A DNA stretch of 64,000 nt, from the NCBI GenBank assembly GCA_963662545.2, contig CAXXLL010000003.1, forward strand, positions 2,048,001-2,112,000, given 5' to 3'. Numbering within the stretch: the first letter of the stretch is position 1; each line of letters opens with the position of its first letter. The notes beneath the pieces are model-generated. The model saw only the letters and a program-made list of their open reading frames with translations, did no database searches and was not told where the DNA came from. The stretch comes from Gammaproteobacteria bacterium. GTDB lineage: Bacteria > Pseudomonadota > Gammaproteobacteria > Ga0077536. Below, piece by piece: positions 1-64,000 of the stretch. Position numbers and translations under genes: made by a program.

Positions 1-80
1 GGAAAGACCTCGTCCACCAGCAGCGCCGCACTCTCGGCAATTGCTCCTGCATTCCTCTACCTACTGCATCCCTGCAGTCG

Positions 81-452
81 TCAGCCATGCGCCGGGCGCC
101 ACAACTGCCGCAAAAACCGCGCCGTTTGTGACGTGAAGGGATTCACTAATGCCGCGGGCGCAGGGATGCGCAGGAGCGACCAACTGAACGCCACGCAGTG
201 CTCGGCATGACAGCTCGCGCACCGAACGCGCAGAAAACCATGCTCGAGGCGTCCGCATTTGCGGTAGGCCTCGAACTCGCGCGCAACGTATCCCGGTAAT
301 TCCCGGCCCTGTTCGGCCATCAGCGCTGAGAAGACTGGATAGTGTTGGTCGATTATCTGATAGAGGAGGGTCTGCTCGGGGCGGTGGCGCTCGTAGTACT
401 CCGCCTCGCCCGAAACCGAGCCCGCGTCCGTGCCCGCAGGAATTCCTGCCAT
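81..452 (-). pseudogene. Truncated IS91/ISCR-family transposase (N-terminal zinc-binding domain only)
   Basis: YERHRPEQTLLYQII...REFEAYRKCGRLEHGFLRVRCASCHAEH.VAFS matches the IS91-type Zn-binding N-terminus; similarity breaks where CKxRxxCPSC and the HUH domain should follow. Confidence 0.85.
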
Positions 453-480
453 TTATCGCATCCTTGCGATATCGTCTCCT

Positions 481-555
481 CATACAGCTTACCACTATGG
501 CCCGACACGCGGCGATCGCATCCGGCTAGCCGATACCGAGCGGTGGATTGAAGCT
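481..555 (+). pseudogene. Short remnant resembling the urease alpha subunit N-terminus
   Basis: HTAYHYGPTRGDRIRLADTERWIEA resembles the UreC start (AYAxxYGPTTGDRVRLADTxLWIEVE); no continuation. Confidence 0.55.
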
Positions 556-603
556 GGGCTCGACGCAGTTGTAAGCGTCAACCGCGCCAGTGGGACGCGG
601 GGA

Positions 604-2688
604 TCAAAAAGTGATCTGAATCTCGCCGCGCACGGCGAAAGGCGCCCCCGGTGTCAGCCGCAGCGCGTCCGACTGACTGCCCTGGATGAAGGATTCGTCG
701 GCGAGATTCTCGAACCGCATCTGAAATTCGAGATGCTGAGAGTACTCCCATTGGACGAAGGCATCGGCGCGCACGTAGTCGTCGAGGCGGAGGGCGAGTT
801 CGTCGGGGTTGAGACTCGCCTGCCGTCCGCCAACATAGTTGACCGCCAGGCCAAGCTTGAGGTCTTGTGGACGCCGCAACGATGCAGTGTACGTCGTCAG
901 CAGGCCGCCTTGATGACGCGGGGCATTCAGCGCGCGCGTGCCATCCGGGATGAAGGGGTCGTTAGTGATCTCGGTGTCGAGGAAATTGTAACGGGCACGC
1001 AGCGCCATCGATGACGGCAGGTTCATGTTGAGTTCGACGTCCAGGCCCAGGTTTCTCTGCTCGCCGGTCTGTATTTCGAACCCCGGATTGCCCGGCGCGT
1101 CGACGGTGACATCCGTCTGTCGGATGCCGAACACGGCGGTGTCGAATGAAAACCTGCGATCGGACGATTCCCATCGAATCCCCGCTTCAATTGCCTTACC
1201 CAGCGTCGGTGACAGCTCTTTGCCGTCCGGTTTGAGACCTTCGTTGGGATCGATGGACTCGCTGTAGCTTGCATACCAGGTGAGGCCGCGGTCGGCGATG
1301 TGGACCAAGCTCACCCGCGGACTGAAGCGTCCCGTGGCGTTATCGAAACGCGAAAGGACGGTGCGATCAGAACCCGATTGATCGATGTAGTCGAAGCGGC
1401 CGCCGAACAGCAGCCGCCAGCGGTCGTTGATCGTCCAAAGATCCTGAACATACGCAGATATCTGCCGCCGCTGCTCGGCCGACTGGCGTTCCGGCGTCAG
1501 CAGGGGAAATGGTTGCCCATAGACGGGATTGAGTGGATCGATGGCAAAAGGCGCTAGGTCGGAATCGGAGCTGAGAAGCGTCACGTCCTCGTTTAAAGCT
1601 GTTCCCTCGATACCCAGTAGAAGGTCATGACGCCTGTTCCAGATCGTCAGTGGTCCGGCGGCTTCAATCTGAATGACCCAGGCGTCGTTTTCCTCGTTAC
1701 GATTTTGCGCTTCGCGCAGGATCTTGCGTCCATCGAATCCGGAAGGTTCAACCGCAGTACCATCGACCCGGGTGCTTTGCGCCTGCATGTCGATGCCGAT
1801 TTCCCAGGCAGGATCGAGACGAATGCTGGTCGACAATTGCACGGTCAAGCCTTCGATTTCGGCGGGTCCGGAAGCAGGTTCACCCAGAAAGCGATCGCTC
1901 GGCAGTCGTGGCAGGCCGTCGAGAGCGATGACGCCGGTATCCAGGAGGCGTTCGTCGCGCACGAACTCGACCGAGGCAAATACGTCGATCCCCAAAGTGG
2001 GCTGCCATGCCAGTGACGGCGCCACGAACCACCGGTCGTTCTTGACGAAATCCCGAAATGTATCGCCCTGTTCGCGGGATGCGACCAGCCGGTACTGCCA
2101 GTCATCGCTGTGGGCGATCGGTCCGGTGGCGTCGACGGTGAGCACCATCGCGTCGAAATATCCGAACTCGGCGGAAGCTTCGAGCAGGGGTTCCGATTTC
2201 GGCCGCTTCGTCACGTAGTTTATCGAGCCGCCGGGTTCCCCCGGACCCTGCAGCGCGGCGTTCGGGCCTTTGAGAATCTCGACTCGTTCGATGTTGACGA
2301 GCGTCCGGGACGTGAGCTGACCGAGTGAATCATTGAGGCCGTTGCGATAAAATGTCGAGTCGCTGAATCCGCGCAGCATGACTTCGTTGAAAGAACCGCC
2401 GTCGGACGCGATGCTGATAGCAGAAGTCGCGATATCGAGCAGGTCGGAAAGCTGCAGATAGCCGCTTTGATCAATCAGATTTTCGTCCAGCGCTTCGACG
2501 CTGATCGGGACCTCGCGGGAGGGCACGGGCAGTTTCGTGGAGTGCAGGCGTTCGCTGTTTTCGGCCGTAGATTCTTCGATTATTTCAATCGTCGGTAGTG
2601 AAGTGGGTTCGGGTTCCGCTGCTAACGGAATAGTCGCGTTAATCGGCGAAAAGAATAGTATCGCGCACCAAATGCGCAGGCGTTCCAT
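604..2688 (-). CDS. TonB-dependent (siderophore-type) outer membrane receptor
   Basis: Plug motif NIERVEILKGPNAALQGPGEPGGSINYVTKRP, barrel-like strands, terminal Phe; start 2688 preferred (signal-peptide-like), ORF open to 2766. Confidence 0.92.
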   Translation of the reverse strand: MERLRIWCAILFFSPINATIPLAAEPEPTSLPTIEIIEESTAENSERLHSTKLPVPSREVPISVEALDENLIDQSGYLQLSDLLDIATSAISIASDGGSFNEVMLRGFSDSTFYRNGLNDSLGQLTSRTLVNIERVEILKGPNAALQGPGEPGGSINYVTKRPKSEPLLEASAEFGYFDAMVLTVDATGPIAHSDDWQYRLVASREQGDTFRDFVKNDRWFVAPSLAWQPTLGIDVFASVEFVRDERLLDTGVIALDGLPRLPSDRFLGEPASGPAEIEGLTVQLSTSIRLDPAWEIGIDMQAQSTRVDGTAVEPSGFDGRKILREAQNRNEENDAWVIQIEAAGPLTIWNRRHDLLLGIEGTALNEDVTLLSSDSDLAPFAIDPLNPVYGQPFPLLTPERQSAEQRRQISAYVQDLWTINDRWRLLFGGRFDYIDQSGSDRTVLSRFDNATGRFSPRVSLVHIADRGLTWYASYSESIDPNEGLKPDGKELSPTLGKAIEAGIRWESSDRRFSFDTAVFGIRQTDVTVDAPGNPGFEIQTGEQRNLGLDVELNMNLPSSMALRARYNFLDTEITNDPFIPDGTRALNAPRHQGGLLTTYTASLRRPQDLKLGLAVNYVGGRQASLNPDELALRLDDYVRADAFVQWEYSQHLEFQMRFENLADESFIQGSQSDALRLTPGAPFAVRGEIQITF

Positions 2689-2787
2689 GCCACCCAATGC
2701 CGGTCGCTGAACGCCACCGCCGCCGTGCCCCGCCGAAAGTGCCTCTTTGGAGATCAATACGAACATAGTTCCGACGCTAGGATTGTT

Positions 2788-2815
2788 TTAACCTGTAATT
2801 TACCGAAAATTAACT
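2788..2815 (+). promoter_or_regulatory. Three phased TTAACC/TTTACC/TTAACT boxes (11-bp period), candidate OmpR-family binding site
   Basis: Boxes start at 2788, 2799, 2810 between the divergent receptor and response regulator genes. Confidence 0.55.
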
Positions 2816-2898
2816 TTACAGCGTATTTTGCGAGCGTAGAGTATTCCAAAATGAGAATACCTGATCTAACGAGTTTGAATGAAGCTTGCCGGTGATAC

Positions 2899-3588
2899 AT
2901 GATGAACATATTACTTGTCGAAGACGACTTCGATGTTGCCCGTAACATCTGCGAGTATTTCGAAGCGCAAGGACATGACGTCGAATGGGCGCCCGACGGT
3001 TTGATCGGTCTCGAGTGCGCGACACGCCAGCACCGTGATGTCATGATTCTCGACATCGCCTTGCCGCGCTTGTCCGGCACGGACTTGTGCCGCCGGTTGC
3101 GGCAGCTCGGGCTTACGAGCGTGCCGATTCTCATGCTCACCGCGCGAAGTGATCTTTCCGATAAGCTCGAAGCCTTTAAGTTCGGAGCGGACGACTACGT
3201 GGTCAAGCCGTTTGCGCTGGAGGAGCTCGAGAGCCGAATTCTCGCGCTCGTGCGTCGAACGGCCGGAACGGAGGCCGGTCCGCTGTTGCGAGTGGCCGAC
3301 CTCGAATTCGATACCGCCACGCATACGGTTAAGCGCGGCGACATCGACGTTTCGGTCACGGCCACCGGGCGCAAGATACTCGAAGCACTAATGCGTAACA
3401 CGCATCGCGTTGTTTCCCGCCAGGAAATCGAGCACGTCGTGTGGGGAGACGACCCGCCGCGAACCGATTCGCTCAAGATACATATTCATTTGCTGCGCGA
3501 GGCAATCGACAAGCCGTTCGATTTCAATTTACTGATCGCCGTCCGCGGTGCCGGATACAGGATCTGTGCCAATAATGAAAATGCTTAA
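2899..3588 (+). CDS. OmpR/PhoB-family response regulator (ColR-like)
   Basis: ILLVEDD, ILDIALP (phospho-Asp), PILMLTA, GADDYVVKPF, winged-helix end VRGAGYR. Confidence 0.95.
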   Translation: MMNILLVEDDFDVARNICEYFEAQGHDVEWAPDGLIGLECATRQHRDVMILDIALPRLSGTDLCRRLRQLGLTSVPILMLTARSDLSDKLEAFKFGADDYVVKPFALEELESRILALVRRTAGTEAGPLLRVADLEFDTATHTVKRGDIDVSVTATGRKILEALMRNTHRVVSRQEIEHVVWGDDPPRTDSLKIHIHLLREAIDKPFDFNLLIAVRGAGYRICANNENA

Positions 3589-4846
3589 ACGACTTCATCA
3601 CCGGCTCGTTGTGGCGTCCATCGCGATGGTCATGGCAGTCTGCACCATCTTTTCTTTAGGGCTTTACTTCGCTTTCGATATAGCCGAAGACCTATTGTTC
3701 GATACCCATCTTGCGGCGGATGTCGCGAGCTTCATATCCATCTACGAGAAGGATCCCTCGGCGATCGATTTACCCAGGGAAAATTTTCTCGTTTATGCCG
3801 CGCGCATCGGTGATACCGCGCATCTGCCTGATCACATCAGCGCCCTCGGACCTGACGAAGACGATCTTGTGTTTGGCGGTCGCGAATATCACGTCCAGGT
3901 GGAAGACCGGGGAAACATGAGGTTCTACTTCTTGTTTGACGAAAGCGCGTTCGAATCCTTCGAGGAAGTATTGCTATTTTCAATCGTTGTGATCGTGATC
4001 GGTGTGATCGTAAGTGCAGCATGGTTGAGCATCGGTTTGGCGAACCGCATCATTCAGCCGTTGACCGATCTTTCCCGCCAAGTGGCGCGCCTCGATGATT
4101 CGAACGCGTCGATTCAACTGGATGCGGACGCGCCGCCGGACGACGAAATCGCCGTGCTGGCGACCGCAATCAACGGCTACCATCAACGCATCAGCGAATT
4201 GCTGAATCGAGAACGGGAATTTTCGTCCGACGTCAGCCACGAATTGCGTACGCCGCTAATGGGAATCCAGGGAGCGGCGGAGCTGATTCATAAGCGCAGT
4301 GAGGGCGATGACGACATGCGCGAACTCGCTGCCCGCGTGCGCCGCGGTTGTCTGCAGATGACGACACTGACAGAGGCTCTGCTGTATCTCGCGCGCGATC
4401 CCGCGAGCTTCAAGGATATGATCGAGCCGGTCAGCGTTGAACGCGTCGTCGATAAGCAGATATCCGCCGTTCGGGACGTGGCCGAGAGCAAGGGCGTCTC
4501 TGTGCATGTCGAACACGCCGGGACCGCGGCCACCGTAGAGACGATCCCCGCCGTCATCGATATCGTCATCGGCAATATCCTGAAGAACGCCGTTAAATAC
4601 ACCGATCAGAAGATCATCAACGTATTCGTCACCGCCGACGAGGTCGTCATCCAGGATTACGGGCCCGGTATCGACAAGACCGTGCAGGGCACGCTGTTCG
4701 ACCGATTCAATCGCGGCGAGAATCGCAACCCCGATGGTACCGGCATTGGTCTGGCTCTCGTGCGGCGGTTTTGCGATCAATACGGCTGGGCCATAGATTT
4801 TCGATCGGAAGAGACCAAAGGTACGCGAGTAGCGGTCGCGTTCTGA
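3575..4846 (+). CDS. Sensor histidine kinase (2 TM, HAMP, HisKA, HATPase)
   Basis: H-box DVSHELRTPL, N-box NILKNAVKY, DYGPGI, GTGIGLALV; overlaps the regulator's 3' end. Confidence 0.95.
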   Translation: MKMLKRLHHRLVVASIAMVMAVCTIFSLGLYFAFDIAEDLLFDTHLAADVASFISIYEKDPSAIDLPRENFLVYAARIGDTAHLPDHISALGPDEDDLVFGGREYHVQVEDRGNMRFYFLFDESAFESFEEVLLFSIVVIVIGVIVSAAWLSIGLANRIIQPLTDLSRQVARLDDSNASIQLDADAPPDDEIAVLATAINGYHQRISELLNREREFSSDVSHELRTPLMGIQGAAELIHKRSEGDDDMRELAARVRRGCLQMTTLTEALLYLARDPASFKDMIEPVSVERVVDKQISAVRDVAESKGVSVHVEHAGTAATVETIPAVIDIVIGNILKNAVKYTDQKIINVFVTADEVVIQDYGPGIDKTVQGTLFDRFNRGENRNPDGTGIGLALVRRFCDQYGWAIDFRSEETKGTRVAVAF

Positions 4847-4895
4847 CGTAGCCTGACGCGAGGCGGAATCCTTTCTCTGTGCTTGCCGCTACCCG
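4800..4895 (+). repeat. Copy 1 of ~95-bp direct repeat (kinase 3' end plus downstream)
   Basis: TTCGATCGGAAGAGACCAAAGGTACGCGAGTAGCGGTCGCGTTCTGAC.TAGCCTGACGCGAGGCGGAATCC recurs at 12947. Confidence 0.9.
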
Positions 4896-4947
4896 CTAAT
4901 TCCGAGGGGAAGCCGCGTGGAGTTGAAGGACGCACCGTGCCGAAGCC

Positions 4948-6048
4948 TTATCCGCTCGAATTCAACGCGAAATCGAGTGTGTCCAGCACATCGCGCGGAT
5001 CGACTGCATAGCTCGTCCTGACCGGCTTCCCAGTGGCGTGTGGCACGCGCTCTCTTACATAGTAGTAATTCATGCCGGCAGCTTGTGACAGGCGATAGGG
5101 TCCATCATCGAAGTAAGTGTTGGAGAACAGTTCTATCAGGATGCTACCCGGCTTGCAGAACGCTATATTTGCTAATCCGCTGCCGTGCGCGCCTACGACG
5201 ATGTCCGCATCGGCAAACGCAGCGAGCTGGTCTTCCACACTGAGTTGTCCCGGCATGATCTTTTCGAATCCGAGCGACGCGAGCTCGGCCAAAACGACTT
5301 CCTCATTGAGCACGTGGCGCCGGGCGGCATCGTTTCTAGAGACATACAGGCGTTTCCCAAATTCCGACTTCTTTTGCACCAATTTCGGGAACAATTCGTC
5401 GCGCAGAAACCCGAGTACCCACCGCGGCGGGAGGTATCCGCAACTCAGTTGATGGCAGGGAGCTGCGATGTCATTGCTGTAGATCATCGGGGTCTCCCCC
5501 GCATCGATCACGCGATCTTGAATATCAAGTGCGCGCAGCGTTTCCATCTGAAATGCACGTCCATTCGACGCGTAGATCAATCTGTTTTCTACGTAGCCCG
5601 ATTCACGTGCGATGAAATATCTAGGCAGAATGTCAATCATCCAGTGAAAATACATCGCGGAGGTGGAAGCCGTCAGATTTAAGATCGGCTCATCGATCCG
5701 CTCTCCGGAGACGCAGCCTCGGTGCTGCGTGATGATCTTCTCCATGATCCAGGATTCCTTGAGCCGCGTACGTTGCTTGTGTGAAAGGTTCCAGAGCCTT
5801 ATTCCGTCCTCGTCAAAGACATCCCCGAGCACCGAGCAAGATCCCCCTTTCACCAAGCCCATACCTCGATGAATGTCGTAACGTAGAGGTCTCGGTTTCC
5901 ACGCGGCGAACCTCCCCGCCGTCGCGGGGACTGCGATCCACCGGTCCCCTTCTCCGATACCGTCGACCAACACCAAGTCTGCTCGCCGCGCAGGGCTCCG
6001 GAACCAGGACCGTGTCGAATCAATAAGAGGCATGTCCGTCTCGCGCAT
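4948..6048 (-). CDS. Glycosyltransferase family 61 (DUF563) protein
   Basis: YFHWMIDILPR, RLYVSRNDAARRHVLNE, QLAAFADADIVVGAHGSGLANIAFC. Confidence 0.88.
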   Translation of the reverse strand: MRETDMPLIDSTRSWFRSPARRADLVLVDGIGEGDRWIAVPATAGRFAAWKPRPLRYDIHRGMGLVKGGSCSVLGDVFDEDGIRLWNLSHKQRTRLKESWIMEKIITQHRGCVSGERIDEPILNLTASTSAMYFHWMIDILPRYFIARESGYVENRLIYASNGRAFQMETLRALDIQDRVIDAGETPMIYSNDIAAPCHQLSCGYLPPRWVLGFLRDELFPKLVQKKSEFGKRLYVSRNDAARRHVLNEEVVLAELASLGFEKIMPGQLSVEDQLAAFADADIVVGAHGSGLANIAFCKPGSILIELFSNTYFDDGPYRLSQAAGMNYYYVRERVPHATGKPVRTSYAVDPRDVLDTLDFALNSSG

Positions 6049-6069
6049 CGAACCTGATTTTGCGATGCC

Positions 6070-7527
6070 TCACACGCCACCCGCGTTTACGCTCAGTGGT
6101 GAGCGGGGGCGATTTTCGGCGGCGCTCGGCTCGGTAGCTGACCCGGTAATCTGAAAGATGTGTGGGGACATGGACACGGCGCGGACATTGCCGAACCGAT
6201 TGAGCTGCACATGGAATTTCGAGATACGATCATTAATCTCGTCGGTCGAAATACGCGGAAATCGATGTGCATGATGGGCGGCACTGTGGCGGCTGTTTGA
6301 GCGCTGCATATTGATCTGCTGCGCGAGCGTACGCGCATTCAACCCGATCCACCCGCGGAGGTAGCTGGCTACGCCCGATCGCGGTGGCTGGTGATCGAGA
6401 TAGCCGAGATGCTCCAGGACGTCGACCACTCGATCCGAGGCCAGGGCGCCGGTAGTGGGCGCCAGGTGTCGCGACAAAATCCGCTGGCGGGTGCCTTGCT
6501 CGAGCGACTGCGCACGGCCGCGGATCACGTCGTCGAGTTTCTCGCGGACCTCGCAGCAGGCAAAGGCGCGATGGCTCAACGAATTTGGAAGATCGTAGTC
6601 GTAGGCGGCGGACCGCACTGGCTGGTAAGTGATCAAAGGGGTCTTGAGCATGGCGGCCTCGACAGCCGTCGTACAACCGTTGTGGACGAGGACTTCACAT
6701 GCCATTAGCCATGGGACTACGTTGCCGTCGTGGATCACGCGAACGTTTTGCTGATCGGCGACCACGTCACGCCAAACGTCGCGATCCTCCGATGGGTGAG
6801 GCCGCAGCACGATCGTTTTGTCTGGGAACCATCGGCCGAGCTGGGGAACAAGCTCGCGGAACGCCTCGTAAATCGCCTTTTGATGGTTTGCCATCCCTTC
6901 AGCAAACTCCGGACTTAAACCGAATCCCGTACGACTTACTTTGGTGGAACGGCCAAACCCGGTTCGTTGGATCAGGTTGAGCCCCGGCACGAACGCGTTG
7001 ACGAACGAGAAGTTCGTGTTGACGAGGATGAACTTTCCGTGTTTACGTTGCAGCGCCTCCACTTCTTCCTGAAAATATCCGCGCAGCTCCTGTCGGAGTA
7101 AATCAATGCGAGGGTTCCCGGTCACGTAGATGGGCGCGCCGTTATAGCCCGGGTATTGCGAAAACAGGTTCGCGTCATCCTGACCCCACGTAAAAAGCTG
7201 GCTCACTGTGCCGAACGCGTCCGTGGAATAACGCCATGCGTAGTATTCAGGTGATAAGAAACGGACAAGCCCCTCTTCGTCCCATGCAACGATGTCGTGG
7301 CCGAGGCGACGCGTGAGCATTAGCGTTAGGCGGCTCACCGAACGCATGCTCTTCGCGATGACGACGCCCCTCGATAAAAACGGCAACGCAAGATGGATAA
7401 AGAATCGGGACCCGAGCACGACTGAGAAGCCGCGCTCAGCGGCTACGCAGGAGAGCAAGAGTTTCGCGTCGAGTTCGCGTACCTGATTCTCGACCGGGAT
7501 GATCAAAGTGGAGCCTTGGAGCCGCAT
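6070..7527 (-). CDS. Surface carbohydrate biosynthesis protein
   Basis: IPVENQVRELDAKLLL, WDEEGL, VTGNPRIDLL, ILVNTNF, LRPHPSE, HNGCTTAVEA. Confidence 0.82.
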   Translation of the reverse strand: MRLQGSTLIIPVENQVRELDAKLLLSCVAAERGFSVVLGSRFFIHLALPFLSRGVVIAKSMRSVSRLTLMLTRRLGHDIVAWDEEGLVRFLSPEYYAWRYSTDAFGTVSQLFTWGQDDANLFSQYPGYNGAPIYVTGNPRIDLLRQELRGYFQEEVEALQRKHGKFILVNTNFSFVNAFVPGLNLIQRTGFGRSTKVSRTGFGLSPEFAEGMANHQKAIYEAFRELVPQLGRWFPDKTIVLRPHPSEDRDVWRDVVADQQNVRVIHDGNVVPWLMACEVLVHNGCTTAVEAAMLKTPLITYQPVRSAAYDYDLPNSLSHRAFACCEVREKLDDVIRGRAQSLEQGTRQRILSRHLAPTTGALASDRVVDVLEHLGYLDHQPPRSGVASYLRGWIGLNARTLAQQINMQRSNSRHSAAHHAHRFPRISTDEINDRISKFHVQLNRFGNVRAVSMSPHIFQITGSATEPSAAENRPRSPLSVNAGGV

Positions 7528-7672
7528 TGATCAGGATCCCAACATCGTCGTTAACCGCGTCCGCGCCGGCGGTGACTCTTCGATGCATCGCCTATTGTCG
7601 AAACGTGACGGCGAACATTCAGCCTGGTAGGTCGTTCCTGCCAAAATCGATAGAAGCGAATCGGCGGCAAAC

Positions 7673-7954
7673 CTAGTCATCGTCTTCCTCTATCCCCAGT
7701 ACCTCGCCTGATGGCGATACGTGAATTTCATAGTCGATGCCCCCGGCTGCGCCTTCCAGTTCATAGATGACGGCGTCATCCTCAACAATTCGTTCGGCTT
7801 CAATGATGACGATGCGCTCCACCGCTCCGCTCGCAGCAGCCATCACGTGCGCGGGAACTTCCGACAACGGTATGTCTTTCTCGATACACGCTGCTGTCGC
7901 CGGCAGGCATAGCGCCGCTGTAAGTAAGTAAATTGAAATAATCATTACCCTCAT
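7673..7954 (-). CDS. Secreted PepSY-like domain protein
   Basis: Signal peptide; IPLSEVPAHVMAAA...YELEG...YEIHVSPSGEVL; GAGGAGG-like RBS upstream. Confidence 0.75.
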   Translation of the reverse strand: MRVMIISIYLLTAALCLPATAACIEKDIPLSEVPAHVMAAASGAVERIVIIEAERIVEDDAVIYELEGAAGGIDYEIHVSPSGEVLGIEEDDD

Positions 7955-8526
7955 CTACGGCCTCCTCTATGCTGTCGATTGGGAATACCAATTAAATAAC
8001 CGGCATCCGGGTGCATTCGTTTCACGTGTTGGACATGCCAAAGTGTTTTCGCGCTCGTTCGATCAGACCGGACGGGTGAGCGTTTTGAGTACATGTGCCA
8101 TGCGGCAGTCTGCAAGGCGATTTGGTGCCATGCGGATTCGCGATCAAGACTAGACTCACGGCCGTTAAACATGCGTTAAAGAAGCGTAAGATGAGCGTTT
8201 CGACGCGATGTACTTGCGGTGGCGGGCAACAGTGCGTTTGTTACGCGCGATTCGAGAGAAAACAGTTGCGTCGAAAGTTAAGAAACTAACCCGCAATTAA
8301 CCAACTACATACGCTGCCACGGATACGCTGCTGTAAACGTGGAGCTCACCGCGCCACTAGAGGACAGGGTTGACGGGTTTCCAGTGCAGTATTTGAGCCG
8401 ATGGGGACGCACGGGTCTTCTCGCCTCACTTGCGGTAAATGGCTGGCTGCGGGGAGCAGACCCAAAGCGTCGATGAAACTCGGCCTAATCCATCGGAATG
8501 AAACCGTGTACGACTTACGCGTGCCC

Positions 8527-9366
8527 ATGCTCGAATCCCATCTGACGGATATGATCGGCCTCGCGCGCGGACTTCGAGGCCACTTAACGGACAGCGACGT
8601 GCGCTTCCTCGCACTGGCAGCAGCAAGCTTGCCGCCATCTCTCGGCCACGTACTGGAGATCGGTAGCTTTATGGGGAAATCAACAACGGTTCTCGCGAAA
8701 TCCGTCAGCTTGGCGGGCGGCGACCAGGTGATCGCGGTCGATCCCCAGACGCTGCCCGCTGTGACTGATCCGGCGGGTACCGACACTGCCTCACTCCGGC
8801 AAGCGTTCCGTCATACACTCGAGGCAAACGGGCTGGAACACGTCGTCGATTTTTATCGACTTCGCTCTGACGAATTTGCGCGCAATTGGAACCGGCCAAT
8901 ACGCCTACTTTGGATCGACGGGGATCACACTTATACCGGCGTGGCCGCGGATTTTGACAACTTTTCGCATTACCTAGGGCCAGGTGCAGTCGTCGCGTTT
9001 CACGACGTTACGAATCCTTTCGAGGGCCCGCTACGCGTGTTCTCCGAGCGCGTTCTCAGCTCGTCGTCATTTGGCGCGTGCGGAATCTGCGGGTCGATCG
9101 GTTGGGCCCAGTTCACGGGCGGTTCCGCGGAGAACCTACGTCTTACGATACGGAAAGCATGGCTGCACCGAACGCTGCGCCTCCTCGTCCCTCTAGTCTC
9201 AGGTGGTGGTTCAAAGGCGAAGATCAAACGGCGTGTTTTCCGAATGCTGCGATCGCTCGTACCACGCGCGGATGTTGACCCGGAGAAATGGGTCGCCGAA
9301 ATCGAAACGAATATTCCGCGTAAGCGTGAGTCCTCAACCGGATGCGGCCCTCAGCGTCGGCGGTAA
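8527..9366 (+). CDS. Class I SAM-dependent methyltransferase (Methyltransf_24-like)
   Basis: VLEIGSFMGKST, AVDP, LLWIDGDHTY, VAFHD; start uncertain (ORF open from 8401). Confidence 0.85.
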   Translation: MLESHLTDMIGLARGLRGHLTDSDVRFLALAAASLPPSLGHVLEIGSFMGKSTTVLAKSVSLAGGDQVIAVDPQTLPAVTDPAGTDTASLRQAFRHTLEANGLEHVVDFYRLRSDEFARNWNRPIRLLWIDGDHTYTGVAADFDNFSHYLGPGAVVAFHDVTNPFEGPLRVFSERVLSSSSFGACGICGSIGWAQFTGGSAENLRLTIRKAWLHRTLRLLVPLVSGGGSKAKIKRRVFRMLRSLVPRADVDPEKWVAEIETNIPRKRESSTGCGPQRRR

Positions 9367-10005
9367 CGGACGCCCTGAGCGTCGCCTTCCTGCCGCGCTC
9401 GACCGTCGATGATCGGGTCCGCTGCGTTCGCGAGACCGATTAAGAACCTGCCGTTGCTAGCACCGTTCTGCCTGGATCCAGATCAAACCGTCGCGCCGAC
9501 CCAGTAAGCTGTCTTCTCGCGAAATATAGGGGCTATTCTTTCTATACCCACAGAAGCTGGCGTTGCTTCTTAACGGCGTTGTATCGAATCCTTAACCCGA
9601 GTCCGACGACCATGGTGCCGTGACAGGAGCATTAATTGCAGGCGAACGGATGAAAGCGAAAACAATCGCCCTTGGCGATGGCGGCGTTTCCTATTTACTT
9701 GATAATAAGATCGATCTTTTTGTCGATGTGAAATATCGAATCGCAGACTGACCCCATAGTCCGCGCGTCGCGGAACTCGGAGGCGACCTCTTCTGCGATG
9801 ATCGGTATACCTTAAGGCACCTGATTCTGGCCACGGACATACAGCTCCCTTTTTTATCTGCCGCCCTAATCGCAAACTCGTCAGCGTCTGAGCCCGCGCT
9901 CTACGTCGAAATCGGCCTTACCCAAGCTTAACAATTTCAAATCAAATCTTTAACGGAGGCTCAGGATAATGCAGTCCTGGTTTAAGCAATCATCGGGAGA
10001 GACGC

Positions 10006-10668
10006 GTGACAACCAAAAGCGTTCTGTTGGCCATAGGGGCATCGCTCTTAATAGGAGACGCCGCTTTTGGCGAAGGATGGTATACCGCAGTGTATGGGGG
10101 CTATAACTTTTCCGAAGCAGAGGTAGAGGACCCTAGCACGTCGCCGCCTACCGAGCTTGAGGGCGACGATAACTTTCAACTTGGTGCCGCACTCGGCTAC
10201 AGATTTCCAGAAAATGAGGGTGGCAATTGGCGAGCGGAGTTCGACTTCCGCTACTTCTCGGGCGAGCTAGAAAACGAAAGGAACACGACGCTGTTGGCAT
10301 CTTCACGAGATAGTGAAATTGACACATATACGTTCATCGCGCGCGGACTGTACGATTTCAAGATTCCGTCGAAAACCAAATGGCGCCCCTACGTCGGACT
10401 TGGTTTAGGCTTCGTGTCTGCTGATGTCGACACAGTGGTATTCGCCTCGGGGGCCCGTCTCGGGGGCGACGATACGGTATTCGCCGGAGAAGTATCCGGC
10501 GGTATGTCTTATACGCTTAACGAGAAGGTGGAATTATTCGCCGACGTGCGCTACCTGATCGCGGAGGAGCTCGAAATCGATCGCAGTGGGACACCAATAA
10601 CACTCAGAGATGTTGAAGGAGAAATCGACTCATTGAGTGTGAACATCGGCATTCGGTATGGATTTTAG
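10006..10668 (+). CDS. Outer membrane beta-barrel protein (8-stranded type)
   Basis: Signal peptide, GAALGYRF, RPYVGLGLG, terminal IGIRYGF; GGGAG RBS. Confidence 0.88.
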   Translation: MTTKSVLLAIGASLLIGDAAFGEGWYTAVYGGYNFSEAEVEDPSTSPPTELEGDDNFQLGAALGYRFPENEGGNWRAEFDFRYFSGELENERNTTLLASSRDSEIDTYTFIARGLYDFKIPSKTKWRPYVGLGLGFVSADVDTVVFASGARLGGDDTVFAGEVSGGMSYTLNEKVELFADVRYLIAEELEIDRSGTPITLRDVEGEIDSLSVNIGIRYGF

Positions 10669-10752
10669 TGACGCCCTGGAACACCATCGCGCGCCTGGTC
10701 CCGTAGGTCACGTACCTTGTCTGAACGTCGCACCGGTATTTTGAGCTCGCTT

Positions 10753-11592
10753 CTATTTTCGTTTCTTTCGCTCACTTTCTGGTGAGCGCTTCTCGCCCAA
10801 AAACTCATGAAAACAGTTTGGCAGATGTCCAATATCAAGCGCTTGATATCCCTGTTGGCTTAAATCATAGGCCAGCACAGTTGCTGTTGGACCAAGAGCA
10901 ATTAGAAACAGTTTATCCTTGTCGAACTGCAAACAGTCGTCTAACAAAGCGTCATATTTAGAAAATGCATGGCGCGCTAGACCATACACATAGGAAAACG
11001 ATTCCAAGTCATGAAATAACCGCAGATCCAATTCGAAAGCACTACCCTTACCCGTGACCAATACCGCATCTCGACCAGCCCACAGGCGTTTGATATTTTC
11101 AACCCCGCCCTCCTGAAACATTGGAAGCCGAGACATAAGAGCGTTGCCATATACGCGATCTGCCGAAGTGTACTTCAGCAAATGTTTACTAACTTGGGCG
11201 AAACAGCCATCCATATACTCAAAGTTTTTAAAGCTTTTGATGTGTTCAAAGTCGGGCGCATCATAGTTGTGGAAGGCAATCAGGCAGCTTTCTGAATCGG
11301 AACGCAGTATTTCAAGCAACCTCTTTTGCAGTCGCTCAGATTTTTTCTGAAAGTCAATGCTGTTGCCAGACATGCACTCATATTCGCCGTCTCCGAATCG
11401 AGCGATAGAAGTGCCGTGTTTGCAAATAAAGTCTATTGTTTCAGATGTTGACATCACGCCAGACAAGAGATGTTCTACTTGTCGTAAAGTTGTTTTACAT
11501 TCATCCAAATCATCAAATTCGCCGCGCAAAATACGGCGGACGTTTTTGTTCGGGTGAAAATTTGAGACTATATAGCGTTGAAATTTGATCAC
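10753..11592 (-). CDS. GT-D fold glycosyltransferase (DUF1792-like)
   Basis: SIARFGDGE, LIALGPTATVLAYDL, QALDIGH; visibly AT-rich. Confidence 0.85.
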   Translation of the reverse strand: MIKFQRYIVSNFHPNKNVRRILRGEFDDLDECKTTLRQVEHLLSGVMSTSETIDFICKHGTSIARFGDGEYECMSGNSIDFQKKSERLQKRLLEILRSDSESCLIAFHNYDAPDFEHIKSFKNFEYMDGCFAQVSKHLLKYTSADRVYGNALMSRLPMFQEGGVENIKRLWAGRDAVLVTGKGSAFELDLRLFHDLESFSYVYGLARHAFSKYDALLDDCLQFDKDKLFLIALGPTATVLAYDLSQQGYQALDIGHLPNCFHEFLGEKRSPESERKKRK

Positions 11593-11656
11593 AGACTTCC
11601 CTTTCGAAAAAAGATCGCGTGCACAGTTCGCTTACTTGTAACGACTCCAGATCGCC

Positions 11657-12466
11657 CTATCGCAATCTACTGTCAGGTCGCGTTCGTAACGTTGACGATC
11701 GCTCCTTAGGGACAAAAAAGAAATCGCCGCTTTCCTTCGGATCGGCTGGACCGAATGCTTGCAAGTTCGATCTAAATTTGTAAACGTCATAGTCAAGAAG
11801 GGCAAGAAAGGCGTGGAGCTCCTCAGGGGTATTTCCGGCCCGGGCGAGCCTGCGCCGGTTGACTTCCATCATCAGCGCAGGCCGAAAGTGCGATAGGGTC
11901 CGCCTCGAGCCGCGGATCATGCGTAATTCAAATCCCTCGATGTCAGCCTTTATGAAATCGAGACGAGTTAGTGCCTCGCTTTCGACCAAATCGTCGACCG
12001 TGGTCAGAGAAATTGGGTGATGGAGGGTCCGCCGGCATTCATGCAGACTCGGATCGCGCTTGATGTGACCAAGTCCGAAACCAATGCTACCGCTCTGCTT
12101 GATTGGTACGTGCAGCGTTGCCCGGCCAGGCGCATCACTCAGTCCAACTGGTAAGATGGTGATGTTTGACAGCCGATTAAAGCGAATGGCAGGTCGTAAT
12201 ATAGAGAGGGCATAAGTGCCTGGCTCGACCGTATAGACTTTCCCGTCGGGCGCCATGCGGGCAAAAAGCTTGGCGAACTGCCCAGCATGCCCGCCGACAT
12301 CCAGAACCACTCCATCGGTAGGGATGAACTGCCGAAAACAGGCGGTGAGTTCACGATGATGCTGTTTAACGCAGGCTTTGAACAGGTGAACGAGCCAGGT
12401 CAGCCTCGCACGCCAGGGCAGGCGCGCTGATCTCGAATCGCCGATCTCCAACTCCAGCGACTGCAC
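11657..12466 (-). CDS. FkbM-family methyltransferase
   Basis: VLDVGGHAG, FIKADIEGFE, RPALMMEV. Confidence 0.88.
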   Translation of the reverse strand: MQSLELEIGDSRSARLPWRARLTWLVHLFKACVKQHHRELTACFRQFIPTDGVVLDVGGHAGQFAKLFARMAPDGKVYTVEPGTYALSILRPAIRFNRLSNITILPVGLSDAPGRATLHVPIKQSGSIGFGLGHIKRDPSLHECRRTLHHPISLTTVDDLVESEALTRLDFIKADIEGFELRMIRGSRRTLSHFRPALMMEVNRRRLARAGNTPEELHAFLALLDYDVYKFRSNLQAFGPADPKESGDFFFVPKERSSTLRTRPDSRLR

Positions 12467-12715
12467 GATCTTAATGTGGCGATTCGCGAAACGTGGTTGC
12501 CCGGTGTGCGCTCATCGGTACGTCTGCCCAAGGATAGTGCGATAGCGCTATCGGACTCGATTCGGTGTAAAACTGACGTTAAATTTGGGAAAAGTTCGAG
12601 TAACGAGGGCGCTTCGTTGATCAAGTGAAGTGACTGCAGTCATCAATCTTTAGCAACCGATCAGCGTTGCTATAATAAAATCCCATTAATCCCTGGGCAC
12701 CGACGGCAAATAGCC

Positions 12716-12979
12716 ATGCTGCAGGTCAAGACAAGTGCAGAAACCACGCCGAAGATCTATAACTGGTTACTGGCGTTGGCGACTGCGCTACTGATGCTCT
12801 GCGTCGCCGAATTAACACTGCAGCGGCTGTCTCCGGACACTTACCACATTTGGCCACCTGGATTCGAGAACCAGTTCGAGCCCGTGCCCGGGGTCGAAGG
12901 GGTCTCGGTGTTCACGATTAACGACATGGGTGTTCGTGGCAGAAACTTCGATCGGAAGAGACCAAAGGTACGCGAGTAG
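12716..12979 (+). pseudogene. Truncated membrane-anchored protein (SGNH-like N-terminus) fused to repeat copy 2
   Basis: TM helix ending AELTLQRL, then FTINDMGVRG; runs into the duplicated kinase sequence at 12947 and stops. Confidence 0.55.
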
Positions 12980-13042
12980 CGGTCGCGTTCTGACCTAGCC
13001 TGACGCGAGGCGGAATCCGTTCTCTCTGCGGCCGCCACCTGC
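12947..13042 (+). repeat. Copy 2 of ~95-bp direct repeat
   Basis: Near-identical to 4800-4895 over the first ~72 bp, then diverging. Confidence 0.9.
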
Positions 13043-13133
13043 AAGCCCTCTAACACGCCATAGACCTCTGTTTTGAGAGGCTGGACCCACGTCTACCGGG
13101 TAGGCTGATTGGCCATCCCATCGAGCCCCGGCG

Positions 13134-13194
13134 CTAGCCCGCCTATCTCACCCGCGATCGCCGCGGTGGAAGCTTGGTGAGATAGGCGGGCTAG
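13134..13194. repeat. Perfect 19-bp inverted repeat (REP-like hairpin)
   Basis: CTAGCCCGCCTATCTCACC (13134-13152) / GGTGAGATAGGCGGGCTAG (13176-13194). Confidence 0.8.
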
Positions 13195-13279
13195 ATGCGT
13201 TTACCCGAAATTAACCAACCGTTACCGCTCGAATAACCCAGCTTGACCAATGCTGCAATAGGAACAAAGGCAAGAATCG

Positions 13280-13921
13280 ATGCCGCAATTTGGTAACGAA
13301 CCGCTCCCCCTGATCAGGTTTCAGGGCGCAATGTTTCAGCTTCGAACGCTATTCTTGCTGTCGGTCATCGCCACGGCGCAGAATGCCGCCGCGCTGTCCG
13401 TGCAACCGCACGAAGTAGTCAAGCACGTGATCCAGCGCGTAATGTCCAAAGTCAACGGTCTCGACAGCTCGGCCGACGAGGATGGCCGCATCACGCTCCA
13501 AGCATTCGAAACCGAGATCAGCCCACACTTGGATTTCCACACCATTACGCGCTGGCTGGCGGGTGAACGCTGGTTGTCTTTTGCGGACGACGAAAGGGAC
13601 GAATTAACGGCGATCGTGCGTGGGCACATCGTCCAGGTCTATGCGGCGCTACTGGCGCGAGGACCGACGGTGGAAATCGAGGTCGAGCCGTCATCGCTCG
13701 TACGCACCCGGTCGGCGAAAGTGGGCGCCTTGATGGCGACCCGGGCAGGAAAGGTGTTCCGGGTCGAGTTCCGCCTGATTCGCAGCGAGGAGTCCTGGAA
13801 ACTTTATGATCTCGCCGTCGACGGCTTGAGCTTTGCGCGTTCGCTGCGCGCCGAACTCGCACCCGTGATCGACGCCGGCGGCGTCGATGGCCTCAAGACC
13901 TATCTCGATACCCATCGATAG
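13280..13921 (+). CDS. MlaC/Ttg2D-family periplasmic lipid-binding protein
   Basis: ISPHLDFHTITRWLAGERW, WKLYDLAVDGLS, GGVDGL; alternative start 13331. Confidence 0.82.
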   Translation: MPQFGNEPLPLIRFQGAMFQLRTLFLLSVIATAQNAAALSVQPHEVVKHVIQRVMSKVNGLDSSADEDGRITLQAFETEISPHLDFHTITRWLAGERWLSFADDERDELTAIVRGHIVQVYAALLARGPTVEIEVEPSSLVRTRSAKVGALMATRAGKVFRVEFRLIRSEESWKLYDLAVDGLSFARSLRAELAPVIDAGGVDGLKTYLDTHR

Positions 13922-13961
13922 AGAAAAAGGTCGGAGCTAATTAACTCCGACCTCTTTTCTC
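13921..13961. terminator. Rho-independent terminator, probably bidirectional
   Basis: GAGAAAAAGGTCGGAG-loop-CTCCGACCTCTTTTCTC directly after the MlaC stop. Confidence 0.65.
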
Positions 13962-13993
13962 GTTCGGCGACGGCCACCACCGCGATCACTTCC

Positions 13994-14020
13994 AAAAAAA
14001 AAGCCCTGCACGGGCAGGGC
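13994..14020 (-). terminator. Rho-independent terminator on the minus strand
   Basis: Minus strand reads GCCCTGC-CCGT-GCAGGGC followed by nine T. Confidence 0.8.
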
Positions 14021-14040
14021 AAGGCGGGGGATGTTAAGTG

Positions 14041-14121
14041 CTAGGCGGACGCCTGGCGGGAACATTGTGAATAGACCCGCCGGCACGTCGCGATCAGTAA
14101 TCTATTTACAGGCTTTTGCAT
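14041..14121 (-). CDS. Candidate 26-aa small protein MQKPVNRLLIATCRRVYSQCSRQASA (or sRNA)
   Basis: AAAAGGA RBS 9 nt upstream, own terminator, upstream TAATGT and phased TTAACC boxes; below the ORF-track cutoff. Confidence 0.5.
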   Translation of the reverse strand: MQKPVNRLLIATCRRVYSQCSRQASA

Positions 14122-14423
14122 TCTGATTATTCCTTTTCAATTGGATATGCCTGTGCGGTGCCCACCGTGGACATTACGGTTTCTTGCGTTTGATTTGTCT
14201 TAACTCGCGGTTAAATCATGGTTAACTTCGTCGATCCCTGCGGCGCCCAATACGGTCTCGCACCCTGGAACGGTGAGCGCCAGGACGTCTTGCGCGTGGG
14301 AAGCTTGCGCCACGAGTGTCACTCCCCTATGTTGCGGTAGCGCCATGGAGTCCGTGCAGTGCCTCGTCCGCTTTGCACTGGCGGTGGTGCGCACCGAGTG
14401 ATGGACATACGGAGGGGCAAGAC

Positions 14424-15239
14424 ATGGGGTTTGTACGATCGAAAGAAGAAATAGCGACGATCCAGGAATCACTGCACAAGCCGCGTTTCGTCAATGCCGA
14501 AATGCTGACGGTTGATTTTCTCACCCATCAAGCAACCGTTGACCACCTGCTGCCTCCGGGCCTGGAATCGACCGGTAATCCGCGGGTCACGGCCATGGTC
14601 GGGCGCTGGCAGAGCAACTGCGTCGGCGATTTCGACGGTGGCGCGCTTTATATCGAGGCGAAGCACGGAGACATCGTCGGCGATTATGTACTCGCGATGT
14701 ACATGGACCGTGACCAGCCCATCATTTACGGCCGCGAGCTTTTCGGCGAACCGAAGAAGCAGGCCACGACGCGCCTGTTCCGGCGCGGGGATCGGTTGAA
14801 TGGCTCAGTCGATCGGTACGGCACGCGTTTGATCGATCTCGAAGTTGAACTCAAGGTTGACCACGGCCCGACCGAGGGCGAAGGCGTCAATTTCAATTAC
14901 AAGGCGATTCCTGCCACCAACGGCATCGGCCTCGAATGGGACGTAGCGCTCACGGTAGCGCGTTTCGAGACCATCGTGCGCGTCAACGCAGAGGGCGCGG
15001 GCGCCATTCAACTGGGCAGGACGGTTCACGATCCGCTGGCCGATGTGGAAATCGTCGAAGTGCTACGGGGCGCCTTCATCGAAGCCGACCTCATCGCGAG
15101 CGCCGAGACGCTCGAATACATCAGTGCGGAGGAATTTCTGCCTTATGCGCTGGGCCGCACCGATGATTGGAGTGCATTGAACACCGAAGTCCGTCGCGAG
15201 ATCCCGGCGGGCCGTCGCGAGGTGACCGAGGGGGCCTGA
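14424..15239 (+). CDS. Acetoacetate decarboxylase-like family protein
   Basis: LLPPGLE, GRELFGEPKK (Schiff-base Lys motif); GGAGGG RBS. Confidence 0.85.
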   Translation: MGFVRSKEEIATIQESLHKPRFVNAEMLTVDFLTHQATVDHLLPPGLESTGNPRVTAMVGRWQSNCVGDFDGGALYIEAKHGDIVGDYVLAMYMDRDQPIIYGRELFGEPKKQATTRLFRRGDRLNGSVDRYGTRLIDLEVELKVDHGPTEGEGVNFNYKAIPATNGIGLEWDVALTVARFETIVRVNAEGAGAIQLGRTVHDPLADVEIVEVLRGAFIEADLIASAETLEYISAEEFLPYALGRTDDWSALNTEVRREIPAGRREVTEGA

Positions 15240-15247
15240 GCCGGCGC

Positions 15248-16255
15248 CTACGAGGCTTCGAGCACCTCCAGGCATCCGGTCTCGTCGAGCAGGCCGGTAA
15301 TGCGACCGCGCTCGCTCGCGTTCAAGCGAGCGAACTGTGCGCGCAGAAAATCGAGACATTTCGATTGATACCGGCCGGCCGGCTGTGTGTAGGACTGTCC
15401 GGCGAGTTCCACGCGGAAGCTCTCGTCCCTCTCCGCGACGGCGTTCGCATTGGCTTCGAGAAATGGCAGGTAAAATCGCCCTGCCATCGCGATGAATTCT
15501 ACGACCACTGCCGAGGCGCCCGTTTCGCTCCAATCCCCATCGATTCCCGAGCCATCGTCGAGGCGCCGCACCCAATGCTCGGTGCGCGGAGCGGTGCGGC
15601 GCATGACGGCCATCGAGGTGGGGTCGGCCGCAAGAGTCGTGAGTTGGCCGTAGAGTCCGAAATCCGCCAGCGAAGGCCGTGTACCGAACAGGAAGCGATC
15701 CGTTGCGGCCATCGATTCGAGCGCAGCCAGGGTCTCGTGGTAGAAGGTTTCAAACAGCTCGGCGTTCTCCGGGATGCAGCCAAACAGGGGCATGCGATTC
15801 GTCTGCCGTTCGAGAAATTTTGCGGTGAGTTCTTCCAGGCGCTCGCGTGACAGACCCGGGTGAGCGTCGTCCATGACCCAGGCAGGTGCGAAACTTCGAT
15901 TTTCCGGTTTGCTGAATCGATTGTGAAATAGACATTTCGAAAGCCATTCGTCGGCCATGTCCTCAATTAATAAGCTCAGAAAGGCGGCCGCGGGATCGGT
16001 CGGCACGATCGAGCGGCCGTTCGGGTGAAGGCGCTCCAGATCTAAGATGATAGGCGTCGTGTCGGTCCGGTAAGTCCCGTCGGGGAACTGGACGACCGGC
16101 ATCAAGAGCGGACGTACATGCAGTGTTTCCCCAAAATACTGCGGCATACGGCTCAACCAGACGTGGGGTAGCCGACGGAAACGCATGACGGCCCGTACTT
16201 TGACGGTATAAGGCGACGACTCGACGCCGATGATGCGGTAGGTTTCTTTCATCAA
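15248..16255 (-). CDS. Glutathione S-transferase family protein
   Basis: SPYTVKVRAVMRF, DTTPII, LIEDMADEWL, FLFGTRPSLADFGLYGQL. Confidence 0.88.
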   Translation of the reverse strand: MMKETYRIIGVESSPYTVKVRAVMRFRRLPHVWLSRMPQYFGETLHVRPLLMPVVQFPDGTYRTDTTPIILDLERLHPNGRSIVPTDPAAAFLSLLIEDMADEWLSKCLFHNRFSKPENRSFAPAWVMDDAHPGLSRERLEELTAKFLERQTNRMPLFGCIPENAELFETFYHETLAALESMAATDRFLFGTRPSLADFGLYGQLTTLAADPTSMAVMRRTAPRTEHWVRRLDDGSGIDGDWSETGASAVVVEFIAMAGRFYLPFLEANANAVAERDESFRVELAGQSYTQPAGRYQSKCLDFLRAQFARLNASERGRITGLLDETGCLEVLEAS

Positions 16256-16447
16256 GTGCTCCGAATGGCTGGTTCGAATTACGGGTCGGATTTACGTTGG
16301 CCCGGCGGTCGCGGCAGTTGCGGATCGTTCCGACAGGGTAGCAACGCTCCAAGAAAAGTGCTCCGATATAACGGGGCGGCGAGGAGCGCTTGATCCATGG
16401 GCCGGGGCTTATGGTCGCCACCCGCTAATTCATACAAGGTGCTTTGC

Positions 16448-18499
16448 ATGCGTTTCACGATCCTGACGGCGGCATTGTTCGTCGCAATGTTTCATGCGAC
16501 CGATGGTGACGCCGTACAGGGAGTCATCGAAGGCCGGGTCCTCAACGAACAGGAACGCGCGGAAGCGGGCGTGTGGGTGATCGCCGAAACTGCGGATCTG
16601 CCGACCGAATTTCGGAAGATTGTCGTCACCGATAAAAACGGCCGTTTCGTTCTGCCCGAGCTACCCGCAGCGCACTACGAGGTCTGGGTGCGTGGTTACG
16701 GTCTGTTAGATTCCGACCGTCACGGTGCGCGGCCCGGGGACACCCTGGATCTAAAGGTTGCGGCCGCGACGGATCCGGCGGCCGCCGCGGTGATTTATCC
16801 GGCCAATTACTGGCTGGCCCTGCTCGAGATCCCAAACAGTAGGCGCTTCGGCGAAGCGAGTGCACCCTACCGCTCGCAGGCGGCGTGGCGCAGCCAGTTC
16901 AAGCTCAATTGCATGCTGTGCCACCAACTCGGCTCGGCCGCGACTCGCCTGCCGAACGCCAGCGCCTTCGACCATGGTCTCAAGAAAGCCGCGGCCATGA
17001 ATTTCTTTGCCGATCGGCTCGGGCGAGAGCAACTGCTCGGCGTTCTCGCCGATTGGGGTGATCGGATCGCACGGGGGGAAACACCCTCTGCGCCGCCGCG
17101 GCCCACGGGCATCGAACGTCACTTCGTCATCACCCAGTGGGGCTGGGGGGACCGATACACCTATGCGCACGACGAGATCGCCACCGATAAGCGCAATCCC
17201 TTCCTCTATCCAAACGGGCCGATCTATGGGGCGGATATCGGCAACGATCACCTGCTTATGTTGGACCCGGTGTCGCATACCGCATCGCGCATCACCGTCC
17301 CGACGCGGGACGGATTCGACACCCCGTGGTGTGACCAGACCTACAAGGCCTCGAACGACGACGAAGTCGTGCCCTTCGGCGTCGGTTTGCTCGGATGCCC
17401 GTGGCCGGGCGGCGCATCAGCGCACCTCGGTCAATACCAGAACGCGGCCAACCCGCACAACCCGATGATGGACGGGCAGGGCCGGGTATGGATGACGACC
17501 CAGATCCGCCGGCAATGGGCGGAGGATCTACCGGAATTCTGCAAACATTCATCGATCATCACCGACAATCTGCATCACCGGCAACTCGGTTACTACGATA
17601 CCAATACGAGGAGGTTTGTACTCGTCGACACTTGTTTCGGCACGCATCATCTACAGTTCGATCCCAACGGTATGTTGTGGGTCAGCGGTGACGATTACGT
17701 CATCGGCTGGCTCGATACGGCGATCTTCGATGCTTCTGATCCGGCCTCGCTCGAACGGGCGCAGGGTTTCTCCCAGGTCCGTGTCGACAGCAACGGCGAC
17801 GGCACGGCGGATCAGCCGCTGGTCGGATTTCACTACGGCATCATTCCCAGTCCCATCGATGGGGCGGTGTGGACCGCGGTGCCGCCCGGGATCAGCAGTC
17901 CCTCAGGTGAGCCGGGCCGCATTCACCGTTTCGACCGAAAAGCGGATCGTCACGAAGCCTATTCCCCGCCGACGCCCGGGTATGGTCCGCGCGGCGTCGA
18001 CCTCGACAGCAAGGGTGTCGTCTGGACGGCTCTCGCCGGCAGCGGCCATCTCGCCCGGTTCGATCGCAGTCGATGCCGGCAACACTGGGGAACCGGTGCA
18101 CAATGCCCAGAAGGCTGGACGCTATGGGAAACCCCCGGACTGCAGTTCAAGGGCGTGCGCGCGATGGCCAACGATGGCGGCACGGACATGCACTATTACC
18201 TCTGGGTCGATCAATTCGATACGCTCGGCATGGGTCGGGACGCCGTCGTCATCAACGGCACTGGTTCCGACTCCTTGGTAGTGTTCGATCCGAAGACGAA
18301 GAAGTTTACGGTGATCCGCGTACCGTATCCGCTCAATACCTATACCCGCGGACTCGATGGACGTATCGACGATCCGGACGCCGGCTGGAAAGGGCGCGGC
18401 TTATGGTTCACCAACGGACTCGACCCGATCATCCATTCGGAGATCCCGAAATCCTACGTCGGTAAGGTTCAACTCAGGCCCCATCCCCTGGCCCACTGA
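16448..18499 (+). CDS. Secreted carboxypeptidase-regulatory-like domain + c-type heme + beta-propeller protein
   Basis: Signal peptide; IVVTDKNGRFVLPELP..YEVWVRGYGL; CMLCH; propeller-like repeats (GPRGVDLDSKGVVW). Confidence 0.75.
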   Translation: MRFTILTAALFVAMFHATDGDAVQGVIEGRVLNEQERAEAGVWVIAETADLPTEFRKIVVTDKNGRFVLPELPAAHYEVWVRGYGLLDSDRHGARPGDTLDLKVAAATDPAAAAVIYPANYWLALLEIPNSRRFGEASAPYRSQAAWRSQFKLNCMLCHQLGSAATRLPNASAFDHGLKKAAAMNFFADRLGREQLLGVLADWGDRIARGETPSAPPRPTGIERHFVITQWGWGDRYTYAHDEIATDKRNPFLYPNGPIYGADIGNDHLLMLDPVSHTASRITVPTRDGFDTPWCDQTYKASNDDEVVPFGVGLLGCPWPGGASAHLGQYQNAANPHNPMMDGQGRVWMTTQIRRQWAEDLPEFCKHSSIITDNLHHRQLGYYDTNTRRFVLVDTCFGTHHLQFDPNGMLWVSGDDYVIGWLDTAIFDASDPASLERAQGFSQVRVDSNGDGTADQPLVGFHYGIIPSPIDGAVWTAVPPGISSPSGEPGRIHRFDRKADRHEAYSPPTPGYGPRGVDLDSKGVVWTALAGSGHLARFDRSRCRQHWGTGAQCPEGWTLWETPGLQFKGVRAMANDGGTDMHYYLWVDQFDTLGMGRDAVVINGTGSDSLVVFDPKTKKFTVIRVPYPLNTYTRGLDGRIDDPDAGWKGRGLWFTNGLDPIIHSEIPKSYVGKVQLRPHPLAH

Positions 18500-18530
18500 T
18501 TGCTCAACGTATAGTGGGCGGACCGCAGTT

Positions 18531-20300
18531 TCAGGCGAGCCCGGCGCGGCGCAGCCCTTCGCCGTAATGCTCGCGATCTTCTTCTTGCGCGAAAGGAATG
18601 CGGCACAGATGTTCGGTGAGGTCGAAGTTGGGGTAGGTAGTGCGGTATCTGGCTGCCGCTGCGCGAGCTTCTTCGTCGCGGCCGAGGTAGGTAAAGGTCG
18701 CGGCGATCCAGCGCTGGTAGAAAGGCATCGCGTGCGGGTTCTCGAGCCGCTCATAAATAAGCGCGGCGTCGTCGTAGCGCCGGGCGTTGAAGTAGGCAAC
18801 GATGTACTGCATACGGTGCCATTGTCCGAGATTGGCGTTCAGTTCGAACGCGTGGTCAAGTAATTCGATCGCTTTTTCCGATTGCCCATTCAGGGATAGC
18901 GCCTGGCTTAGAAAAGCGTAGCCATCCGGGTCGTTGGGATTGAGATCGATGGCCTTTTCGAACGATTCGATCGCCTTGGCCAGTGCTTTCCCGAAGAAAT
19001 GCACCTGGCCGAGCGCCAGACGGTTGGAGTGCGACGCGGGATCGACTTGTACGCCTCTCTGCGCGATTTCTAGCGCGCGGTCCAATTCAAGGTGCTGCTC
19101 GTCCGACCAGTACTCGTTGTAAGCCATCATGTACGTCCACGCGAGGCTGGCGTAAGCGCGCCCATAAGACGCATCGAGCTCGATCGCCTGTTCATAGAGC
19201 TTGCGCGCGGCGAGGTTGTCGTCGCAATTCATGTGATAGAACAGCTCCCGGCCGCGCAATACCAGGTCATAAGCCTTGGGATCCTCCGTATGGGTATCTG
19301 TCCCCACGCGGCGCCGTTCGGTGTCGACGAGCTGTCCCACCAAGGTTGCGACGATCTTGCTCGTCAATTCGTCCTGCACGGCGAACACATCTTCCAACCG
19401 CCGATCGAAGCGCTCAGCCCAGATATGATGCCCGCCCTCCGCTTCGATGAGCTGGGCGGTGACGCGAACGCGATCGCCGGCCTTGCGGACGCTGCCTTCG
19501 AGAATATATCGCACGCCGAGTTCGATGCCGATCTGCTGCGCATTGACCGCATTGTCTTTATAGGTAAACGATGAATTGCGGGCGGTGACGACAAGCTCTT
19601 TAAAACGGGACAACGCGGTGATGATGTCTTCGCTGATGCCGTCCGCGAAATAGCTCTCCTCCGCATCGTCACTCATATTCGTGAAGGGGAGCACGGCAAT
19701 CGACGGTCGCGCGTGCGTTTTTGATGCTGCCGTCCTCGGTGCCGCGCTTTTCGATTCGCTTTCAGGCTCAGCCTCTGACCGCGGACCGATTCGGTAGACT
19801 CGCACCGGTTTGGCGATGTTCTTGACTTCGTGCTCGCCGACAAAATTAATCGTAGCCTTGATCTTTCCATCGACGAAATCGTGCGCCGTTCCGGATAGCG
19901 CGATGCCGCCGGGGTCTGCGAGACTTTCGAGCCGCGCTGCGATATTGACGCCGTCACCATAAATCGTGCCGTCGTCCTGTTCGATTACATCGCCGAGATT
20001 GATGCCGATTCGAAAACGCATGCGCCGTTCATGCAGCAGCATCACATTGCGCTCCTCGAGTTCGGTTTGGATCTCGAGAGCCCCATCCACCGCTTCAACG
20101 ACGCTCTCGAACACGGCGAGGACACTGTCACCTGCCGTGTCGACGACGCGGCCGGCGTGGTCTGCAACGGAATGCGAGAAGACGTCGCGATAGGCATTGA
20201 GTGTCTTGACGGTGGCTTTTTCATCGGTTCCCATGAGACGGGAGTAGCCCGCTACGTCTGCGCTCAAGATCGCTCTAAGTCGTCGTTTGGATTCAGCCAT
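18531..20300 (-). CDS. Class III adenylate/guanylate cyclase with TolB-like and TPR domains
   Basis: AILSADVAGYSRLM, RIGINLGDV, IYGDGVNIAARLE, SIAVLPFTNMS, TPR helices. Confidence 0.92.
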   Translation of the reverse strand: MAESKRRLRAILSADVAGYSRLMGTDEKATVKTLNAYRDVFSHSVADHAGRVVDTAGDSVLAVFESVVEAVDGALEIQTELEERNVMLLHERRMRFRIGINLGDVIEQDDGTIYGDGVNIAARLESLADPGGIALSGTAHDFVDGKIKATINFVGEHEVKNIAKPVRVYRIGPRSEAEPESESKSAAPRTAASKTHARPSIAVLPFTNMSDDAEESYFADGISEDIITALSRFKELVVTARNSSFTYKDNAVNAQQIGIELGVRYILEGSVRKAGDRVRVTAQLIEAEGGHHIWAERFDRRLEDVFAVQDELTSKIVATLVGQLVDTERRRVGTDTHTEDPKAYDLVLRGRELFYHMNCDDNLAARKLYEQAIELDASYGRAYASLAWTYMMAYNEYWSDEQHLELDRALEIAQRGVQVDPASHSNRLALGQVHFFGKALAKAIESFEKAIDLNPNDPDGYAFLSQALSLNGQSEKAIELLDHAFELNANLGQWHRMQYIVAYFNARRYDDAALIYERLENPHAMPFYQRWIAATFTYLGRDEEARAAAARYRTTYPNFDLTEHLCRIPFAQEEDREHYGEGLRRAGLA

Positions 20301-20555
20301 TAAGGATTGATTCTCAATTCAGCGGCGTTCGAATTCGATGCGCCGCCGGTTAAAACAGATGTCGCCGAAAAGACTCGATATATCCCTTCGCCCGTCCAGG
20401 TCCATTCTCGTGGAGGTTTTCTAATTATAGGAGGTTCGCCGCAAAGGGTGGCGGGAGAGTATGCCAACGGTCCGGTAAGCTCCTTAGAGTCGTCCCTGGA
20501 GACAGAGTTCAACGAGCCGCTTATGACTCGGTTTCTTGAAGGCGATTCATCTAAT

Positions 20556-22820
20556 TCAGTCGAGCAATGCCTTGTCGCTGGCGAAACGGTCCAGCACGTT
20601 CTTGGTCATGCGCGAGACATTGTTCCGGTAGTTATTGTGTGACAACGATCCGGGCCAGGCCATCGAGCTGGTCGAGAAGACGCCGCCACCGTTCGACGTC
20701 GGATAGAACACGATGTCGGCGCGTACGAGCTCGCTTTCGTGACCGCCGAGACCCGGATAGTTGATCAACAATTCCTCGCAGACGACGAGATAGATATCGG
20801 TGTGGCCTTCGGACGAGGCGAGCAGGTAGGCGCCCGGCGGCGTGCCGAGCAGGCGATCCGCTCGATCGAGTTCAAGTCCCGCGGCGCCGCCGCCGATCAG
20901 ACCGAAATCGCCGATGCGCTCGTCGGTGCCAATCCCCGCCATGATCCATTTGACTTCGCGCTTGCGAGCATCCGGTTTCTGGGCGTAATAGGACGATATG
21001 TCGAAGCCCTGCGCGGTGAACCCGGTGCCGGCGATGGCCTGCGGTGCGCGGCCATTGCGCCGCCACAAGCCGCCGTATTCGCCGGTGAACGAGTGGTAGT
21101 ACTCGCCCGTGCGGGCCTCCCAGGCGCGGATGCCGCCCTCCCCGCGGCGTACTTCCATGACGCCGGGCAGTTCGCCGTGATAGGCGATGCGCCAGTACCA
21201 GCCGTTCGCGCCGAGGTACATCAGGCGCCCGCCGCGTTGCTGATAGGTGTCCATTGCGTCCCACATTTCCTTGGAATGGTATTCCGGGTGTGACCCGGTC
21301 AAGACGACCTTGTAAGGCTCGATGGCGGCAACGCCTTGTTGATGAAGCTCCTCGTCGGTGATCACGTCGTAGTCGTACTTCAAGGCTTCCAGCCAATCGA
21401 TGGTGTGGGTGTCGGCGTTGAACTGCCACAGACTTGAATATTCCCCGCCGATCCATGACCGGTACTTGGGGCGCATGTTCAGGATGGGGCGGAGCCGGGA
21501 GGAATAGCACACGCCCGAGCCGTCGCTGTGCGTGTCGTAGCAGCTCCCCCCGTATTCGCGATGGACGCTGCGGTATTCGTCCTGCTGGTTGTGCTCCACC
21601 AGCCGGCCGCCGAGCAATTGTCCGATCGAAGCGTCGTTGACCATCTGCTCGTTGGCATACGCGAGGTAGCTCGCGGTCGGGAGCAGAAAGCAGATTTTGG
21701 CCGTGGCCTTGCCGCGAGGCGGCAGTACCGCGAACGGTACGTAATCTTCTTCCTCGACGGACTTGCCGCAGCTCAGGCGCGCGGCATAGAGCCCGCTCTT
21801 GAGATTGTTCGGTATGGTTAACGAGAAATCGACCTCCCAGCCGGCGTCGTAGATGTCGTCGTCATGAAAGTGAATCGCGCCGTAGTGCTCGGGCGCGTGG
21901 CGCCAGCACATCTCCGCGCCCGACCAATTCCATCCGGTCATGCCCCGGACGGGAAGTTGAGCGGTGCGGCCATGCAGACGATTCGGTGACATATCCGTGA
22001 CGGTGGTGCCCGTAATGCCGATCGAAAAGTCCCAAGCAGCGACGACGTCGGTGATCAGTTCCGCGTTGATCGGAAGGTTCTTCATGGTCTGCATTTCGAC
22101 CCGGTCGAGCGCCCGCCGTACGATGCGCGGACTGTCAATCTTGCCGTTGAAGTGGTGGGTACAAACCGTGCGCCCCTTATCGCGGCGTTTGAACTGGGCG
22201 CCGATGGTCACGGGATCGGGGTGGCCCGGGATCCTGGCAAACTTCGATTTGTGCCTTTTTAGCGCCGCGTCGTTCGTTAGCTCGTGGGTGTGGAGGGGCT
22301 CCTGCACGAGCGTGATGTTCCTGCTCTTGGCATCGAAACTCGCGGCGATGAAATACCACTCGTGCGCGAGCAGCGGCTTTCCGGTCGTCACGCTTTGCAC
22401 CTTGCGTTTACCCGCGCCGATCGTGAGTTCCACGCCGCTGTTGTCCGCTGCGATCGAGAGACACGCGCCGGTCTGCGAGCGCTCGGACCAATTCGCGATG
22501 ATGGCCTGGCGTCCTTTTTCCGGCGTCGTCGGCCAGATGAAGGCCTGCAGGGTGAAACTTTCCAGATTCTGAAAAGCTTCCGATGCATCGATTTCGACGA
22601 ACGAACCGCCATGGATGATCTGCCTGCGACCTTTGTACTTGCCGGTGACGCCGGTCTTGACCACCTTTTCCTTGTAGCCCGGGCCATCGGGATTCATGTC
22701 GCCGCAGATGAGCTTGACGATGTCGGCCTTGAACGCGGGCGCTTCACAGTTGACCATGAATTTGATCGTCTCGCTCGGAGCCGCGCTGATGCGGTCTGCG
22801 TATGCGGTTATCTTCATCAT
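20556..22820 (-). CDS. dmfA2: N,N-dimethylformamidase large subunit homolog
   Basis: LamG-like N-part, AIHFHDDD, LPTASYLAYAN, SCYDTHSDGSG, GSHPEY, LMYLGANGWYW. Confidence 0.88.
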   Translation of the reverse strand: MMKITAYADRISAAPSETIKFMVNCEAPAFKADIVKLICGDMNPDGPGYKEKVVKTGVTGKYKGRRQIIHGGSFVEIDASEAFQNLESFTLQAFIWPTTPEKGRQAIIANWSERSQTGACLSIAADNSGVELTIGAGKRKVQSVTTGKPLLAHEWYFIAASFDAKSRNITLVQEPLHTHELTNDAALKRHKSKFARIPGHPDPVTIGAQFKRRDKGRTVCTHHFNGKIDSPRIVRRALDRVEMQTMKNLPINAELITDVVAAWDFSIGITGTTVTDMSPNRLHGRTAQLPVRGMTGWNWSGAEMCWRHAPEHYGAIHFHDDDIYDAGWEVDFSLTIPNNLKSGLYAARLSCGKSVEEEDYVPFAVLPPRGKATAKICFLLPTASYLAYANEQMVNDASIGQLLGGRLVEHNQQDEYRSVHREYGGSCYDTHSDGSGVCYSSRLRPILNMRPKYRSWIGGEYSSLWQFNADTHTIDWLEALKYDYDVITDEELHQQGVAAIEPYKVVLTGSHPEYHSKEMWDAMDTYQQRGGRLMYLGANGWYWRIAYHGELPGVMEVRRGEGGIRAWEARTGEYYHSFTGEYGGLWRRNGRAPQAIAGTGFTAQGFDISSYYAQKPDARKREVKWIMAGIGTDERIGDFGLIGGGAAGLELDRADRLLGTPPGAYLLASSEGHTDIYLVVCEELLINYPGLGGHESELVRADIVFYPTSNGGGVFSTSSMAWPGSLSHNNYRNNVSRMTKNVLDRFASDKALLD

Positions 22821-22878
22821 CGGATTGTTCCTTCTTATCGAAGATTCGCGATCCTATTGATCGCGTCGGGGACTTTTA

Positions 22879-23205
22879 TTAATCGCGTAAGGTTTCGCCG
22901 GTGAGTGCTTTCCACCGTTGCTTGAAGACATACCATTCCGCATCGGCGCGCTTCCTAAAGCGCCTGTTGAGCATCTTCAACGGTTTGCCGCGGACACCGC
23001 TCGCTTTCGCAAGCTGCCATTCGCGGTTCGGCTTCACCACGACCACGCAGAACTTGTCCTCCATCGGTGCCCCGCGCATGCGATTCAACAGAATTTGCAA
23101 ATCGGGGCTGTGATGTCCGATCGGGTTTCTTTTGAATTCTTCGATCAACTGCCGATCGTCAGGCGGGGGGCGTTCGATCGGTGTGGCGTGACTGGTGTTC
23201 GCCAT
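22879..23205 (-). CDS. dmfA1: N,N-dimethylformamidase small subunit homolog
   Basis: LIEEFKRNPIGHHSPDLQILLNRMR...AEWYVFKQRW; directly upstream of the large subunit. Confidence 0.75.
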   Translation of the reverse strand: MANTSHATPIERPPPDDRQLIEEFKRNPIGHHSPDLQILLNRMRGAPMEDKFCVVVVKPNREWQLAKASGVRGKPLKMLNRRFRKRADAEWYVFKQRWKALTGETLRD

Positions 23206-23397
23206 GGTCTTTATCCTTCCCTCGGTAAGGATTGGAAATCATCTCGAATGTGAGGCTTGCTTGCAATCCGCTCGGGGGGTCGCCCTCATCATGAATCGGG
23301 TGATACATTGAGGGAGGAAGCCGCGGAAGAAGCCCGCGTGCGGGCGAAATACGGCAAATGCTAGTGCGCTTATACATTGCGATAGGAGAGTTAAACC

Positions 23398-24432
23398 TTG
23401 CGAAACTTGAATGATTTTGATGCCTTGGTAACGGCTGCTAATGCAGACCTGGACGATCCCGGACGCAACCGCGCGATGTTTGGGAAGGCCGGCGAACGCC
23501 CCCGATTCGAGGTCTATCACGCGGGCCTGTCAATCTGTTCGCAGAAAGTTCGTGCGGTACTCGCTGAAAAAAACACGCCATACAGGTCCCACGAGATGGT
23601 GATCCTGGCCAGTGGCGGCATCTACTAGGATGATTTCAAACCCGCGGAAAACTACCGGCCCAGTTTCGTGAAGCTCAGGCTTGCGGGCGGTGCGCATCTC
23701 AAATCGAAACTCGCAGCAGCGCACACGGGTCGCTCTTCAGTCGAGACCGAGGGCTTCGATCCCTGCGTTGTTCCGGTCCTCGCGGACCGCGAGACTAACG
23801 AGATCTTCGTGGACTCCAAGGTCATCTGCGAGCATATCGATCGGGTAGTCCCAACTTCTGATCCCTTGATTCCGGACGATCCGGCGCTTGCAGATCGGGT
23901 CGAGCAGCAGGTTCGCGTCGTCGACCAGACGCCGCATCCGGGCGTCTTGTATGGTTTTCACCCAGATGATGATCGCCGCCCGGACTTCATTAAGGCCGTC
24001 ATGGCCGACGTCTACGACAACAAGTGTCATGCGCTCAATCAACTCATCGAGCAGAATCGCGAGGATGCCGATCTGGTTCGGGCGTACGAAAGCAAAATCG
24101 CCAAGGAACAGGCGGGGAAAGCGCGCGCCCGCGACGCCGACGCGCAGCACGCCGTTCGTGCGGAATTCATCGCGCTTATCGAGGAACTGGATGAGACGCT
24201 GGGCGTGTCGGACGGAGATTGGATCTTGGGCGATCGGTATACACTCGCCGACCTCATGTGGGGCATCAGCCTTTACCGCATGCAGTGGCTGGGCCTAGGT
24301 CACCTCTGGGACGAACGTCCACGGGTGGGTAGGTATGCGAGCCGCGCCTACAAGCGCCCTTCAGTGAGGGATGCCGTGATCAATTGGCCGTCGCCGATGC
24401 CGCCGTCACCGCATACTATGGACGTTCATTGA
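23398..24432 (+). pseudogene. Glutathione S-transferase interrupted by an in-frame TAG (23626-23628)
   Basis: ORFs 23398-23628 and 23668-24432 are in one frame: SICSQKVRAVLAEK...GGIY*DDFKPAENYRPSFVKL...CVVPVL...DSKVI...YTLADL. Confidence 0.75.
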
Positions 24433-24463
24433 TCTAGATTCGCTGCCTTGCGGGCGATTAAGT

Positions 24464-25231
24464 TTATTTCCTGAACCGGTAAACGAACCGGTCGGTCCGC
24501 CGTCTGATCTTGTCGTCGAACACGCTCAGCGTGTGATCGTCGTCGGGATTCACCAATGCCTGGCTTTCGGCCTCGAACGCGAATCCCCGGGCCTCGATAC
24601 CCCGGCGTGCGAACAGCTTGCCGATCCGGTGCAGGTCCTGGGCGCGTTTCGCGCCCGTTCCCTCGACTGCCGCGTGATCGATGACGACGAGTTTGCCACC
24701 GGGCTTGAGCGCCGCGTGAAGCTGCGCGAGAAAGTAATCGCGTCCCGGTTGCGGCCAGAAGGCGGCGTGGAAATAGAGGTCGTGGTAGACGAGTCCAAGG
24801 AATATGACATCGAACCGCTCCTGCCCCAATCGGAGGTCGTTCATTTCCGACAACAGTATTTCGACGTTGGACAAGCGATTGTCAGCGAAACGTTGGTCCG
24901 CAAGTTCTCCCGAGAAATTGCGAAAAGCCGCGTTCGTATGCGCGACGACCTTGCCCGACGGGCCGACCACTCGGGAGAAGAGTTCACTCCAATAGCCGCC
25001 CCCTGCGAATAAATCGAGTACCTGCATCCCGGGCTTGAGGCCGGTGAACGGCAGTATCTCGGCGGGTTTACTGGTCTGATCGCGTTTGCGATCCCGCTCC
25101 CAGCGGGTGTCGTATTCGATCGCGTCGGTGATGTATTTCGGTGACTCCGCTGCGCAGGCGTTCGAGGTCGGAGTGGTGAGTACGATTAGGCACAGCAGGG
25201 TAGGCAGTCGACATCGAAATTCTCGTCCCAT
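24464..25231 (-). CDS. Secreted class I SAM-dependent methyltransferase (COG4798-like)
   Basis: RDQTSKPAEIL, VLDLFAGGGYWSEL, ALKPGG.LVVIDH, TDRFVYRFRK. Confidence 0.82.
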   Translation of the reverse strand: MGREFRCRLPTLLCLIVLTTPTSNACAAESPKYITDAIEYDTRWERDRKRDQTSKPAEILPFTGLKPGMQVLDLFAGGGYWSELFSRVVGPSGKVVAHTNAAFRNFSGELADQRFADNRLSNVEILLSEMNDLRLGQERFDVIFLGLVYHDLYFHAAFWPQPGRDYFLAQLHAALKPGGKLVVIDHAAVEGTGAKRAQDLHRIGKLFARRGIEARGFAFEAESQALVNPDDDHTLSVFDDKIRRRTDRFVYRFRK

Positions 25232-25375
25232 GATCGCCTGTTCTCCCATCGTCGGAATCCTAACCACTTGGCTATTTCATCACCTGGCTCGACAACGGCC
25301 AGCCCCTACCCGCAATGCGCATCATGGATCGACTTTTGGAGGAAGAGTAAAAACACGCTTCGCGGCTAACGCCAT

Positions 25376-26899
25376 TCAAGCGGCAAGTTCCGGGGTGTTC
25401 TCGGGCGCACGGCGGTAATGCGTCGCCTGCTCGAAACCGTAGGCGAGGCGGAACAGCTTCGGTTCGGCGTACTGATGGCTGATGATTTCGAGCCCGACCG
25501 GCAGGCCTTGATCCGTAAAACCCGCCGGCACGCTGATCGCGGGCATCCAGGTCTGCGAGGCGATGAGTGTGTTGGTCGGGAAGGCGAGAGTCGGCCACAT
25601 GCCTTCGTCGCAATCGCGTATCAATGGCGGCACCACCTGGACGCTGGGGTAGATCAGGGCATCGAGCTCGCTGCCCGACAGAACGTTCTGCGTCGTCCGC
25701 GCGAATTCCTCGCGCGCTGCCAGACGTTGATAATACATCGGGTCGTATTCCGGCCGGTCCGGACCGAAGCCGCATTGTTCGAGCAGGTCACACGCCGGAT
25801 CGTAGCGGCGGCTTTCGATCAGTTGGTTCAGGCTACGGACGGGTGCGTCGGGCCGCGCACCAAGGAATGAGTTGATGTCGAACTTGGTCCGGTTGACATA
25901 GAGCAGGGTCGCGCCGATGTGGTGCGCGAGATCCGGGATCTCTACTTCGAGTATCGTCGCGCCCGCCTTCTCAATCGCCGTGACGGCTTTGCGGATGACC
26001 TCATTCACCGGAGCGGCGTATTCGTTGTCTTCGGATCCGAGGGCGTTCGTCACTAGCCCCAGCCTCGCGCCGTTCAAGCCGTCGGCCGCGAGGTGCGCAG
26101 TGTAGGTTTCAGGTGCCCGCGCCACGTGGTAGGCAGCGGTAAGCGAATCCGCCGGATCATAGCCGACGAGCGTATTGAAGACCGTTGCGGCATCGCTCAC
26201 GGTGCGGCTCATCGGGCCGATGGTGTCCTGGAAGAAAATCAGGCAGGCGACGCCGTCGCGGCTGATCAATCCCGGCGTGCTGCGCACTCCGACGAGATTG
26301 TTGAACGACGAGGGCACGCGGATCGATCCCCCACAATCGGTGCCGAGGGATATCGTCGCGAGGTTTGCCGCGGTCGCCGCGCCGCTGCCGGAGCTCGAAG
26401 CGCCCGGATCGCGAGCTAGGGCGTAGGGATTCAAGGTATGGCCGCTCATCGAGGAATAGCCGAACCAGCTCGTCGCGAAATCCGGCAGCGTCGTCTTCGC
26501 GAGGATGATGGCGCCCGCTTCGCGGAGCTTGCGCACCACCGTGGCGTCGGATTTCGGCCGGTATCGGGCGAAGGCGATGTTGCCGAATGTCGTTGGCGCA
26601 TCGTTCGTCTCTATGCAGTCCTTGACCAGTACGGGTATGCCATGCAGCGGCCCGGTGAATTCACCGGCGCGCGCAAACGCATCGTCCAGTTCCGCCGCAC
26701 GTTCCCGCGCGTTTTCATTGATGTTCACGATGCAGTTTATCTTCGGGCCTGCCTGATCGTAGGCATCGATGCGGCGCAGGTAACATTCGACCAGATCCGC
26801 CGCGTTCAGCGTGCCGCCCCTCATGGCTTCGTGGATCTCTCCGATCGTGGTTTCTTCGACGCGAAATTGTGTTGCGATGGCGGGCTGTTGCTCGGGCAT
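25376..26899 (-). CDS. Amidase signature family protein
   Basis: GPLHGIPVLVKD, PGASSSGSG, GTDCGGSIRVPS. Confidence 0.92.
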   Translation of the reverse strand: MPEQQPAIATQFRVEETTIGEIHEAMRGGTLNAADLVECYLRRIDAYDQAGPKINCIVNINENARERAAELDDAFARAGEFTGPLHGIPVLVKDCIETNDAPTTFGNIAFARYRPKSDATVVRKLREAGAIILAKTTLPDFATSWFGYSSMSGHTLNPYALARDPGASSSGSGAATAANLATISLGTDCGGSIRVPSSFNNLVGVRSTPGLISRDGVACLIFFQDTIGPMSRTVSDAATVFNTLVGYDPADSLTAAYHVARAPETYTAHLAADGLNGARLGLVTNALGSEDNEYAAPVNEVIRKAVTAIEKAGATILEVEIPDLAHHIGATLLYVNRTKFDINSFLGARPDAPVRSLNQLIESRRYDPACDLLEQCGFGPDRPEYDPMYYQRLAAREEFARTTQNVLSGSELDALIYPSVQVVPPLIRDCDEGMWPTLAFPTNTLIASQTWMPAISVPAGFTDQGLPVGLEIISHQYAEPKLFRLAYGFEQATHYRRAPENTPELAA

Positions 26900-27148
26900 G
26901 AGAGAACTTCGCTTTTCTGATGCTAATTCAACGGGACGTAGATGGAATTATCGCACCGTTCAAGTCCGCGAATCTCATTACCGGTCGTGATTTCTCAGTT
27001 TCCTGCTGATCAGGCCCAGGCGGGCGGATCTCTAGGTGTGCACGATAGACACCCACGAGCAGCCTAGCTATCTTTAACAGCCTGTTTATCGACCCGATGG
27101 TTTCATGGACCGCCGGCGCGGCGGTTGTCATCGAAAGGGGAGCGTAGC

Positions 27149-28567
27149 ATGGAAAATCTCATGAGGCTGAGTGCCGTCGAACAAGCGCGTCTCATACGTA
27201 AGGGCGAAGTGTCCGCAGATGAGATGGTCGAGGCGGCGATCACCCAGATCGAAAAATTGAATCCGGACTTGAACGCCGTGGTCCTGCCGATGTACGACAT
27301 GGCCCGTGCCGCGGTGGGTGAGCTCACCGGCGCGGAGCCGCTGTCGGGTGTACCCGTGCTTTTGAAGGACGTGCTGGCAGAGTACGAAGGCGCACCGATG
27401 ACCGAGGGTTCGCGCTTTTTGCGCGGCTATGTCTCGGCGCGCGACAGCGAACTCGTCTCACGCTACCGAAGCGGCGGACTGGTCGTAGTGGGCAGGACAA
27501 ACGCGCCCGAGTTCGCCTCGAAACCGACCACTGAACCCGAACTCTACGGAGCGACACTCAACCCCTGGGACAAGAGCCGTTCACCCGGCGGGTCTTCGGG
27601 CGGCGCCGGCGCCGCCGTGGCCGCAGGTATGGTTGCCGTCGCGCATGCCAACGACGGCGGCGGCTCGACCCGCATTCCCGCGGGCAACTGTGGATTGGTC
27701 GGTCTCAAGCCGACGCGCGGCCGGAATCCGCTGGGACCTGACTATGGTGACGTCGGCGCCGCCGGTCTCCTGTGTGAACACGTCGTCACCCGCACCGTGA
27801 TGGATACCGCCGTGGTGCTCGACATCACGGCCGGCGCCGATGTCGGCGCGCCATTCTTCCCGCCGCCACCGGCCCGACCGTTCGCCGAGGAAGTCGGCGC
27901 CGATCCGGGCCGGCTCAAGATCGCATTCAGCACACAAGCGATCGTCCCGACCGAGGTCCATCCCGACTGCCAGCAGGCGGCGCGCGAAGCGGCCGCGCTG
28001 TGCGAAGACCTGGGGCACCACGTTGAAGAGGCCAGGCCCGAGGTCTCGGGTGAGCACTTCACACAGTTCTTCACCACCATCTGGTGCGCGATGGTCGCGT
28101 GGATGATCCGCGATTGGTCGCGGCGCACCGGGGTGACGCCGAGCCCGGAATATTTCGAGCTGCATACCTGGAAGATGTTCGAGGTGGATGAGAAGCGGCG
28201 GCCGTCGGATCTTCTGCTCGCGATCCACGACATGCACCTATTCGCGCGCGAAGTCGCGCCCTTCTTCGAGACCTACGACGTGTGGCTGACGCCGACGATG
28301 ATCGAGCCCCCCGTACCGATAGGGTACTTCGATTTCAATCCGGAGGTCCCGCGCCAATCGACCGAGCGCATGGAGAACATCCCGCGGTTTACGGCACCGG
28401 CGAACGCGACGGGCCAGCCGGCGATATCGCTGCCGCTTTACTGGAACAAGGACAATCTGCCGATCGGCGTGCACCTGATGGGCCGCTATGCGGACGAGGC
28501 AACCCTGTTCCGCCTCTCGGCACAGCTCGAAGCCGCCCGGCCCTGGGTCCATCGCTGGCCGGAATAA
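27149..28567 (+). CDS. Amidase signature family protein
   Basis: [27 protein letters not shown]; divergent from the first amidase. Confidence 0.92.
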
Positions 28568-28677
28568 CGAGAAAAGGATTTTCTCTTAGCGTATTTACGA
28601 CCATCGTAGCGATCCAGATTGAAACGCCGGCTCTCAGCGCCTAGGAGGTACTTGTCAGTACCTTCGGTAGCGTTGAT

Positions 28678-29355
28678 CTACTCGACCTTACGGGTACGCA
28701 GACTGGTTTTTATAACCCAAATGATCATGCCCACCGAAATCGCGATCCAGATACCGCCCCACATCACCGTCGCGCCGCCGAATTCTTCGGCCAGCATACG
28801 CGCGTCGGAGCGCAGGTGAGCGCGATCAATGGTATCGCTCCAGATATCTAAAGGCGCGTAACTCATGCTCGTCAGGCCAATTATGCGTAACACGAAGTCG
28901 TTGACGGCTTCGCTCCCCCAGCGCGAAAGCGCGATCAGTCCTGCGCCGGTGGCAAGGGTGAACCCCAGGCCGTACAGGTTCCGCATGAACCAGGCCGCGA
29001 TCACGAGTATCAAGATGCCCAACAAAGCACTGATCAAGCGATCTTTATCGGTATAAACGGTGACCAGGAAGATCAAAGCTCCCCACAGCAGCGAACCGAG
29101 ATAACCGGCACTTAAGGTCAAAAAACGTATGTCACCCGCCGCGCGTACGTGCCCACCCTGACTCTGATTGATCTCCATCTCGATGACGACACCGCCAGTG
29201 GCGACGGCGGTGAGTGCGTGTGAGGCCTCGTGAAAGAAGACCACTAAGGTTTTAAGGGGAGCCAGAAAGGGCGTGGGCCAGAGCGCGAACACGAGGATCA
29301 GGAGCGCCAACAGGTAAACCACCCGAGGAGACCCGCTGCGAGTCGGGCCGGTCAC
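28678..29355 (-). CDS. M50B-like intramembrane metallopeptidase
   Basis: FFHEASH in a TM segment, AGYLGS, SDARMLA; start overlaps the speD stop. Confidence 0.85.
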   Translation of the reverse strand: MTGPTRSGSPRVVYLLALLILVFALWPTPFLAPLKTLVVFFHEASHALTAVATGGVVIEMEINQSQGGHVRAAGDIRFLTLSAGYLGSLLWGALIFLVTVYTDKDRLISALLGILILVIAAWFMRNLYGLGFTLATGAGLIALSRWGSEAVNDFVLRIIGLTSMSYAPLDIWSDTIDRAHLRSDARMLAEEFGGATVMWGGIWIAISVGMIIWVIKTSLRTRKVE

Positions 29356-29714
29356 GAAGATTTCTTGAGGGAGTCGCCGCGATATAAGGTCTGGACTTCT
29401 ATGCGGTCCGGATTGAAATGTGCCTGTAGGATGGGAATAGCGCGCTCCGGCTCCGCCTTACCGCACATAAAGATATCGAATGCGGCGAATCCTTGCTCGG
29501 GCCACGTATGAACGCTGATATGAGACTCCGTCAAGCAAACGACGCCGGTGATCCCGAGCGGCGTAAAACGATGGAAGTATTCATGGAGTAGCGTAGCACC
29601 CGTTTGTTCAATTATTTCTTCGATGGCGTTGCGAACCGAACGTTCGCAGTCGAGATTCGATGCACCGTGAAGATCGACGATGACATGGGATCCCGTTCCC
29701 GGTTTCATCAACAA
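29352..29714 (-). CDS. speD: S-adenosylmethionine decarboxylase proenzyme (short class 1B type)
   Basis: G.HVIVDL, HRFTPLGITGV, LTE/SHISVHTWPE pyruvoyl site, DIFMCG. Confidence 0.92.
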   Translation of the reverse strand: MLMKPGTGSHVIVDLHGASNLDCERSVRNAIEEIIEQTGATLLHEYFHRFTPLGITGVVCLTESHISVHTWPEQGFAAFDIFMCGKAEPERAIPILQAHFNPDRIEVQTLYRGDSLKKSS

Positions 29715-29767
29715 ACCGCCGCGCGGGTCGAACGGAAAATTCGCGTTAAATCGAACCGTCGCACGCT

Positions 29768-30004
29768 TTAATCCACGTCGGGAATCGTGAAATGCTGGAT
29801 ATCGATCGCTCTTAGGAGTTGCAACATGAAAGAAGCCTTAAATGCACCCCGGTTGATCTTCGTTGAGAGGGACGATGGCGTCTCCTCTATACCCAATCGC
29901 CGGAGCCGTCGCGAGAGTTCGGGATAATTTACCCCCTTCAGTGACAGCGCCGATTTTACTATGCGCGTTGCCATCTGTTCCCACCCTTGATCGGTATCGC
30001 CCAT
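29768..30004 (-). CDS. DUF6471-like small HTH protein
   Basis: KSALSLKGVNYPELSRRL..GIEET..LSTKINRGAFKASFMLQLL; AAGGA RBS. Confidence 0.75.
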   Translation of the reverse strand: MGDTDQGWEQMATRIVKSALSLKGVNYPELSRRLRRLGIEETPSSLSTKINRGAFKASFMLQLLRAIDIQHFTIPDVD

Positions 30005-30259
30005 AATCCTTTTCTCTGATCGATTTTCGAACCTTGTTCCGCCCCGCAAACGTGCTATAGGCGTGGCCCAACTTGCTAAGATTTAATACTTGGGGCCCTA
30101 CGGCGCTCCTTTTATGGCATGGTGCTTTGCACTAATTTAGACGAAAAGGCCCGAGAAGTAACTAAAAACGTTAAAAATATACTAAAAAGCACGTTTATGA
30201 ATGAATTATTTTGAAAACGAGATTATTCAGCCTATAATTCGTGCGGCAACGGATGAACG

Positions 30260-31981
30260 GTGTCCACGGGGAGCCCGATGATTTCACCTCAACGGCGACT
30301 GGATCTAGCGGTTTTAGTCATCTTGGCGATCGGCGCCGGGTGCGGTCTGGTCTACGAATTTCTTTTATCCCACTACGCGGGACGGGTGCTCGGCGCGGTC
30401 GAGGTCGCCATCTTTGGCATCATTACCGTGATGATGGTTTTCATGGGGGTGGGCTCGTTTCTGGCCCGTAAAATCGCTAACCCATACGTCGGTTTCGCCT
30501 GGCTCGAAGTCCTTCTCGCGCTGCTGGGCAGCACCAGCGTGCTGCTCATTGGCGGCCTGTTCGCACTTTCCGAGCTGTTTCCAAAAATATTGATGGAAAC
30601 CTTTTCCATCACCGAGGATCTGAGGCCCACCGGTGGCGTGATCGAGACGGTGCGAACCATTGTTACCCTTTCCCCTTACGTTTTCGGGGCCATTCTCGGC
30701 ACGATGATCGGCATGGAGATCCCCTTGATCGGAGAGATCCGGGTCAGGATATTCGACAACACGCTCAAGAATAACGTGGGCGCCATTTACGGTATCGACT
30801 ATATCGGGGCCGGAGTAGGCGCGACCTTATGGTTGGTATTCATGCTGGCGATGGACGTCTCACTTGCGGGCGCGGTGACCGCGTCGATCAATCTATTGTT
30901 AGGCATTGCGTTCTGCATACTCTTCCGAGGCGAGATTAAACGGCCGGCGGCATTATTGGCGGCCTATGCCCTAACCGGAATCGTCATCATGCAGGTGTAT
31001 GACAAAGGCGCGGACTGGTCGGCCTCGATCGAGGATTTACTTTATCGAGACCAGGTTCTATTCCGTGTCAATACCGATCATCAAAGGCTGGTCGTCACTG
31101 AGAGAACGATGGATCCCGCGAAGCCGACCGTGCTGAGTTTTTATATAAATGGACGGATTCAGTTCGCCAGCAATGACGAACACATTTATCATGCGATGTT
31201 GACCTACCCAGCCTTGGCGGCATCTGCGCGTCAGGAGAAAATTTTGATCATTGGCGGAGGCGACGGACTCGCATTGCGGGATGTTTTGCGCTGGGATCCC
31301 AAAACCGTGACGCTACTCGACTTGGACGAAGATCTGGTGCGTTTGTTTCGGGACGAGGTGTCGGGCTCGGTGGACAATGCCCGTCTAATTGAGGCCAACG
31401 ACCGAGCATTCAGCGATCCGCGTGTTGAAACACGCTTTGGCGACGCGTTCTTGACCGTGAACGGATTACTCAGGAACGAAGAAGTATTCGACGCCATCAT
31501 CGTCGACCTCCCGGATCCCTCGCACCCTGATTTGAACAAATTGTACAGCGCCCGATTTTACGCGAAGCTGAACGCGTTGTTGGCCGGAGACGGAGCGATG
31601 GCGGTGCAATCGACCAGCCCCTATCACGCGAAGAAAACTTTTATCAGTATAGGCAAGACCGTTCGGCATTCGGGCTTTTATCACGTCGAGCAGTATCACG
31701 CCAATGTCCCGTCATTTGGTGAGTGGGGTTGGACCATCGCCGTTAAGAACGGTAATTCCGCTCGCGATCGCATCACCGAAATGAAGTCCCCACCAGTGGA
31801 TGATGAGTGGATTACGAAGGGCCTGATGCTCGCCGCGTTCGAGTTTGAAAAAGGTTTTTACGACGACCAGGAAGCCATTGAGGTCAATCGCCTCGGAACC
31901 ATGGTGGTCTATCGGTATCACCATAACGATTGGCGCCGTGATATGGGTATCTATCAATTACCAGAAGGAGAAGACCATTGA
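30260..31981 (+). CDS. Membrane-anchored polyamine aminopropyltransferase (multi-TM + spermidine synthase domain)
   Basis: GLVYE start, about 7 TM helices, QF.S.DEHIYH, LIIGGGDGLALR, AIIVDLPDP, VPSFGEWG. Confidence 0.92.
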   Translation: MSTGSPMISPQRRLDLAVLVILAIGAGCGLVYEFLLSHYAGRVLGAVEVAIFGIITVMMVFMGVGSFLARKIANPYVGFAWLEVLLALLGSTSVLLIGGLFALSELFPKILMETFSITEDLRPTGGVIETVRTIVTLSPYVFGAILGTMIGMEIPLIGEIRVRIFDNTLKNNVGAIYGIDYIGAGVGATLWLVFMLAMDVSLAGAVTASINLLLGIAFCILFRGEIKRPAALLAAYALTGIVIMQVYDKGADWSASIEDLLYRDQVLFRVNTDHQRLVVTERTMDPAKPTVLSFYINGRIQFASNDEHIYHAMLTYPALAASARQEKILIIGGGDGLALRDVLRWDPKTVTLLDLDEDLVRLFRDEVSGSVDNARLIEANDRAFSDPRVETRFGDAFLTVNGLLRNEEVFDAIIVDLPDPSHPDLNKLYSARFYAKLNALLAGDGAMAVQSTSPYHAKKTFISIGKTVRHSGFYHVEQYHANVPSFGEWGWTIAVKNGNSARDRITEMKSPPVDDEWITKGLMLAAFEFEKGFYDDQEAIEVNRLGTMVVYRYHHNDWRRDMGIYQLPEGEDH

Positions 31982-32394
31982 ATGACAAGCTTAATGAAAT
32001 CGTCACCGCTTTGAACGGTGCGAAGACAGAAGAGGGTCTGGGGATCCAGGCGGAAGTTGTCGATGCTGGCGAGGGCCTGGTTAAGGTCGAACTGGAGGAG
32101 CGCGAGGAATTCCCGATCATGATCGATGTCAGTGAGGATCAGATCACGGCGATCGCCAACTTGTGGGACCAACACGACGTCAAGGAAGGTATGGAGACAG
32201 AGATGATGAACGTCATGCTGTCGATGAACATTGCGCTTCCGCTATCGGCCTTTGCCAAAACCGGCAGTACTTATCAACTGTTCGGAGCGATGTCGGCGAA
32301 CACCGTTATGGCCAACGTCGTAGAAGAAATAACCGTACTGAGTGACAACACGATTGCCGTATTCGAGGCCCTTGGTGAGTACCTGAACCGGTAA
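31978..32394 (+). CDS. YjfI-family (DUF2170, CesT-like chaperone fold) protein
   Basis: LPLSAFAK..YQLFGAMS..EEITVLSDN; immediately before PspA as in E. coli yjfI-yjfJ. Confidence 0.8.
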   Translation: MNDKLNEIVTALNGAKTEEGLGIQAEVVDAGEGLVKVELEEREEFPIMIDVSEDQITAIANLWDQHDVKEGMETEMMNVMLSMNIALPLSAFAKTGSTYQLFGAMSANTVMANVVEEITVLSDNTIAVFEALGEYLNR

Positions 32395-32429
32395 TTTTCG
32401 CGAACATTTTGTCTTAAGGAGAACACAAC

Positions 32430-33125
32430 ATGAGTTGGTTAAATGAACTGTTTGATTCCGTGCGCGGCCACGTGAATGCTACCGGCGAGGCCTTGGCGGA
32501 TTCCCAGGCAATCCCGGCGCTGGAGCAGAAAATTCGCGACGCCAAGAAGGATCTGGCCAAGTCCAAGAGCGCCCTGACGGAGATCATGTCGCAAGAGAAA
32601 ATGACCAAAAAACGGGTCCACGACCTCGAGGCAAGCCTGACTGAACATGAAGAATACGCGGTGCAGGCGAGCGACAAGGGCGACGATAATTTGATGAATG
32701 AAATCGTCGATAAGATCGCAGAGATCGAAGATGATCTCGGAGCGCAGCGTGAAGTGCATACGCAACTGCAAGCAAATGTCGGGCGCATCAAAGCAACCGT
32801 TCTCGAGACCGAACGCGGAGTCAAGGCGATGGATCGTGAGGTGAAGAATATAAAAGCGACTGAATATGCCCAGCGAGCCGCTGAGGCAACCGCGGCCCAG
32901 CATTCGGGATCATCGGCCTCCATGGCGAGCGCGGCGGAACGCATGAAGCGTATAAAAGCCCGACAGGAGGAGCGGCGGCATCGCATGGATGCAGCCCGGG
33001 AACTCGCCGATGCCGAGAGCGGTGACGATCTCAAAGCCAAATTAGCGGCCGCCGGCATCGGCGCTAAAAAGCCATCTCGCGAAGCCATTCTGGAGCGTAT
33101 CAACGCCCGCAGGTCGGCTGGTTGA
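32430..33125 (+). CDS. pspA: PspA/IM30-family protein (YjfJ-like)
   Basis: Amphipathic N-helix, LEQKIRDA, long coiled coil, DLKAKLAAAGI...AILERI. Confidence 0.9.
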   Translation: MSWLNELFDSVRGHVNATGEALADSQAIPALEQKIRDAKKDLAKSKSALTEIMSQEKMTKKRVHDLEASLTEHEEYAVQASDKGDDNLMNEIVDKIAEIEDDLGAQREVHTQLQANVGRIKATVLETERGVKAMDREVKNIKATEYAQRAAEATAAQHSGSSASMASAAERMKRIKARQEERRHRMDAARELADAESGDDLKAKLAAAGIGAKKPSREAILERINARRSAG

Positions 33126-33137
33126 CGGGGATCACAC

Positions 33138-33800
33138 GTGAGCTTTCTGAAGCGATTCGGTATCGGCAAGGACCGCGACAAAAGTCCCCGCATACTCGAG
33201 CACCCACGGCATCTCGAACCCGGGGATATCATCCGGTTCGGGTTTGCCGCCCAGACCGAGATCAGCAGCGAAAGCTTCACCGTCGATCGGGTCGAGACGC
33301 TCGATATCGGAGGCGACGCCACTAAGCTGACTTATTTCATGCTGTCGGGCGTGAAACATTCAGTCCGCCTGCACATAGTAGACGACGATACCGTGGAAAT
33401 AGCCCTCGAGGTTCTGCCCGAGGTTCTGTTCGCGGCTTTTAATGAAGATGATCTCGCCGAGGTGCTTGAGCCCGACAGCGGCGAACACCATCACATTACT
33501 GCACGTAAGCTGAGCAAGATTCCATCAGAGGTTCAACCGTGGGTTGGGACGAAGTACCGACAAGAAGCCTATGACAATGCCTATCTCCACAAAGGCGATT
33601 ACAGAAACCGGGCGTTGCCAACCACCGTGGGCGCAGAGGGGATCGGCTGTGACTACGTCATGCTGATCAGCGACGACCGCGAGCGAAGTTTGGAATTTCG
33701 GGTCTTCGACGGCGGCCGGACCGAGGCCCATTTGTGCGCATTATTACCGGTGAGAAAAATCGAGGAATTATGGCCTCGTAGCGGGAAGCCTGACGTGTGA
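33138..33800 (+). CDS. Uncharacterised protein in the YjfK/DUF4178-like position
   Basis: Operonic after PspA; HPRHLEPGDII start, beta-rich; family assignment from context only. Confidence 0.6.
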   Translation: MSFLKRFGIGKDRDKSPRILEHPRHLEPGDIIRFGFAAQTEISSESFTVDRVETLDIGGDATKLTYFMLSGVKHSVRLHIVDDDTVEIALEVLPEVLFAAFNEDDLAEVLEPDSGEHHHITARKLSKIPSEVQPWVGTKYRQEAYDNAYLHKGDYRNRALPTTVGAEGIGCDYVMLISDDRERSLEFRVFDGGRTEAHLCALLPVRKIEELWPRSGKPDV

Positions 33801-34903
33801 TTCACCTACTGCGTTCTTTGCTATACGAGCGCCGGTTCCGCAGCCTGGCGTTTACCGAAGATGAGCTAAAACGCGAGATGTTGCGGTCATCATTCTTCGT
33901 GATGGTGATCTTTATGCTGCATGTGATCGCAATGATGGTCTTTGAAGGCATGCCGGTAGGTGATGCCTTGTGGCTCACATTCACCACGGCGACAACGGTG
34001 GGTTACGGGGACATATCCGCCACGACTCTCCCGGGTCGTGGCGCTACCGTGGTGCTGCTCTACCTCGGCGGAATTTTCATCGTGGCAAAGGCTGCGGGTG
34101 ATTATTTCGACTATCGAGCGAAATCCAGATTACGTAAGAAATGCGGTAATTGGAGCTGGCATATGAACGGACATATCCTGATCATCAATACGCCACGTGA
34201 AGACGGTGAAAGATTCTTTCTCCGCGTCATTGAGCAGTTGCGGGCCAGTGAAGCGTACCGCGACAAAATGGTTCAAATCGTCACACGCCAGTTCGCGGAC
34301 GGCCTCCCCGACCGACTTGCGCAGCTGACGGGACTCGCCCATCACAATGGCGACGGCAGCGACCCGGATACGCTCAAGCGCGTGGATGCAAACGAGGCCG
34401 CTGTCATCGTCATTCTCGCCCGCAAGGAGACCGATGTCGGATCCGACAGCCGCACCTTCGACATTCTCCATCGCTTGCGGGACCTTGGCATTGAGGACGC
34501 TTTGGTCTTGGCGGAGTGTGTGGACGATCGCAATCGCGAACGGTTCAGGCAGGTCGGCGCAGACATCATCATTCGCCCGGTACGGGCCTATCCGGAAATG
34601 TTGGTGCGTGGACTGGTGGCGCCGGGATCCGAACAGATCATCGAAAACATGTTCACGTCGAGTTCTGCTGAATACGCGCGGTATGACCTTGCGATAAACG
34701 GCAAGACATGGTCCGAGGTGGTCTGTACACTAATGCGTGACGATCTCGGGACTGCCGTCGGCTACATCGATGCGGACACGGGCCAGCTCGAAACGAACCC
34801 GCGCGCACGAAACCAGATAAACGGGTCGGCTCTGTTTATCATTGCCAGCGAAGGCGCAATACCAAACGTCGAGCAGGTCCGGGACTCCTTAGCTGCCGCA
34901 TAA
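33797..34903 (+). CDS. 2-TM potassium channel with RCK domain (MthK/Kch-like)
   Basis: Filter TTVGYGD, GHILIIN, GDGSDPDTL, GADIIIRP. Confidence 0.9.
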   Translation: MIHLLRSLLYERRFRSLAFTEDELKREMLRSSFFVMVIFMLHVIAMMVFEGMPVGDALWLTFTTATTVGYGDISATTLPGRGATVVLLYLGGIFIVAKAAGDYFDYRAKSRLRKKCGNWSWHMNGHILIINTPREDGERFFLRVIEQLRASEAYRDKMVQIVTRQFADGLPDRLAQLTGLAHHNGDGSDPDTLKRVDANEAAVIVILARKETDVGSDSRTFDILHRLRDLGIEDALVLAECVDDRNRERFRQVGADIIIRPVRAYPEMLVRGLVAPGSEQIIENMFTSSSAEYARYDLAINGKTWSEVVCTLMRDDLGTAVGYIDADTGQLETNPRARNQINGSALFIIASEGAIPNVEQVRDSLAAA

Positions 34904-34956
34904 GTGCTGCGGAATCGCGACGAAGACCTGGTTATAAGAGAAATGGGGAGCGAGCG

Positions 34957-35901
34957 ATGACGAAGAAAAAGGCATTGGGCGGATGGTTTACTTGCGCGCT
35001 ACTCACCGCCTTGGTTTTCGTGAACGGCTGTTCCAATCAGTACGCAGAAGAAACCAGGCGGCAAAAACAGACGGTCACGGCCAAACTCAGCGCTCTCGGC
35101 TCGAAGATAAACTCAGGCGAGCTCGCCAATATCCTTCTTATCGCCAACTACGCCGATAAACTCGCGCAATCAAAGCCCGATCTGGAGCCCGTAGCTGGCG
35201 TGTTACGACAGGATGCGACGACGTCGGGTCCGCTCTACCAGGGTTTGAAAGAACGCCTCGCTGCCGTCAAAGACGAGCCGGCCAACAAAAATGAGTTTCT
35301 GCCGATCATCGGGGAACTCGACTCCTTGAACGCGGCGACCGATCCCACCATCTTCAATGACAGTTTGATCGACGTCGTGAACACGCTGGCCGATCTCTCA
35401 GGCGGTGAGCTGGCCCGAATCAACATCCCTCAAAATGCCCTGGCCGCAAATGTGCAAGGGAACCCTGTCGCGGGTAGCTACCTCGTTGGTAACCCGTCCT
35501 ACGGTCGCTGGAACAGCGATTCCGGCGGTCGGTCGTTTTGGGTGTTTTATGGTCAGTACCGATTGTTTTCGGATGTCTTGTTCGGCCGGGGATACCACCG
35601 CGGCCCGCTTTACTACAACAGCTGGTACGGCGGTGCTAACCGCTATTCGTATTACAACGATTATGGGCGGAGCACTTACGGGAGGGCCGGCGATCGCGGC
35701 TTTACCCGCGCCCGTCGTAGTGACATGCGATCGAAGGGGCTCACGGTACCCACCCCGGCCAAGCAATATGGATCGGCGGCCGGGAATAAGCGCGTGAGCA
35801 CCTATGCCGCTGCGCGTACCAATCGCGCCCAAGGGGCATCGAAGAGACAATCCAGCTTATTCGGCAGCAGTTCCCGCCGCGCGCGCGCGGGCGGCAAATA
35901 G
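34957..35901 (+). CDS. Lipoprotein with Tyr/Gly-rich segment and Arg/Ser/Gly-rich tail
   Basis: Lipobox-like VNG-C; LVGNPSYGRW..SFWVFYGQY; tail SSLFGSSSRRARAGGK. Confidence 0.75.
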   Translation: MTKKKALGGWFTCALLTALVFVNGCSNQYAEETRRQKQTVTAKLSALGSKINSGELANILLIANYADKLAQSKPDLEPVAGVLRQDATTSGPLYQGLKERLAAVKDEPANKNEFLPIIGELDSLNAATDPTIFNDSLIDVVNTLADLSGGELARINIPQNALAANVQGNPVAGSYLVGNPSYGRWNSDSGGRSFWVFYGQYRLFSDVLFGRGYHRGPLYYNSWYGGANRYSYYNDYGRSTYGRAGDRGFTRARRSDMRSKGLTVPTPAKQYGSAAGNKRVSTYAAARTNRAQGASKRQSSLFGSSSRRARAGGK

Positions 35902-35930
35902 AAAGATTTATTTATTAAAGGAGAGGGAAA

Positions 35931-36836
35931 GTGGAGCAGATCGCCTCATTGTTGATACTCCAAGACGCGTCGATCAACTACTACGCCATCGATTTCATCA
36001 TGATGCTCGGGTTCATGGCTGCGTTGCGTATTCTGGCGGGCTCGATTGCCGAAGTGTCTTTGACGGACGTGTTGGCAACACAAGACAATTTCGCCGTCGG
36101 CATTTCCCTCGCCGGCGCGATCGTGGCCGTCGCTGTGTTGATGATGGGTGTTGTATCAGGTGATGCCGGCGGAAGCTACGTAGACGAAATCTCCTTGATG
36201 GCCGGCTACGGCGTACTGGCAATGGTGTTGATGTGGCTGACGCGGAAAGTCTTCGATCACATCGCCTTGCCCGGCGTTTCCATTCACGAGGAGATCATGA
36301 AAGGAAATGTGGCCGCGGGCCTCGTCGATGCGGGAAACATGATCGCCACCGCGATTATCGTGAGAGCCGCGATGACGTGGGTGGACGGCGCTACTTTAAC
36401 GGGGCTCGCGATGGTTGTGGCCGCCTACATTGCGTCGCAGATCATTCTCGTTCTCGCCACGCTTTATCGCAAGAAAGTGTTCGAAGCACGACATCAAGGA
36501 AAACGGACCTTGGGCGGTGAACTTGCCGATGGCAATACCGCGCTCGCCGTCCGGTTCGCCGGATACCGCCTGGGTGTTGGCCTCGCCGTAACGGCGACGT
36601 CGGGCGTCGTGACCTATGATCCGGCGTTGCTCCCGTTGTCGATGGCCGTATGGTGCATAGTTGCGGTGGTCATGTTTGTCGCCCAGTCGACCTTATCCAT
36701 TGCACTGCGTCTCGTTCTCCTTCCCGGCATCGACATCGGCAAGGAAGTTGGCGAGCAACGCAACGTCGCGATCGGCGCGATCGAAGCAGCGATCTATATC
36801 GGCGTCGGATTCGCGTTCGTCGGCTTGTTGGGATGA
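35931..36836 (+). CDS. Tandem DUF350 membrane protein (YjfL-like)
   Basis: Repeated DNFAVGI, GNVAAGL, GNTALAV, RNVAIGA motifs; about 8 TM. Confidence 0.88.
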   Translation: MEQIASLLILQDASINYYAIDFIMMLGFMAALRILAGSIAEVSLTDVLATQDNFAVGISLAGAIVAVAVLMMGVVSGDAGGSYVDEISLMAGYGVLAMVLMWLTRKVFDHIALPGVSIHEEIMKGNVAAGLVDAGNMIATAIIVRAAMTWVDGATLTGLAMVVAAYIASQIILVLATLYRKKVFEARHQGKRTLGGELADGNTALAVRFAGYRLGVGLAVTATSGVVTYDPALLPLSMAVWCIVAVVMFVAQSTLSIALRLVLLPGIDIGKEVGEQRNVAIGAIEAAIYIGVGFAFVGLLG

Positions 36837-37006
36837 GGCGGCTGTTCCCCTAAATAATCGTCTGTATTGATTCTATAGCTTTCCCGGACGAGCAAGGCTA
36901 GTCTTCGGGTGATGCTCAATCGGGTGGTGATCATCGCGGGAGCGCTGAGATCGGCGCTGCGTTTTCAATGGGAACTAGCCTTGAAGACGTCGTTGCGATT
37001 AGCATT

Positions 37007-37150
37007 TTGATTCGCCAGGTGTGTATGGCCAATCCAATGTGGGGCGCGCCTCGGATACATTGAGAGCTATTGAAGCTCGGATTTAGCGTGTCCGAGGCTA
37101 CGGTTTCCAAATACATGATCAAGCATTCCAGGCCGCCTTCTCGGAGTGGA
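37007..37150 (+). pseudogene. Integrase/transposase N-terminal remnant
   Basis: LIRQVCMANPMWGAPRIH*ELLKLGFSVSEATVSKYM matches the WGAPRIHGELLKLG motif; TGA at 37061 replaces Gly. Confidence 0.75.
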
Positions 37151-37454
37151 ATCGATTTTACGCCGTATACCTGCAACGCGAGCGCGGGATCATAACGGAT
37201 GGAGAATTCGGATTAACGCAAGGGACGATCGCCTTTATCATTACCCAATGGAACGAGCGCGGAGATTCCGACTTTGATGACCCATTGTGGGGACCCTCTC
37301 TATTTGGTAAAGAGTTTTATCAATGGGCGAGTGAAAGGCGTCGGCAGATTAAGAGCGCCCGCGGGTTAAACGGCGTTTAACAATGAGGTCACGAAGGGCA
37401 CCTATTGCGCGACCGTTCATTCTTAAATCGCACTCCAACCGCTAGCGACATCAA

Positions 37455-37958
37455 ATGACACTGGACACACTTGTAAAATTGGCCGAATTTATAGGCGGCG
37501 CCGCGGTCGTTATCTCTCTCATTTACCTTGCGCTGCAGGCGAGGCAATCGGCGCAGATGGAGAAGTCTGAGAACTACGGGCGCGTTTTCGACATGGCCTC
37601 TGCCATTATTTCAAGGGTTATCGAAAACGCGGAAGTTGCCAATCTTATGATCGTGGGGTCGACGAATATTGACGAGATGGAGACCGTCGATCGCGTTCGC
37701 TTTGGATTGCTGATGTACGACATATTCGGTGCCTACGAATTCGTGTTCGAACAATCCCAGGCCAAGGCATTGCCGAAACATGTGTGGGCGCATTATCTGC
37801 AACATCTCGAATTCTGGTCATCGCTCCCGGGTGTAAAAAAGTGGTGGGCGTCGAAGAAAGCAATATTCAGCGCACATTTCATGGATATCGCTTCGGCGTA
37901 TATAGAGAAACCGGGCTTGAGCCCCGAAGAGACGCGTGAAATGTGGCGTACGTGGTGA
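37455..37958 (+). CDS. Hypothetical protein with N-terminal TM helix
   Basis: LAEFIGGAAVVISLIYLALQ; related to 38826. Confidence 0.7.
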   Translation: MTLDTLVKLAEFIGGAAVVISLIYLALQARQSAQMEKSENYGRVFDMASAIISRVIENAEVANLMIVGSTNIDEMETVDRVRFGLLMYDIFGAYEFVFEQSQAKALPKHVWAHYLQHLEFWSSLPGVKKWWASKKAIFSAHFMDIASAYIEKPGLSPEETREMWRTW

Positions 37959-37990
37959 ACGCCACACGGCGAAGAGGAGGTTTTAATGCA

Positions 37991-38803
37991 ATGCTTGATC
38001 AATCATCCGAGGCATATCTAAACGCCCGTATCCTAATCACCCTGGCGCTCTGGTTCATCGCCTCGCCGTTGTTCGCCTTCGACCTCGCTGACTACCAGCT
38101 CGTGGATCTCAGTTACCCACTGAACAGTGAAGCGATCTACTGGCCGACCCAAGCGTCCGGATTCGAAAAGCACGAAATGGCTTACGGTGAAACCGAAGCC
38201 GGCTTCTTCTATTCGTCCTATTCGATCTGCACGCCCGAGCATGTTGGCACCCACCTGGATGCGCCCTTACATTTCGCTGCTGAGGGTCAGACGACCGATC
38301 AGATACCCTTGCACCGCTTGATTGCGCCGGGCGTCGTTATTGACGTGACCGAACAGGCAGCGGCAGATCGGAACTATATTCTCGATACTTCAGATGTGCT
38401 TGCATTCGAAGCCGAGCACGGCCCTATCGAGCCGGGAAGCGTCGTTCTTCTTCGTACCGGATGGGGCCGATATTGGCCTGACAAACAGGCGTATCTGGGT
38501 GACGACACGCCCGGCGATGCGAGCAAGCTCGAGTTTCCGAGTTACGGTCCCGAGGCGGCGCGGTTTCTCGTTGACGAGCGACAGGTCGCCGTACTCGGCG
38601 TGGATACTGCCTCCATCGACTACGGAAAATCCACGGCCTTCGAAGTGCATCGCATCACTGGCGCCGCCAACGTCAGCGGTCTCGAAAACTTGATGGCGCT
38701 GGATCAGTTGCCACCCAGGGGTTTCGTCGTCGTCGCGCTGCCGATGAAGATCGAAGGCGGTTCCGGCGGCCCGGCCAGGGTCGTGGCGCTGGTCCCTAAG
38801 TAG
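37991..38803 (+). CDS. Cyclase / kynurenine formamidase-family metallohydrolase
   Basis: EHVGTHLDAPLHF, LLRTGW, GVDTASID, PMKIEGGSGGPAR. Confidence 0.9.
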   Translation: MLDQSSEAYLNARILITLALWFIASPLFAFDLADYQLVDLSYPLNSEAIYWPTQASGFEKHEMAYGETEAGFFYSSYSICTPEHVGTHLDAPLHFAAEGQTTDQIPLHRLIAPGVVIDVTEQAAADRNYILDTSDVLAFEAEHGPIEPGSVVLLRTGWGRYWPDKQAYLGDDTPGDASKLEFPSYGPEAARFLVDERQVAVLGVDTASIDYGKSTAFEVHRITGAANVSGLENLMALDQLPPRGFVVVALPMKIEGGSGGPARVVALVPK

Positions 38804-38825
38804 GCCCCCGCGGCGAGAGCGGACA

Positions 38826-39326
38826 ATGAATTGGCAAGCCCTCGGAACGGTCGCCGAAATCATCGGTGCTGCAGCGATCCTGATTACGCTGGTGTACCTG
38901 GCAGTACAGATCCGGCAGGCGAAAATCGTAACGCTCGGCCAGATCGTTCAATCACGGGCGAGTGAGTTCAATGTTGTGGCTGGGTCGTTAGCCGGGAACG
39001 GAGAACTCGCCGACATCATGACCCCGATGTCGAATAATGACGCGATCACGGATGCGAATGAACTGAGGATACGGGCTTTCATTATGATGTTGTGGAATCA
39101 GGTTTACTCCGCTTACGTTCATCGCCAGAGGGAGATCATCACCGAAGACGAATTCGCGTTGACCCAACAGACAATCGTTTTCATTCTTACTGGGTACAAC
39201 GGCTACGGCGATTCTTGCTTCGATGATCCCTCGGCGGAACCGTCATTATTTGGTGATGAGTTTTATCGTTCGGCGAGCAAACAGCGTGGGCAGATATTGG
39301 ACGCTGGGGAGAATGCCAATGAATGA
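38826..39326 (+). CDS. Hypothetical protein, paralog of 37455
   Basis: MNWQALGTVAEIIGAAAILITLVYLAVQIRQ. Confidence 0.7.
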   Translation: MNWQALGTVAEIIGAAAILITLVYLAVQIRQAKIVTLGQIVQSRASEFNVVAGSLAGNGELADIMTPMSNNDAITDANELRIRAFIMMLWNQVYSAYVHRQREIITEDEFALTQQTIVFILTGYNGYGDSCFDDPSAEPSLFGDEFYRSASKQRGQILDAGENANE

Positions 39327-39855
39327 CGAGATTATGGAAAATCCGGTAACGGGCGAAACGATGAAGGTACTCGAATCCACACAGGAGACCTTCAAGATTG
39401 AATACGCTCTACGCCCACACGGCGAAATTCCGCTCGAGCACTTTCATCCTGATGTCGAACAGGAGATCGCGGTCAGCTCGGGTGAGATGCACATCACGGT
39501 CAACGGCGAGCACGTCGTGATCAAGGCCGGAGAGTCGGCCACCGCGCCGAAGGGCGCCCTTCATTTTCAGTGGAACCCGTGCGACGAGGAAGCCGTCGCA
39601 ATCGAGACCTACCGGCCAGCGGGACGCAACCATGATTTTTTCAGAACGCTGTTTGGCCTCGCGCGCGATGGGCACACCGACGCGTACGGTATGCCGTCAA
39701 TGTTCATGCGCGCCGCCATCTTCACTGAATTCCGGGACACTATCAGACCTGCGGCAGTAAACACCCGGTTGGTGATTGCGTTGCTGGCGCCGATCAGTTG
39801 GTTACTCGGGCATCGACGTCGGGTAAAGCGATACGCTCGCGCGCGGGCCGACTGA
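39319..39855 (+). CDS. Cupin domain protein
   Basis: NPVTGE, EHFHP..EQ, G.LHFQWN. Confidence 0.82.
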   Translation: MNDEIMENPVTGETMKVLESTQETFKIEYALRPHGEIPLEHFHPDVEQEIAVSSGEMHITVNGEHVVIKAGESATAPKGALHFQWNPCDEEAVAIETYRPAGRNHDFFRTLFGLARDGHTDAYGMPSMFMRAAIFTEFRDTIRPAAVNTRLVIALLAPISWLLGHRRRVKRYARARAD

Positions 39856-39867
39856 CCATTCTCACGG

Positions 39868-40161
39868 GTGGCCCGTAGCCGGGGAAGCGTCGTGAATTTA
39901 TTCTGCGATCTCAGCGCGCCGAAATGGATGTACCTGAAGACCGTACTATTTTTTCTCATCCTGCTATCTTGCAGTGGACTACTCCTCATCGAAGCTCCCA
40001 CATGGCGCACGGTGATTTTTTTGGTCCTGCTGATCTGGTCCGCGGCGCGACTTTATTACTTCATGTTTTACGTAATCGAAAAATATATTGATCCCGATTT
40101 TAGATACTCGGGAATTGGTTCGGCTTTGTCGCATTTGTGGGGACGCATGCGCGGCGGTTAG
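39868..40161 (+). CDS. Small hypothetical membrane protein
   Basis: Two hydrophobic helices, RLYYFMFYVIEKYIDP. Confidence 0.6.
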   Translation: MARSRGSVVNLFCDLSAPKWMYLKTVLFFLILLSCSGLLLIEAPTWRTVIFLVLLIWSAARLYYFMFYVIEKYIDPDFRYSGIGSALSHLWGRMRGG

Positions 40162-40191
40162 GGTTTATCGAGATGGGAATAAAAATGCGTA

Positions 40192-42345
40192 TCAAGGGCG
40201 TTCGAAACACCCCCCATGCGCCGCATCCAGACATTTGCCATCGGCGCTTAACTTGGCGTTCCAACTATTACTGAAACCGGCCGCCGTCAGGGTGATCCGA
40301 AACGTGCGGGATTGCGGGTTCGAGCATTCCCAACGGCCGCTACCGCTGACTGTCGAGTGATAGTCGATGGCGCCGCCTTCCTTCATGTTTAAAGTATCGG
40401 TACCGAACAAGCGTTTATAGACCCAGCGTCCCAGAACTTCGTAGCACACCTTATGCAGTAGACGTTCGGCATCCCTAAGTCCGCCGGAGGCCGTTTGATC
40501 GGCCGGATAGAGGCTGAGCGCCGCCTGGAAATCGCGCACAGCGGTTTCCTTGTCGCGCTCGGATACCGCTGCCACCGCACTCGCGAGGTGTTTCTCGAAA
40601 CGCGCGCGTTTCTCCTGTTCGGCACGCGCCGCCGCTTCGGTTTGCAATCGCAGGCGTTCGAGTTCGGCTAGGCGCGTTTCCTCGCGCTGGCGTTGCTCTT
40701 CAGCCAGCCGACGCTCCTCTTCCGCCCTGCGCGAGCGCTCGGCTTCGAGCGTCTGGCGTTCGCCTTCTTTGCGCTCGATCTCCAACTGCGCCTGGCGCTG
40801 CTTTTCGGCTTCAGCACGCGCCGTTGCCTCCTCCGCGGCAATTCGCTCCGCCTCCGCTTCGGCATCTTTGAGACGTACACGTAGCAATCGAAGTTCGGTC
40901 GAATCGGGATCGACCACGGCCGCGCGCAGGAGGGCGCCGTCCGCCTCATCGAAACGTTTATCGACGGTCAATGCCTTCGCCTGATCGAGGAAATGAACGA
41001 GCAGGCGGTGCTTTCCCCTAAGCGCTTCCTCGTGATCCGGTACGCGAGCCAACAACTCGGTAAAACGCTCGAGCGCATTCTCGCCGGGTGGTTCGAGCAA
41101 CTGCCTGGCTTGCTCGAATGCCTCGGCCTGCGCGAGCAATGCTTGCTCCTCGGCAGCTTGCTGGGCGAGGATTTCCCCCCGGGCTCGTTGCAGTTCAGAT
41201 GTGCGTTTCGCCAGTGCGTCGTCCGCTTCGAACGGTGAGGTCCAGGGGATTGTCGAGCTCATCCGTTCGAAAACGCCGTGCCAATCGGGTATGGAATCCG
41301 TGACACCAATCGTTATCGTGATGGCGGCGAGGAGAACCGCGGCACATAAGGCAAGCAATGTCCGCCGCGACACCTTCCCCGAGGACCCTTTCCGCATTGT
41401 CGTTTGCACGGAACCGATGAGGTCTTGGGGCACTTCGAATTCCGACAACCAATCCGCCAAGGTCTGCGGCCGGTCTTGCGGTTTGAACGCGAGTGCGCGG
41501 TCGATCGCTTTCAGGAATCGCTTGGAATATCGTTTCCTGCCGATCTCCGTTGCACTAACGAAATGTTCCTTGGACCTCTCGACGATCGATTTGCTGCGAT
41601 CGATCGCGTCGATCGGGGTGGCGCCACTGATCGCGCGGTAAAGCGTGGCGCCCAGCCCGTAGATGTCGGTCCACGGGCCTTGCTCGTCGCTCTTCGAATA
41701 ATATTGCTCGAACGGCGCGTAGCCCGGCGTGACCAGACTCGTCAGGGTCGCGCCGTGCCTGCCCAGCGACTGCCGCGCCGAGCCGAAATCCAATAGAACA
41801 GGGCTATGGTCCCGCCGAATGAAGATGTTCGCCGGTTTGATATCGCGGTGGATGAAGCCGGCTTCATGGACGAGCGCCAGCCCGCCGAGTATGGGGATCA
41901 GGATTTGGAATAATTCTGCTTCTTCGAGGGTCTTGCGCCGGGTCAAGACGGCCTGCAGGCTCTCGCCCTCCTCGTAGCGCATCACCATGTAGGCCGTATT
42001 GTTGGCCTCGAATACCGCAAAAACGTGCACGACGTTCGGATGATTGAACTGCGCCAGCGTCTGCGCCTCGACGATGAATTTTTCGAGTCCCTGCACGAAT
42101 CCCGAGCTCCTGTCTTCGGATATCGGATGCACGGAGTCGTCGCCCTCGCGGACCGCGAGTTCGATGGGGAGATATTCCTTGATCGCCACCTGCTGCTGCA
42201 GGTTCGTATCCAGCGCGAGATATGTGATTCCGAAGCCGCCCTGGCCCAGAATCTCAATGATCTCGTACCAATGTACCCGGTGCCCCGGCTTGAGTGAATT
42301 GCGGTGAACTTTCGCCACTGCGGCAGGATTCCGGATTGTTGACAA
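40192..42345 (-). CDS. Hanks-type Ser/Thr protein kinase with TM and coiled coil
   Basis: LGQGGFGITY, VAIKEY, IHRDIKPAN, DFG, TPGYAPFEQ, DIYGLG; TM near residue 330; E/R/A coil. Confidence 0.92.
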   Translation of the reverse strand: MSTIRNPAAVAKVHRNSLKPGHRVHWYEIIEILGQGGFGITYLALDTNLQQQVAIKEYLPIELAVREGDDSVHPISEDRSSGFVQGLEKFIVEAQTLAQFNHPNVVHVFAVFEANNTAYMVMRYEEGESLQAVLTRRKTLEEAELFQILIPILGGLALVHEAGFIHRDIKPANIFIRRDHSPVLLDFGSARQSLGRHGATLTSLVTPGYAPFEQYYSKSDEQGPWTDIYGLGATLYRAISGATPIDAIDRSKSIVERSKEHFVSATEIGRKRYSKRFLKAIDRALAFKPQDRPQTLADWLSEFEVPQDLIGSVQTTMRKGSSGKVSRRTLLALCAAVLLAAITITIGVTDSIPDWHGVFERMSSTIPWTSPFEADDALAKRTSELQRARGEILAQQAAEEQALLAQAEAFEQARQLLEPPGENALERFTELLARVPDHEEALRGKHRLLVHFLDQAKALTVDKRFDEADGALLRAAVVDPDSTELRLLRVRLKDAEAEAERIAAEEATARAEAEKQRQAQLEIERKEGERQTLEAERSRRAEEERRLAEEQRQREETRLAELERLRLQTEAAARAEQEKRARFEKHLASAVAAVSERDKETAVRDFQAALSLYPADQTASGGLRDAERLLHKVCYEVLGRWVYKRLFGTDTLNMKEGGAIDYHSTVSGSGRWECSNPQSRTFRITLTAAGFSNSWNAKLSADGKCLDAAHGGCFERP

Positions 42346-42431
42346 GCCCGGGTGATAAATTCGCCGAAGAGTCTACTCCTGACATTCCGGCGATGGAAAG
42401 CACTACCGGATGCGAGTGGCATAATTAGCAG

Positions 42432-43166
42432 ATGACCTGGCCCGCCATATTGTTGATCTTGTCGACCGCCGCATTCCTATGCATCGAAAGGATTTCTCCG
42501 GGTAGGGAGTTACCGCACGTTCCAGGCTGGTACTTTCGTGCGCTGCTGATCAACGTCGTTCAATTGACCATCACACTGAGTCTCGCGCGTATCTGGATAG
42601 ACATCTTTCAAGCCGGATCAATTTTCTCCTTGGCTTCCTGGGACATCCCCTTCCTCGAAGGTTTCTTCGGATGGTTCGTGGGGACCTTGATTTTTTATTG
42701 GTGGCACCGCCTACGCCACGTGAAGGGATTTTGGCGTGTGTTTCATCAAATCCACCATTCGCCGTCACGTATAGAGGTGTTGACCAGTTTCTACAAGCAT
42801 CCCGTCGAGATCCTCACGAACTCATTTCTGAGCGCGTTCATTCTCTTCCCCGTGTTGGGCTGCTCCATGCTCGGAACGTACTGGTACAACTTCTTCGCCG
42901 CGACGGGCGAGTATTTCTATCACGCCAATTTCAGGTCGCCGAAGCTTCTACGCTACTTCATCCAGACGCCCGAGCTGCATTCGATACACCACCAGTTGGA
43001 CGTTCACGATTACAATTATTCCGACCTGCCAATTTGGGACCGGATCTTTGGAACGTACAAAGACACGACCGAATTCATGCCTGCATGCGGTTTCCCGGGC
43101 GATAACGAAGAACACCTGGTGGAAATGATCGCTTTCAAGGACGTTTATGAAATCAGCCGATCATAA
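42432..43166 (+). CDS. Sterol desaturase / fatty acid hydroxylase family
   Basis: His boxes YWWHRLRH, HQIHHS, HSIHH; WDRIFGT. Confidence 0.9.
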   Translation: MTWPAILLILSTAAFLCIERISPGRELPHVPGWYFRALLINVVQLTITLSLARIWIDIFQAGSIFSLASWDIPFLEGFFGWFVGTLIFYWWHRLRHVKGFWRVFHQIHHSPSRIEVLTSFYKHPVEILTNSFLSAFILFPVLGCSMLGTYWYNFFAATGEYFYHANFRSPKLLRYFIQTPELHSIHHQLDVHDYNYSDLPIWDRIFGTYKDTTEFMPACGFPGDNEEHLVEMIAFKDVYEISRS

Positions 43167-43217
43167 GGTAGTGATTCATCCTGTTACACCCATTCCGGCC
43201 TTCGGCCGATTGCGGTT

Positions 43218-43439
43218 ATGAGCCCTGAAGCACTTCTATGGAATCTCACCGGGGCCGTGCTCATTGGCGGCGGCGTCGCCCTTCAGTTCGCGAATAATTT
43301 CAGTGACCGGTTGTCGGAAGCAATACGTAGCAGGCTGGTATTGGCATTGCTGAATTCAAGGGTATTCCAACTTTTCGGCGGTCTCGCGTTGATCGCCCTT
43401 GGGATTCTTGCGCTTTCTCAAGGAAAGGCTGTCGGTTGA
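43218..43439 (+). CDS. Small 2-TM hypothetical protein
   Basis: Two hydrophobic segments; fills the gap between same-strand genes. Confidence 0.5.
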   Translation: MSPEALLWNLTGAVLIGGGVALQFANNFSDRLSEAIRSRLVLALLNSRVFQLFGGLALIALGILALSQGKAVG

Positions 43440-43546
43440 GATGCCGATTTGAATAGTTGAACATTTCGTTCGCCCGCCGTTCGTTGTCACCGCGAACGAA
43501 CGGTGATAGCTTCGCTCACCAGATCCGACTAAAAGGAGGAGCACCC

Positions 43547-44107
43547 ATGGCACGACTGAGCGCCGTTCCCTTCGAGCAGGTCCCCAAAGACCTGCAGGCC
43601 GTCATGCGTCAGTACGACGAAGAACTGGGTGGTTCCGGCTTCGTTCAGGTGCTGGCCAACGCGCCCGACGTGTTTCGTAAGTTCATCGATTTTTATTTTC
43701 CGCTCGCACTCGAAACCCGCGGCGCCGTTACCACGAAGATCACCGAACTCGCGCGCTTGATGGTCGCGCAAAAGAACGAATGTAATCTCTGAATGAACGC
43801 CCGCCTTGCAGTTGCACGGCAGGAAGGACTGACAGAAGAAGAAATCGCTGAGATTCCGAACTACGAATCGAGTGAACTACTCTCTCCGCGCGAAAAAGCC
43901 GCCATCCATTTCGCGGAAGTACTCGCCGGGGATCACCGTCGGGCGTCGGACGCCCTGTTCGACGAGCTGAGAGAGCATTTCACCGAACCGGAGATCCTCG
44001 ATCTCGGCTGGCGTATCGTGACTTTTATCGGATACGGTCGCTTGATCTACGCCCTTGGGCTCGAGATCGGGCAGACCTGTCCGCTACCCCACGCCGCCGC
44101 ATCGTAA
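43547..44107 (+). CDS. AhpD/carboxymuconolactone decarboxylase-like selenoprotein (CxxU)
   Basis: AGGAGGA RBS; ELARLMVAQKNEC-N-L-UGA(43790)-MNAR continues in frame; hairpin at 43803-43820. Confidence 0.82.
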
Positions 44108-44162
44108 TCCTCTCTAATCCGGACGAAAGCAGGCGTGAGTCTGCTTTCGTCTTTTGCGGCTG

Positions 44163-45581
44163 CTAGGGTCGGTTCTGGGGACCGAGCGGCACGATCTTGT
44201 TGCCGGTGCGTCCGAAATACCCCTTGCGGCAATGTTCCAGGTTGCTGGCTTCGGCGACGCCTGGAATGAAGAGCATGTCTTCGAGCCAGCGTTTGAGCGA
44301 CGGTATGTCGCGCACCATGCGTTCGTTGAGATTGAAGCGCGTGTAATAAACCGCGTCGAAGCGGAATATCGTCGGGAATAGCCGTACATCGGCTTCAGTT
44401 ACCGAATCCCCGAGGAGAAACCGCCGGCCTCTGAGCATGTGATCGAGGGTCTCCAAAGCGTCGAAGAACGTTCGGTACGCCGCTTCGTAGGCGGCCTGGC
44501 TGTCCGTGAATCCCGCCTTATAGGCGCCGTTATTGATGGCGTGGTAGGTGAAGGTGTTGACGCCGTCGATCTGCGCCTGCAGATGCGCGGGATAGAGCGG
44601 TGGAGCGCCGTTGGAGAAACCGTCGAACGCATCGTCGAACATGCGGATGATTTCGGCTGACTCGTTACTGACGATAGTCTCCGTTTTGCGGTCCCATAAG
44701 ATGGGCACCGAGGATTCCGCCGAGCCCACACGATCGTAGAGTTCGCGAATGTGGTGATACCCGAAAAGCGTGTCAAGGGTGCATCCGGATTCCTCGGGGC
44801 GGAATTGCCAGCCACGATCCGCATCCCGGCGATAGAAAAGAACGTCCATTGAAATGACGTCTTCGAGTCCTTTCAATTTGCGCGTCAATACGGCGCGATG
44901 ACACCACGGACAATTGTTCGCAACATACAGATGGTAACGACCGCGCTCGGCCGGAAAGTCCGAACTGCCGTCGGCGGTGATACGGTGGCGGTGGCGGCTG
45001 ATCTTGCGCACCCATTCCCCGTCCACCCGGCGCTTGTTCTGATCTTCCTCGACGTCGGATTCCCCGTCGTGCGATGCGAATCGAATGGCACGATCGTGTC
45101 GTGCATCCAGTTCGATCGAACCCAGCGGGACTTTCTGAGTCGGGTTAATGAGCTCGCTCTCGAGGTAGAAACTTCGCTTCAAGGACTCTAAGTCGATCGC
45201 GTCGCGAAACCCGCGGTCGCTGAAGACATCCCGTGTGTAGTGAGCCAGATTGGAAAATTCTTCAAGGCGCTGGCGATTGAGCTTGTATAGGCCGTAGAAC
45301 ACCGATTCGTACAACCACAGCAAGACGGCCAGCCATTGGTCCGTAGCACTCGGCGCCTCGCCACCGAGAAGAAACCGCCGCTTATCGAGTTCGATATCGA
45401 TGTCATCGAGGGCGGCGTAAAACCGTTCGTAGTTGGCGGCATAAATGCCGGGGTCATCCGTCAATCCGGCTGACCGCGCCGCCTGGTAGATCTCGAAATC
45501 CAGTCGTGAACGCCAGGGATCATCCACCGCTTTCGGCGGAATTGAATGCAGGTCAAAAGGCTTGATCCATTCGGCAGGCAT
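44163..45581 (-). CDS. Glutathionyl-hydroquinone reductase (YqjG/Xi-class GST) with an extra N-terminal helical domain
   Basis: RYHLYVANNCPWCHR, VPILWD, NESAEIIRMF, INNGAYKAGF, ADVRLFPTIFRFDAVY; start uncertain. Confidence 0.88.
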   Translation of the reverse strand: MPAEWIKPFDLHSIPPKAVDDPWRSRLDFEIYQAARSAGLTDDPGIYAANYERFYAALDDIDIELDKRRFLLGGEAPSATDQWLAVLLWLYESVFYGLYKLNRQRLEEFSNLAHYTRDVFSDRGFRDAIDLESLKRSFYLESELINPTQKVPLGSIELDARHDRAIRFASHDGESDVEEDQNKRRVDGEWVRKISRHRHRITADGSSDFPAERGRYHLYVANNCPWCHRAVLTRKLKGLEDVISMDVLFYRRDADRGWQFRPEESGCTLDTLFGYHHIRELYDRVGSAESSVPILWDRKTETIVSNESAEIIRMFDDAFDGFSNGAPPLYPAHLQAQIDGVNTFTYHAINNGAYKAGFTDSQAAYEAAYRTFFDALETLDHMLRGRRFLLGDSVTEADVRLFPTIFRFDAVYYTRFNLNERMVRDIPSLKRWLEDMLFIPGVAEASNLEHCRKGYFGRTGNKIVPLGPQNRP

Positions 45582-45825
45582 GACGCGCCGAGTGTAGCCG
45601 GCATTGAGTAAGGGAAAAAGCTTTGCACGGTCGCTACGCGGCCGGCGTTTGAAGAAGCCGAATGGCGTCTCATATTGCATGGATATTCCGGCCGCATTGG
45701 CCGGCCTCACCGCGTTTTTTCAGTATCATGGCAAGGAGGAGATCAGAAACGGCACGCGATCGCAGCGGTTGAACGGGTGTTTCGGATGGCAGGACGTTTT
45801 ATAGCCTAAGCTGGAAAGCTCACTG

Positions 45826-45882
45826 GCCCGCAAGCGGGCTCCTAGGCGGACAGAACCCTAGGGGCCTTATTGCCGGCGAGCC
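45826..45882. repeat. Degenerate REP-like pair
   Basis: GCCCGCAAGCGGGCTCCTA is shared with the element at 56882. Confidence 0.5.
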
Positions 45883-45917
45883 GAATCCGCCGCGGAACGC
45901 AAAAATAGCTAATCCGA

Positions 45918-46751
45918 ATGAAAGACGTTCGAATGGGCCATGCCCGTACGAAAGAAATCGCGACGCTTCTTCTAGAGGCGAAAGCGCACGGTCGAATGAT
46001 CGAACGTCCCGGGAGCGGCCTCGATCGATTCGAACTCAATGACGGCTATACGGTGTATGCTGAAGTCGATGCCCGCTTGCGCCAGGAAGGCTTTGTACCC
46101 GCAGGACGCAAGCTCGGCTTCACCAATGAAGCGACCTGGCGGGAATTCGATCTGGCGACCCCGATCTGGGCCTACGTCTACGACCGGACCTTGAATTTTG
46201 CCGACGTGCGAGTGTTAGAAATCGCTGTCAGCGGCCTCGTGGCGCCTCGGATCGAGCCCGAGGTGGTCTTGAAGCTCAAAGCAATACCCGATGTCAGCGA
46301 CGACACCGCGGGGATGGTCGACGCCATCGAGTGGGTTGCGATTGGATTCGAAATCGTCGACTGTCATTTCGCCGATTGGCAGTTCACGGCCGCCGAGATT
46401 GTCGCGGATTTCGGCGCGCATTCGCGCCTGATCGTGGGCGAGCCGCTCAAGGTCGACGAGCGCTCGAGACCTGCGCTGACGCGCACGCTCGAGGAGTTGA
46501 CGGTGGCATTGCGGTGCGATTCCACCCTTATCGATAGGGGCGTCGGAAGCAACGCCCTCGGGGGACCCCTCAACACGCTAGGGTTCCTCATGGACGCGCT
46601 CGATGCACAGGATTGGGCGGAAGATCTCCGGACGGGGGAGGTCATCACGACCGGTACCCTGACGGGGATTCCCTACATACATCCGGGCGAATGTTGGACC
46701 GTTGAAGTAACGGGCATGGATCTCAATCCGTTGTCGATCCAGCTCATGTGA
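45918..46751 (+). CDS. 2-keto-4-pentenoate hydratase / FAA hydrolase family
   Basis: GRKLGFTN, PRIEPEV, GFEIVD, GEVITTGTLT. Confidence 0.88.
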   Translation: MKDVRMGHARTKEIATLLLEAKAHGRMIERPGSGLDRFELNDGYTVYAEVDARLRQEGFVPAGRKLGFTNEATWREFDLATPIWAYVYDRTLNFADVRVLEIAVSGLVAPRIEPEVVLKLKAIPDVSDDTAGMVDAIEWVAIGFEIVDCHFADWQFTAAEIVADFGAHSRLIVGEPLKVDERSRPALTRTLEELTVALRCDSTLIDRGVGSNALGGPLNTLGFLMDALDAQDWAEDLRTGEVITTGTLTGIPYIHPGECWTVEVTGMDLNPLSIQLM

Positions 46752-46782
46752 AAAACACGCCGGCTGAACGGCTAACCGATGT

Positions 46783-47055
46783 CTAGAACCCATCTCAAAA
46801 TTATTCGGGCCCACGTTGGCGGCCCATTTCGTACAATTCAAGGCGCGAGAAGCGTGGCAAAGCATTACTCAATGAGCGACGAGCAACGCGGAGATGTGCG
46901 AAATGGGCCACCAGCCCTTCGGCTTACCCTCTGAAAACCGCGTTTGCTGCGTTGCAGCGCTTGAACATGGAACCACCATGCCCTTCGCGCAGCGCCTTGC
47001 AACCCCGATTTTCAGGGGGCAACGTGGGTCCGAATAATTTTGAGATGGATTCTAG
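46783..47055. mobile_element. MITE-like non-autonomous element
   Basis: 36-bp terminal inverted repeats with 2 mismatches (CTAGAAYCCATCTCAAAATTATTCGGRCCCACGTTG), CTAG at both ends, no transposase. Confidence 0.78.
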
Positions 47056-47111
47056 TAATTTTTTGGAAAAACGCCATACACGGGCATTGGAGTAAGTAAG
47101 GAGGTGCAGCG

Positions 47112-47498
47112 ATGCAGGACGATGACAAGCTCAGACATTTGAAAACGGCGCTCTACGTATTCGGCGTGGTCTTCGTCGTTGGCGTGCCCGCGATGATGAT
47201 GTGGATCTGGCCCGACGGATGGGCATGGACGCCGCGCCAACCCGAATACGAACAGATGATCATGGGCGTCTACATGACACTCGGCGTATTCTTGATCCTC
47301 GCGGCCAAAGATCCGCTGGCCAATCGCAGTCTGATCGGGTTCACGGTGTGGTCGAGCATCGTCCACGGCGGCATCATGCTGGTGCAGGCGATCGCCGATG
47401 AAACCGAACGCGCGAACCTGCTCGGGGATATACCCGCACTGTTTCTGGTCGCGTTCGTGTTCTGGTTCCTGATGCCCGCGCGCGCTGCCGAGACTTGA
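47112..47498 (+). CDS. 4-TM membrane protein (DUF6632-like)
   Basis: WPDGWAW, YEQMIMGVY, FTVWSSIVHG; GGAGG RBS. Confidence 0.72.
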   Translation: MQDDDKLRHLKTALYVFGVVFVVGVPAMMMWIWPDGWAWTPRQPEYEQMIMGVYMTLGVFLILAAKDPLANRSLIGFTVWSSIVHGGIMLVQAIADETERANLLGDIPALFLVAFVFWFLMPARAAET

Positions 47499-47537
47499 TT
47501 TGCGGTCGGATTGTCCCGCTTCGCGACCCCGCCCGGT

Positions 47538-48632
47538 TCAATGATCCAGGCTGTTTTTCGCTGAAGGAAAAGCGTTGACCCCGAGGGCATCGCGAAAGGC
47601 CTCGGATCCCTTTATGAACATCGGATCCGTCGGAATGCCAATCCCATTCGCAATGAGATCGTTCTTAGTGAAATTCCCCGCAATGATCGAGGCGCCGGCG
47701 ACGCTGCTGGGTCCCAATCGCACCGCCAATGAATCGCGCGCCCGCGCCAGGACATCGGGGTCATGACCCAGGACCGCGTTTGCAAAATTCAACAGGGCAT
47801 CGCCGCCATCGACGCCGATATCGAGAACCGTGTCCATCAGTGCTTGAACGTCGAAGGTTTTATTGATCGCGCGACCCGTCTCACGGAGGGTCATGGCATG
47901 CGCGACCGTTCAGTAGAAGCATTCATTGATCGCCGATACGCGCCCCGCGACGACCTCGACCTGCGGCCGAGTCAATCCCTCATGATGCTGATATTCGTAG
48001 TCACCGAAACGATCGAGCGGGAGATACTGCACCTGCTCGAGTTCCACATGAGCGGGGGTTTTCGCCGGAACCAGGCTCAAGGCGCGAATGATGAAAGGCA
48101 TCATAGCGTCTCCGTACAGTGCCTTGGCTTCCTCGCCGCCGCGGCGCCCGGCCGGTACCGTCGGCGCCCAGGCTCCTTCGCGCATGGCGCTCGAGGGTCA
48201 CTCCCTCGACGGTTCGCCGTCTCTCGGCTCGGGGAGCACGCGCATCGGCACACCGAGACCGCGCACCATCACATCGAAGTTGGTCAGGCGCGAAATCAGT
48301 CCGACGGTCTCGACGTATTCGGCATCCGTCAGGCCCTCGCGTAATACCGATTCGTAGAAAGAGCTTTCCATTGACTGCGGGTCGACGGCGAGCTGCCTCG
48401 CGACGCGGCACGCCGGGGGCGGTAGTTCGACCCCAGTCAAATCCCGGGGTCGGTAGCCGTTTGATTCCTGCAAGCCGGCTTCACAGCGTGCGTGGCGCGC
48501 TTCCTCGGCGATCGCGATGCGCTGGGAACCGCTCCACCAGGTACCCGGATCTCCTAGTCCATCGATCTGTCGGTCGTGTATCGCATCCAGATCCGAGCGT
48601 ATCTCGTAAGCGGAATCCGCATACAGGCTCAT
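47538..48632 (-). CDS. Alkylhydroperoxidase-related selenoprotein (CFYU) with a second in-frame UGA at 48198-48200
   Basis: Three ORF-track pieces are in one frame: ...GEPSRE*PSSAMREGAW...LTRPQVEVVAGRVSAINECFY*TVAHAMTL. Confidence 0.72.
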
Positions 48633-48762
48633 AGGGACACATCCTCGCATGACCGCGCGTCGCATCAAGATTTTAAGACTGCAGAAATTAGCAGGGGACG
48701 CCGGTGCACGGCAGTTTGCCGCGCACGTTCTATGAGATCAACGACAGGAGTGCGTGTGTCGC

Positions 48763-49455
48763 TCAGGCGGTTTTTAGATAGGTGCCGAAAAGCTCGTTGA
48801 ATTCTTCGGGGTCGACTTCGCAATCCTCGACGGTCACGGTCAGATTTTTTTCGACGAACTGCGTCTGATATTCGTAGGCGATGTGAATGGTGGACAGTGG
48901 CACCGACGCGAGACGCAAATCGCAGACACTCAGGCCGCTGATACCGTTTTTGACCTCGACCATGTCCAATACCACGACCGGGATCAGGTTGCTATCGAGC
49001 ATCAACTTGTAGGCGCGGTAGACACTGCCCTCGAAGCCCATCAACGTATCGCCGTACTGGTTGCGTGAGTGGGCCAGAAGATTGGTGCGCGTCGCTGACA
49101 AATCGCCTTCAATGTGACAATGGTCGATGCCGAGGACGGAGAGGCTTTCCCAATCTCGGTCGTCGAGGCTGCACAGCGCCCCGATCGCGCCCGACTCGAG
49201 ACAGGGCGCGACCTGCTCGGGCGTGACGCCCTGGGCGAAGCCGTGGTCCTTCAGGATCATCTTGTCTTTTTCGAACAAGATGTTGCCGAGCAGCACGTTC
49301 GACGCCGACACGTGCAGGATCAGCAGGTCGCCGAGCCCGTGGGCAAAAAAGTTTTTCAGCAGCTCTCTCGAGACCATCGGTAGTAGGGGCCGTCCCGCAC
49401 CGCTTAGGAGTACAGGATCGTTAGCGGCCACGGCCGGCGATATCTTTAGCCGCAT
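48763..49455 (-). CDS. Hypothetical protein (230 aa)
   Basis: Long ORF with genome-typical codon usage and acidic C-terminus; no family recognised. Confidence 0.65.
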   Translation of the reverse strand: MRLKISPAVAANDPVLLSGAGRPLLPMVSRELLKNFFAHGLGDLLILHVSASNVLLGNILFEKDKMILKDHGFAQGVTPEQVAPCLESGAIGALCSLDDRDWESLSVLGIDHCHIEGDLSATRTNLLAHSRNQYGDTLMGFEGSVYRAYKLMLDSNLIPVVVLDMVEVKNGISGLSVCDLRLASVPLSTIHIAYEYQTQFVEKNLTVTVEDCEVDPEEFNELFGTYLKTA

Positions 49456-49550
49456 TACGAATGATAGGACGCTTTATCGTTTGAAACGGTCCACGTCATT
49501 CGCCGCCAATCGGGCCATTTGAATGCTGTGCTGTCATTCACATCAGGTAT

Positions 49551-49964
49551 TTAAATTTCGGGGTCCTTCTCGAACGCCTTCAATCCGGTGACGCTTTCGA
49601 GCCAATGCAGGCTTCTTGGTGTCCAGCATTGCACATTCGGGGTCACCCGGGAGGGATCATCCAGCGTGCCGGCGGCTACGAAGACGTGACCGGGATATCC
49701 CGTCGTAGTTTCGGATATGTGAGTTCCGCAGATACCACAAAACGCTCGAGTCATCATGTTTCCGGCATCGGTTCCCTTATCGAAGGATTTCAATTCACCG
49801 GTCATTTCGACGTCGCTTTGGAGGTAGAACATCGTCGTCAAGAATGCGCTGCCCGAACGCTTCTGGCAATCGAGGCAGTGACAAACCACCGTCGCCGCAG
49901 GTTCGGTTTTGCAGGAGTAGCGCACGGCCCCGCACATGCAGCCGCCGTTCAACGCATCAGCCAT
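49551..49964 (-). CDS. GFA/CENP-V family Zn protein
   Basis: GGCMCGAVRY, CHCLDCQK, RAFCGICG, AGTLDDP. Confidence 0.92.
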   Translation of the reverse strand: MADALNGGCMCGAVRYSCKTEPAATVVCHCLDCQKRSGSAFLTTMFYLQSDVEMTGELKSFDKGTDAGNMMTRAFCGICGTHISETTTGYPGHVFVAAGTLDDPSRVTPNVQCWTPRSLHWLESVTGLKAFEKDPEI

Positions 49965-50154
49965 GGCATTGCCCTCTCTTTTTGTCCGATCATGGCGCGA
50001 CATCGCTCCGCGCCATCTCGAAATATCGGTTAGACACGCTCCAATATTATCTTTTGTAGCGGCTGAGATTGCGTTGAGTCAATCGACGAGGTCGAGTGAT
50101 CCGCGCAGATGCGATATGGTGCGCGGCTGACGCCGGCCTTGCCGGCGGGACTGG

Positions 50155-51975
50155 ATGACATTCGAGACAGCACAGATGAAAAACAGGGTCATACGCCAAT
50201 TTTCGGATTTTATTTTCATAGTCGCGTGGTTTTTTGCAATACCTGCCGCAGGCCAGATCTCGCTCGATCAGGCCACACCGGCTGCGGCACCGGCGTCTGA
50301 ACAGCGCCCGATCCCCGCCAGCCTTGAGTCTCCCCGAGCGACTATGGAGACCTTTCTTGCCTCTATGAAAGCCGTGATAGGTGGCGATCAGACGAAGATC
50401 GCTAAGGCCATCTCGACCCTCGATCTTTCGGAGATGAGCCCGCTGGTGCGTGACGAGAAAGGTAGGGATCTGGTGTGGATCCTCAACGAGGTCATCGACC
50501 GTACCCGCGTGCCGGATGCGAAGCGCTTTGCGACGCGTGCGAAAGGCGACCCCTACGTTTTTCAGACCTACGCTCAGGGTAAGCTCTCCATTGTTTTCAA
50601 GGAAAACGAAGGTTGGCGATTCGGTGTGGAGACCGTCGTAGCGCTGCCCGCCATCCTCGACGAACTGGTGGAGCAGCAAAAGGCCGAGGGTGTGCAACCG
50701 GTCGAGCTGAGTCACCTGCCGTTCCATTTGCGACTGCGCAGCCAATTGCCACCGGCAATGAAAGAGAGAACGCTGGTGCTCGAGCACTGGCAGTGGCTCG
50801 GGATCCTGTTGATCATCCTGCTCGGTATCGTACTCGACAAGCTGGTGTCGATGCTGTTGAGCCTCGGGGTCCGCGTTTGGCGCGATCGGTTCACCACGAG
50901 ATCTTACCGCGAGGTTACTGATTCCATCCTGCGCCCGCTCGGCCTCATGGCCATGGCCTTCGTGTGGTGGGCGGGCTTGAACATGCTGGGCCTGCCGGCG
51001 AAGGCGCTGGTGATCCTCCTGGTATCGGTCAAATTCCTGGCCTGCCTTTCGACGGTCTGGGGCGCTTATCGGCTGGTGGATGTGCTGGGCGCTTTCCTCA
51101 GGGACAAAGCGCTCGACACTGAGACCAAGCTGGACGACGCGCTGGTCCCACTCGTAACCAAGACCATAAAGGTCTTCGTCACGGTTATGGGTGTGGTTTT
51201 CATCGCAGACAATCTCGACGTCGATGTGACGAGCCTGCTGGCGGGTCTCGGTCTAGGCGGCCTGGCGTTCGCCCTCGCGGCCAAGGACGTTGCCGGCAAC
51301 CTGTTCGGTTCCATCACGGTGCTGCTCGACCAGACCTTCCATGTCGGTGACTGGGTCATCATCGGCGATGTGGAAGGCACGGTCGAACGCATCGGCTTTC
51401 GCAGCACGCGCGTCCGGACTTTCTACAATTCGCTGGTGTCGGTCCCGAACTCGATTTTGATCACGGCCAACGTCGACAACATGGGCAGCCGCCAGTTCAG
51501 ACGATTGAGCTGCAAGCTGTCGATCACCTACGACACGCCGCCCGAACGAATCGAGGCCTTCTGCGAAGGCATACGGGAGATCGTTCGCCAGCATCCCTAC
51601 ATGCGCAAGGATTACTATCACGTCTATTTCAACGAGTTCGCTGACGCGTCCCTGAACATTCTCGTTTACGTCTTCTGGAACGTGCCGGACTGGAGTACGG
51701 AGTTGCGCGAACGCCATCGTTTCCTGCTTGATTGCCTGCGCCTGGCGAAGCGTCTCGGCATTGAATATGCCTATCCGACCCAGACGCTGCATCTGAAGCA
51801 GGCCGAGCCCGGGCCGCCGACACCTGAAGAGGGGGTATTCCAGCCGGCTATAACCGAAGACAATGCGCGGGCGCTGGGCCGCGACGAAGCCCGGGCGATC
51901 GTGGCAGCGACGACAGGGCTGGATGTCGTTCCCGGGCCCGTTAAGATCGGTGGTGGTGCGAACGGTGGAGAATGA
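50155..51975 (+). CDS. MscS-family mechanosensitive channel with periplasmic extension
   Basis: ESPRATMETFL, LAGLGLGGLAFALAAKD, FHVGDWV, GTVERIGFRSTRVRT, AYPTQTL. Confidence 0.92.
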   Translation: MTFETAQMKNRVIRQFSDFIFIVAWFFAIPAAGQISLDQATPAAAPASEQRPIPASLESPRATMETFLASMKAVIGGDQTKIAKAISTLDLSEMSPLVRDEKGRDLVWILNEVIDRTRVPDAKRFATRAKGDPYVFQTYAQGKLSIVFKENEGWRFGVETVVALPAILDELVEQQKAEGVQPVELSHLPFHLRLRSQLPPAMKERTLVLEHWQWLGILLIILLGIVLDKLVSMLLSLGVRVWRDRFTTRSYREVTDSILRPLGLMAMAFVWWAGLNMLGLPAKALVILLVSVKFLACLSTVWGAYRLVDVLGAFLRDKALDTETKLDDALVPLVTKTIKVFVTVMGVVFIADNLDVDVTSLLAGLGLGGLAFALAAKDVAGNLFGSITVLLDQTFHVGDWVIIGDVEGTVERIGFRSTRVRTFYNSLVSVPNSILITANVDNMGSRQFRRLSCKLSITYDTPPERIEAFCEGIREIVRQHPYMRKDYYHVYFNEFADASLNILVYVFWNVPDWSTELRERHRFLLDCLRLAKRLGIEYAYPTQTLHLKQAEPGPPTPEEGVFQPAITEDNARALGRDEARAIVAATTGLDVVPGPVKIGGGANGGE

Positions 51976-52045
51976 TGAATCCTATTTCGCGGCTCGCAAT
52001 GTTCCGGCGGCCTCATTAACTAAGGGACACCGAGTGATCAGAAAA

Positions 52046-52735
52046 ATGAATAAATTTATATGCACCCACTCCCTCATGGCGGCATTGCTGTTTTCCCTGT
52101 CGCCATTTGCCCTAGCCGATGAGCCGATCGATATTCTGCGCGAGAACATCGCGCGGGGAATCGGCGTACTGGAAGATCCGCAATACGAGGCGAACGGTAA
52201 TCGGGACGTTCAACTGGACAAGCTGTGTGAGATCACAATGGAGATCTTCGATGCGAAGCTGTTCACTCGATTGGCCCTGACTTCGGATTGGAAAAGATTC
52301 AGTACCGAGCAGCAGACAGAGTTCGTCGATGTGTTTGCTACGTTTCTGTGTCGGTATTACCTCACCCGGATGCAGGATCGCTACGACGGCCAGCGAATTG
52401 AATTCACTGAGCAGACTTTCAAGTCCGATACCCGCGTATCAGTCGGGGCCGACGTTATCTGGCGGGGTCTCGAAATACCGATCGAAGTTCGCATGGTGCT
52501 TCGTCATGAAAAATGGACTGCTTATGATCTTGTTGTCGCGGGCGTGAGCGCGGTCATATTGTATCGAGCGCAGTTTCGCTCAGTATTACGGGACGGTACG
52601 CCCGCCGACTTGATCGATACCATCAAGCAGAAAACACCCGCCGCCGCCTATGCCGGCGCGGTGGACAGTTCCGTGCCCGCAACGCCCGCTGAACCGGATC
52701 CCGGTCCAGAGGGATCCGAACGGAGTGAAACCTGA
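52046..52735 (+). CDS. MlaC/Ttg2D-family protein (second copy)
   Basis: Signal peptide, FD...TRLAL..DWKRFS.EQQ.EF, WTAYDLVVAGVS..YRAQF. Confidence 0.8.
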   Translation: MNKFICTHSLMAALLFSLSPFALADEPIDILRENIARGIGVLEDPQYEANGNRDVQLDKLCEITMEIFDAKLFTRLALTSDWKRFSTEQQTEFVDVFATFLCRYYLTRMQDRYDGQRIEFTEQTFKSDTRVSVGADVIWRGLEIPIEVRMVLRHEKWTAYDLVVAGVSAVILYRAQFRSVLRDGTPADLIDTIKQKTPAAAYAGAVDSSVPATPAEPDPGPEGSERSET

Positions 52736-52936
52736 ATCGCCGCTGATCGATGGAGGAAGGCAGCGGGCGATCACCGCTGCCTTCACGGGCACGCGAGGCG
52801 GTTGGGGTACGACGCCTCGTTGATCGAAGCACACGAGCGCCCGTGCCTTTAAGTCTAGTCGTTCGCCGCCGATTTTTCCGCGCGGTTCGAGCGTCGGCCT
52901 CGCATTGATTCACATCCCCTTAATGAGGGAGGCAAC

Positions 52937-53338
52937 ATGCCCAACAAGCATTTAAATCCAGATACCTTGTTCACTCCGGAAGGCAACAGCTATACGCAGG
53001 TTGTCACGAGTACGGGCGGTACGACCATCCACGTCGCGGGGCAGGTCGCGTTCGATATGGCGGGCAATGTCATTGGCATTGGTGACTTGCAGGCTCAGAC
53101 CGAAAAAGCGCTCGATAACCTGCGCCTGGCGCTCACGGCTGCCGGAGCGGGTATCAAGGACCTGGTTCGCATGCGTTATTACGTAGTCAACTACGATCCA
53201 GCGTGTCTCGAGTTCCTGCTGCCCGTAGTGACGGCATTTTTCGACGATGCACCTGCGCCGGCCAGCACGCTGGTCGGGGTGTCCGCGTTGTTTGTGGACG
53301 GCCTGCTGATTGAGATCGACGCGACTGCGGTCCTCTGA
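52937..53338 (+). CDS. RidA/YjgF-family protein
   Basis: YTQVV, HVAGQV, PASTLVGVSAL, LIEIDATA. Confidence 0.9.
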   Translation: MPNKHLNPDTLFTPEGNSYTQVVTSTGGTTIHVAGQVAFDMAGNVIGIGDLQAQTEKALDNLRLALTAAGAGIKDLVRMRYYVVNYDPACLEFLLPVVTAFFDDAPAPASTLVGVSALFVDGLLIEIDATAVL

Positions 53339-53502
53339 TCATCTATCTATACGGTATCTGGCATAAGGGCTGCGTGATCTAACCGGCATCACGGCGTCAT
53401 CCTCCGTCGGTTGACTTGCACATCGACGAACGCGGGCTCGATCTGTTCGGGTAGAATCCGTCGGAGAACCACCTTCGGCGATCGATCCAAGGGAGAACGA
53501 CA

Positions 53503-54297
53503 ATGGACCTAAACGCTTACGAAACGTTCAAGTTCGAGCGTCGCGGAAACATTCTGACGGCGATCATTAATCGACCCGATCACATGAACGCGGTCAACGC
53601 CCAGATGCATACTGAAATGGCGAGCGTGTTCTACGATCTGCAGAAGGATCCGGATAGCGACGTCATCATCCTGACCGGCGAAGGGCGGGCATTCTGCGCG
53701 GGCGGGGACACGGCGTGGTTCCAGAAGATGATCGACGATCCCGTGTTATTCGAACGCCTGATGCCCGAGGCGAAGGCTATTGTGTTCGGATTGCTGGAGC
53801 TCGAAAAACCCATCATCTGCCGGCTGAACGGCGCGGCTGCCGGGCTCGGCGCTACCATTGCGTTGTTGTGCGATATCGTCATCGCTTCGGAGAAGGCACT
53901 GATCGGCGATCCCCATGTGTGCATGGGCCTCGTCGCCGGTGACGGCGGTTGCGTGATCTGGCCGCAGCTCATCGGATTCAACAAGGCCAAGGAACTGCTC
54001 ATGCTTGGCGACATGCTGAAGGCGCACGAAGCCGACAAGTACGGTCTGATCAATCATCTGGTGCCGCCCGAAGAACTCGACCTAAAGACGAACGAAATTG
54101 CCGATCGGCTCGCCAAAGGTGCGACCAAGTCCATCCGCTTCACCAAGATCACCGCGAACATTCCACTGCGCCGGATCGCGGCGGAACTAATGGATGCCAG
54201 CTTGCCTTATGAAGCTTTGACCAATCTGACTGCGGATCATCAGGAGGCCGTCAATGCCTTTATCGAAAAGCGGGCCGCCAATTTCACCGGGAACTAG
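53503..54297 (+). CDS. Enoyl-CoA hydratase/isomerase family protein
   Basis: NRPDHMNA, GRAFCAGGD, NGAAAGLG, DPHV.MGLVAGDGG. Confidence 0.92.
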   Translation: MDLNAYETFKFERRGNILTAIINRPDHMNAVNAQMHTEMASVFYDLQKDPDSDVIILTGEGRAFCAGGDTAWFQKMIDDPVLFERLMPEAKAIVFGLLELEKPIICRLNGAAAGLGATIALLCDIVIASEKALIGDPHVCMGLVAGDGGCVIWPQLIGFNKAKELLMLGDMLKAHEADKYGLINHLVPPEELDLKTNEIADRLAKGATKSIRFTKITANIPLRRIAAELMDASLPYEALTNLTADHQEAVNAFIEKRAANFTGN

Positions 54298-54564
54298 CAG
54301 TCTGTCGGACTTAGGCAATCGTCGCGAGCAGAGTGGGAGAGCGAGGCCAAATGTTCACGATTTTGAGGCGCATAGTGGTTCTATGTAACGATAAATCGTG
54401 GATATTTGGGCCGCTCTCCCATCTGCGTAGCAGATTGTTCCTAAGTCCGACAGGCTGCTAGGAAGGCGTTGCGACATAATATTCGCCAGCAAGCCGGCTC
54501 CTACATCATCGAAGCCCCTGTAGGGACCAGCTTGCTGGCGAATCAAACGACCGGAGCAAACCCG

Positions 54565-55737
54565 ATGTATTTCCAGGAAGAACCCGAACACATCACGATA
54601 TTGCGGCGGCAGCTCAAGCGCCTAGTTGAGGAGGAAATGCCGCGCGAGCTCGTCAGGCAGTGGGACAGGGACAGGCACATGCCGCGCGACGCCATCGCCA
54701 AGATGGTGGATCTGGGGGTCTGCGGGCTGACTATCGACGAGGAATACGGTGGCCTCGGGCGCGATGTCGTCGCCGCCATCGTCGTCATCGAGGAGCTCTC
54801 GCGGCGCAGCATGCACCTCGCGGGACCGTATATCCACATCGCCTTCTACGGCGGTATGAATATCTCCGAGAGCGGCAGCGAGGAGCAGAAGCGTGAATAC
54901 CTGCCGAAGCTTGCCAGGGGCGAAATTCTGTTTGCCTATGGCTTATCGGAACCTGACGTCGGCGGCGATCTCGCCTCGGTGACGACCACCGCCAAGCGGA
55001 CGCAGGGCGGCGATGCGGTTGTGATCAATGGTACCAAGCGCTGGTGCTCCGCAGCCCGCGACGCGGACTATATTTACTGTCTCGTTAAATCCGATCCCGA
55101 TGCACCGCGCTACAAGAATCTTTCCTTCGTCCTGGTACCAACCGACAGTCCCGGCATCAGTTTCAACGACATCGCCCATACGGGGATCCGGTACACCACG
55201 ACGGGAGACGTCATTTTCGACGACGTCGAGGTACCCGCCAGCTATATCATCGGGGGGGAAGAGGGCTGGAATGCCGGCTGGCCGAAACTCATCGGCCCGG
55301 CGCTCGACGTCGAACGGCTCGAGATCACCGCGTTCGCGCTTGGCACAGCGCACGCGGCGGTGGAAGACGCCTGGAACTACGCGCAAGTTCGCAAGCAGTT
55401 TGGGAAAGTGATCTCTTCACACCAGGCCATCAGACACGCTTTGGTCGATGCCAAGACCAAGCTGCAAGCCTGCGATCACATGCTCTACCATGCGGCGTGG
55501 TTGGCGAACGAGCGTAAACCGTGTTCGGTTGAGAGTTCTATGGCGAAACTCTTCATCGGTGAAACCGCACTGGAGATCGCGCTCAGCTGCCAGCAGATCA
55601 TGGGTGCGTACGGTCTTGCGGAGGAGTACGACATGGAACGTTACGTGCGCGATCTGATGTGCATGCCGATCGTCGGTGGCAGTTCCAACATGCAGCGTAA
55701 TAACATCGCCGGAAGGCTGCGGCTGGCTTCGGAATAG
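54565..55737 (+). CDS. Acyl-CoA dehydrogenase
   Basis: EEYGGLG, GLSEPDVGGD, INGTKRW, RKQFGK, QIMGAYG, IVGGSSNMQR. Confidence 0.93.
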   Translation: MYFQEEPEHITILRRQLKRLVEEEMPRELVRQWDRDRHMPRDAIAKMVDLGVCGLTIDEEYGGLGRDVVAAIVVIEELSRRSMHLAGPYIHIAFYGGMNISESGSEEQKREYLPKLARGEILFAYGLSEPDVGGDLASVTTTAKRTQGGDAVVINGTKRWCSAARDADYIYCLVKSDPDAPRYKNLSFVLVPTDSPGISFNDIAHTGIRYTTTGDVIFDDVEVPASYIIGGEEGWNAGWPKLIGPALDVERLEITAFALGTAHAAVEDAWNYAQVRKQFGKVISSHQAIRHALVDAKTKLQACDHMLYHAAWLANERKPCSVESSMAKLFIGETALEIALSCQQIMGAYGLAEEYDMERYVRDLMCMPIVGGSSNMQRNNIAGRLRLASE

Positions 55738-55901
55738 GGAACCTATGATTAAGTCATGGTGCGTCTGAGTGGTTCATGCAATGGTGCAGATCAAGGCACG
55801 AATCGCGGCCATAGCGGGGATTAGGGCTAAGGTTCGTAACGTAAGACTCCGCGATTTCATGGGCAAGGCAGATGTGCCATGATTTATTCAGAGGTTTCTT
55901 A
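55735..55901. repeat. Degenerate MITE-like element
   Basis: Left TAGGGAACCTATGATTAAGTCATGG vs reverse complement of right end TAAGAAACCTCTGAATAAATCATGG. Confidence 0.5.
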
Positions 55902-56272
55902 AGTGGTCGTGACGGCTGAGACCGTCCCTGCTCCGGGATCTAGGCAGCGGATTGCCCGGCCCGGCCCCGACGGTCTTCTTCCAGGTAGCCCCGGTTCGCC
56001 GAAAACGAGGAGCAAGATCAGACCGAATCACCCCCCCTCCCCGTTTAAACGCCCATCTTATTCGTAGCTTATCGAGTGATTCGTACCTTCATAAACAGAA
56101 ATAGTTGCTAAGCGACTGACTTAGTTTCATATCGGAAATAATGCCAATTATTTCCTGGATCTTGGTTCTACGAGGCGGTAATTTGACAGTTGCGGACCGG
56201 GCTTCCGGTGCGCAAGCATGCCTCAAAATAATTAGACTGCGCAGATAAATACAAGCCACGGAGGTACGCGCT

Positions 56273-56803
56273 ATGTTGTTTAAGAAAAAGGACCAGGAAG
56301 AGCAAGGTGAAATCATCGGTGAGGCCAAAGTAGTCGATCGATCAGACGAAATCACCGAAGTGCGGGGTGCGTCGATCGAAGTAACGGCGGAAGAACCGGA
56401 ACTCGTTGCACCGGCTGCGATCATCGGCCAATCGATCCTCATCAAGGGAGACGTCAGTGGTGATGAGGATCTCATCGTCGAGGGCCGTATCGAAGGCACG
56501 GTGTCATTACTGAAGAGCCGTTTGACGGTTGGATCGAATGGCAACATCCATGCAACCGTCAATGCGAAAACCCTCAATATCGAAGGAAACATCGAGGGCG
56601 ACGTCAATGCTGGCGAATATGTGGTACTGACGAGCTCCGGCAGGATGCAGGGCAACATCAAGGCCCCGCGGATAACGCTTCAGGACGGCTGCAAGTTCAA
56701 GGGAACGATCGACATGGAGATGGATCCCAGCTCGGTCGTGACCGATCTAAAGCAGCCTTTTTCGAGCTCCTCGCAGAAAACGAGCCCGGATCAGGCGATT
56801 TAA
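56273..56803 (+). CDS. Bactofilin (polymer-forming cytoskeletal protein)
   Basis: IIGQSILIKGDVSGDEDLIVEGRIEG...GNIKAPRITLQDGCKFKG. Confidence 0.92.
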   Translation: MLFKKKDQEEQGEIIGEAKVVDRSDEITEVRGASIEVTAEEPELVAPAAIIGQSILIKGDVSGDEDLIVEGRIEGTVSLLKSRLTVGSNGNIHATVNAKTLNIEGNIEGDVNAGEYVVLTSSGRMQGNIKAPRITLQDGCKFKGTIDMEMDPSSVVTDLKQPFSSSSQKTSPDQAI

Positions 56804-56881
56804 GCCAGGCCGACGCTGCGCAATTTCCGACGGCGCTCCGGGTTTGTACTCGGGGCGCCGCGCGGGAAGTGCTTCGTTTAG

Positions 56882-56941
56882 ATTCGCCCGCAAGCGGGCT
56901 CCTACCTTCGGTTCCGCGTAGGAGCCTGCTTGCGGGCGAAT
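56882..56941. repeat. GTAG-type REP dimer between convergent genes
   Basis: ATTCGCCCGCAAGCGGGCTCCTAC / GTAGGAGCCTGCTTGCGGGCGAAT. Confidence 0.75.
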
Positions 56942-56972
56942 GAATTACGCATCCCGAATCGCGAACGCCGGT

Positions 56973-57503
56973 TCAATCCTCGGAAGAATCCCTGTACACC
57001 ATCGCATAGATCGCCGCGAAGGCGTCGTCCGCCATCGCGCGCACTTCTTCATCGGTGCGATCCTGAATGGGGTGCGGAACAAACACCCGCTTGGGATGGA
57101 AGCCGAGCGCTTCCCCTTGGGTATCGGCCGCCGTCACGAACGCACTTGACGCGACGTACCCGCCGGGAATGCCGCGGCTGTCGAGATTCTTGATGTCATG
57201 CAAACTGCACGACGTACACGATCCTCAGTCAGCCAGGCCTTCGACCACCACGTCGCATTGGCTGGCGATGTCCTGCAACAGTCCGACCGGCGCGGGTCTA
57301 GCGAAGGTCGGTTTCTTGAAGCGGATGGTCTTGAGCCCGCGTTCGCTCAGCAGGGCGTCGATGCGATCGAGAAACACGTCCCCCTTCACCTTGGAGATGT
57401 CCAGCAGACCCACCGTCAGGTCTTTGAGAGAAGCCGGCGTCGGCAGCGGATCACGCTGCGCCGTGCCCTGCTCGCCGGTGGGGTCGAGAATTACCTGCGT
57501 CAT
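56973..57503 (-). CDS. UGSC-family selenoprotein
   Basis: VVEGLAD-UGA(57227-57225)-GSCTSCSLHD in frame; hairpin 57213-57195 starts 11 nt after the UGA; ATGA overlap with the upstream gene. Confidence 0.88.
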
Positions 57504-58927
57504 GAGAGTATCTCCTTGGTAACCGGGTTGGTGCCGAGAGGGCCCTTCATCAACCATCCCGGGATGATAGCGGAGAAGAGGCCCGCCCGCCCGCCCGCTC
57601 GGATCAGCGTTAAACCTTCGGGCCGGAACTTCGGCATCCTCCCGCCGGCGGATGCTGTCGTCGGCGCTGCGTCATCATTCGTACCCATGGCGAGGTCGTC
57701 GCCAGGAACATTCAATTGCGCATGCAGGGCTTCGACCGCTTGGGCTTTGCTCCAGCCCGCTTCGTCGAACACACGCCCGTGCTCGGGCCCGATCAATACG
57801 ACGGCGTCCGAACCGTTGACCAGGTCGGCGTGACCGACCGTGCGCAGGCTCTGGGCGATCGACACGATCAAGGGTTCGGGCACGCGGGCTTTCTGATCGA
57901 GGACGCCCTGTACGCCGTCGGCGCTGAACAGGGTGACGGTCGATTGACCGGCATCGAATCCGCGTTCTTCCGCCAGGCTCGGCCACGGCGTATCTTCGTC
58001 TTCCGCGAAACAAAAGGTGTATTTGCCCGGTGTCCCAAACGTCGATTGGTCGGCTTCCTGCGGGCGTCCCCCGCCGACGTTACGAATGATCAATTGCAGA
58101 GCCCGGCCGATCGTCGCATTGGCCCGGTTGCCTTGTCCCAACACGTTGCCCTGCCAGTTCATGCCTATGGCTTTACGCAACGGTCCGTTCACGATCAACA
58201 TAGGCCCCGAAAACCAGGTCGTCGCCAACAATCCGTGCATGCAGAACGCGGGATCGAGCGCGGCTTCGGTGGCAGCGATGACGACGGGCAGGTATTCCGG
58301 CTTACAGCCGGCCATCACCGCATTGACGGCGATTTTTTCGATCGTCAGAGGCACCAGGACAGGCGGGACCTCGCCCAGCAGCTCATCGGATCGCCGACGG
58401 GTACCCTGGAGCATGCGGTAAACCCGTTCTTCGGTCGGCGGCACCAGCGGCAGACCATCGCTCCAGCCGCGCTCGAAGCAATACTCGATATCGTCTTCCA
58501 GTTCCGGGATCGCAAGGCGACGGGAATGGATCGAGACATCGCCGAAGCGCAGCGCGAGCTTTTCTGCGTTACCGGGTTCGACCGACAGCGATCCGCAGCC
58601 TGGCCGGTAGGGAGGCAGATCCGTGCCGATGTTCTCGAGTCCCGTCAGGGCCGCCCATTCCTCGCGAGCCCAGCCGATGACGCGCGATCGTTCTTCACCG
58701 TTTTCAACTTGAATGAGCGTGGGCACGGTCTCGATGTCGAGACGGTAGGAGCGTTCGAGCGAGGTATCGTCGACGACGTGATCGAGCTTCGGGAAACTCG
58801 TGTCGTCCTGCGTATACACCGTGAGCGGCAGGCCGCCTCGCGCGATTTCCTGGAGGACCGGTTCGATCAGTACGCAAGTGGGACAGTCGCGCTTTACGAC
58901 GGCGACGAATCCTTCGGGTAATTTCAT
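57500..58927 (-). CDS. Thioredoxin-fold (CPTC) protein fused to a GWSDGLPLVPPT domain; UGSC partner
   Basis: KRDCPTC, TVPTL, RPGCGS, GWSDGLPLVPPT, NAVMAGC, NRANATIGRAL. Confidence 0.82.
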   Translation of the reverse strand: MKLPEGFVAVVKRDCPTCVLIEPVLQEIARGGLPLTVYTQDDTSFPKLDHVVDDTSLERSYRLDIETVPTLIQVENGEERSRVIGWAREEWAALTGLENIGTDLPPYRPGCGSLSVEPGNAEKLALRFGDVSIHSRRLAIPELEDDIEYCFERGWSDGLPLVPPTEERVYRMLQGTRRRSDELLGEVPPVLVPLTIEKIAVNAVMAGCKPEYLPVVIAATEAALDPAFCMHGLLATTWFSGPMLIVNGPLRKAIGMNWQGNVLGQGNRANATIGRALQLIIRNVGGGRPQEADQSTFGTPGKYTFCFAEDEDTPWPSLAEERGFDAGQSTVTLFSADGVQGVLDQKARVPEPLIVSIAQSLRTVGHADLVNGSDAVVLIGPEHGRVFDEAGWSKAQAVEALHAQLNVPGDDLAMGTNDDAAPTTASAGGRMPKFRPEGLTLIRAGGRAGLFSAIIPGWLMKGPLGTNPVTKEILS

Positions 58928-59091
58928 TACATCGATCTCCACGTTTCGGGCCCGATCCCGCGGCGCTAAACTGCGCAAAGGGCGAGCCGATGTCTATACT
59001 ACGAAGGAAGCGACGGTCAGCGACACACCCATCTACTGGTTGGTGTCTCGCGACGATGCACCGTGCAGCTCGCAAATAACATAACTATTAG

Positions 59092-59430
59092 ATGGAGCCC
59101 ATTATGAGCATTCGAATTTCGATGATTATTTTGACATCAATGTTGATCTTCTTGTCCGCCGCGTCTCTGGCAGGCGAGCGCATGATCGCCGGATCGCAGC
59201 GCGGCAGCGACCTCGTGGCGACCGGTGCCGCGGATGCGCTCACTTCGCCCGCCCGGGTCTTGACCGAAATTCGCGATGAGACGAAGAACTTCGGGGCATT
59301 CGGAATCATTGGCGGCAGCGTCAGAGGCCCCATAAAAGCCGGCGGCCAGGCCTTGAGGGGCGGTGCACGGATGGCGATTGGGATACTCGATGTCTTGTTA
59401 TCGCCGTTTGTGGAACCCGAGCCTGAGTAA
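59092..59430 (+). CDS. Small secreted hypothetical protein
   Basis: Signal peptide, Gly-rich amphipathic segments. Confidence 0.55.
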   Translation: MEPIMSIRISMIILTSMLIFLSAASLAGERMIAGSQRGSDLVATGAADALTSPARVLTEIRDETKNFGAFGIIGGSVRGPIKAGGQALRGGARMAIGILDVLLSPFVEPEPE

Positions 59431-59604
59431 GTGAGGGGGCGAATGGAAGTGCCTTGGTGAAGCGGGGGCATCAGCAATGTACTGTTGCGAACCGTATAGA
59501 ACTGCTTGCGGCCGGGAGGAGGTAATCGACAAGGAACCAGTTTTCACTCCCTCCCCTGAATGAGTGCTTGCGACCTGAGGGAGACATTCGCAATCGTGGT
59601 TGCT

Positions 59605-59778
59605 TTACTCCAATTCGAACAACTGTGCCTTCGCCTCTTGCAGGTCTTTGGTGTCAAAGCCGTCGGTGAACCAGTTGTAAATTTGGGATAGCAACTCGCG
59701 GGTTTTGGTTGTCTTCCCCTGCTGCTGCCACAGCCGGGTAAGGCTGGTGGCGGCCAGGAGTTCCCAAGATTTGCCTTC
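59605..59778 (-). pseudogene. C-terminal remnant of an adenylate cyclase/AAA ATPase-TPR protein
   Basis: KSWELLAATSLTRLWQQQGK...IYNWFTDGFDTKDLQEAKAQLFELE*; no start, stop codon immediately upstream. Confidence 0.75.
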
Positions 59779-60049
59779 CTAGTGTTTAGCGTTTTTCGAC
59801 AAGTTGAATACCACCTTGCGCGACCACCCATGGACAAATCGACAAAAATACGTTCCCGCGGAGACGCTTTTATAGTGAGAATCATTCGCATGCACTAATC
59901 GACCGGATTTAGTGGGAAGCGGAAATAATGGGGTCGGAGTAATCTTGCCGGTCCGCAATTGCGATAGCATGTAGAGCGTAATAATGAGCCGTATTGCCCC
60001 TGAGCGACGTTCGCTCCGGCAATCTTTCGTTTTTGAGGAAAATCCGTTA

Positions 60050-60280
60050 ATGAGCAATTTTCTGTTTCCGCGGCCGGCTGAGGCTGCGCCGGTTCAGTCG
60101 CGGGAACCCGTGGAAGGTGCCTGCGATGAATGCGGGGCGGAGGATCTTCTGCGATACCCCGTTCTTTCCGAAGGCGGTTGGTTCATCGTCGTTAAGTGCC
60201 AGAGCTGTCTGTATTCGATGAGTCGGGAACATTGGGCCCGGCTCGGCGCCGTTCAACTCATGACAGACGCCATCGAGTGA
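60050..60280 (+). CDS. Small Zn-ribbon protein (2x CxxC) heading the hydantoinase operon
   Basis: CDEC...CQSC; GAGGA RBS; 15 bp before subunit A. Confidence 0.72.
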   Translation: MSNFLFPRPAEAAPVQSREPVEGACDECGAEDLLRYPVLSEGGWFIVVKCQSCLYSMSREHWARLGAVQLMTDAIE

Positions 60281-60295
60281 GGGGGAAATAACACC

Positions 60296-62320
60296 ATGAT
60301 GGCAGTCGATGTTGGCGGTACGTTCACCGATGTCGTGACCGTCGTAGGGGGCGAGATCCGCACCGCCAAAGTTTCTACCGACGTCAATCACGTCGACAAC
60401 AGCGTGATCGCCGGCGCCGCAGAATTGGCGGTAAAGAATGCCACGGTCTTCAACCACGCCAGCACCCATGGGTTGAACGCGATCATCACGCGCTCGCTGC
60501 CGAAGATCGGTTTCCTGACGACCATGGGGCATCGCGATATTCTCGATATCGGCCGTACGTGGCGGCCGGCGAAGGCCTTGACCGATCCCCGATGGCGGCG
60601 CTCGTTTGGCGACACTATGAAACCGCTGGTGGAACGTTACCTGCGTCGCGGTGTTGCGGAACGGATCATGGCCTCCGGGGAAATCTTTGCGCCGCTGGAC
60701 GAAGAGCAGGCGCGCGAGGAAATTCGTGTATTAGCGAAATGCAAGGTCGAAGGCGTGGCAATCTGTCTGCTCAATGCCTATACCAATGACGTACATGAAG
60801 TGCGCCTGCGTGAACTGGTCAAGGAAGAATTGGGCGATATTCCCTGTTCGGTATCGAGCGAAATTTCTCCGCTCGCCAAGGAATACGCGCGCGCGTCGAC
60901 CTCTTTGGTCGATGTGTTTATGAAGATCATCTACGAGGAATACGCTGAGCGGCTCGACGCCGGCTTACGCGATCTTGGATTTGCCGGGCAGTTGAATTTC
61001 GCGGACTGTACGGCGAACCTCATCCCGGCCGCCGACGCGATGGCGAACCCCTTTCGTCTGGTGTTCTCGGGACCTGCGGCGGGGACGGTCGGCAGCGCCC
61101 ATTTCGGCACCCTGATCGACGAGCCCAACCTTTTATGTGCCGACGTCGGTGGCACGAGCTGTGACATCAGCCTGGTCACGAACGGCCAACCCTTCGTCAA
61201 CACCACTTTCGAGATCGAACACGACCTTATCGTCAATGCCCTGTCGAACGATATCTCGAGTATCGGTGCGGGCGGCGGTAGCCTCGTTGCGATTTCTCCG
61301 ACCGGCGATATCACGGTGGGCCCGGAAAGCGCCGGCGCCGATCCCGGCCCCGCGTGTTATGGCCGCGGTGGTTCGCAACCGACGATAACGGATGTCTGTG
61401 TCCTCGCCGGCTTGATCGATCCAGCCGGTTTCGCAGGCGGTAAAATGGCGCTCGATCCCGAACTATCGCGACGCGCCTTCGAGGCGCTGGACACGCCGCT
61501 AGCATTCGAACAGCGCGTGCGTTACGCCTATGACATCGGTTTGAACAACATCGCCGAAGGGATCTTCAATATCGCGGTCAAGAACGGTATCGACCCGAGA
61601 AATTACACACTCATGGCCTACGGTGCCGCAGGGCCCTTACTGCTCCCTGCAATAGCCGATCTAATCCACGTGCGGCGCGTGGTGGTACCCCCGCATCCCG
61701 GCTTGTTTTCTGCGCTGGGGTTGTTGAGCGCGGACCAGGCCTATTCGAGCAGCCGGAGCGCCTATACGGTTTTGACGCCGGATACAGCCGACGCCATCGA
61801 TGCGGTTTACCGAACGATGGAAGACAAGCTGCTCGAGAGACTTCGCGAGCATGCGAACGTCGAGCTCATTCGATCGTTTGACGGCCAGCTGGTCGGGCAG
61901 ACCTGGGAGACCCCTTTCATTAACGTGCCGGCCGGCCCAATCACCACCGAGACCATCGACACGATGATCCAGAACTTTCATGTGGCTTACGAAGAACGCA
62001 ACGGTAATCGCTTTGAATCGATTCCGGTTCAGGGCGTGACTTATCGGATTCGGGCCGTCGTGCCCACTGACAACGTGAATTACGCGACCTTGCCTGAGCG
62101 TGATGGTGAACCGCTGCGCGGCATTGACACTACCGTGTTGCGTTACGTGTCGGATGCAGAACAATTGGCGCAAGTCTACAATCGCGAGATGCTGTGCGCT
62201 AACGACGAAATCCATGGACCTGCGATCGTTCGCGAACCGTTGTCCACGACTTATATCACCCAGAACCAATTGGGACGAGTCGGCAGCTTCGGTGAGATCA
62301 GCATCGAGAAAATTGGATAA
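60296..62320 (+). CDS. Hydantoinase/oxoprolinase subunit A family (ATP-dependent)
   Basis: AVDVGGTFTD, SGPAAG, DVGGTSCD, IGAGGGS, GPESAGADPGPACY. Confidence 0.93.
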   Translation: MMAVDVGGTFTDVVTVVGGEIRTAKVSTDVNHVDNSVIAGAAELAVKNATVFNHASTHGLNAIITRSLPKIGFLTTMGHRDILDIGRTWRPAKALTDPRWRRSFGDTMKPLVERYLRRGVAERIMASGEIFAPLDEEQAREEIRVLAKCKVEGVAICLLNAYTNDVHEVRLRELVKEELGDIPCSVSSEISPLAKEYARASTSLVDVFMKIIYEEYAERLDAGLRDLGFAGQLNFADCTANLIPAADAMANPFRLVFSGPAAGTVGSAHFGTLIDEPNLLCADVGGTSCDISLVTNGQPFVNTTFEIEHDLIVNALSNDISSIGAGGGSLVAISPTGDITVGPESAGADPGPACYGRGGSQPTITDVCVLAGLIDPAGFAGGKMALDPELSRRAFEALDTPLAFEQRVRYAYDIGLNNIAEGIFNIAVKNGIDPRNYTLMAYGAAGPLLLPAIADLIHVRRVVVPPHPGLFSALGLLSADQAYSSSRSAYTVLTPDTADAIDAVYRTMEDKLLERLREHANVELIRSFDGQLVGQTWETPFINVPAGPITTETIDTMIQNFHVAYEERNGNRFESIPVQGVTYRIRAVVPTDNVNYATLPERDGEPLRGIDTTVLRYVSDAEQLAQVYNREMLCANDEIHGPAIVREPLSTTYITQNQLGRVGSFGEISIEKIG

Positions 62321-62336
62321 TCTTTCGGAGAAATTC

Positions 62337-64000
62337 ATGACCTAGCAAGCCCGGTCTGTACCGTCCGAACGGCAAATACCGACAACAAAGCTGCATGACT
62401 GGACGGAAGAGAAGTTCGCCGACGCCTATCAATGCGATCGGTTTACCGCCACCGTTCTCGGCAACCGCCTGCGCTATACCGTCGCGCATATGAGTACGGG
62501 TCTTATGTTCAGCTCGTTCTCTCCGATCATTCGCGATTGGTATGACTTCGCGATCACGGTTTCCGGGCCGCCCGACATGGACTACCTCATGCCGGCGGTC
62601 AGCAGCAGCCTGGTCGTGTTTCTTGGCACCATGGAAGACGCCGTTCGCAATACCGTCCAAGAATACGGACCGGAGAACCTGAAGCCCGGCGATGTCTTGG
62701 TCTGTAACGACCCCTACCGGGTCGGTACGCATGTCAATGATGTTTGCTTTATTCGCCCGGTGTTCTTCGAGGGTAAACTGATCGCTTTCGTCAATGTACG
62801 TGCTCACCAACTCGACATGGGCGGCGTGGTGCCGGGTGGTTTCAGCGGGACCAAGGCCAATGTCTACGAAAATGGTCTGGTACTGGGCCCGATGCTCTTG
62901 TTCGAGCACGACAAACCCGTGCGTTCAACCTTCAGCCTCGTTTTCGACAACACGCGTTTGGCGGCCTTACTGCAACCGGATTTCATGACCATGTTTCAGC
63001 AACTCCAGCTTGGAGAACGGTTGATCGTGGAGAGTATCGCGCGCTACGGCCTCGACGCCTTTCGCGGCACCATGCGTTACTGTTGTGACGCTTCTGCTGA
63101 AGCCATGCGCGATGCGTTTCAAAAATTACCCGATGGCGTTTATTACGCTGAAGAACAGTTGGACGCCGACGGCGCTGGTGACGACGAAGAGATCGTCGTG
63201 TGCGCGAAAATTACGAAGCTGGGGAGCCGGGTCGAAATTGACTTGAGCGGTTCATCCAGACAAGCGCGAACCTGTATTAACGCGGGCCCGCTGGATGCAA
63301 AAACTGCGATAGGGGCGGCATTCAAACTGCTGTTCGATCGTGAAACACCGTTTACCTCCGGTGCTTACCGCGACATAGACATCGTCGTACCCCCCGGCAC
63401 GATCTTGAGTGCAATGCCGCCGGACGGCGCCATCATGCTGTATTGGGAAGTCACCCAGGCGCTATTGACCGCAGTACTGCGCGAACTCGGAGCAGCACTC
63501 GGCGAAGATGCCTTTGGCGGCGATTACGGTTCAATCGCCGTGCACAATGCGCATGGCCTGCGTGCCGACGGCAGTGCCTGGACTAACGTCGGGACCTGCG
63601 GCGGCGAGCATGGCCCCTGGGGCGCGGACAAGAATCACGACGGTGACAGCTACACCGTAACCTACATGGTAAATGGGTTAGATCCAGCGACCGAGGCGAT
63701 AGAACAAGATTCGCCGGTGCTCATGCTGCGCAAGGAATATGCTATCGACACCGGCGGGGCCGGCTTGAATCGGGGCGGCGCGGGCGTCATCAAGGATACT
63801 TGCTGGTTAACCGATGCGGAGCATTACGCCATGCCCTTGCGGGTCAAGAAGGCGACGGGAAACGGCGCCTTCGGCGGTGCAGCGGGTCAGGTGGGCGCGG
63901 CATGGTTTTTCGAACCGGATTCGAAGGCTTTATCGGATGTTGGTTCGATGCTGCCGGTTGAGGATGGCGTTTATGAAGAGTCAACCCCGATCGCGGGCGT
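62337..64000 (+). CDS. Hydantoinase B/oxoprolinase family, partial at window edge; in-frame TAG at codon 3
   Basis: GGAG-N6-ATG ACC TAG, then open frame DRFTATVLGNRL..SPIIRDWYDF..GDVLVCNDPYRVGTHVND..HQLDMGG. Confidence 0.85.

Follow-up and report, generated by a model that had tools for sequence, protein, structure and literature searches.

Related operons

Gene clusters that combine S-adenosylmethionine decarboxylase (AdoMetDC), a membrane-fused spermidine synthase-like protein and DUF350, i.e. the three-gene association also present here, were reportedly described in 2019 by Li, Kurihara, Kim, Liang and Michael. The fusions are said to fail to complement an E. coli speE mutant, to occur in hosts without spermidine and probably to aminopropylate something other than putrescine; the account reportedly leaves the acceptor unnamed and is silent on orientation, lipoprotein tail and K+ channel.

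In its treatment of CesT/Tir-PspA operons, Ravi 2024 (mSystems, PMC11237479) delineates a 'second group' containing a 7TM-fused spermidine-synthase-like enzyme, DUF4178, a lipoprotein with a low-complexity tail and an 8TM DUF350 protein, regards DUF2170/YjfI as a CesT/Tir-like chaperone, and cites Li 2019 for 'aminopropylation of other substrates' by such enzymes. Neither the operon class nor the idea of aminopropylation is new, both having been published, and the membrane-proximal target suggested for this locus in an earlier note agrees with that proposal of a target other than putrescine. The group's example from Shewanella oneidensis (SO_3765/AAN56746.1) comprises a 'Ctha_1186+Low-comp' lipoprotein, 8TM YjfL/DUF350, TM-fused Spermine_synth, DUF2170, PspA and DUF4178, with an RHH gene at the end; its published row lists neither channel, SpeD nor M50B (PMC11237479).

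Also close to our locus are the third group of the same study and the E. coli yjfIJKLM-yjfC operon. The locus had previously been likened to the latter, an apt comparison: the DUF2170-PspA dyad, DUF350 and a Ser/Gly/Arg-tailed lipoprotein are common to both, the PspA protein is 32% identical to YjfJ (226 residues, E 4e-35), the YjfI-type protein shows weak similarity to YjfI (E 1e-5), and the E. coli protein following PspA has an N-terminal part that is weakly DUF4178-like (hhalign probability 50%, E 1.6e-4). However, the E. coli enzyme is the ATP-grasp protein YjfC (RefSeq name peptide--spermidine ligase) rather than an aminopropyltransferase, and its DUF350 protein is single rather than tandem. 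An Alteromonas example of the third group carries an Ion_trans_2+TrkA K+ channel, as does our locus (PMC11237479). The bac cluster of Pseudomonas aeruginosa (BacA/PA3732, BacB/PA3731) likewise encodes a DUF2170 protein and then one of the PspA family, but no spermidine synthase homologue is reported in or around it (PMC10948618, PMC2587700); the NCBIfam BacA model matches the YjfI-type protein studied here weakly (61 bits against a cut-off of 300).

Gene content of the locus

Open reading frame calls, with Pfam and NCBIfam profiles, confirmed ten genes between positions 28678 and 36836 of the window (the whole 64,000-nucleotide stretch analysed), all of them where the earlier note had placed them. 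Seven are on the plus strand, in the order mSpeE-YjfI-PspA-DUF4178-channel-lipoprotein-DUF350, with neighbours that either overlap by 4 bases or lie 12-53 bases apart. The enzyme gene, mSpeE (30260-31981), encodes seven transmembrane helices and an aminopropyltransferase domain, and is followed by genes for a YjfI-type DUF2170 protein (31978-32394; PF09938, 100 bits) and a YjfJ-type PspA/IM30 protein of 231 residues (32430-33125; PF04012, 114.5 bits). The next product (33138-33800, 220 residues), previously listed as an unknown protein, proved to be a divergent DUF4178 protein: it has no Pfam match of its own, and the identification comes from its family, of which 14 of 33 aligned members match PF13785 (best E 2.3e-8). 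It is beta-rich and has no transmembrane segment; its AF2 model (pLDDT 90.4) matched no solved structure (best Foldseek E 0.029, best VIA Z 4.4). The operon is completed by a K+ channel (33797-34903), a 314-residue lipoprotein (34957-35901) and a tandem DUF350 (YjfL-type) integral membrane protein of 301 residues (35931-36836; PF03994, 115.4 bits, in two stretches).

The minus-strand arm, in which one junction overlaps by 4 bases and the other is a gap of 53, encodes a 225-residue Peptidase M50B-like intramembrane metalloprotease (28678-29355; PF13398, 162 bits; HExxH at residues 42-46), a class 1b SpeD of 120 residues (29352-29714; PF02675, AdoMet_dc, 117 bits; TIGR03330 125.6 against a cut-off of 75.65) and a small DUF6471 protein of 93 residues (29768-30049; PF20075, 86.6 bits), whose start is TTG with a possible alternative ATG 15 codons in. 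Between the two arms lies an A+T-rich spacer of 210 bases (30050-30259) with no Rfam match, in which a sigma-70-like site facing the plus-strand operon (TTGAAA-16-TATAAT, 30211-30238) agrees with the consensus at 11 of 12 positions, a consensus match only.

Since all families of the S. oneidensis example except the RHH gene are present, the cluster is almost certainly a member of the CesT/Tir-PspA operon class with a membrane-embedded, dcSAM-dependent aminopropyltransferase. Shewanella loci align with it gene for gene, their order (lipoprotein-DUF350-mSpeE-YjfI-PspA-DUF4178) being a cyclic permutation of that found here; relative to the S. oneidensis example, our locus adds the channel and the divergent DUF6471-SpeD-M50B arm. 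Gene content thus supports the earlier view of a PspA envelope module joined to dcSAM and aminopropyl chemistry, and the reported absence of a ligase is borne out among the ten cluster proteins, where Pfam finds no GSP_synth or ATP-grasp match.

Our survey covered 95 mSpeE loci, 50 of PspA type (in which DUF2170 is paired with PspA) and 45 others. DUF350 adjoins mSpeE in 45 of the former and 32 of the latter, while DUF4178, found in 49 of the PspA-type loci and in Flavobacterium-type loci, is the soluble partner most constant with mSpeE; among about 300 (300-301) genomes of the class both occur in the same 10. The smallest recurring set comprises mSpeE, DUF350, DUF4178 and SpeD.

The membrane-fused aminopropyltransferase

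The mSpeE protein consists of a membrane domain (approximately residues 10-259) and a dcSAM-type aminopropyltransferase domain (approximately 262-560; Spermine_synth match at residues 307-499; NF002956/PRK03612 552.9 against a cut-off of 472). The AF2 model (pLDDT 92.6) has exactly seven long helices ahead of the catalytic domain, which is matched by solved SpeE structures (TMt 0.74-0.82). Across 52 homologues Y310, the GGGDG motif at 332-336 (including D335), D356, D395, D416 and D419 are invariant, D416 and D419 aligning with the catalytic DxxD of those structures. The Asp of the GxG(D/E)G motif, here D335, is a mark of dcSAM use. Judged by these residues and the predicted model, the enzyme looks active and dcSAM-specific.

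Mean Lys+Arg content of the loops alternates in the same 52 homologues (3.06, 0.60, 2.04, 0.69, 2.79, 0.00 and 2.02, then 0.69 after TM7). From the positive-inside rule and the predicted model we infer that the catalytic domain lies outside the cytoplasm, since seven helices and a cytoplasmic N-terminus would leave it facing the periplasm. In the Flavobacterium-type module, mSpeE is adjoined by an amine oxidase whose N-terminus (SRRNLIKG, twin-arginine-like) is followed by a hydrophobic stretch and a Cys, which fits amine chemistry outside the cytoplasm.

Candidate acceptors

The lipoprotein matches no known family. Its signal peptide ends in VNGC (lipobox Cys25), and a conserved GNPxYGxW...SFWxWYGxY motif precedes a basic tail rich in Ser, Arg and Gly, the last 60 residues carrying a mean net charge of +12.9. 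C25, G313 and K314 are invariant in the alignment, and a Gly-Lys terminus is shared by 56 of 57 sequences (55 of 56 homologues and the protein itself) from several phyla. Of 300 class genomes, the 10 that encode an orthologous mSpeE, and no others, encode the lipoprotein, three of them on another contig. We tentatively favour aminopropylation of this terminal lysine by mSpeE in the periplasm as the most plausible reading.

Two comparisons are consistent with a terminus as target. The E. coli lipoprotein YjfM (DUF1190) has a Gly-Gly end (...WGG in 33 of 40 near-full-length homologues) in place of Gly-Lys, so that a carboxylate-ligating enzyme (YjfC) stands beside a lipoprotein ending in Gly, and an amine-alkylating one (mSpeE) beside one ending in Lys; no homology between the two lipoproteins is detectable, and the parallel is thus by analogy only. 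Similarly, the fungal N-terminal histidine methyltransferase NHMT (AN4663) has an N-terminal 7TM domain followed by an SpdS-like domain (558 residues, against 573 for mSpeE), resides in the ER, modifies a terminus of secreted proteins and requires its TM domain for activity, according to the published description (Batth 2023, PMC10349129), and may serve as an architectural precedent for action on protein termini. NHMT, which is eukaryotic, nevertheless has Ile in the GxG(D/E)G motif and takes a methyl group from SAM (Batth 2023, PMC10349129), where mSpeE keeps D335.

Several observations count against the lipoprotein as acceptor. Within about 10 kb of mSpeE, it is found in 12 of the 45 non-PspA loci and is missing from Flavobacterium-type and other distant loci, so the acceptor may be more universal, e.g. 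DUF350, DUF4178, a lipid or a small amine. An invariant C-terminal Lys also recalls Braun's lipoprotein Lpp, a short coiled coil whose Tyr-Arg-Lys end L,D-transpeptidases attach to peptidoglycan and whose function depends on the epsilon-amine of its C-terminal Lys; the lipoprotein described here differs in its length (approximately 300 residues), its long basic disordered tail and a distribution that tracks mSpeE. Moreover, in canonical enzymes the residue equivalent to D419 binds the distal amine of the diamine, and its retention is easier to reconcile with a free polyamine than with the carboxylate-bearing Lys of a C-terminus.

This last point bears on the possibility, somewhat unlikely in our estimation, that mSpeE is a membrane-anchored polyamine synthase whose product (spermidine or another aminopropylated amine), formed either at the membrane or beyond it, shields the envelope or acts as a signal for the PspA module, and which in this genus is also the sole spermidine synthase. 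Both catalytic Asp residues are invariant, polyamine aminopropyltransferases lead the fold matches, mSpeE scores above the cut-off of an NCBIfam equivalog of that name, and the exported amine oxidase of Flavobacterium-type loci would suit a small diffusible amine. In this genome mSpeE is the sole strong SpeE homologue and SpeD the sole AdoMet_dc match, and the canonical speE-speD cluster, which 19 of the 30 further family genomes carry, is missing from the genus; mSpeE could thus be the genome's polyamine synthase, the outcome named beforehand as fatal to a dedicated role. Elsewhere, 5 of 10 other carriers also keep a canonical SpeE (~290-306 residues), which argues against a merely housekeeping enzyme. 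A free polyamine would also leave the strict co-inheritance with DUF4178 and the Gly-Lys-tailed lipoprotein unexplained, and it sits badly with the reported lack of complementation by such fusions and of spermidine in their hosts; the literature, in the remarks on such enzymes quoted above, points to other substrates (Ravi 2024, PMC11237479, citing Li 2019).

An envelope lipid or cell-wall amine (e.g. the phosphatidylethanolamine head group, an aminolipid or a peptidoglycan stem-peptide amine), with the lipoprotein, DUF350 and DUF4178 as adaptors or sensors, is an improbable acceptor. The direct attachment of the catalytic domain to seven membrane helices in which E153, D180 and N211 are buried and invariant, its predicted outward orientation and the Bacteroidota loci in which the minimal set occurs without the lipoprotein would all fit; however, Pfam finds no lipid-handling gene among the ten cluster proteins, and neither the invariant Gly-Lys nor the Gly-Gly end in the ligase-type operon would be explained. 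Quite improbable, finally, is a cytoplasmic catalytic domain acting on DUF4178, PspA, YjfI or the channel RCK domain, with the lipoprotein Lys serving e.g. peptidoglycan anchoring as in Lpp: although dcSAM is made in the cytoplasm with no exporter generally known, and DUF4178 is so constant a partner, the seven helices and alternating loop charges argue for an outside location, and the lipoprotein follows mSpeE exactly rather than any general cell-wall function.

Proposed mechanism and accessory genes

For the favoured lipoprotein reading, dcSAM made in the cytoplasm by SpeD would be passed outward, as a cation, by the transmembrane domain of mSpeE with its invariant buried acidic residues or by the partner DUF350, and the periplasmic catalytic domain would aminopropylate an envelope amine other than free putrescine, most likely the epsilon-amine of the lipoprotein's C-terminal Lys, so that the long basic tail would terminate like a polyamine. 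We know of no precedent for dcSAM export, which counts against periplasmic aminopropylation. On the cytoplasmic face, family knowledge suggests that PspA, the YjfI chaperone and DUF4178 may stabilise or remodel the membrane, while the channel may, as part of the response, tune K+ content or the membrane potential; M50B and DUF6471 would be accessory. No finding of the analysis specifically favours the earlier suggestion that polyamines gate K+ flux.

The partners differ in constancy. The channel, with two transmembrane segments followed by a cytoplasmic RCK domain (PF07885, Ion_trans_2, and PF02254, TrkA_N; TVGYGD at residues 67-72, invariant in 26 aligned channels), is conserved with the PspA core, as had been anticipated, its slot being filled by three non-orthologous architectures. 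The same expectation for SpeD held in part: adjacency is infrequent, but an AdoMetDC gene lies elsewhere in all five tested carrier genomes without an adjacent copy. M50B, the sole copy in this genome, recurs beside the operon in several lineages, with HExxH invariant in seven operon-linked proteins, but is a minority partner. DUF6471, labelled an HTH protein in the earlier note and presumed to be a regulator, finds nothing in the PDB below E 0.1 by sequence search and is otherwise linked to the operon in a single same-genus relative (L019). Beyond the class as Ravi 2024 describes it (PMC11237479), these loci thus bring in a K+ channel (33 of 50), an adjacent SpeD (12 of 50), a flanking M50B protease (6 of 50) and DUF6471 (1 of 50).

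Gene content and membership of a published operon class

The ten open reading frames that an earlier note had placed between positions 28678 and 36836 of the window were all recovered there, seven in a + strand operon and three in a divergent - strand arm. The operon opens with mSpeE, a 573-aa protein in which a seven-TM domain is fused to a spermidine-synthase-like (aminopropyltransferase) domain (Spermine_synth, PF01564, at residues 307-499; NF002956, 552.9 bits against a cut-off of 472), and continues with YjfI (DUF2170, PF09938, 100 bits), PspA (PspA_IM30, PF04012, 114.5 bits), a 220-aa protein lacking a direct Pfam match, a K+ channel (Ion_trans_2, PF07885, 39.3 bits; TrkA_N, PF02254, a marginal 25.6 bits against a cut-off of 23.8), a 314-aa lipoprotein with a lipobox and a Ser/Arg/Gly tail, and a 301-aa tandem DUF350 protein matching PF03994 in two stretches. 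The divergent arm encodes a DUF6471 protein, for which a sequence search of the PDB gave no match and the HTH label of the earlier note is tentative, SpeD, a class 1b AdoMet decarboxylase (AdoMetDC; TIGR03330, 125.6 bits against a cut-off of 75.65), and an M50B protease (Peptidase_M50B, 162 bits against a cut-off of 26). The earlier note rightly saw no glutathionylspermidine-synthase-like ligase here, the ten proteins having no match to PF03738 or to another ATP-grasp family. The 220-aa protein, which it had left as unknown, is a divergent DUF4178 protein: it can be aligned over its full length with 32 operon-linked homologues, 14 of the resulting 33 sequences matching PF13785.

Neighbouring genes in the cluster overlap by 4 bases or are separated by no more than 53, with 35 bases between the adjacent DUF2170 and pspA genes. 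The divergent spacer of 210 bases contains a promoter-like site facing the + strand operon (11/12 positions match) and no riboswitch or other RNA detectable with Rfam at E up to 0.1. Flanking genes encode amidases, a cyclase, a cupin and a protein kinase, functions unrelated to the cluster. No tRNA was found near the cluster and no mobile-element genes among the ten flanking open reading frames scanned; G+C is mildly lower in the cluster (0.52-0.58) than just upstream (0.60-0.65), and the only argument for recent transfer is the patchy distribution described below. The upstream stretch (window 20556-28567) looks like an amide-degradation neighbourhood unrelated to the cluster: two amidases (507 and 480 aa) in divergent placement accompany a methyltransferase and an N,N-dimethylformamidase-beta-like protein (DMFA2_C, 330 bits). 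The kinase (717 aa; window 40192-42345, - strand) has a Ser/Thr protein kinase domain of eukaryote type (Pkinase, 134 bits). Outside the window, a second, shorter PspA_IM30 match in the same genome (L005, G000:C3:1301510-1301923; 50.6 bits, in a 260-aa frame) may be the classical PspA.

Because its gene families match those of the 'second major group' of CesT/Tir-PspA operons in Ravi 2024 (PMC11237479), the window operon is a member of a published, mechanistically unsolved class. The passages of that paper on this group list a spermine/spermidine-synthase-like domain on 7TM, an 8TM YjfL/DUF350 protein, a novel lipoprotein and DUF4178; the window correspondingly has a DUF2170 gene directly followed by pspA, a 7TM-fused synthase, tandem DUF350 and DUF4178 after PspA, and its lipoprotein is homologous to those of the Shewanella operons of the group. 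A Ctha_1186 domain and a low-complexity tail are ascribed to the second-group lipoprotein; the window lipoprotein has no Pfam or NCBIfam match, and a model of that name is absent from those libraries, so that for this feature its homology to the Shewanella lipoproteins counts as indirect support. The third group, the E. coli yjf type, is described in the same source as comprising an ATP-grasp ligase, DUF2491, DUF1190 and an Ion_trans_2+TrkA channel; its DUF1190 and DUF2491 find no match among the window proteins. In the relevant passages these systems are suggested to monitor polyamines or 'aminopropylation of other substrates', with Li 2019 given as the source. For the second group, a channel appears neither in the text nor in the rows of one supplementary file, and other tables of that paper may list channel or protease neighbours. 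Literature searches on DUF4178, Ctha_1186 and membrane-bound or membrane-associated spermidine synthase returned only Ravi 2024 and the BacA paper, and no experimental work on the operon class was found in the literature searched.

Catalytic signature and predicted orientation of mSpeE

An acidic residue in GxG(D/E)G and a DxxD pair are signs of a dcSAM-using aminopropyltransferase (dcSAM, decarboxylated SAM). Across 52 homologues of mSpeE, Y310, GGGDG (332-336), D356, D395, D416 and D419 are invariant, D416 and D419 aligning with the DxxD (DLTDP/DTTDP) of solved spermidine synthases, upon which the catalytic domain of the AF2 model superposes with TMt 0.74-0.82. That the Asp of GxG(D/E)G marks dcSAM use is also stated in the part of Batth 2023 (PMC10349129) dealing with this motif. 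In the membrane domain E153, D180 and N211 are invariant and E33 and E83 nearly so in the same homologues, and this number of conserved buried polar residues suggests that the domain has a role beyond anchoring.

The AF2 model (pLDDT 92.6, pTM 0.86) contains exactly seven long helices at residues 10-259, before the catalytic domain, so that the N-terminus and catalytic domain lie on opposite sides of the membrane. Counts of K+R per segment, averaged over the 52 homologues, alternate along the chain: 3.06 for the N-terminus, then 0.60, 2.04, 0.69, 2.79, 0.00 and 2.02 for loops 1 to 6, and 0.69 for the 16 residues after TM7, which carry 2.21 acidic residues. Under the positive-inside rule this pattern predicts a cytoplasmic N-terminus and an extracytoplasmic catalytic domain. 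The amine oxidase encoded beside mSpeE in Flavobacterium-type loci, which has a twin-arginine-like export signal, a hydrophobic stretch and then a Cys, fits with such an outward catalytic domain.

Distribution and co-inheritance of the operon

With mSpeE as the anchor, a survey of 301 genomes drawn evenly from the Gammaproteobacteria identified a full-length orthologue in ten (the window's own included; 51-58% identity) and a distant TM-fused form in four more (32-36% identity). Within the window's family a TM-fused form of any kind occurs in 2/24 relatives, one of them a fully syntenic genome of the same genus (92% identity); the distribution is hence patchy. Membrane-fused spermidine-synthase-like enzymes as such are very common, with ~9500 stored genome stretches estimated to match the two search patterns used.

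The window's ten proteins were then used (jackhmmer) to examine 95 loci, 15 from surveyed genomes and 80 being the best matches among stored genome contigs, a sample that is not random and whose kin are not independent, about a dozen loci being from Shewanella. The YjfI-PspA dyad stands beside mSpeE in 50 of these. DUF4178 is present in 49 of the 50, tandem DUF350 in 45, the lipoprotein in 44, the K+ channel in 33, SpeD in 12, M50B in six and DUF6471 in one (the same-genus genome), and gene order is of two kinds, cyclic permutations of one another. Other arrangements were also encountered. L073:7939-13067 and other Bacteroidota loci carry a PspA-less module of SpeD, a 409-aa DUF4178 protein, a single 71-aa DUF350, mSpeE and a flavin amine oxidase, and in loci from Binatia and Acidobacteriota (L094:11530-14400, from Binatia; L078, L085, L095 and L096) a lipoprotein-DUF350x2-mSpeE trio faces a pair of PspA and RCK K+ channel genes. 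In L094 a CesT_Tir_1-family gene (157.7 bits), of a chaperone family other than DUF2170, lies between PspA and channel.

A profile of the lipoprotein found matches in 10/300 class genomes, exactly those with orthologous mSpeE, and in three of these ten the two genes are on different contigs. As the DUF4178 subfamily occurs in the same ten of 301 class genomes, mSpeE, lipoprotein and DUF4178 are inherited as a unit. The structural model of the DUF4178 protein is confident (pLDDT 90.4). It gives no functional clue, since it matched no solved fold with Foldseek (best E 0.029), and VIA-align over 48,161 chains reached no more than Z 4.4, its top matches (SAS-6 heads, profilins and T3SS chaperones) being indistinguishable from noise.

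Potassium channel and M50B protease

The earlier note had bound channel, SpeD and protease to the PspA core, and for the channel this is borne out by its presence in the majority of dyad loci, three of the 17 that lack it ending less than 1 kb from the cluster, so that a channel gene there was possibly cut off. The window channel has a TVGYGD filter, invariant across the channel alignment, between two TM helices, followed by an RCK/TrkA_N domain. Among the 33 loci with a channel this 2TM+RCK type accounts for 19; a longer Kv-like channel lacking RCK is found in 11, every one of them from Shewanella or its kin, and three have a ~155-aa protein with TIGFGD, one of the three cut by the locus end. 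The operon channel is therefore not a single orthologous gene; there has been non-orthologous replacement in one slot, and the occupation of that slot by three architectures argues that K+ conduction itself is selected. The Kv-like channels of the Shewanella loci (L050, L051, L056, L063 and others, at about 14000-15000) are multi-TM proteins with the filter near residue 175, the TIGFGD proteins belong to Colwellia-like loci, and in a locus from Desulfuromonadales (L024:7682-8554, - strand) a second, Kv-like channel gene lies on the opposite strand just downstream of an operon that already has the RCK type.

For the other two genes the association is looser. SpeD adjoins only 12 of the 50 dyads, although an AdoMetDC is encoded elsewhere in all five carriers checked; M50B, confined to six dyad loci, nevertheless recurs across lineages. 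Single-copy in the window genome, the protease gene lies directly at the operon end in five further lineages, in differing positions, and these copies are 25-28% identical to the window's with HExxH (H42-E43-x-x-H46) invariant; the link exceeds chance adjacency. In the same-genus genome the M50B reading frame (L019:7794-8417) resembles the window protein only up to about residue 128 of the latter and stops early, which may reflect a frameshift or an assembly error.

Supply of dcSAM and the housekeeping question

The cluster SpeD is the sole AdoMet_dc gene of the window genome. Its sequence contains LTESHISVHTWPE, and we take the Glu-Ser in SpeD to be the self-processing site. In a tree of SpeD reading frames, trimmed to the C-terminal 135 residues on account of over-called starts, L019 (same genus) and then L022 stand nearest to the cluster SpeD, with no well-supported branch grouping them.

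The earlier note would have abandoned its reading had the transferase been simply the genome's only housekeeping spermidine synthase, and formally mSpeE is the only SpeE of the window genome, being its only strong Spermine_synth match. A 295-aa reading frame (G000:C3:642898-643287; ORF 1366-2253, - strand, of locus L002) with a marginal match (25.2-25.7 bits; cut-off 22.9) and no NCBIfam family is probably a different class I methyltransferase-fold enzyme. In 19/30 other genomes of the family a canonical SpeE of ~300 aa (181-214 bits) is flanked by two SpeD homologues, in the order divergent SpeD paralogue, canonical SpeE, SpeD (e.g. L104-L113), a cluster missing from the window genome and the same-genus genome G301. 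A third genome of the genus has neither this cluster nor that of mSpeE. The search for an alternative spermidine route in the window genome gave no Sacchrp_dh_C (CASDH-type) match. An nspC-like PLP decarboxylase (252 bits against a cut-off of 409), adjoining a DUF3326 protein (305 bits) and an ISNCY-family transposase (L021, G000:C2:475168-479181), may belong to an unrecognised polyamine route; a role for DUF3326 in the carboxyaminopropylagmatine route was not borne out by the papers searched.

A merely housekeeping role is weakened by the content of the ten other carriers of the orthologous operon, five of which also encode a canonical SpeE (287-306 aa) and five of which do not. It is weakened further by the five carriers that lack an adjacent SpeD, all of which have an AdoMetDC elsewhere in the genome, two of the PF02675 type and three of the eukaryote-like PF01536 type, the latter found in 0/14 control genomes. 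The operon thus always has a source of dcSAM, and persists with or without ordinary spermidine synthesis.

Lipoprotein ends and comparison with known systems

An alignment of 35 lipoprotein homologues shows an invariant lipobox Cys (Cys25 in the window protein), an aromatic motif GNPxYGxW...SFWxWYGxY and an invariant C-terminal Gly-Lys. The GK end is present in the window protein and in 55/56 homologues found, which include Alphaproteobacteria, Desulfobacterota, Acidobacteriota and Binatia, the sole exception being an apparently truncated 253-aa reading frame. Ser makes up 26%, Arg 13% and Gly 12% of the last 60 residues, whose mean net charge is +12.9. In E. coli, the residue after the lipobox Cys governs release of lipoproteins from the inner membrane; here it is Gly, Ser or Thr in 30/35 and Asp in 1/35, which by that rule suggests that the lipoprotein is released. 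A protein atlas gave weak leads to UPF0323 (0.79) and DUF1190 (0.75).

Slots of the E. coli yjf operon correspond to those of the window: DUF2170, PspA, DUF2491, DUF350, a lipoprotein with a Ser/Gly/Arg tail, and an enzyme. The window DUF4178 protein matches YjfK (DUF2491) by hhalign over the N-terminal 80 columns only, with a probability of 50%, and the lipoprotein, tried as a YjfM homologue, was rejected (probability 0.7%, nothing beyond the lipobox). E. coli YjfM ends in ...SSSARGHWGG, and the WGG end is found in 33/40 near-full-length homologues, the remaining seven apparently frameshifted, in a set mostly of Enterobacteriaceae, so that the Gly-Gly end holds for a narrow group; in the class sample DUF1190 occurs in 1/151 genomes, too few for use. 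YjfC is named peptide--spermidine ligase in RefSeq, a name that goes back to Pederick 2023, which the BacA paper cites. A carboxylate-amidating enzyme would then pair with a Gly-ending tail and a primary-amine-alkylating enzyme with a Lys-ending tail, either of which would cap a long basic tail with a polyamine-like group. Given that the two lipoproteins are not detectably homologous, the parallel is an argument from analogy.

Fungal NHMT offers a precedent for the logic of the enzyme; the passages of Batth 2023 (PMC10349129) devoted to it describe a 558-aa ER protein of 7TM plus SpdS-like architecture that depends on its TM domain to methylate secreted proteins on their N-terminal histidine. 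NHMT, however, has a non-acidic residue in GxGxG, for SAM, whereas D335 of mSpeE is invariant; mSpeE is accordingly not an NHMT-type methyltransferase, and the likeness is limited to architecture and logic.

Discussion

What membrane-fused spermidine-synthase-like enzymes act on has been asked ever since comparative studies brought them together with AdoMet decarboxylase, DUF350 and PspA (Li 2019; Ravi 2024). Relative to the published description, so far as its text and the one supplementary file extend, our comparison contributes five points: a K+ channel present in most dyad loci and in three non-orthologous forms, the repeated association with M50B, an outward orientation predicted for mSpeE, the exact co-inheritance of mSpeE, DUF4178 and lipoprotein, and the Gly-Lys versus Gly-Gly lipoprotein ends. 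The earlier note's overall interpretation, a membrane-stress system that aminopropylates a membrane-proximal target, is in part supported and had largely been anticipated in the literature.

We tentatively favour, at rather less than an even chance, a mechanism in which dcSAM made by SpeD would reach the outward catalytic domain through the TM domain of mSpeE itself or through the DUF350 protein, the terminal lysine of the lipoprotein would be aminopropylated there, and PspA, YjfI, DUF4178 and the K+ channel would work on the cytoplasmic face. Several points count against the lysine as target. We know of no dcSAM exporter, D419 is more in keeping with a diamine than with a lysine at the C-terminus, and distant mSpeE loci have no lipoprotein nearby. 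The invariant lysine could instead serve peptidoglycan attachment by analogy with Braun-type Lpp, which likewise has a terminal Lys, there bound covalently to peptidoglycan, and mSpeE may be the window genome's only source of aminopropylated polyamines.

This last point leads to the best-placed alternative, that mSpeE makes a free polyamine at the membrane, which we regard as rather unlikely. It would account for a score above the curated equivalog cut-off of the polyamine aminopropyltransferase NF002956 and for a genome in which mSpeE is the only strong SpeE and SpeD the only AdoMetDC, but half of the ten other operon carriers have a canonical SpeE besides. The 2019 study by Li is said to argue against production of a free polyamine from a diamine by membrane-fused SpdSyn-like enzymes. 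That the acceptor is a lipid or cell-wall amine seems improbable, and a cytoplasmic protein as acceptor slightly more so.

The favoured aminopropylation of the lipoprotein lysine extends to a wider proposal, which we put forward as possible and on balance doubtful: an undescribed bacterial post-translational modification in which a 7TM aminopropyltransferase would carry dcSAM across the inner membrane and modify the invariant C-terminal Lys of a dedicated lipoprotein in the periplasm, giving a protein-borne polyamine; yjfM-yjfC would reach the same end via ligation of spermidine to a C-terminal glycine, and the cytoplasmic side of a single envelope-stress device would be made up of PspA, DUF4178 and the K+ channel. 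Taken as a gene cluster, the window contributes little, and if the lysine reading is wrong the cluster is an ordinary member of a catalogued operon class. Nevertheless, the predicted outward catalytic domain, a lipoprotein with the exact phyletic distribution of the enzyme, and the Gly-Lys versus Gly-Gly ends together make the target of mSpeE testable by one mass-spectrometry experiment. If the reading is true, a new protein modification would be defined, and stress systems of the PspA type would gain a chemical output at the cell surface.
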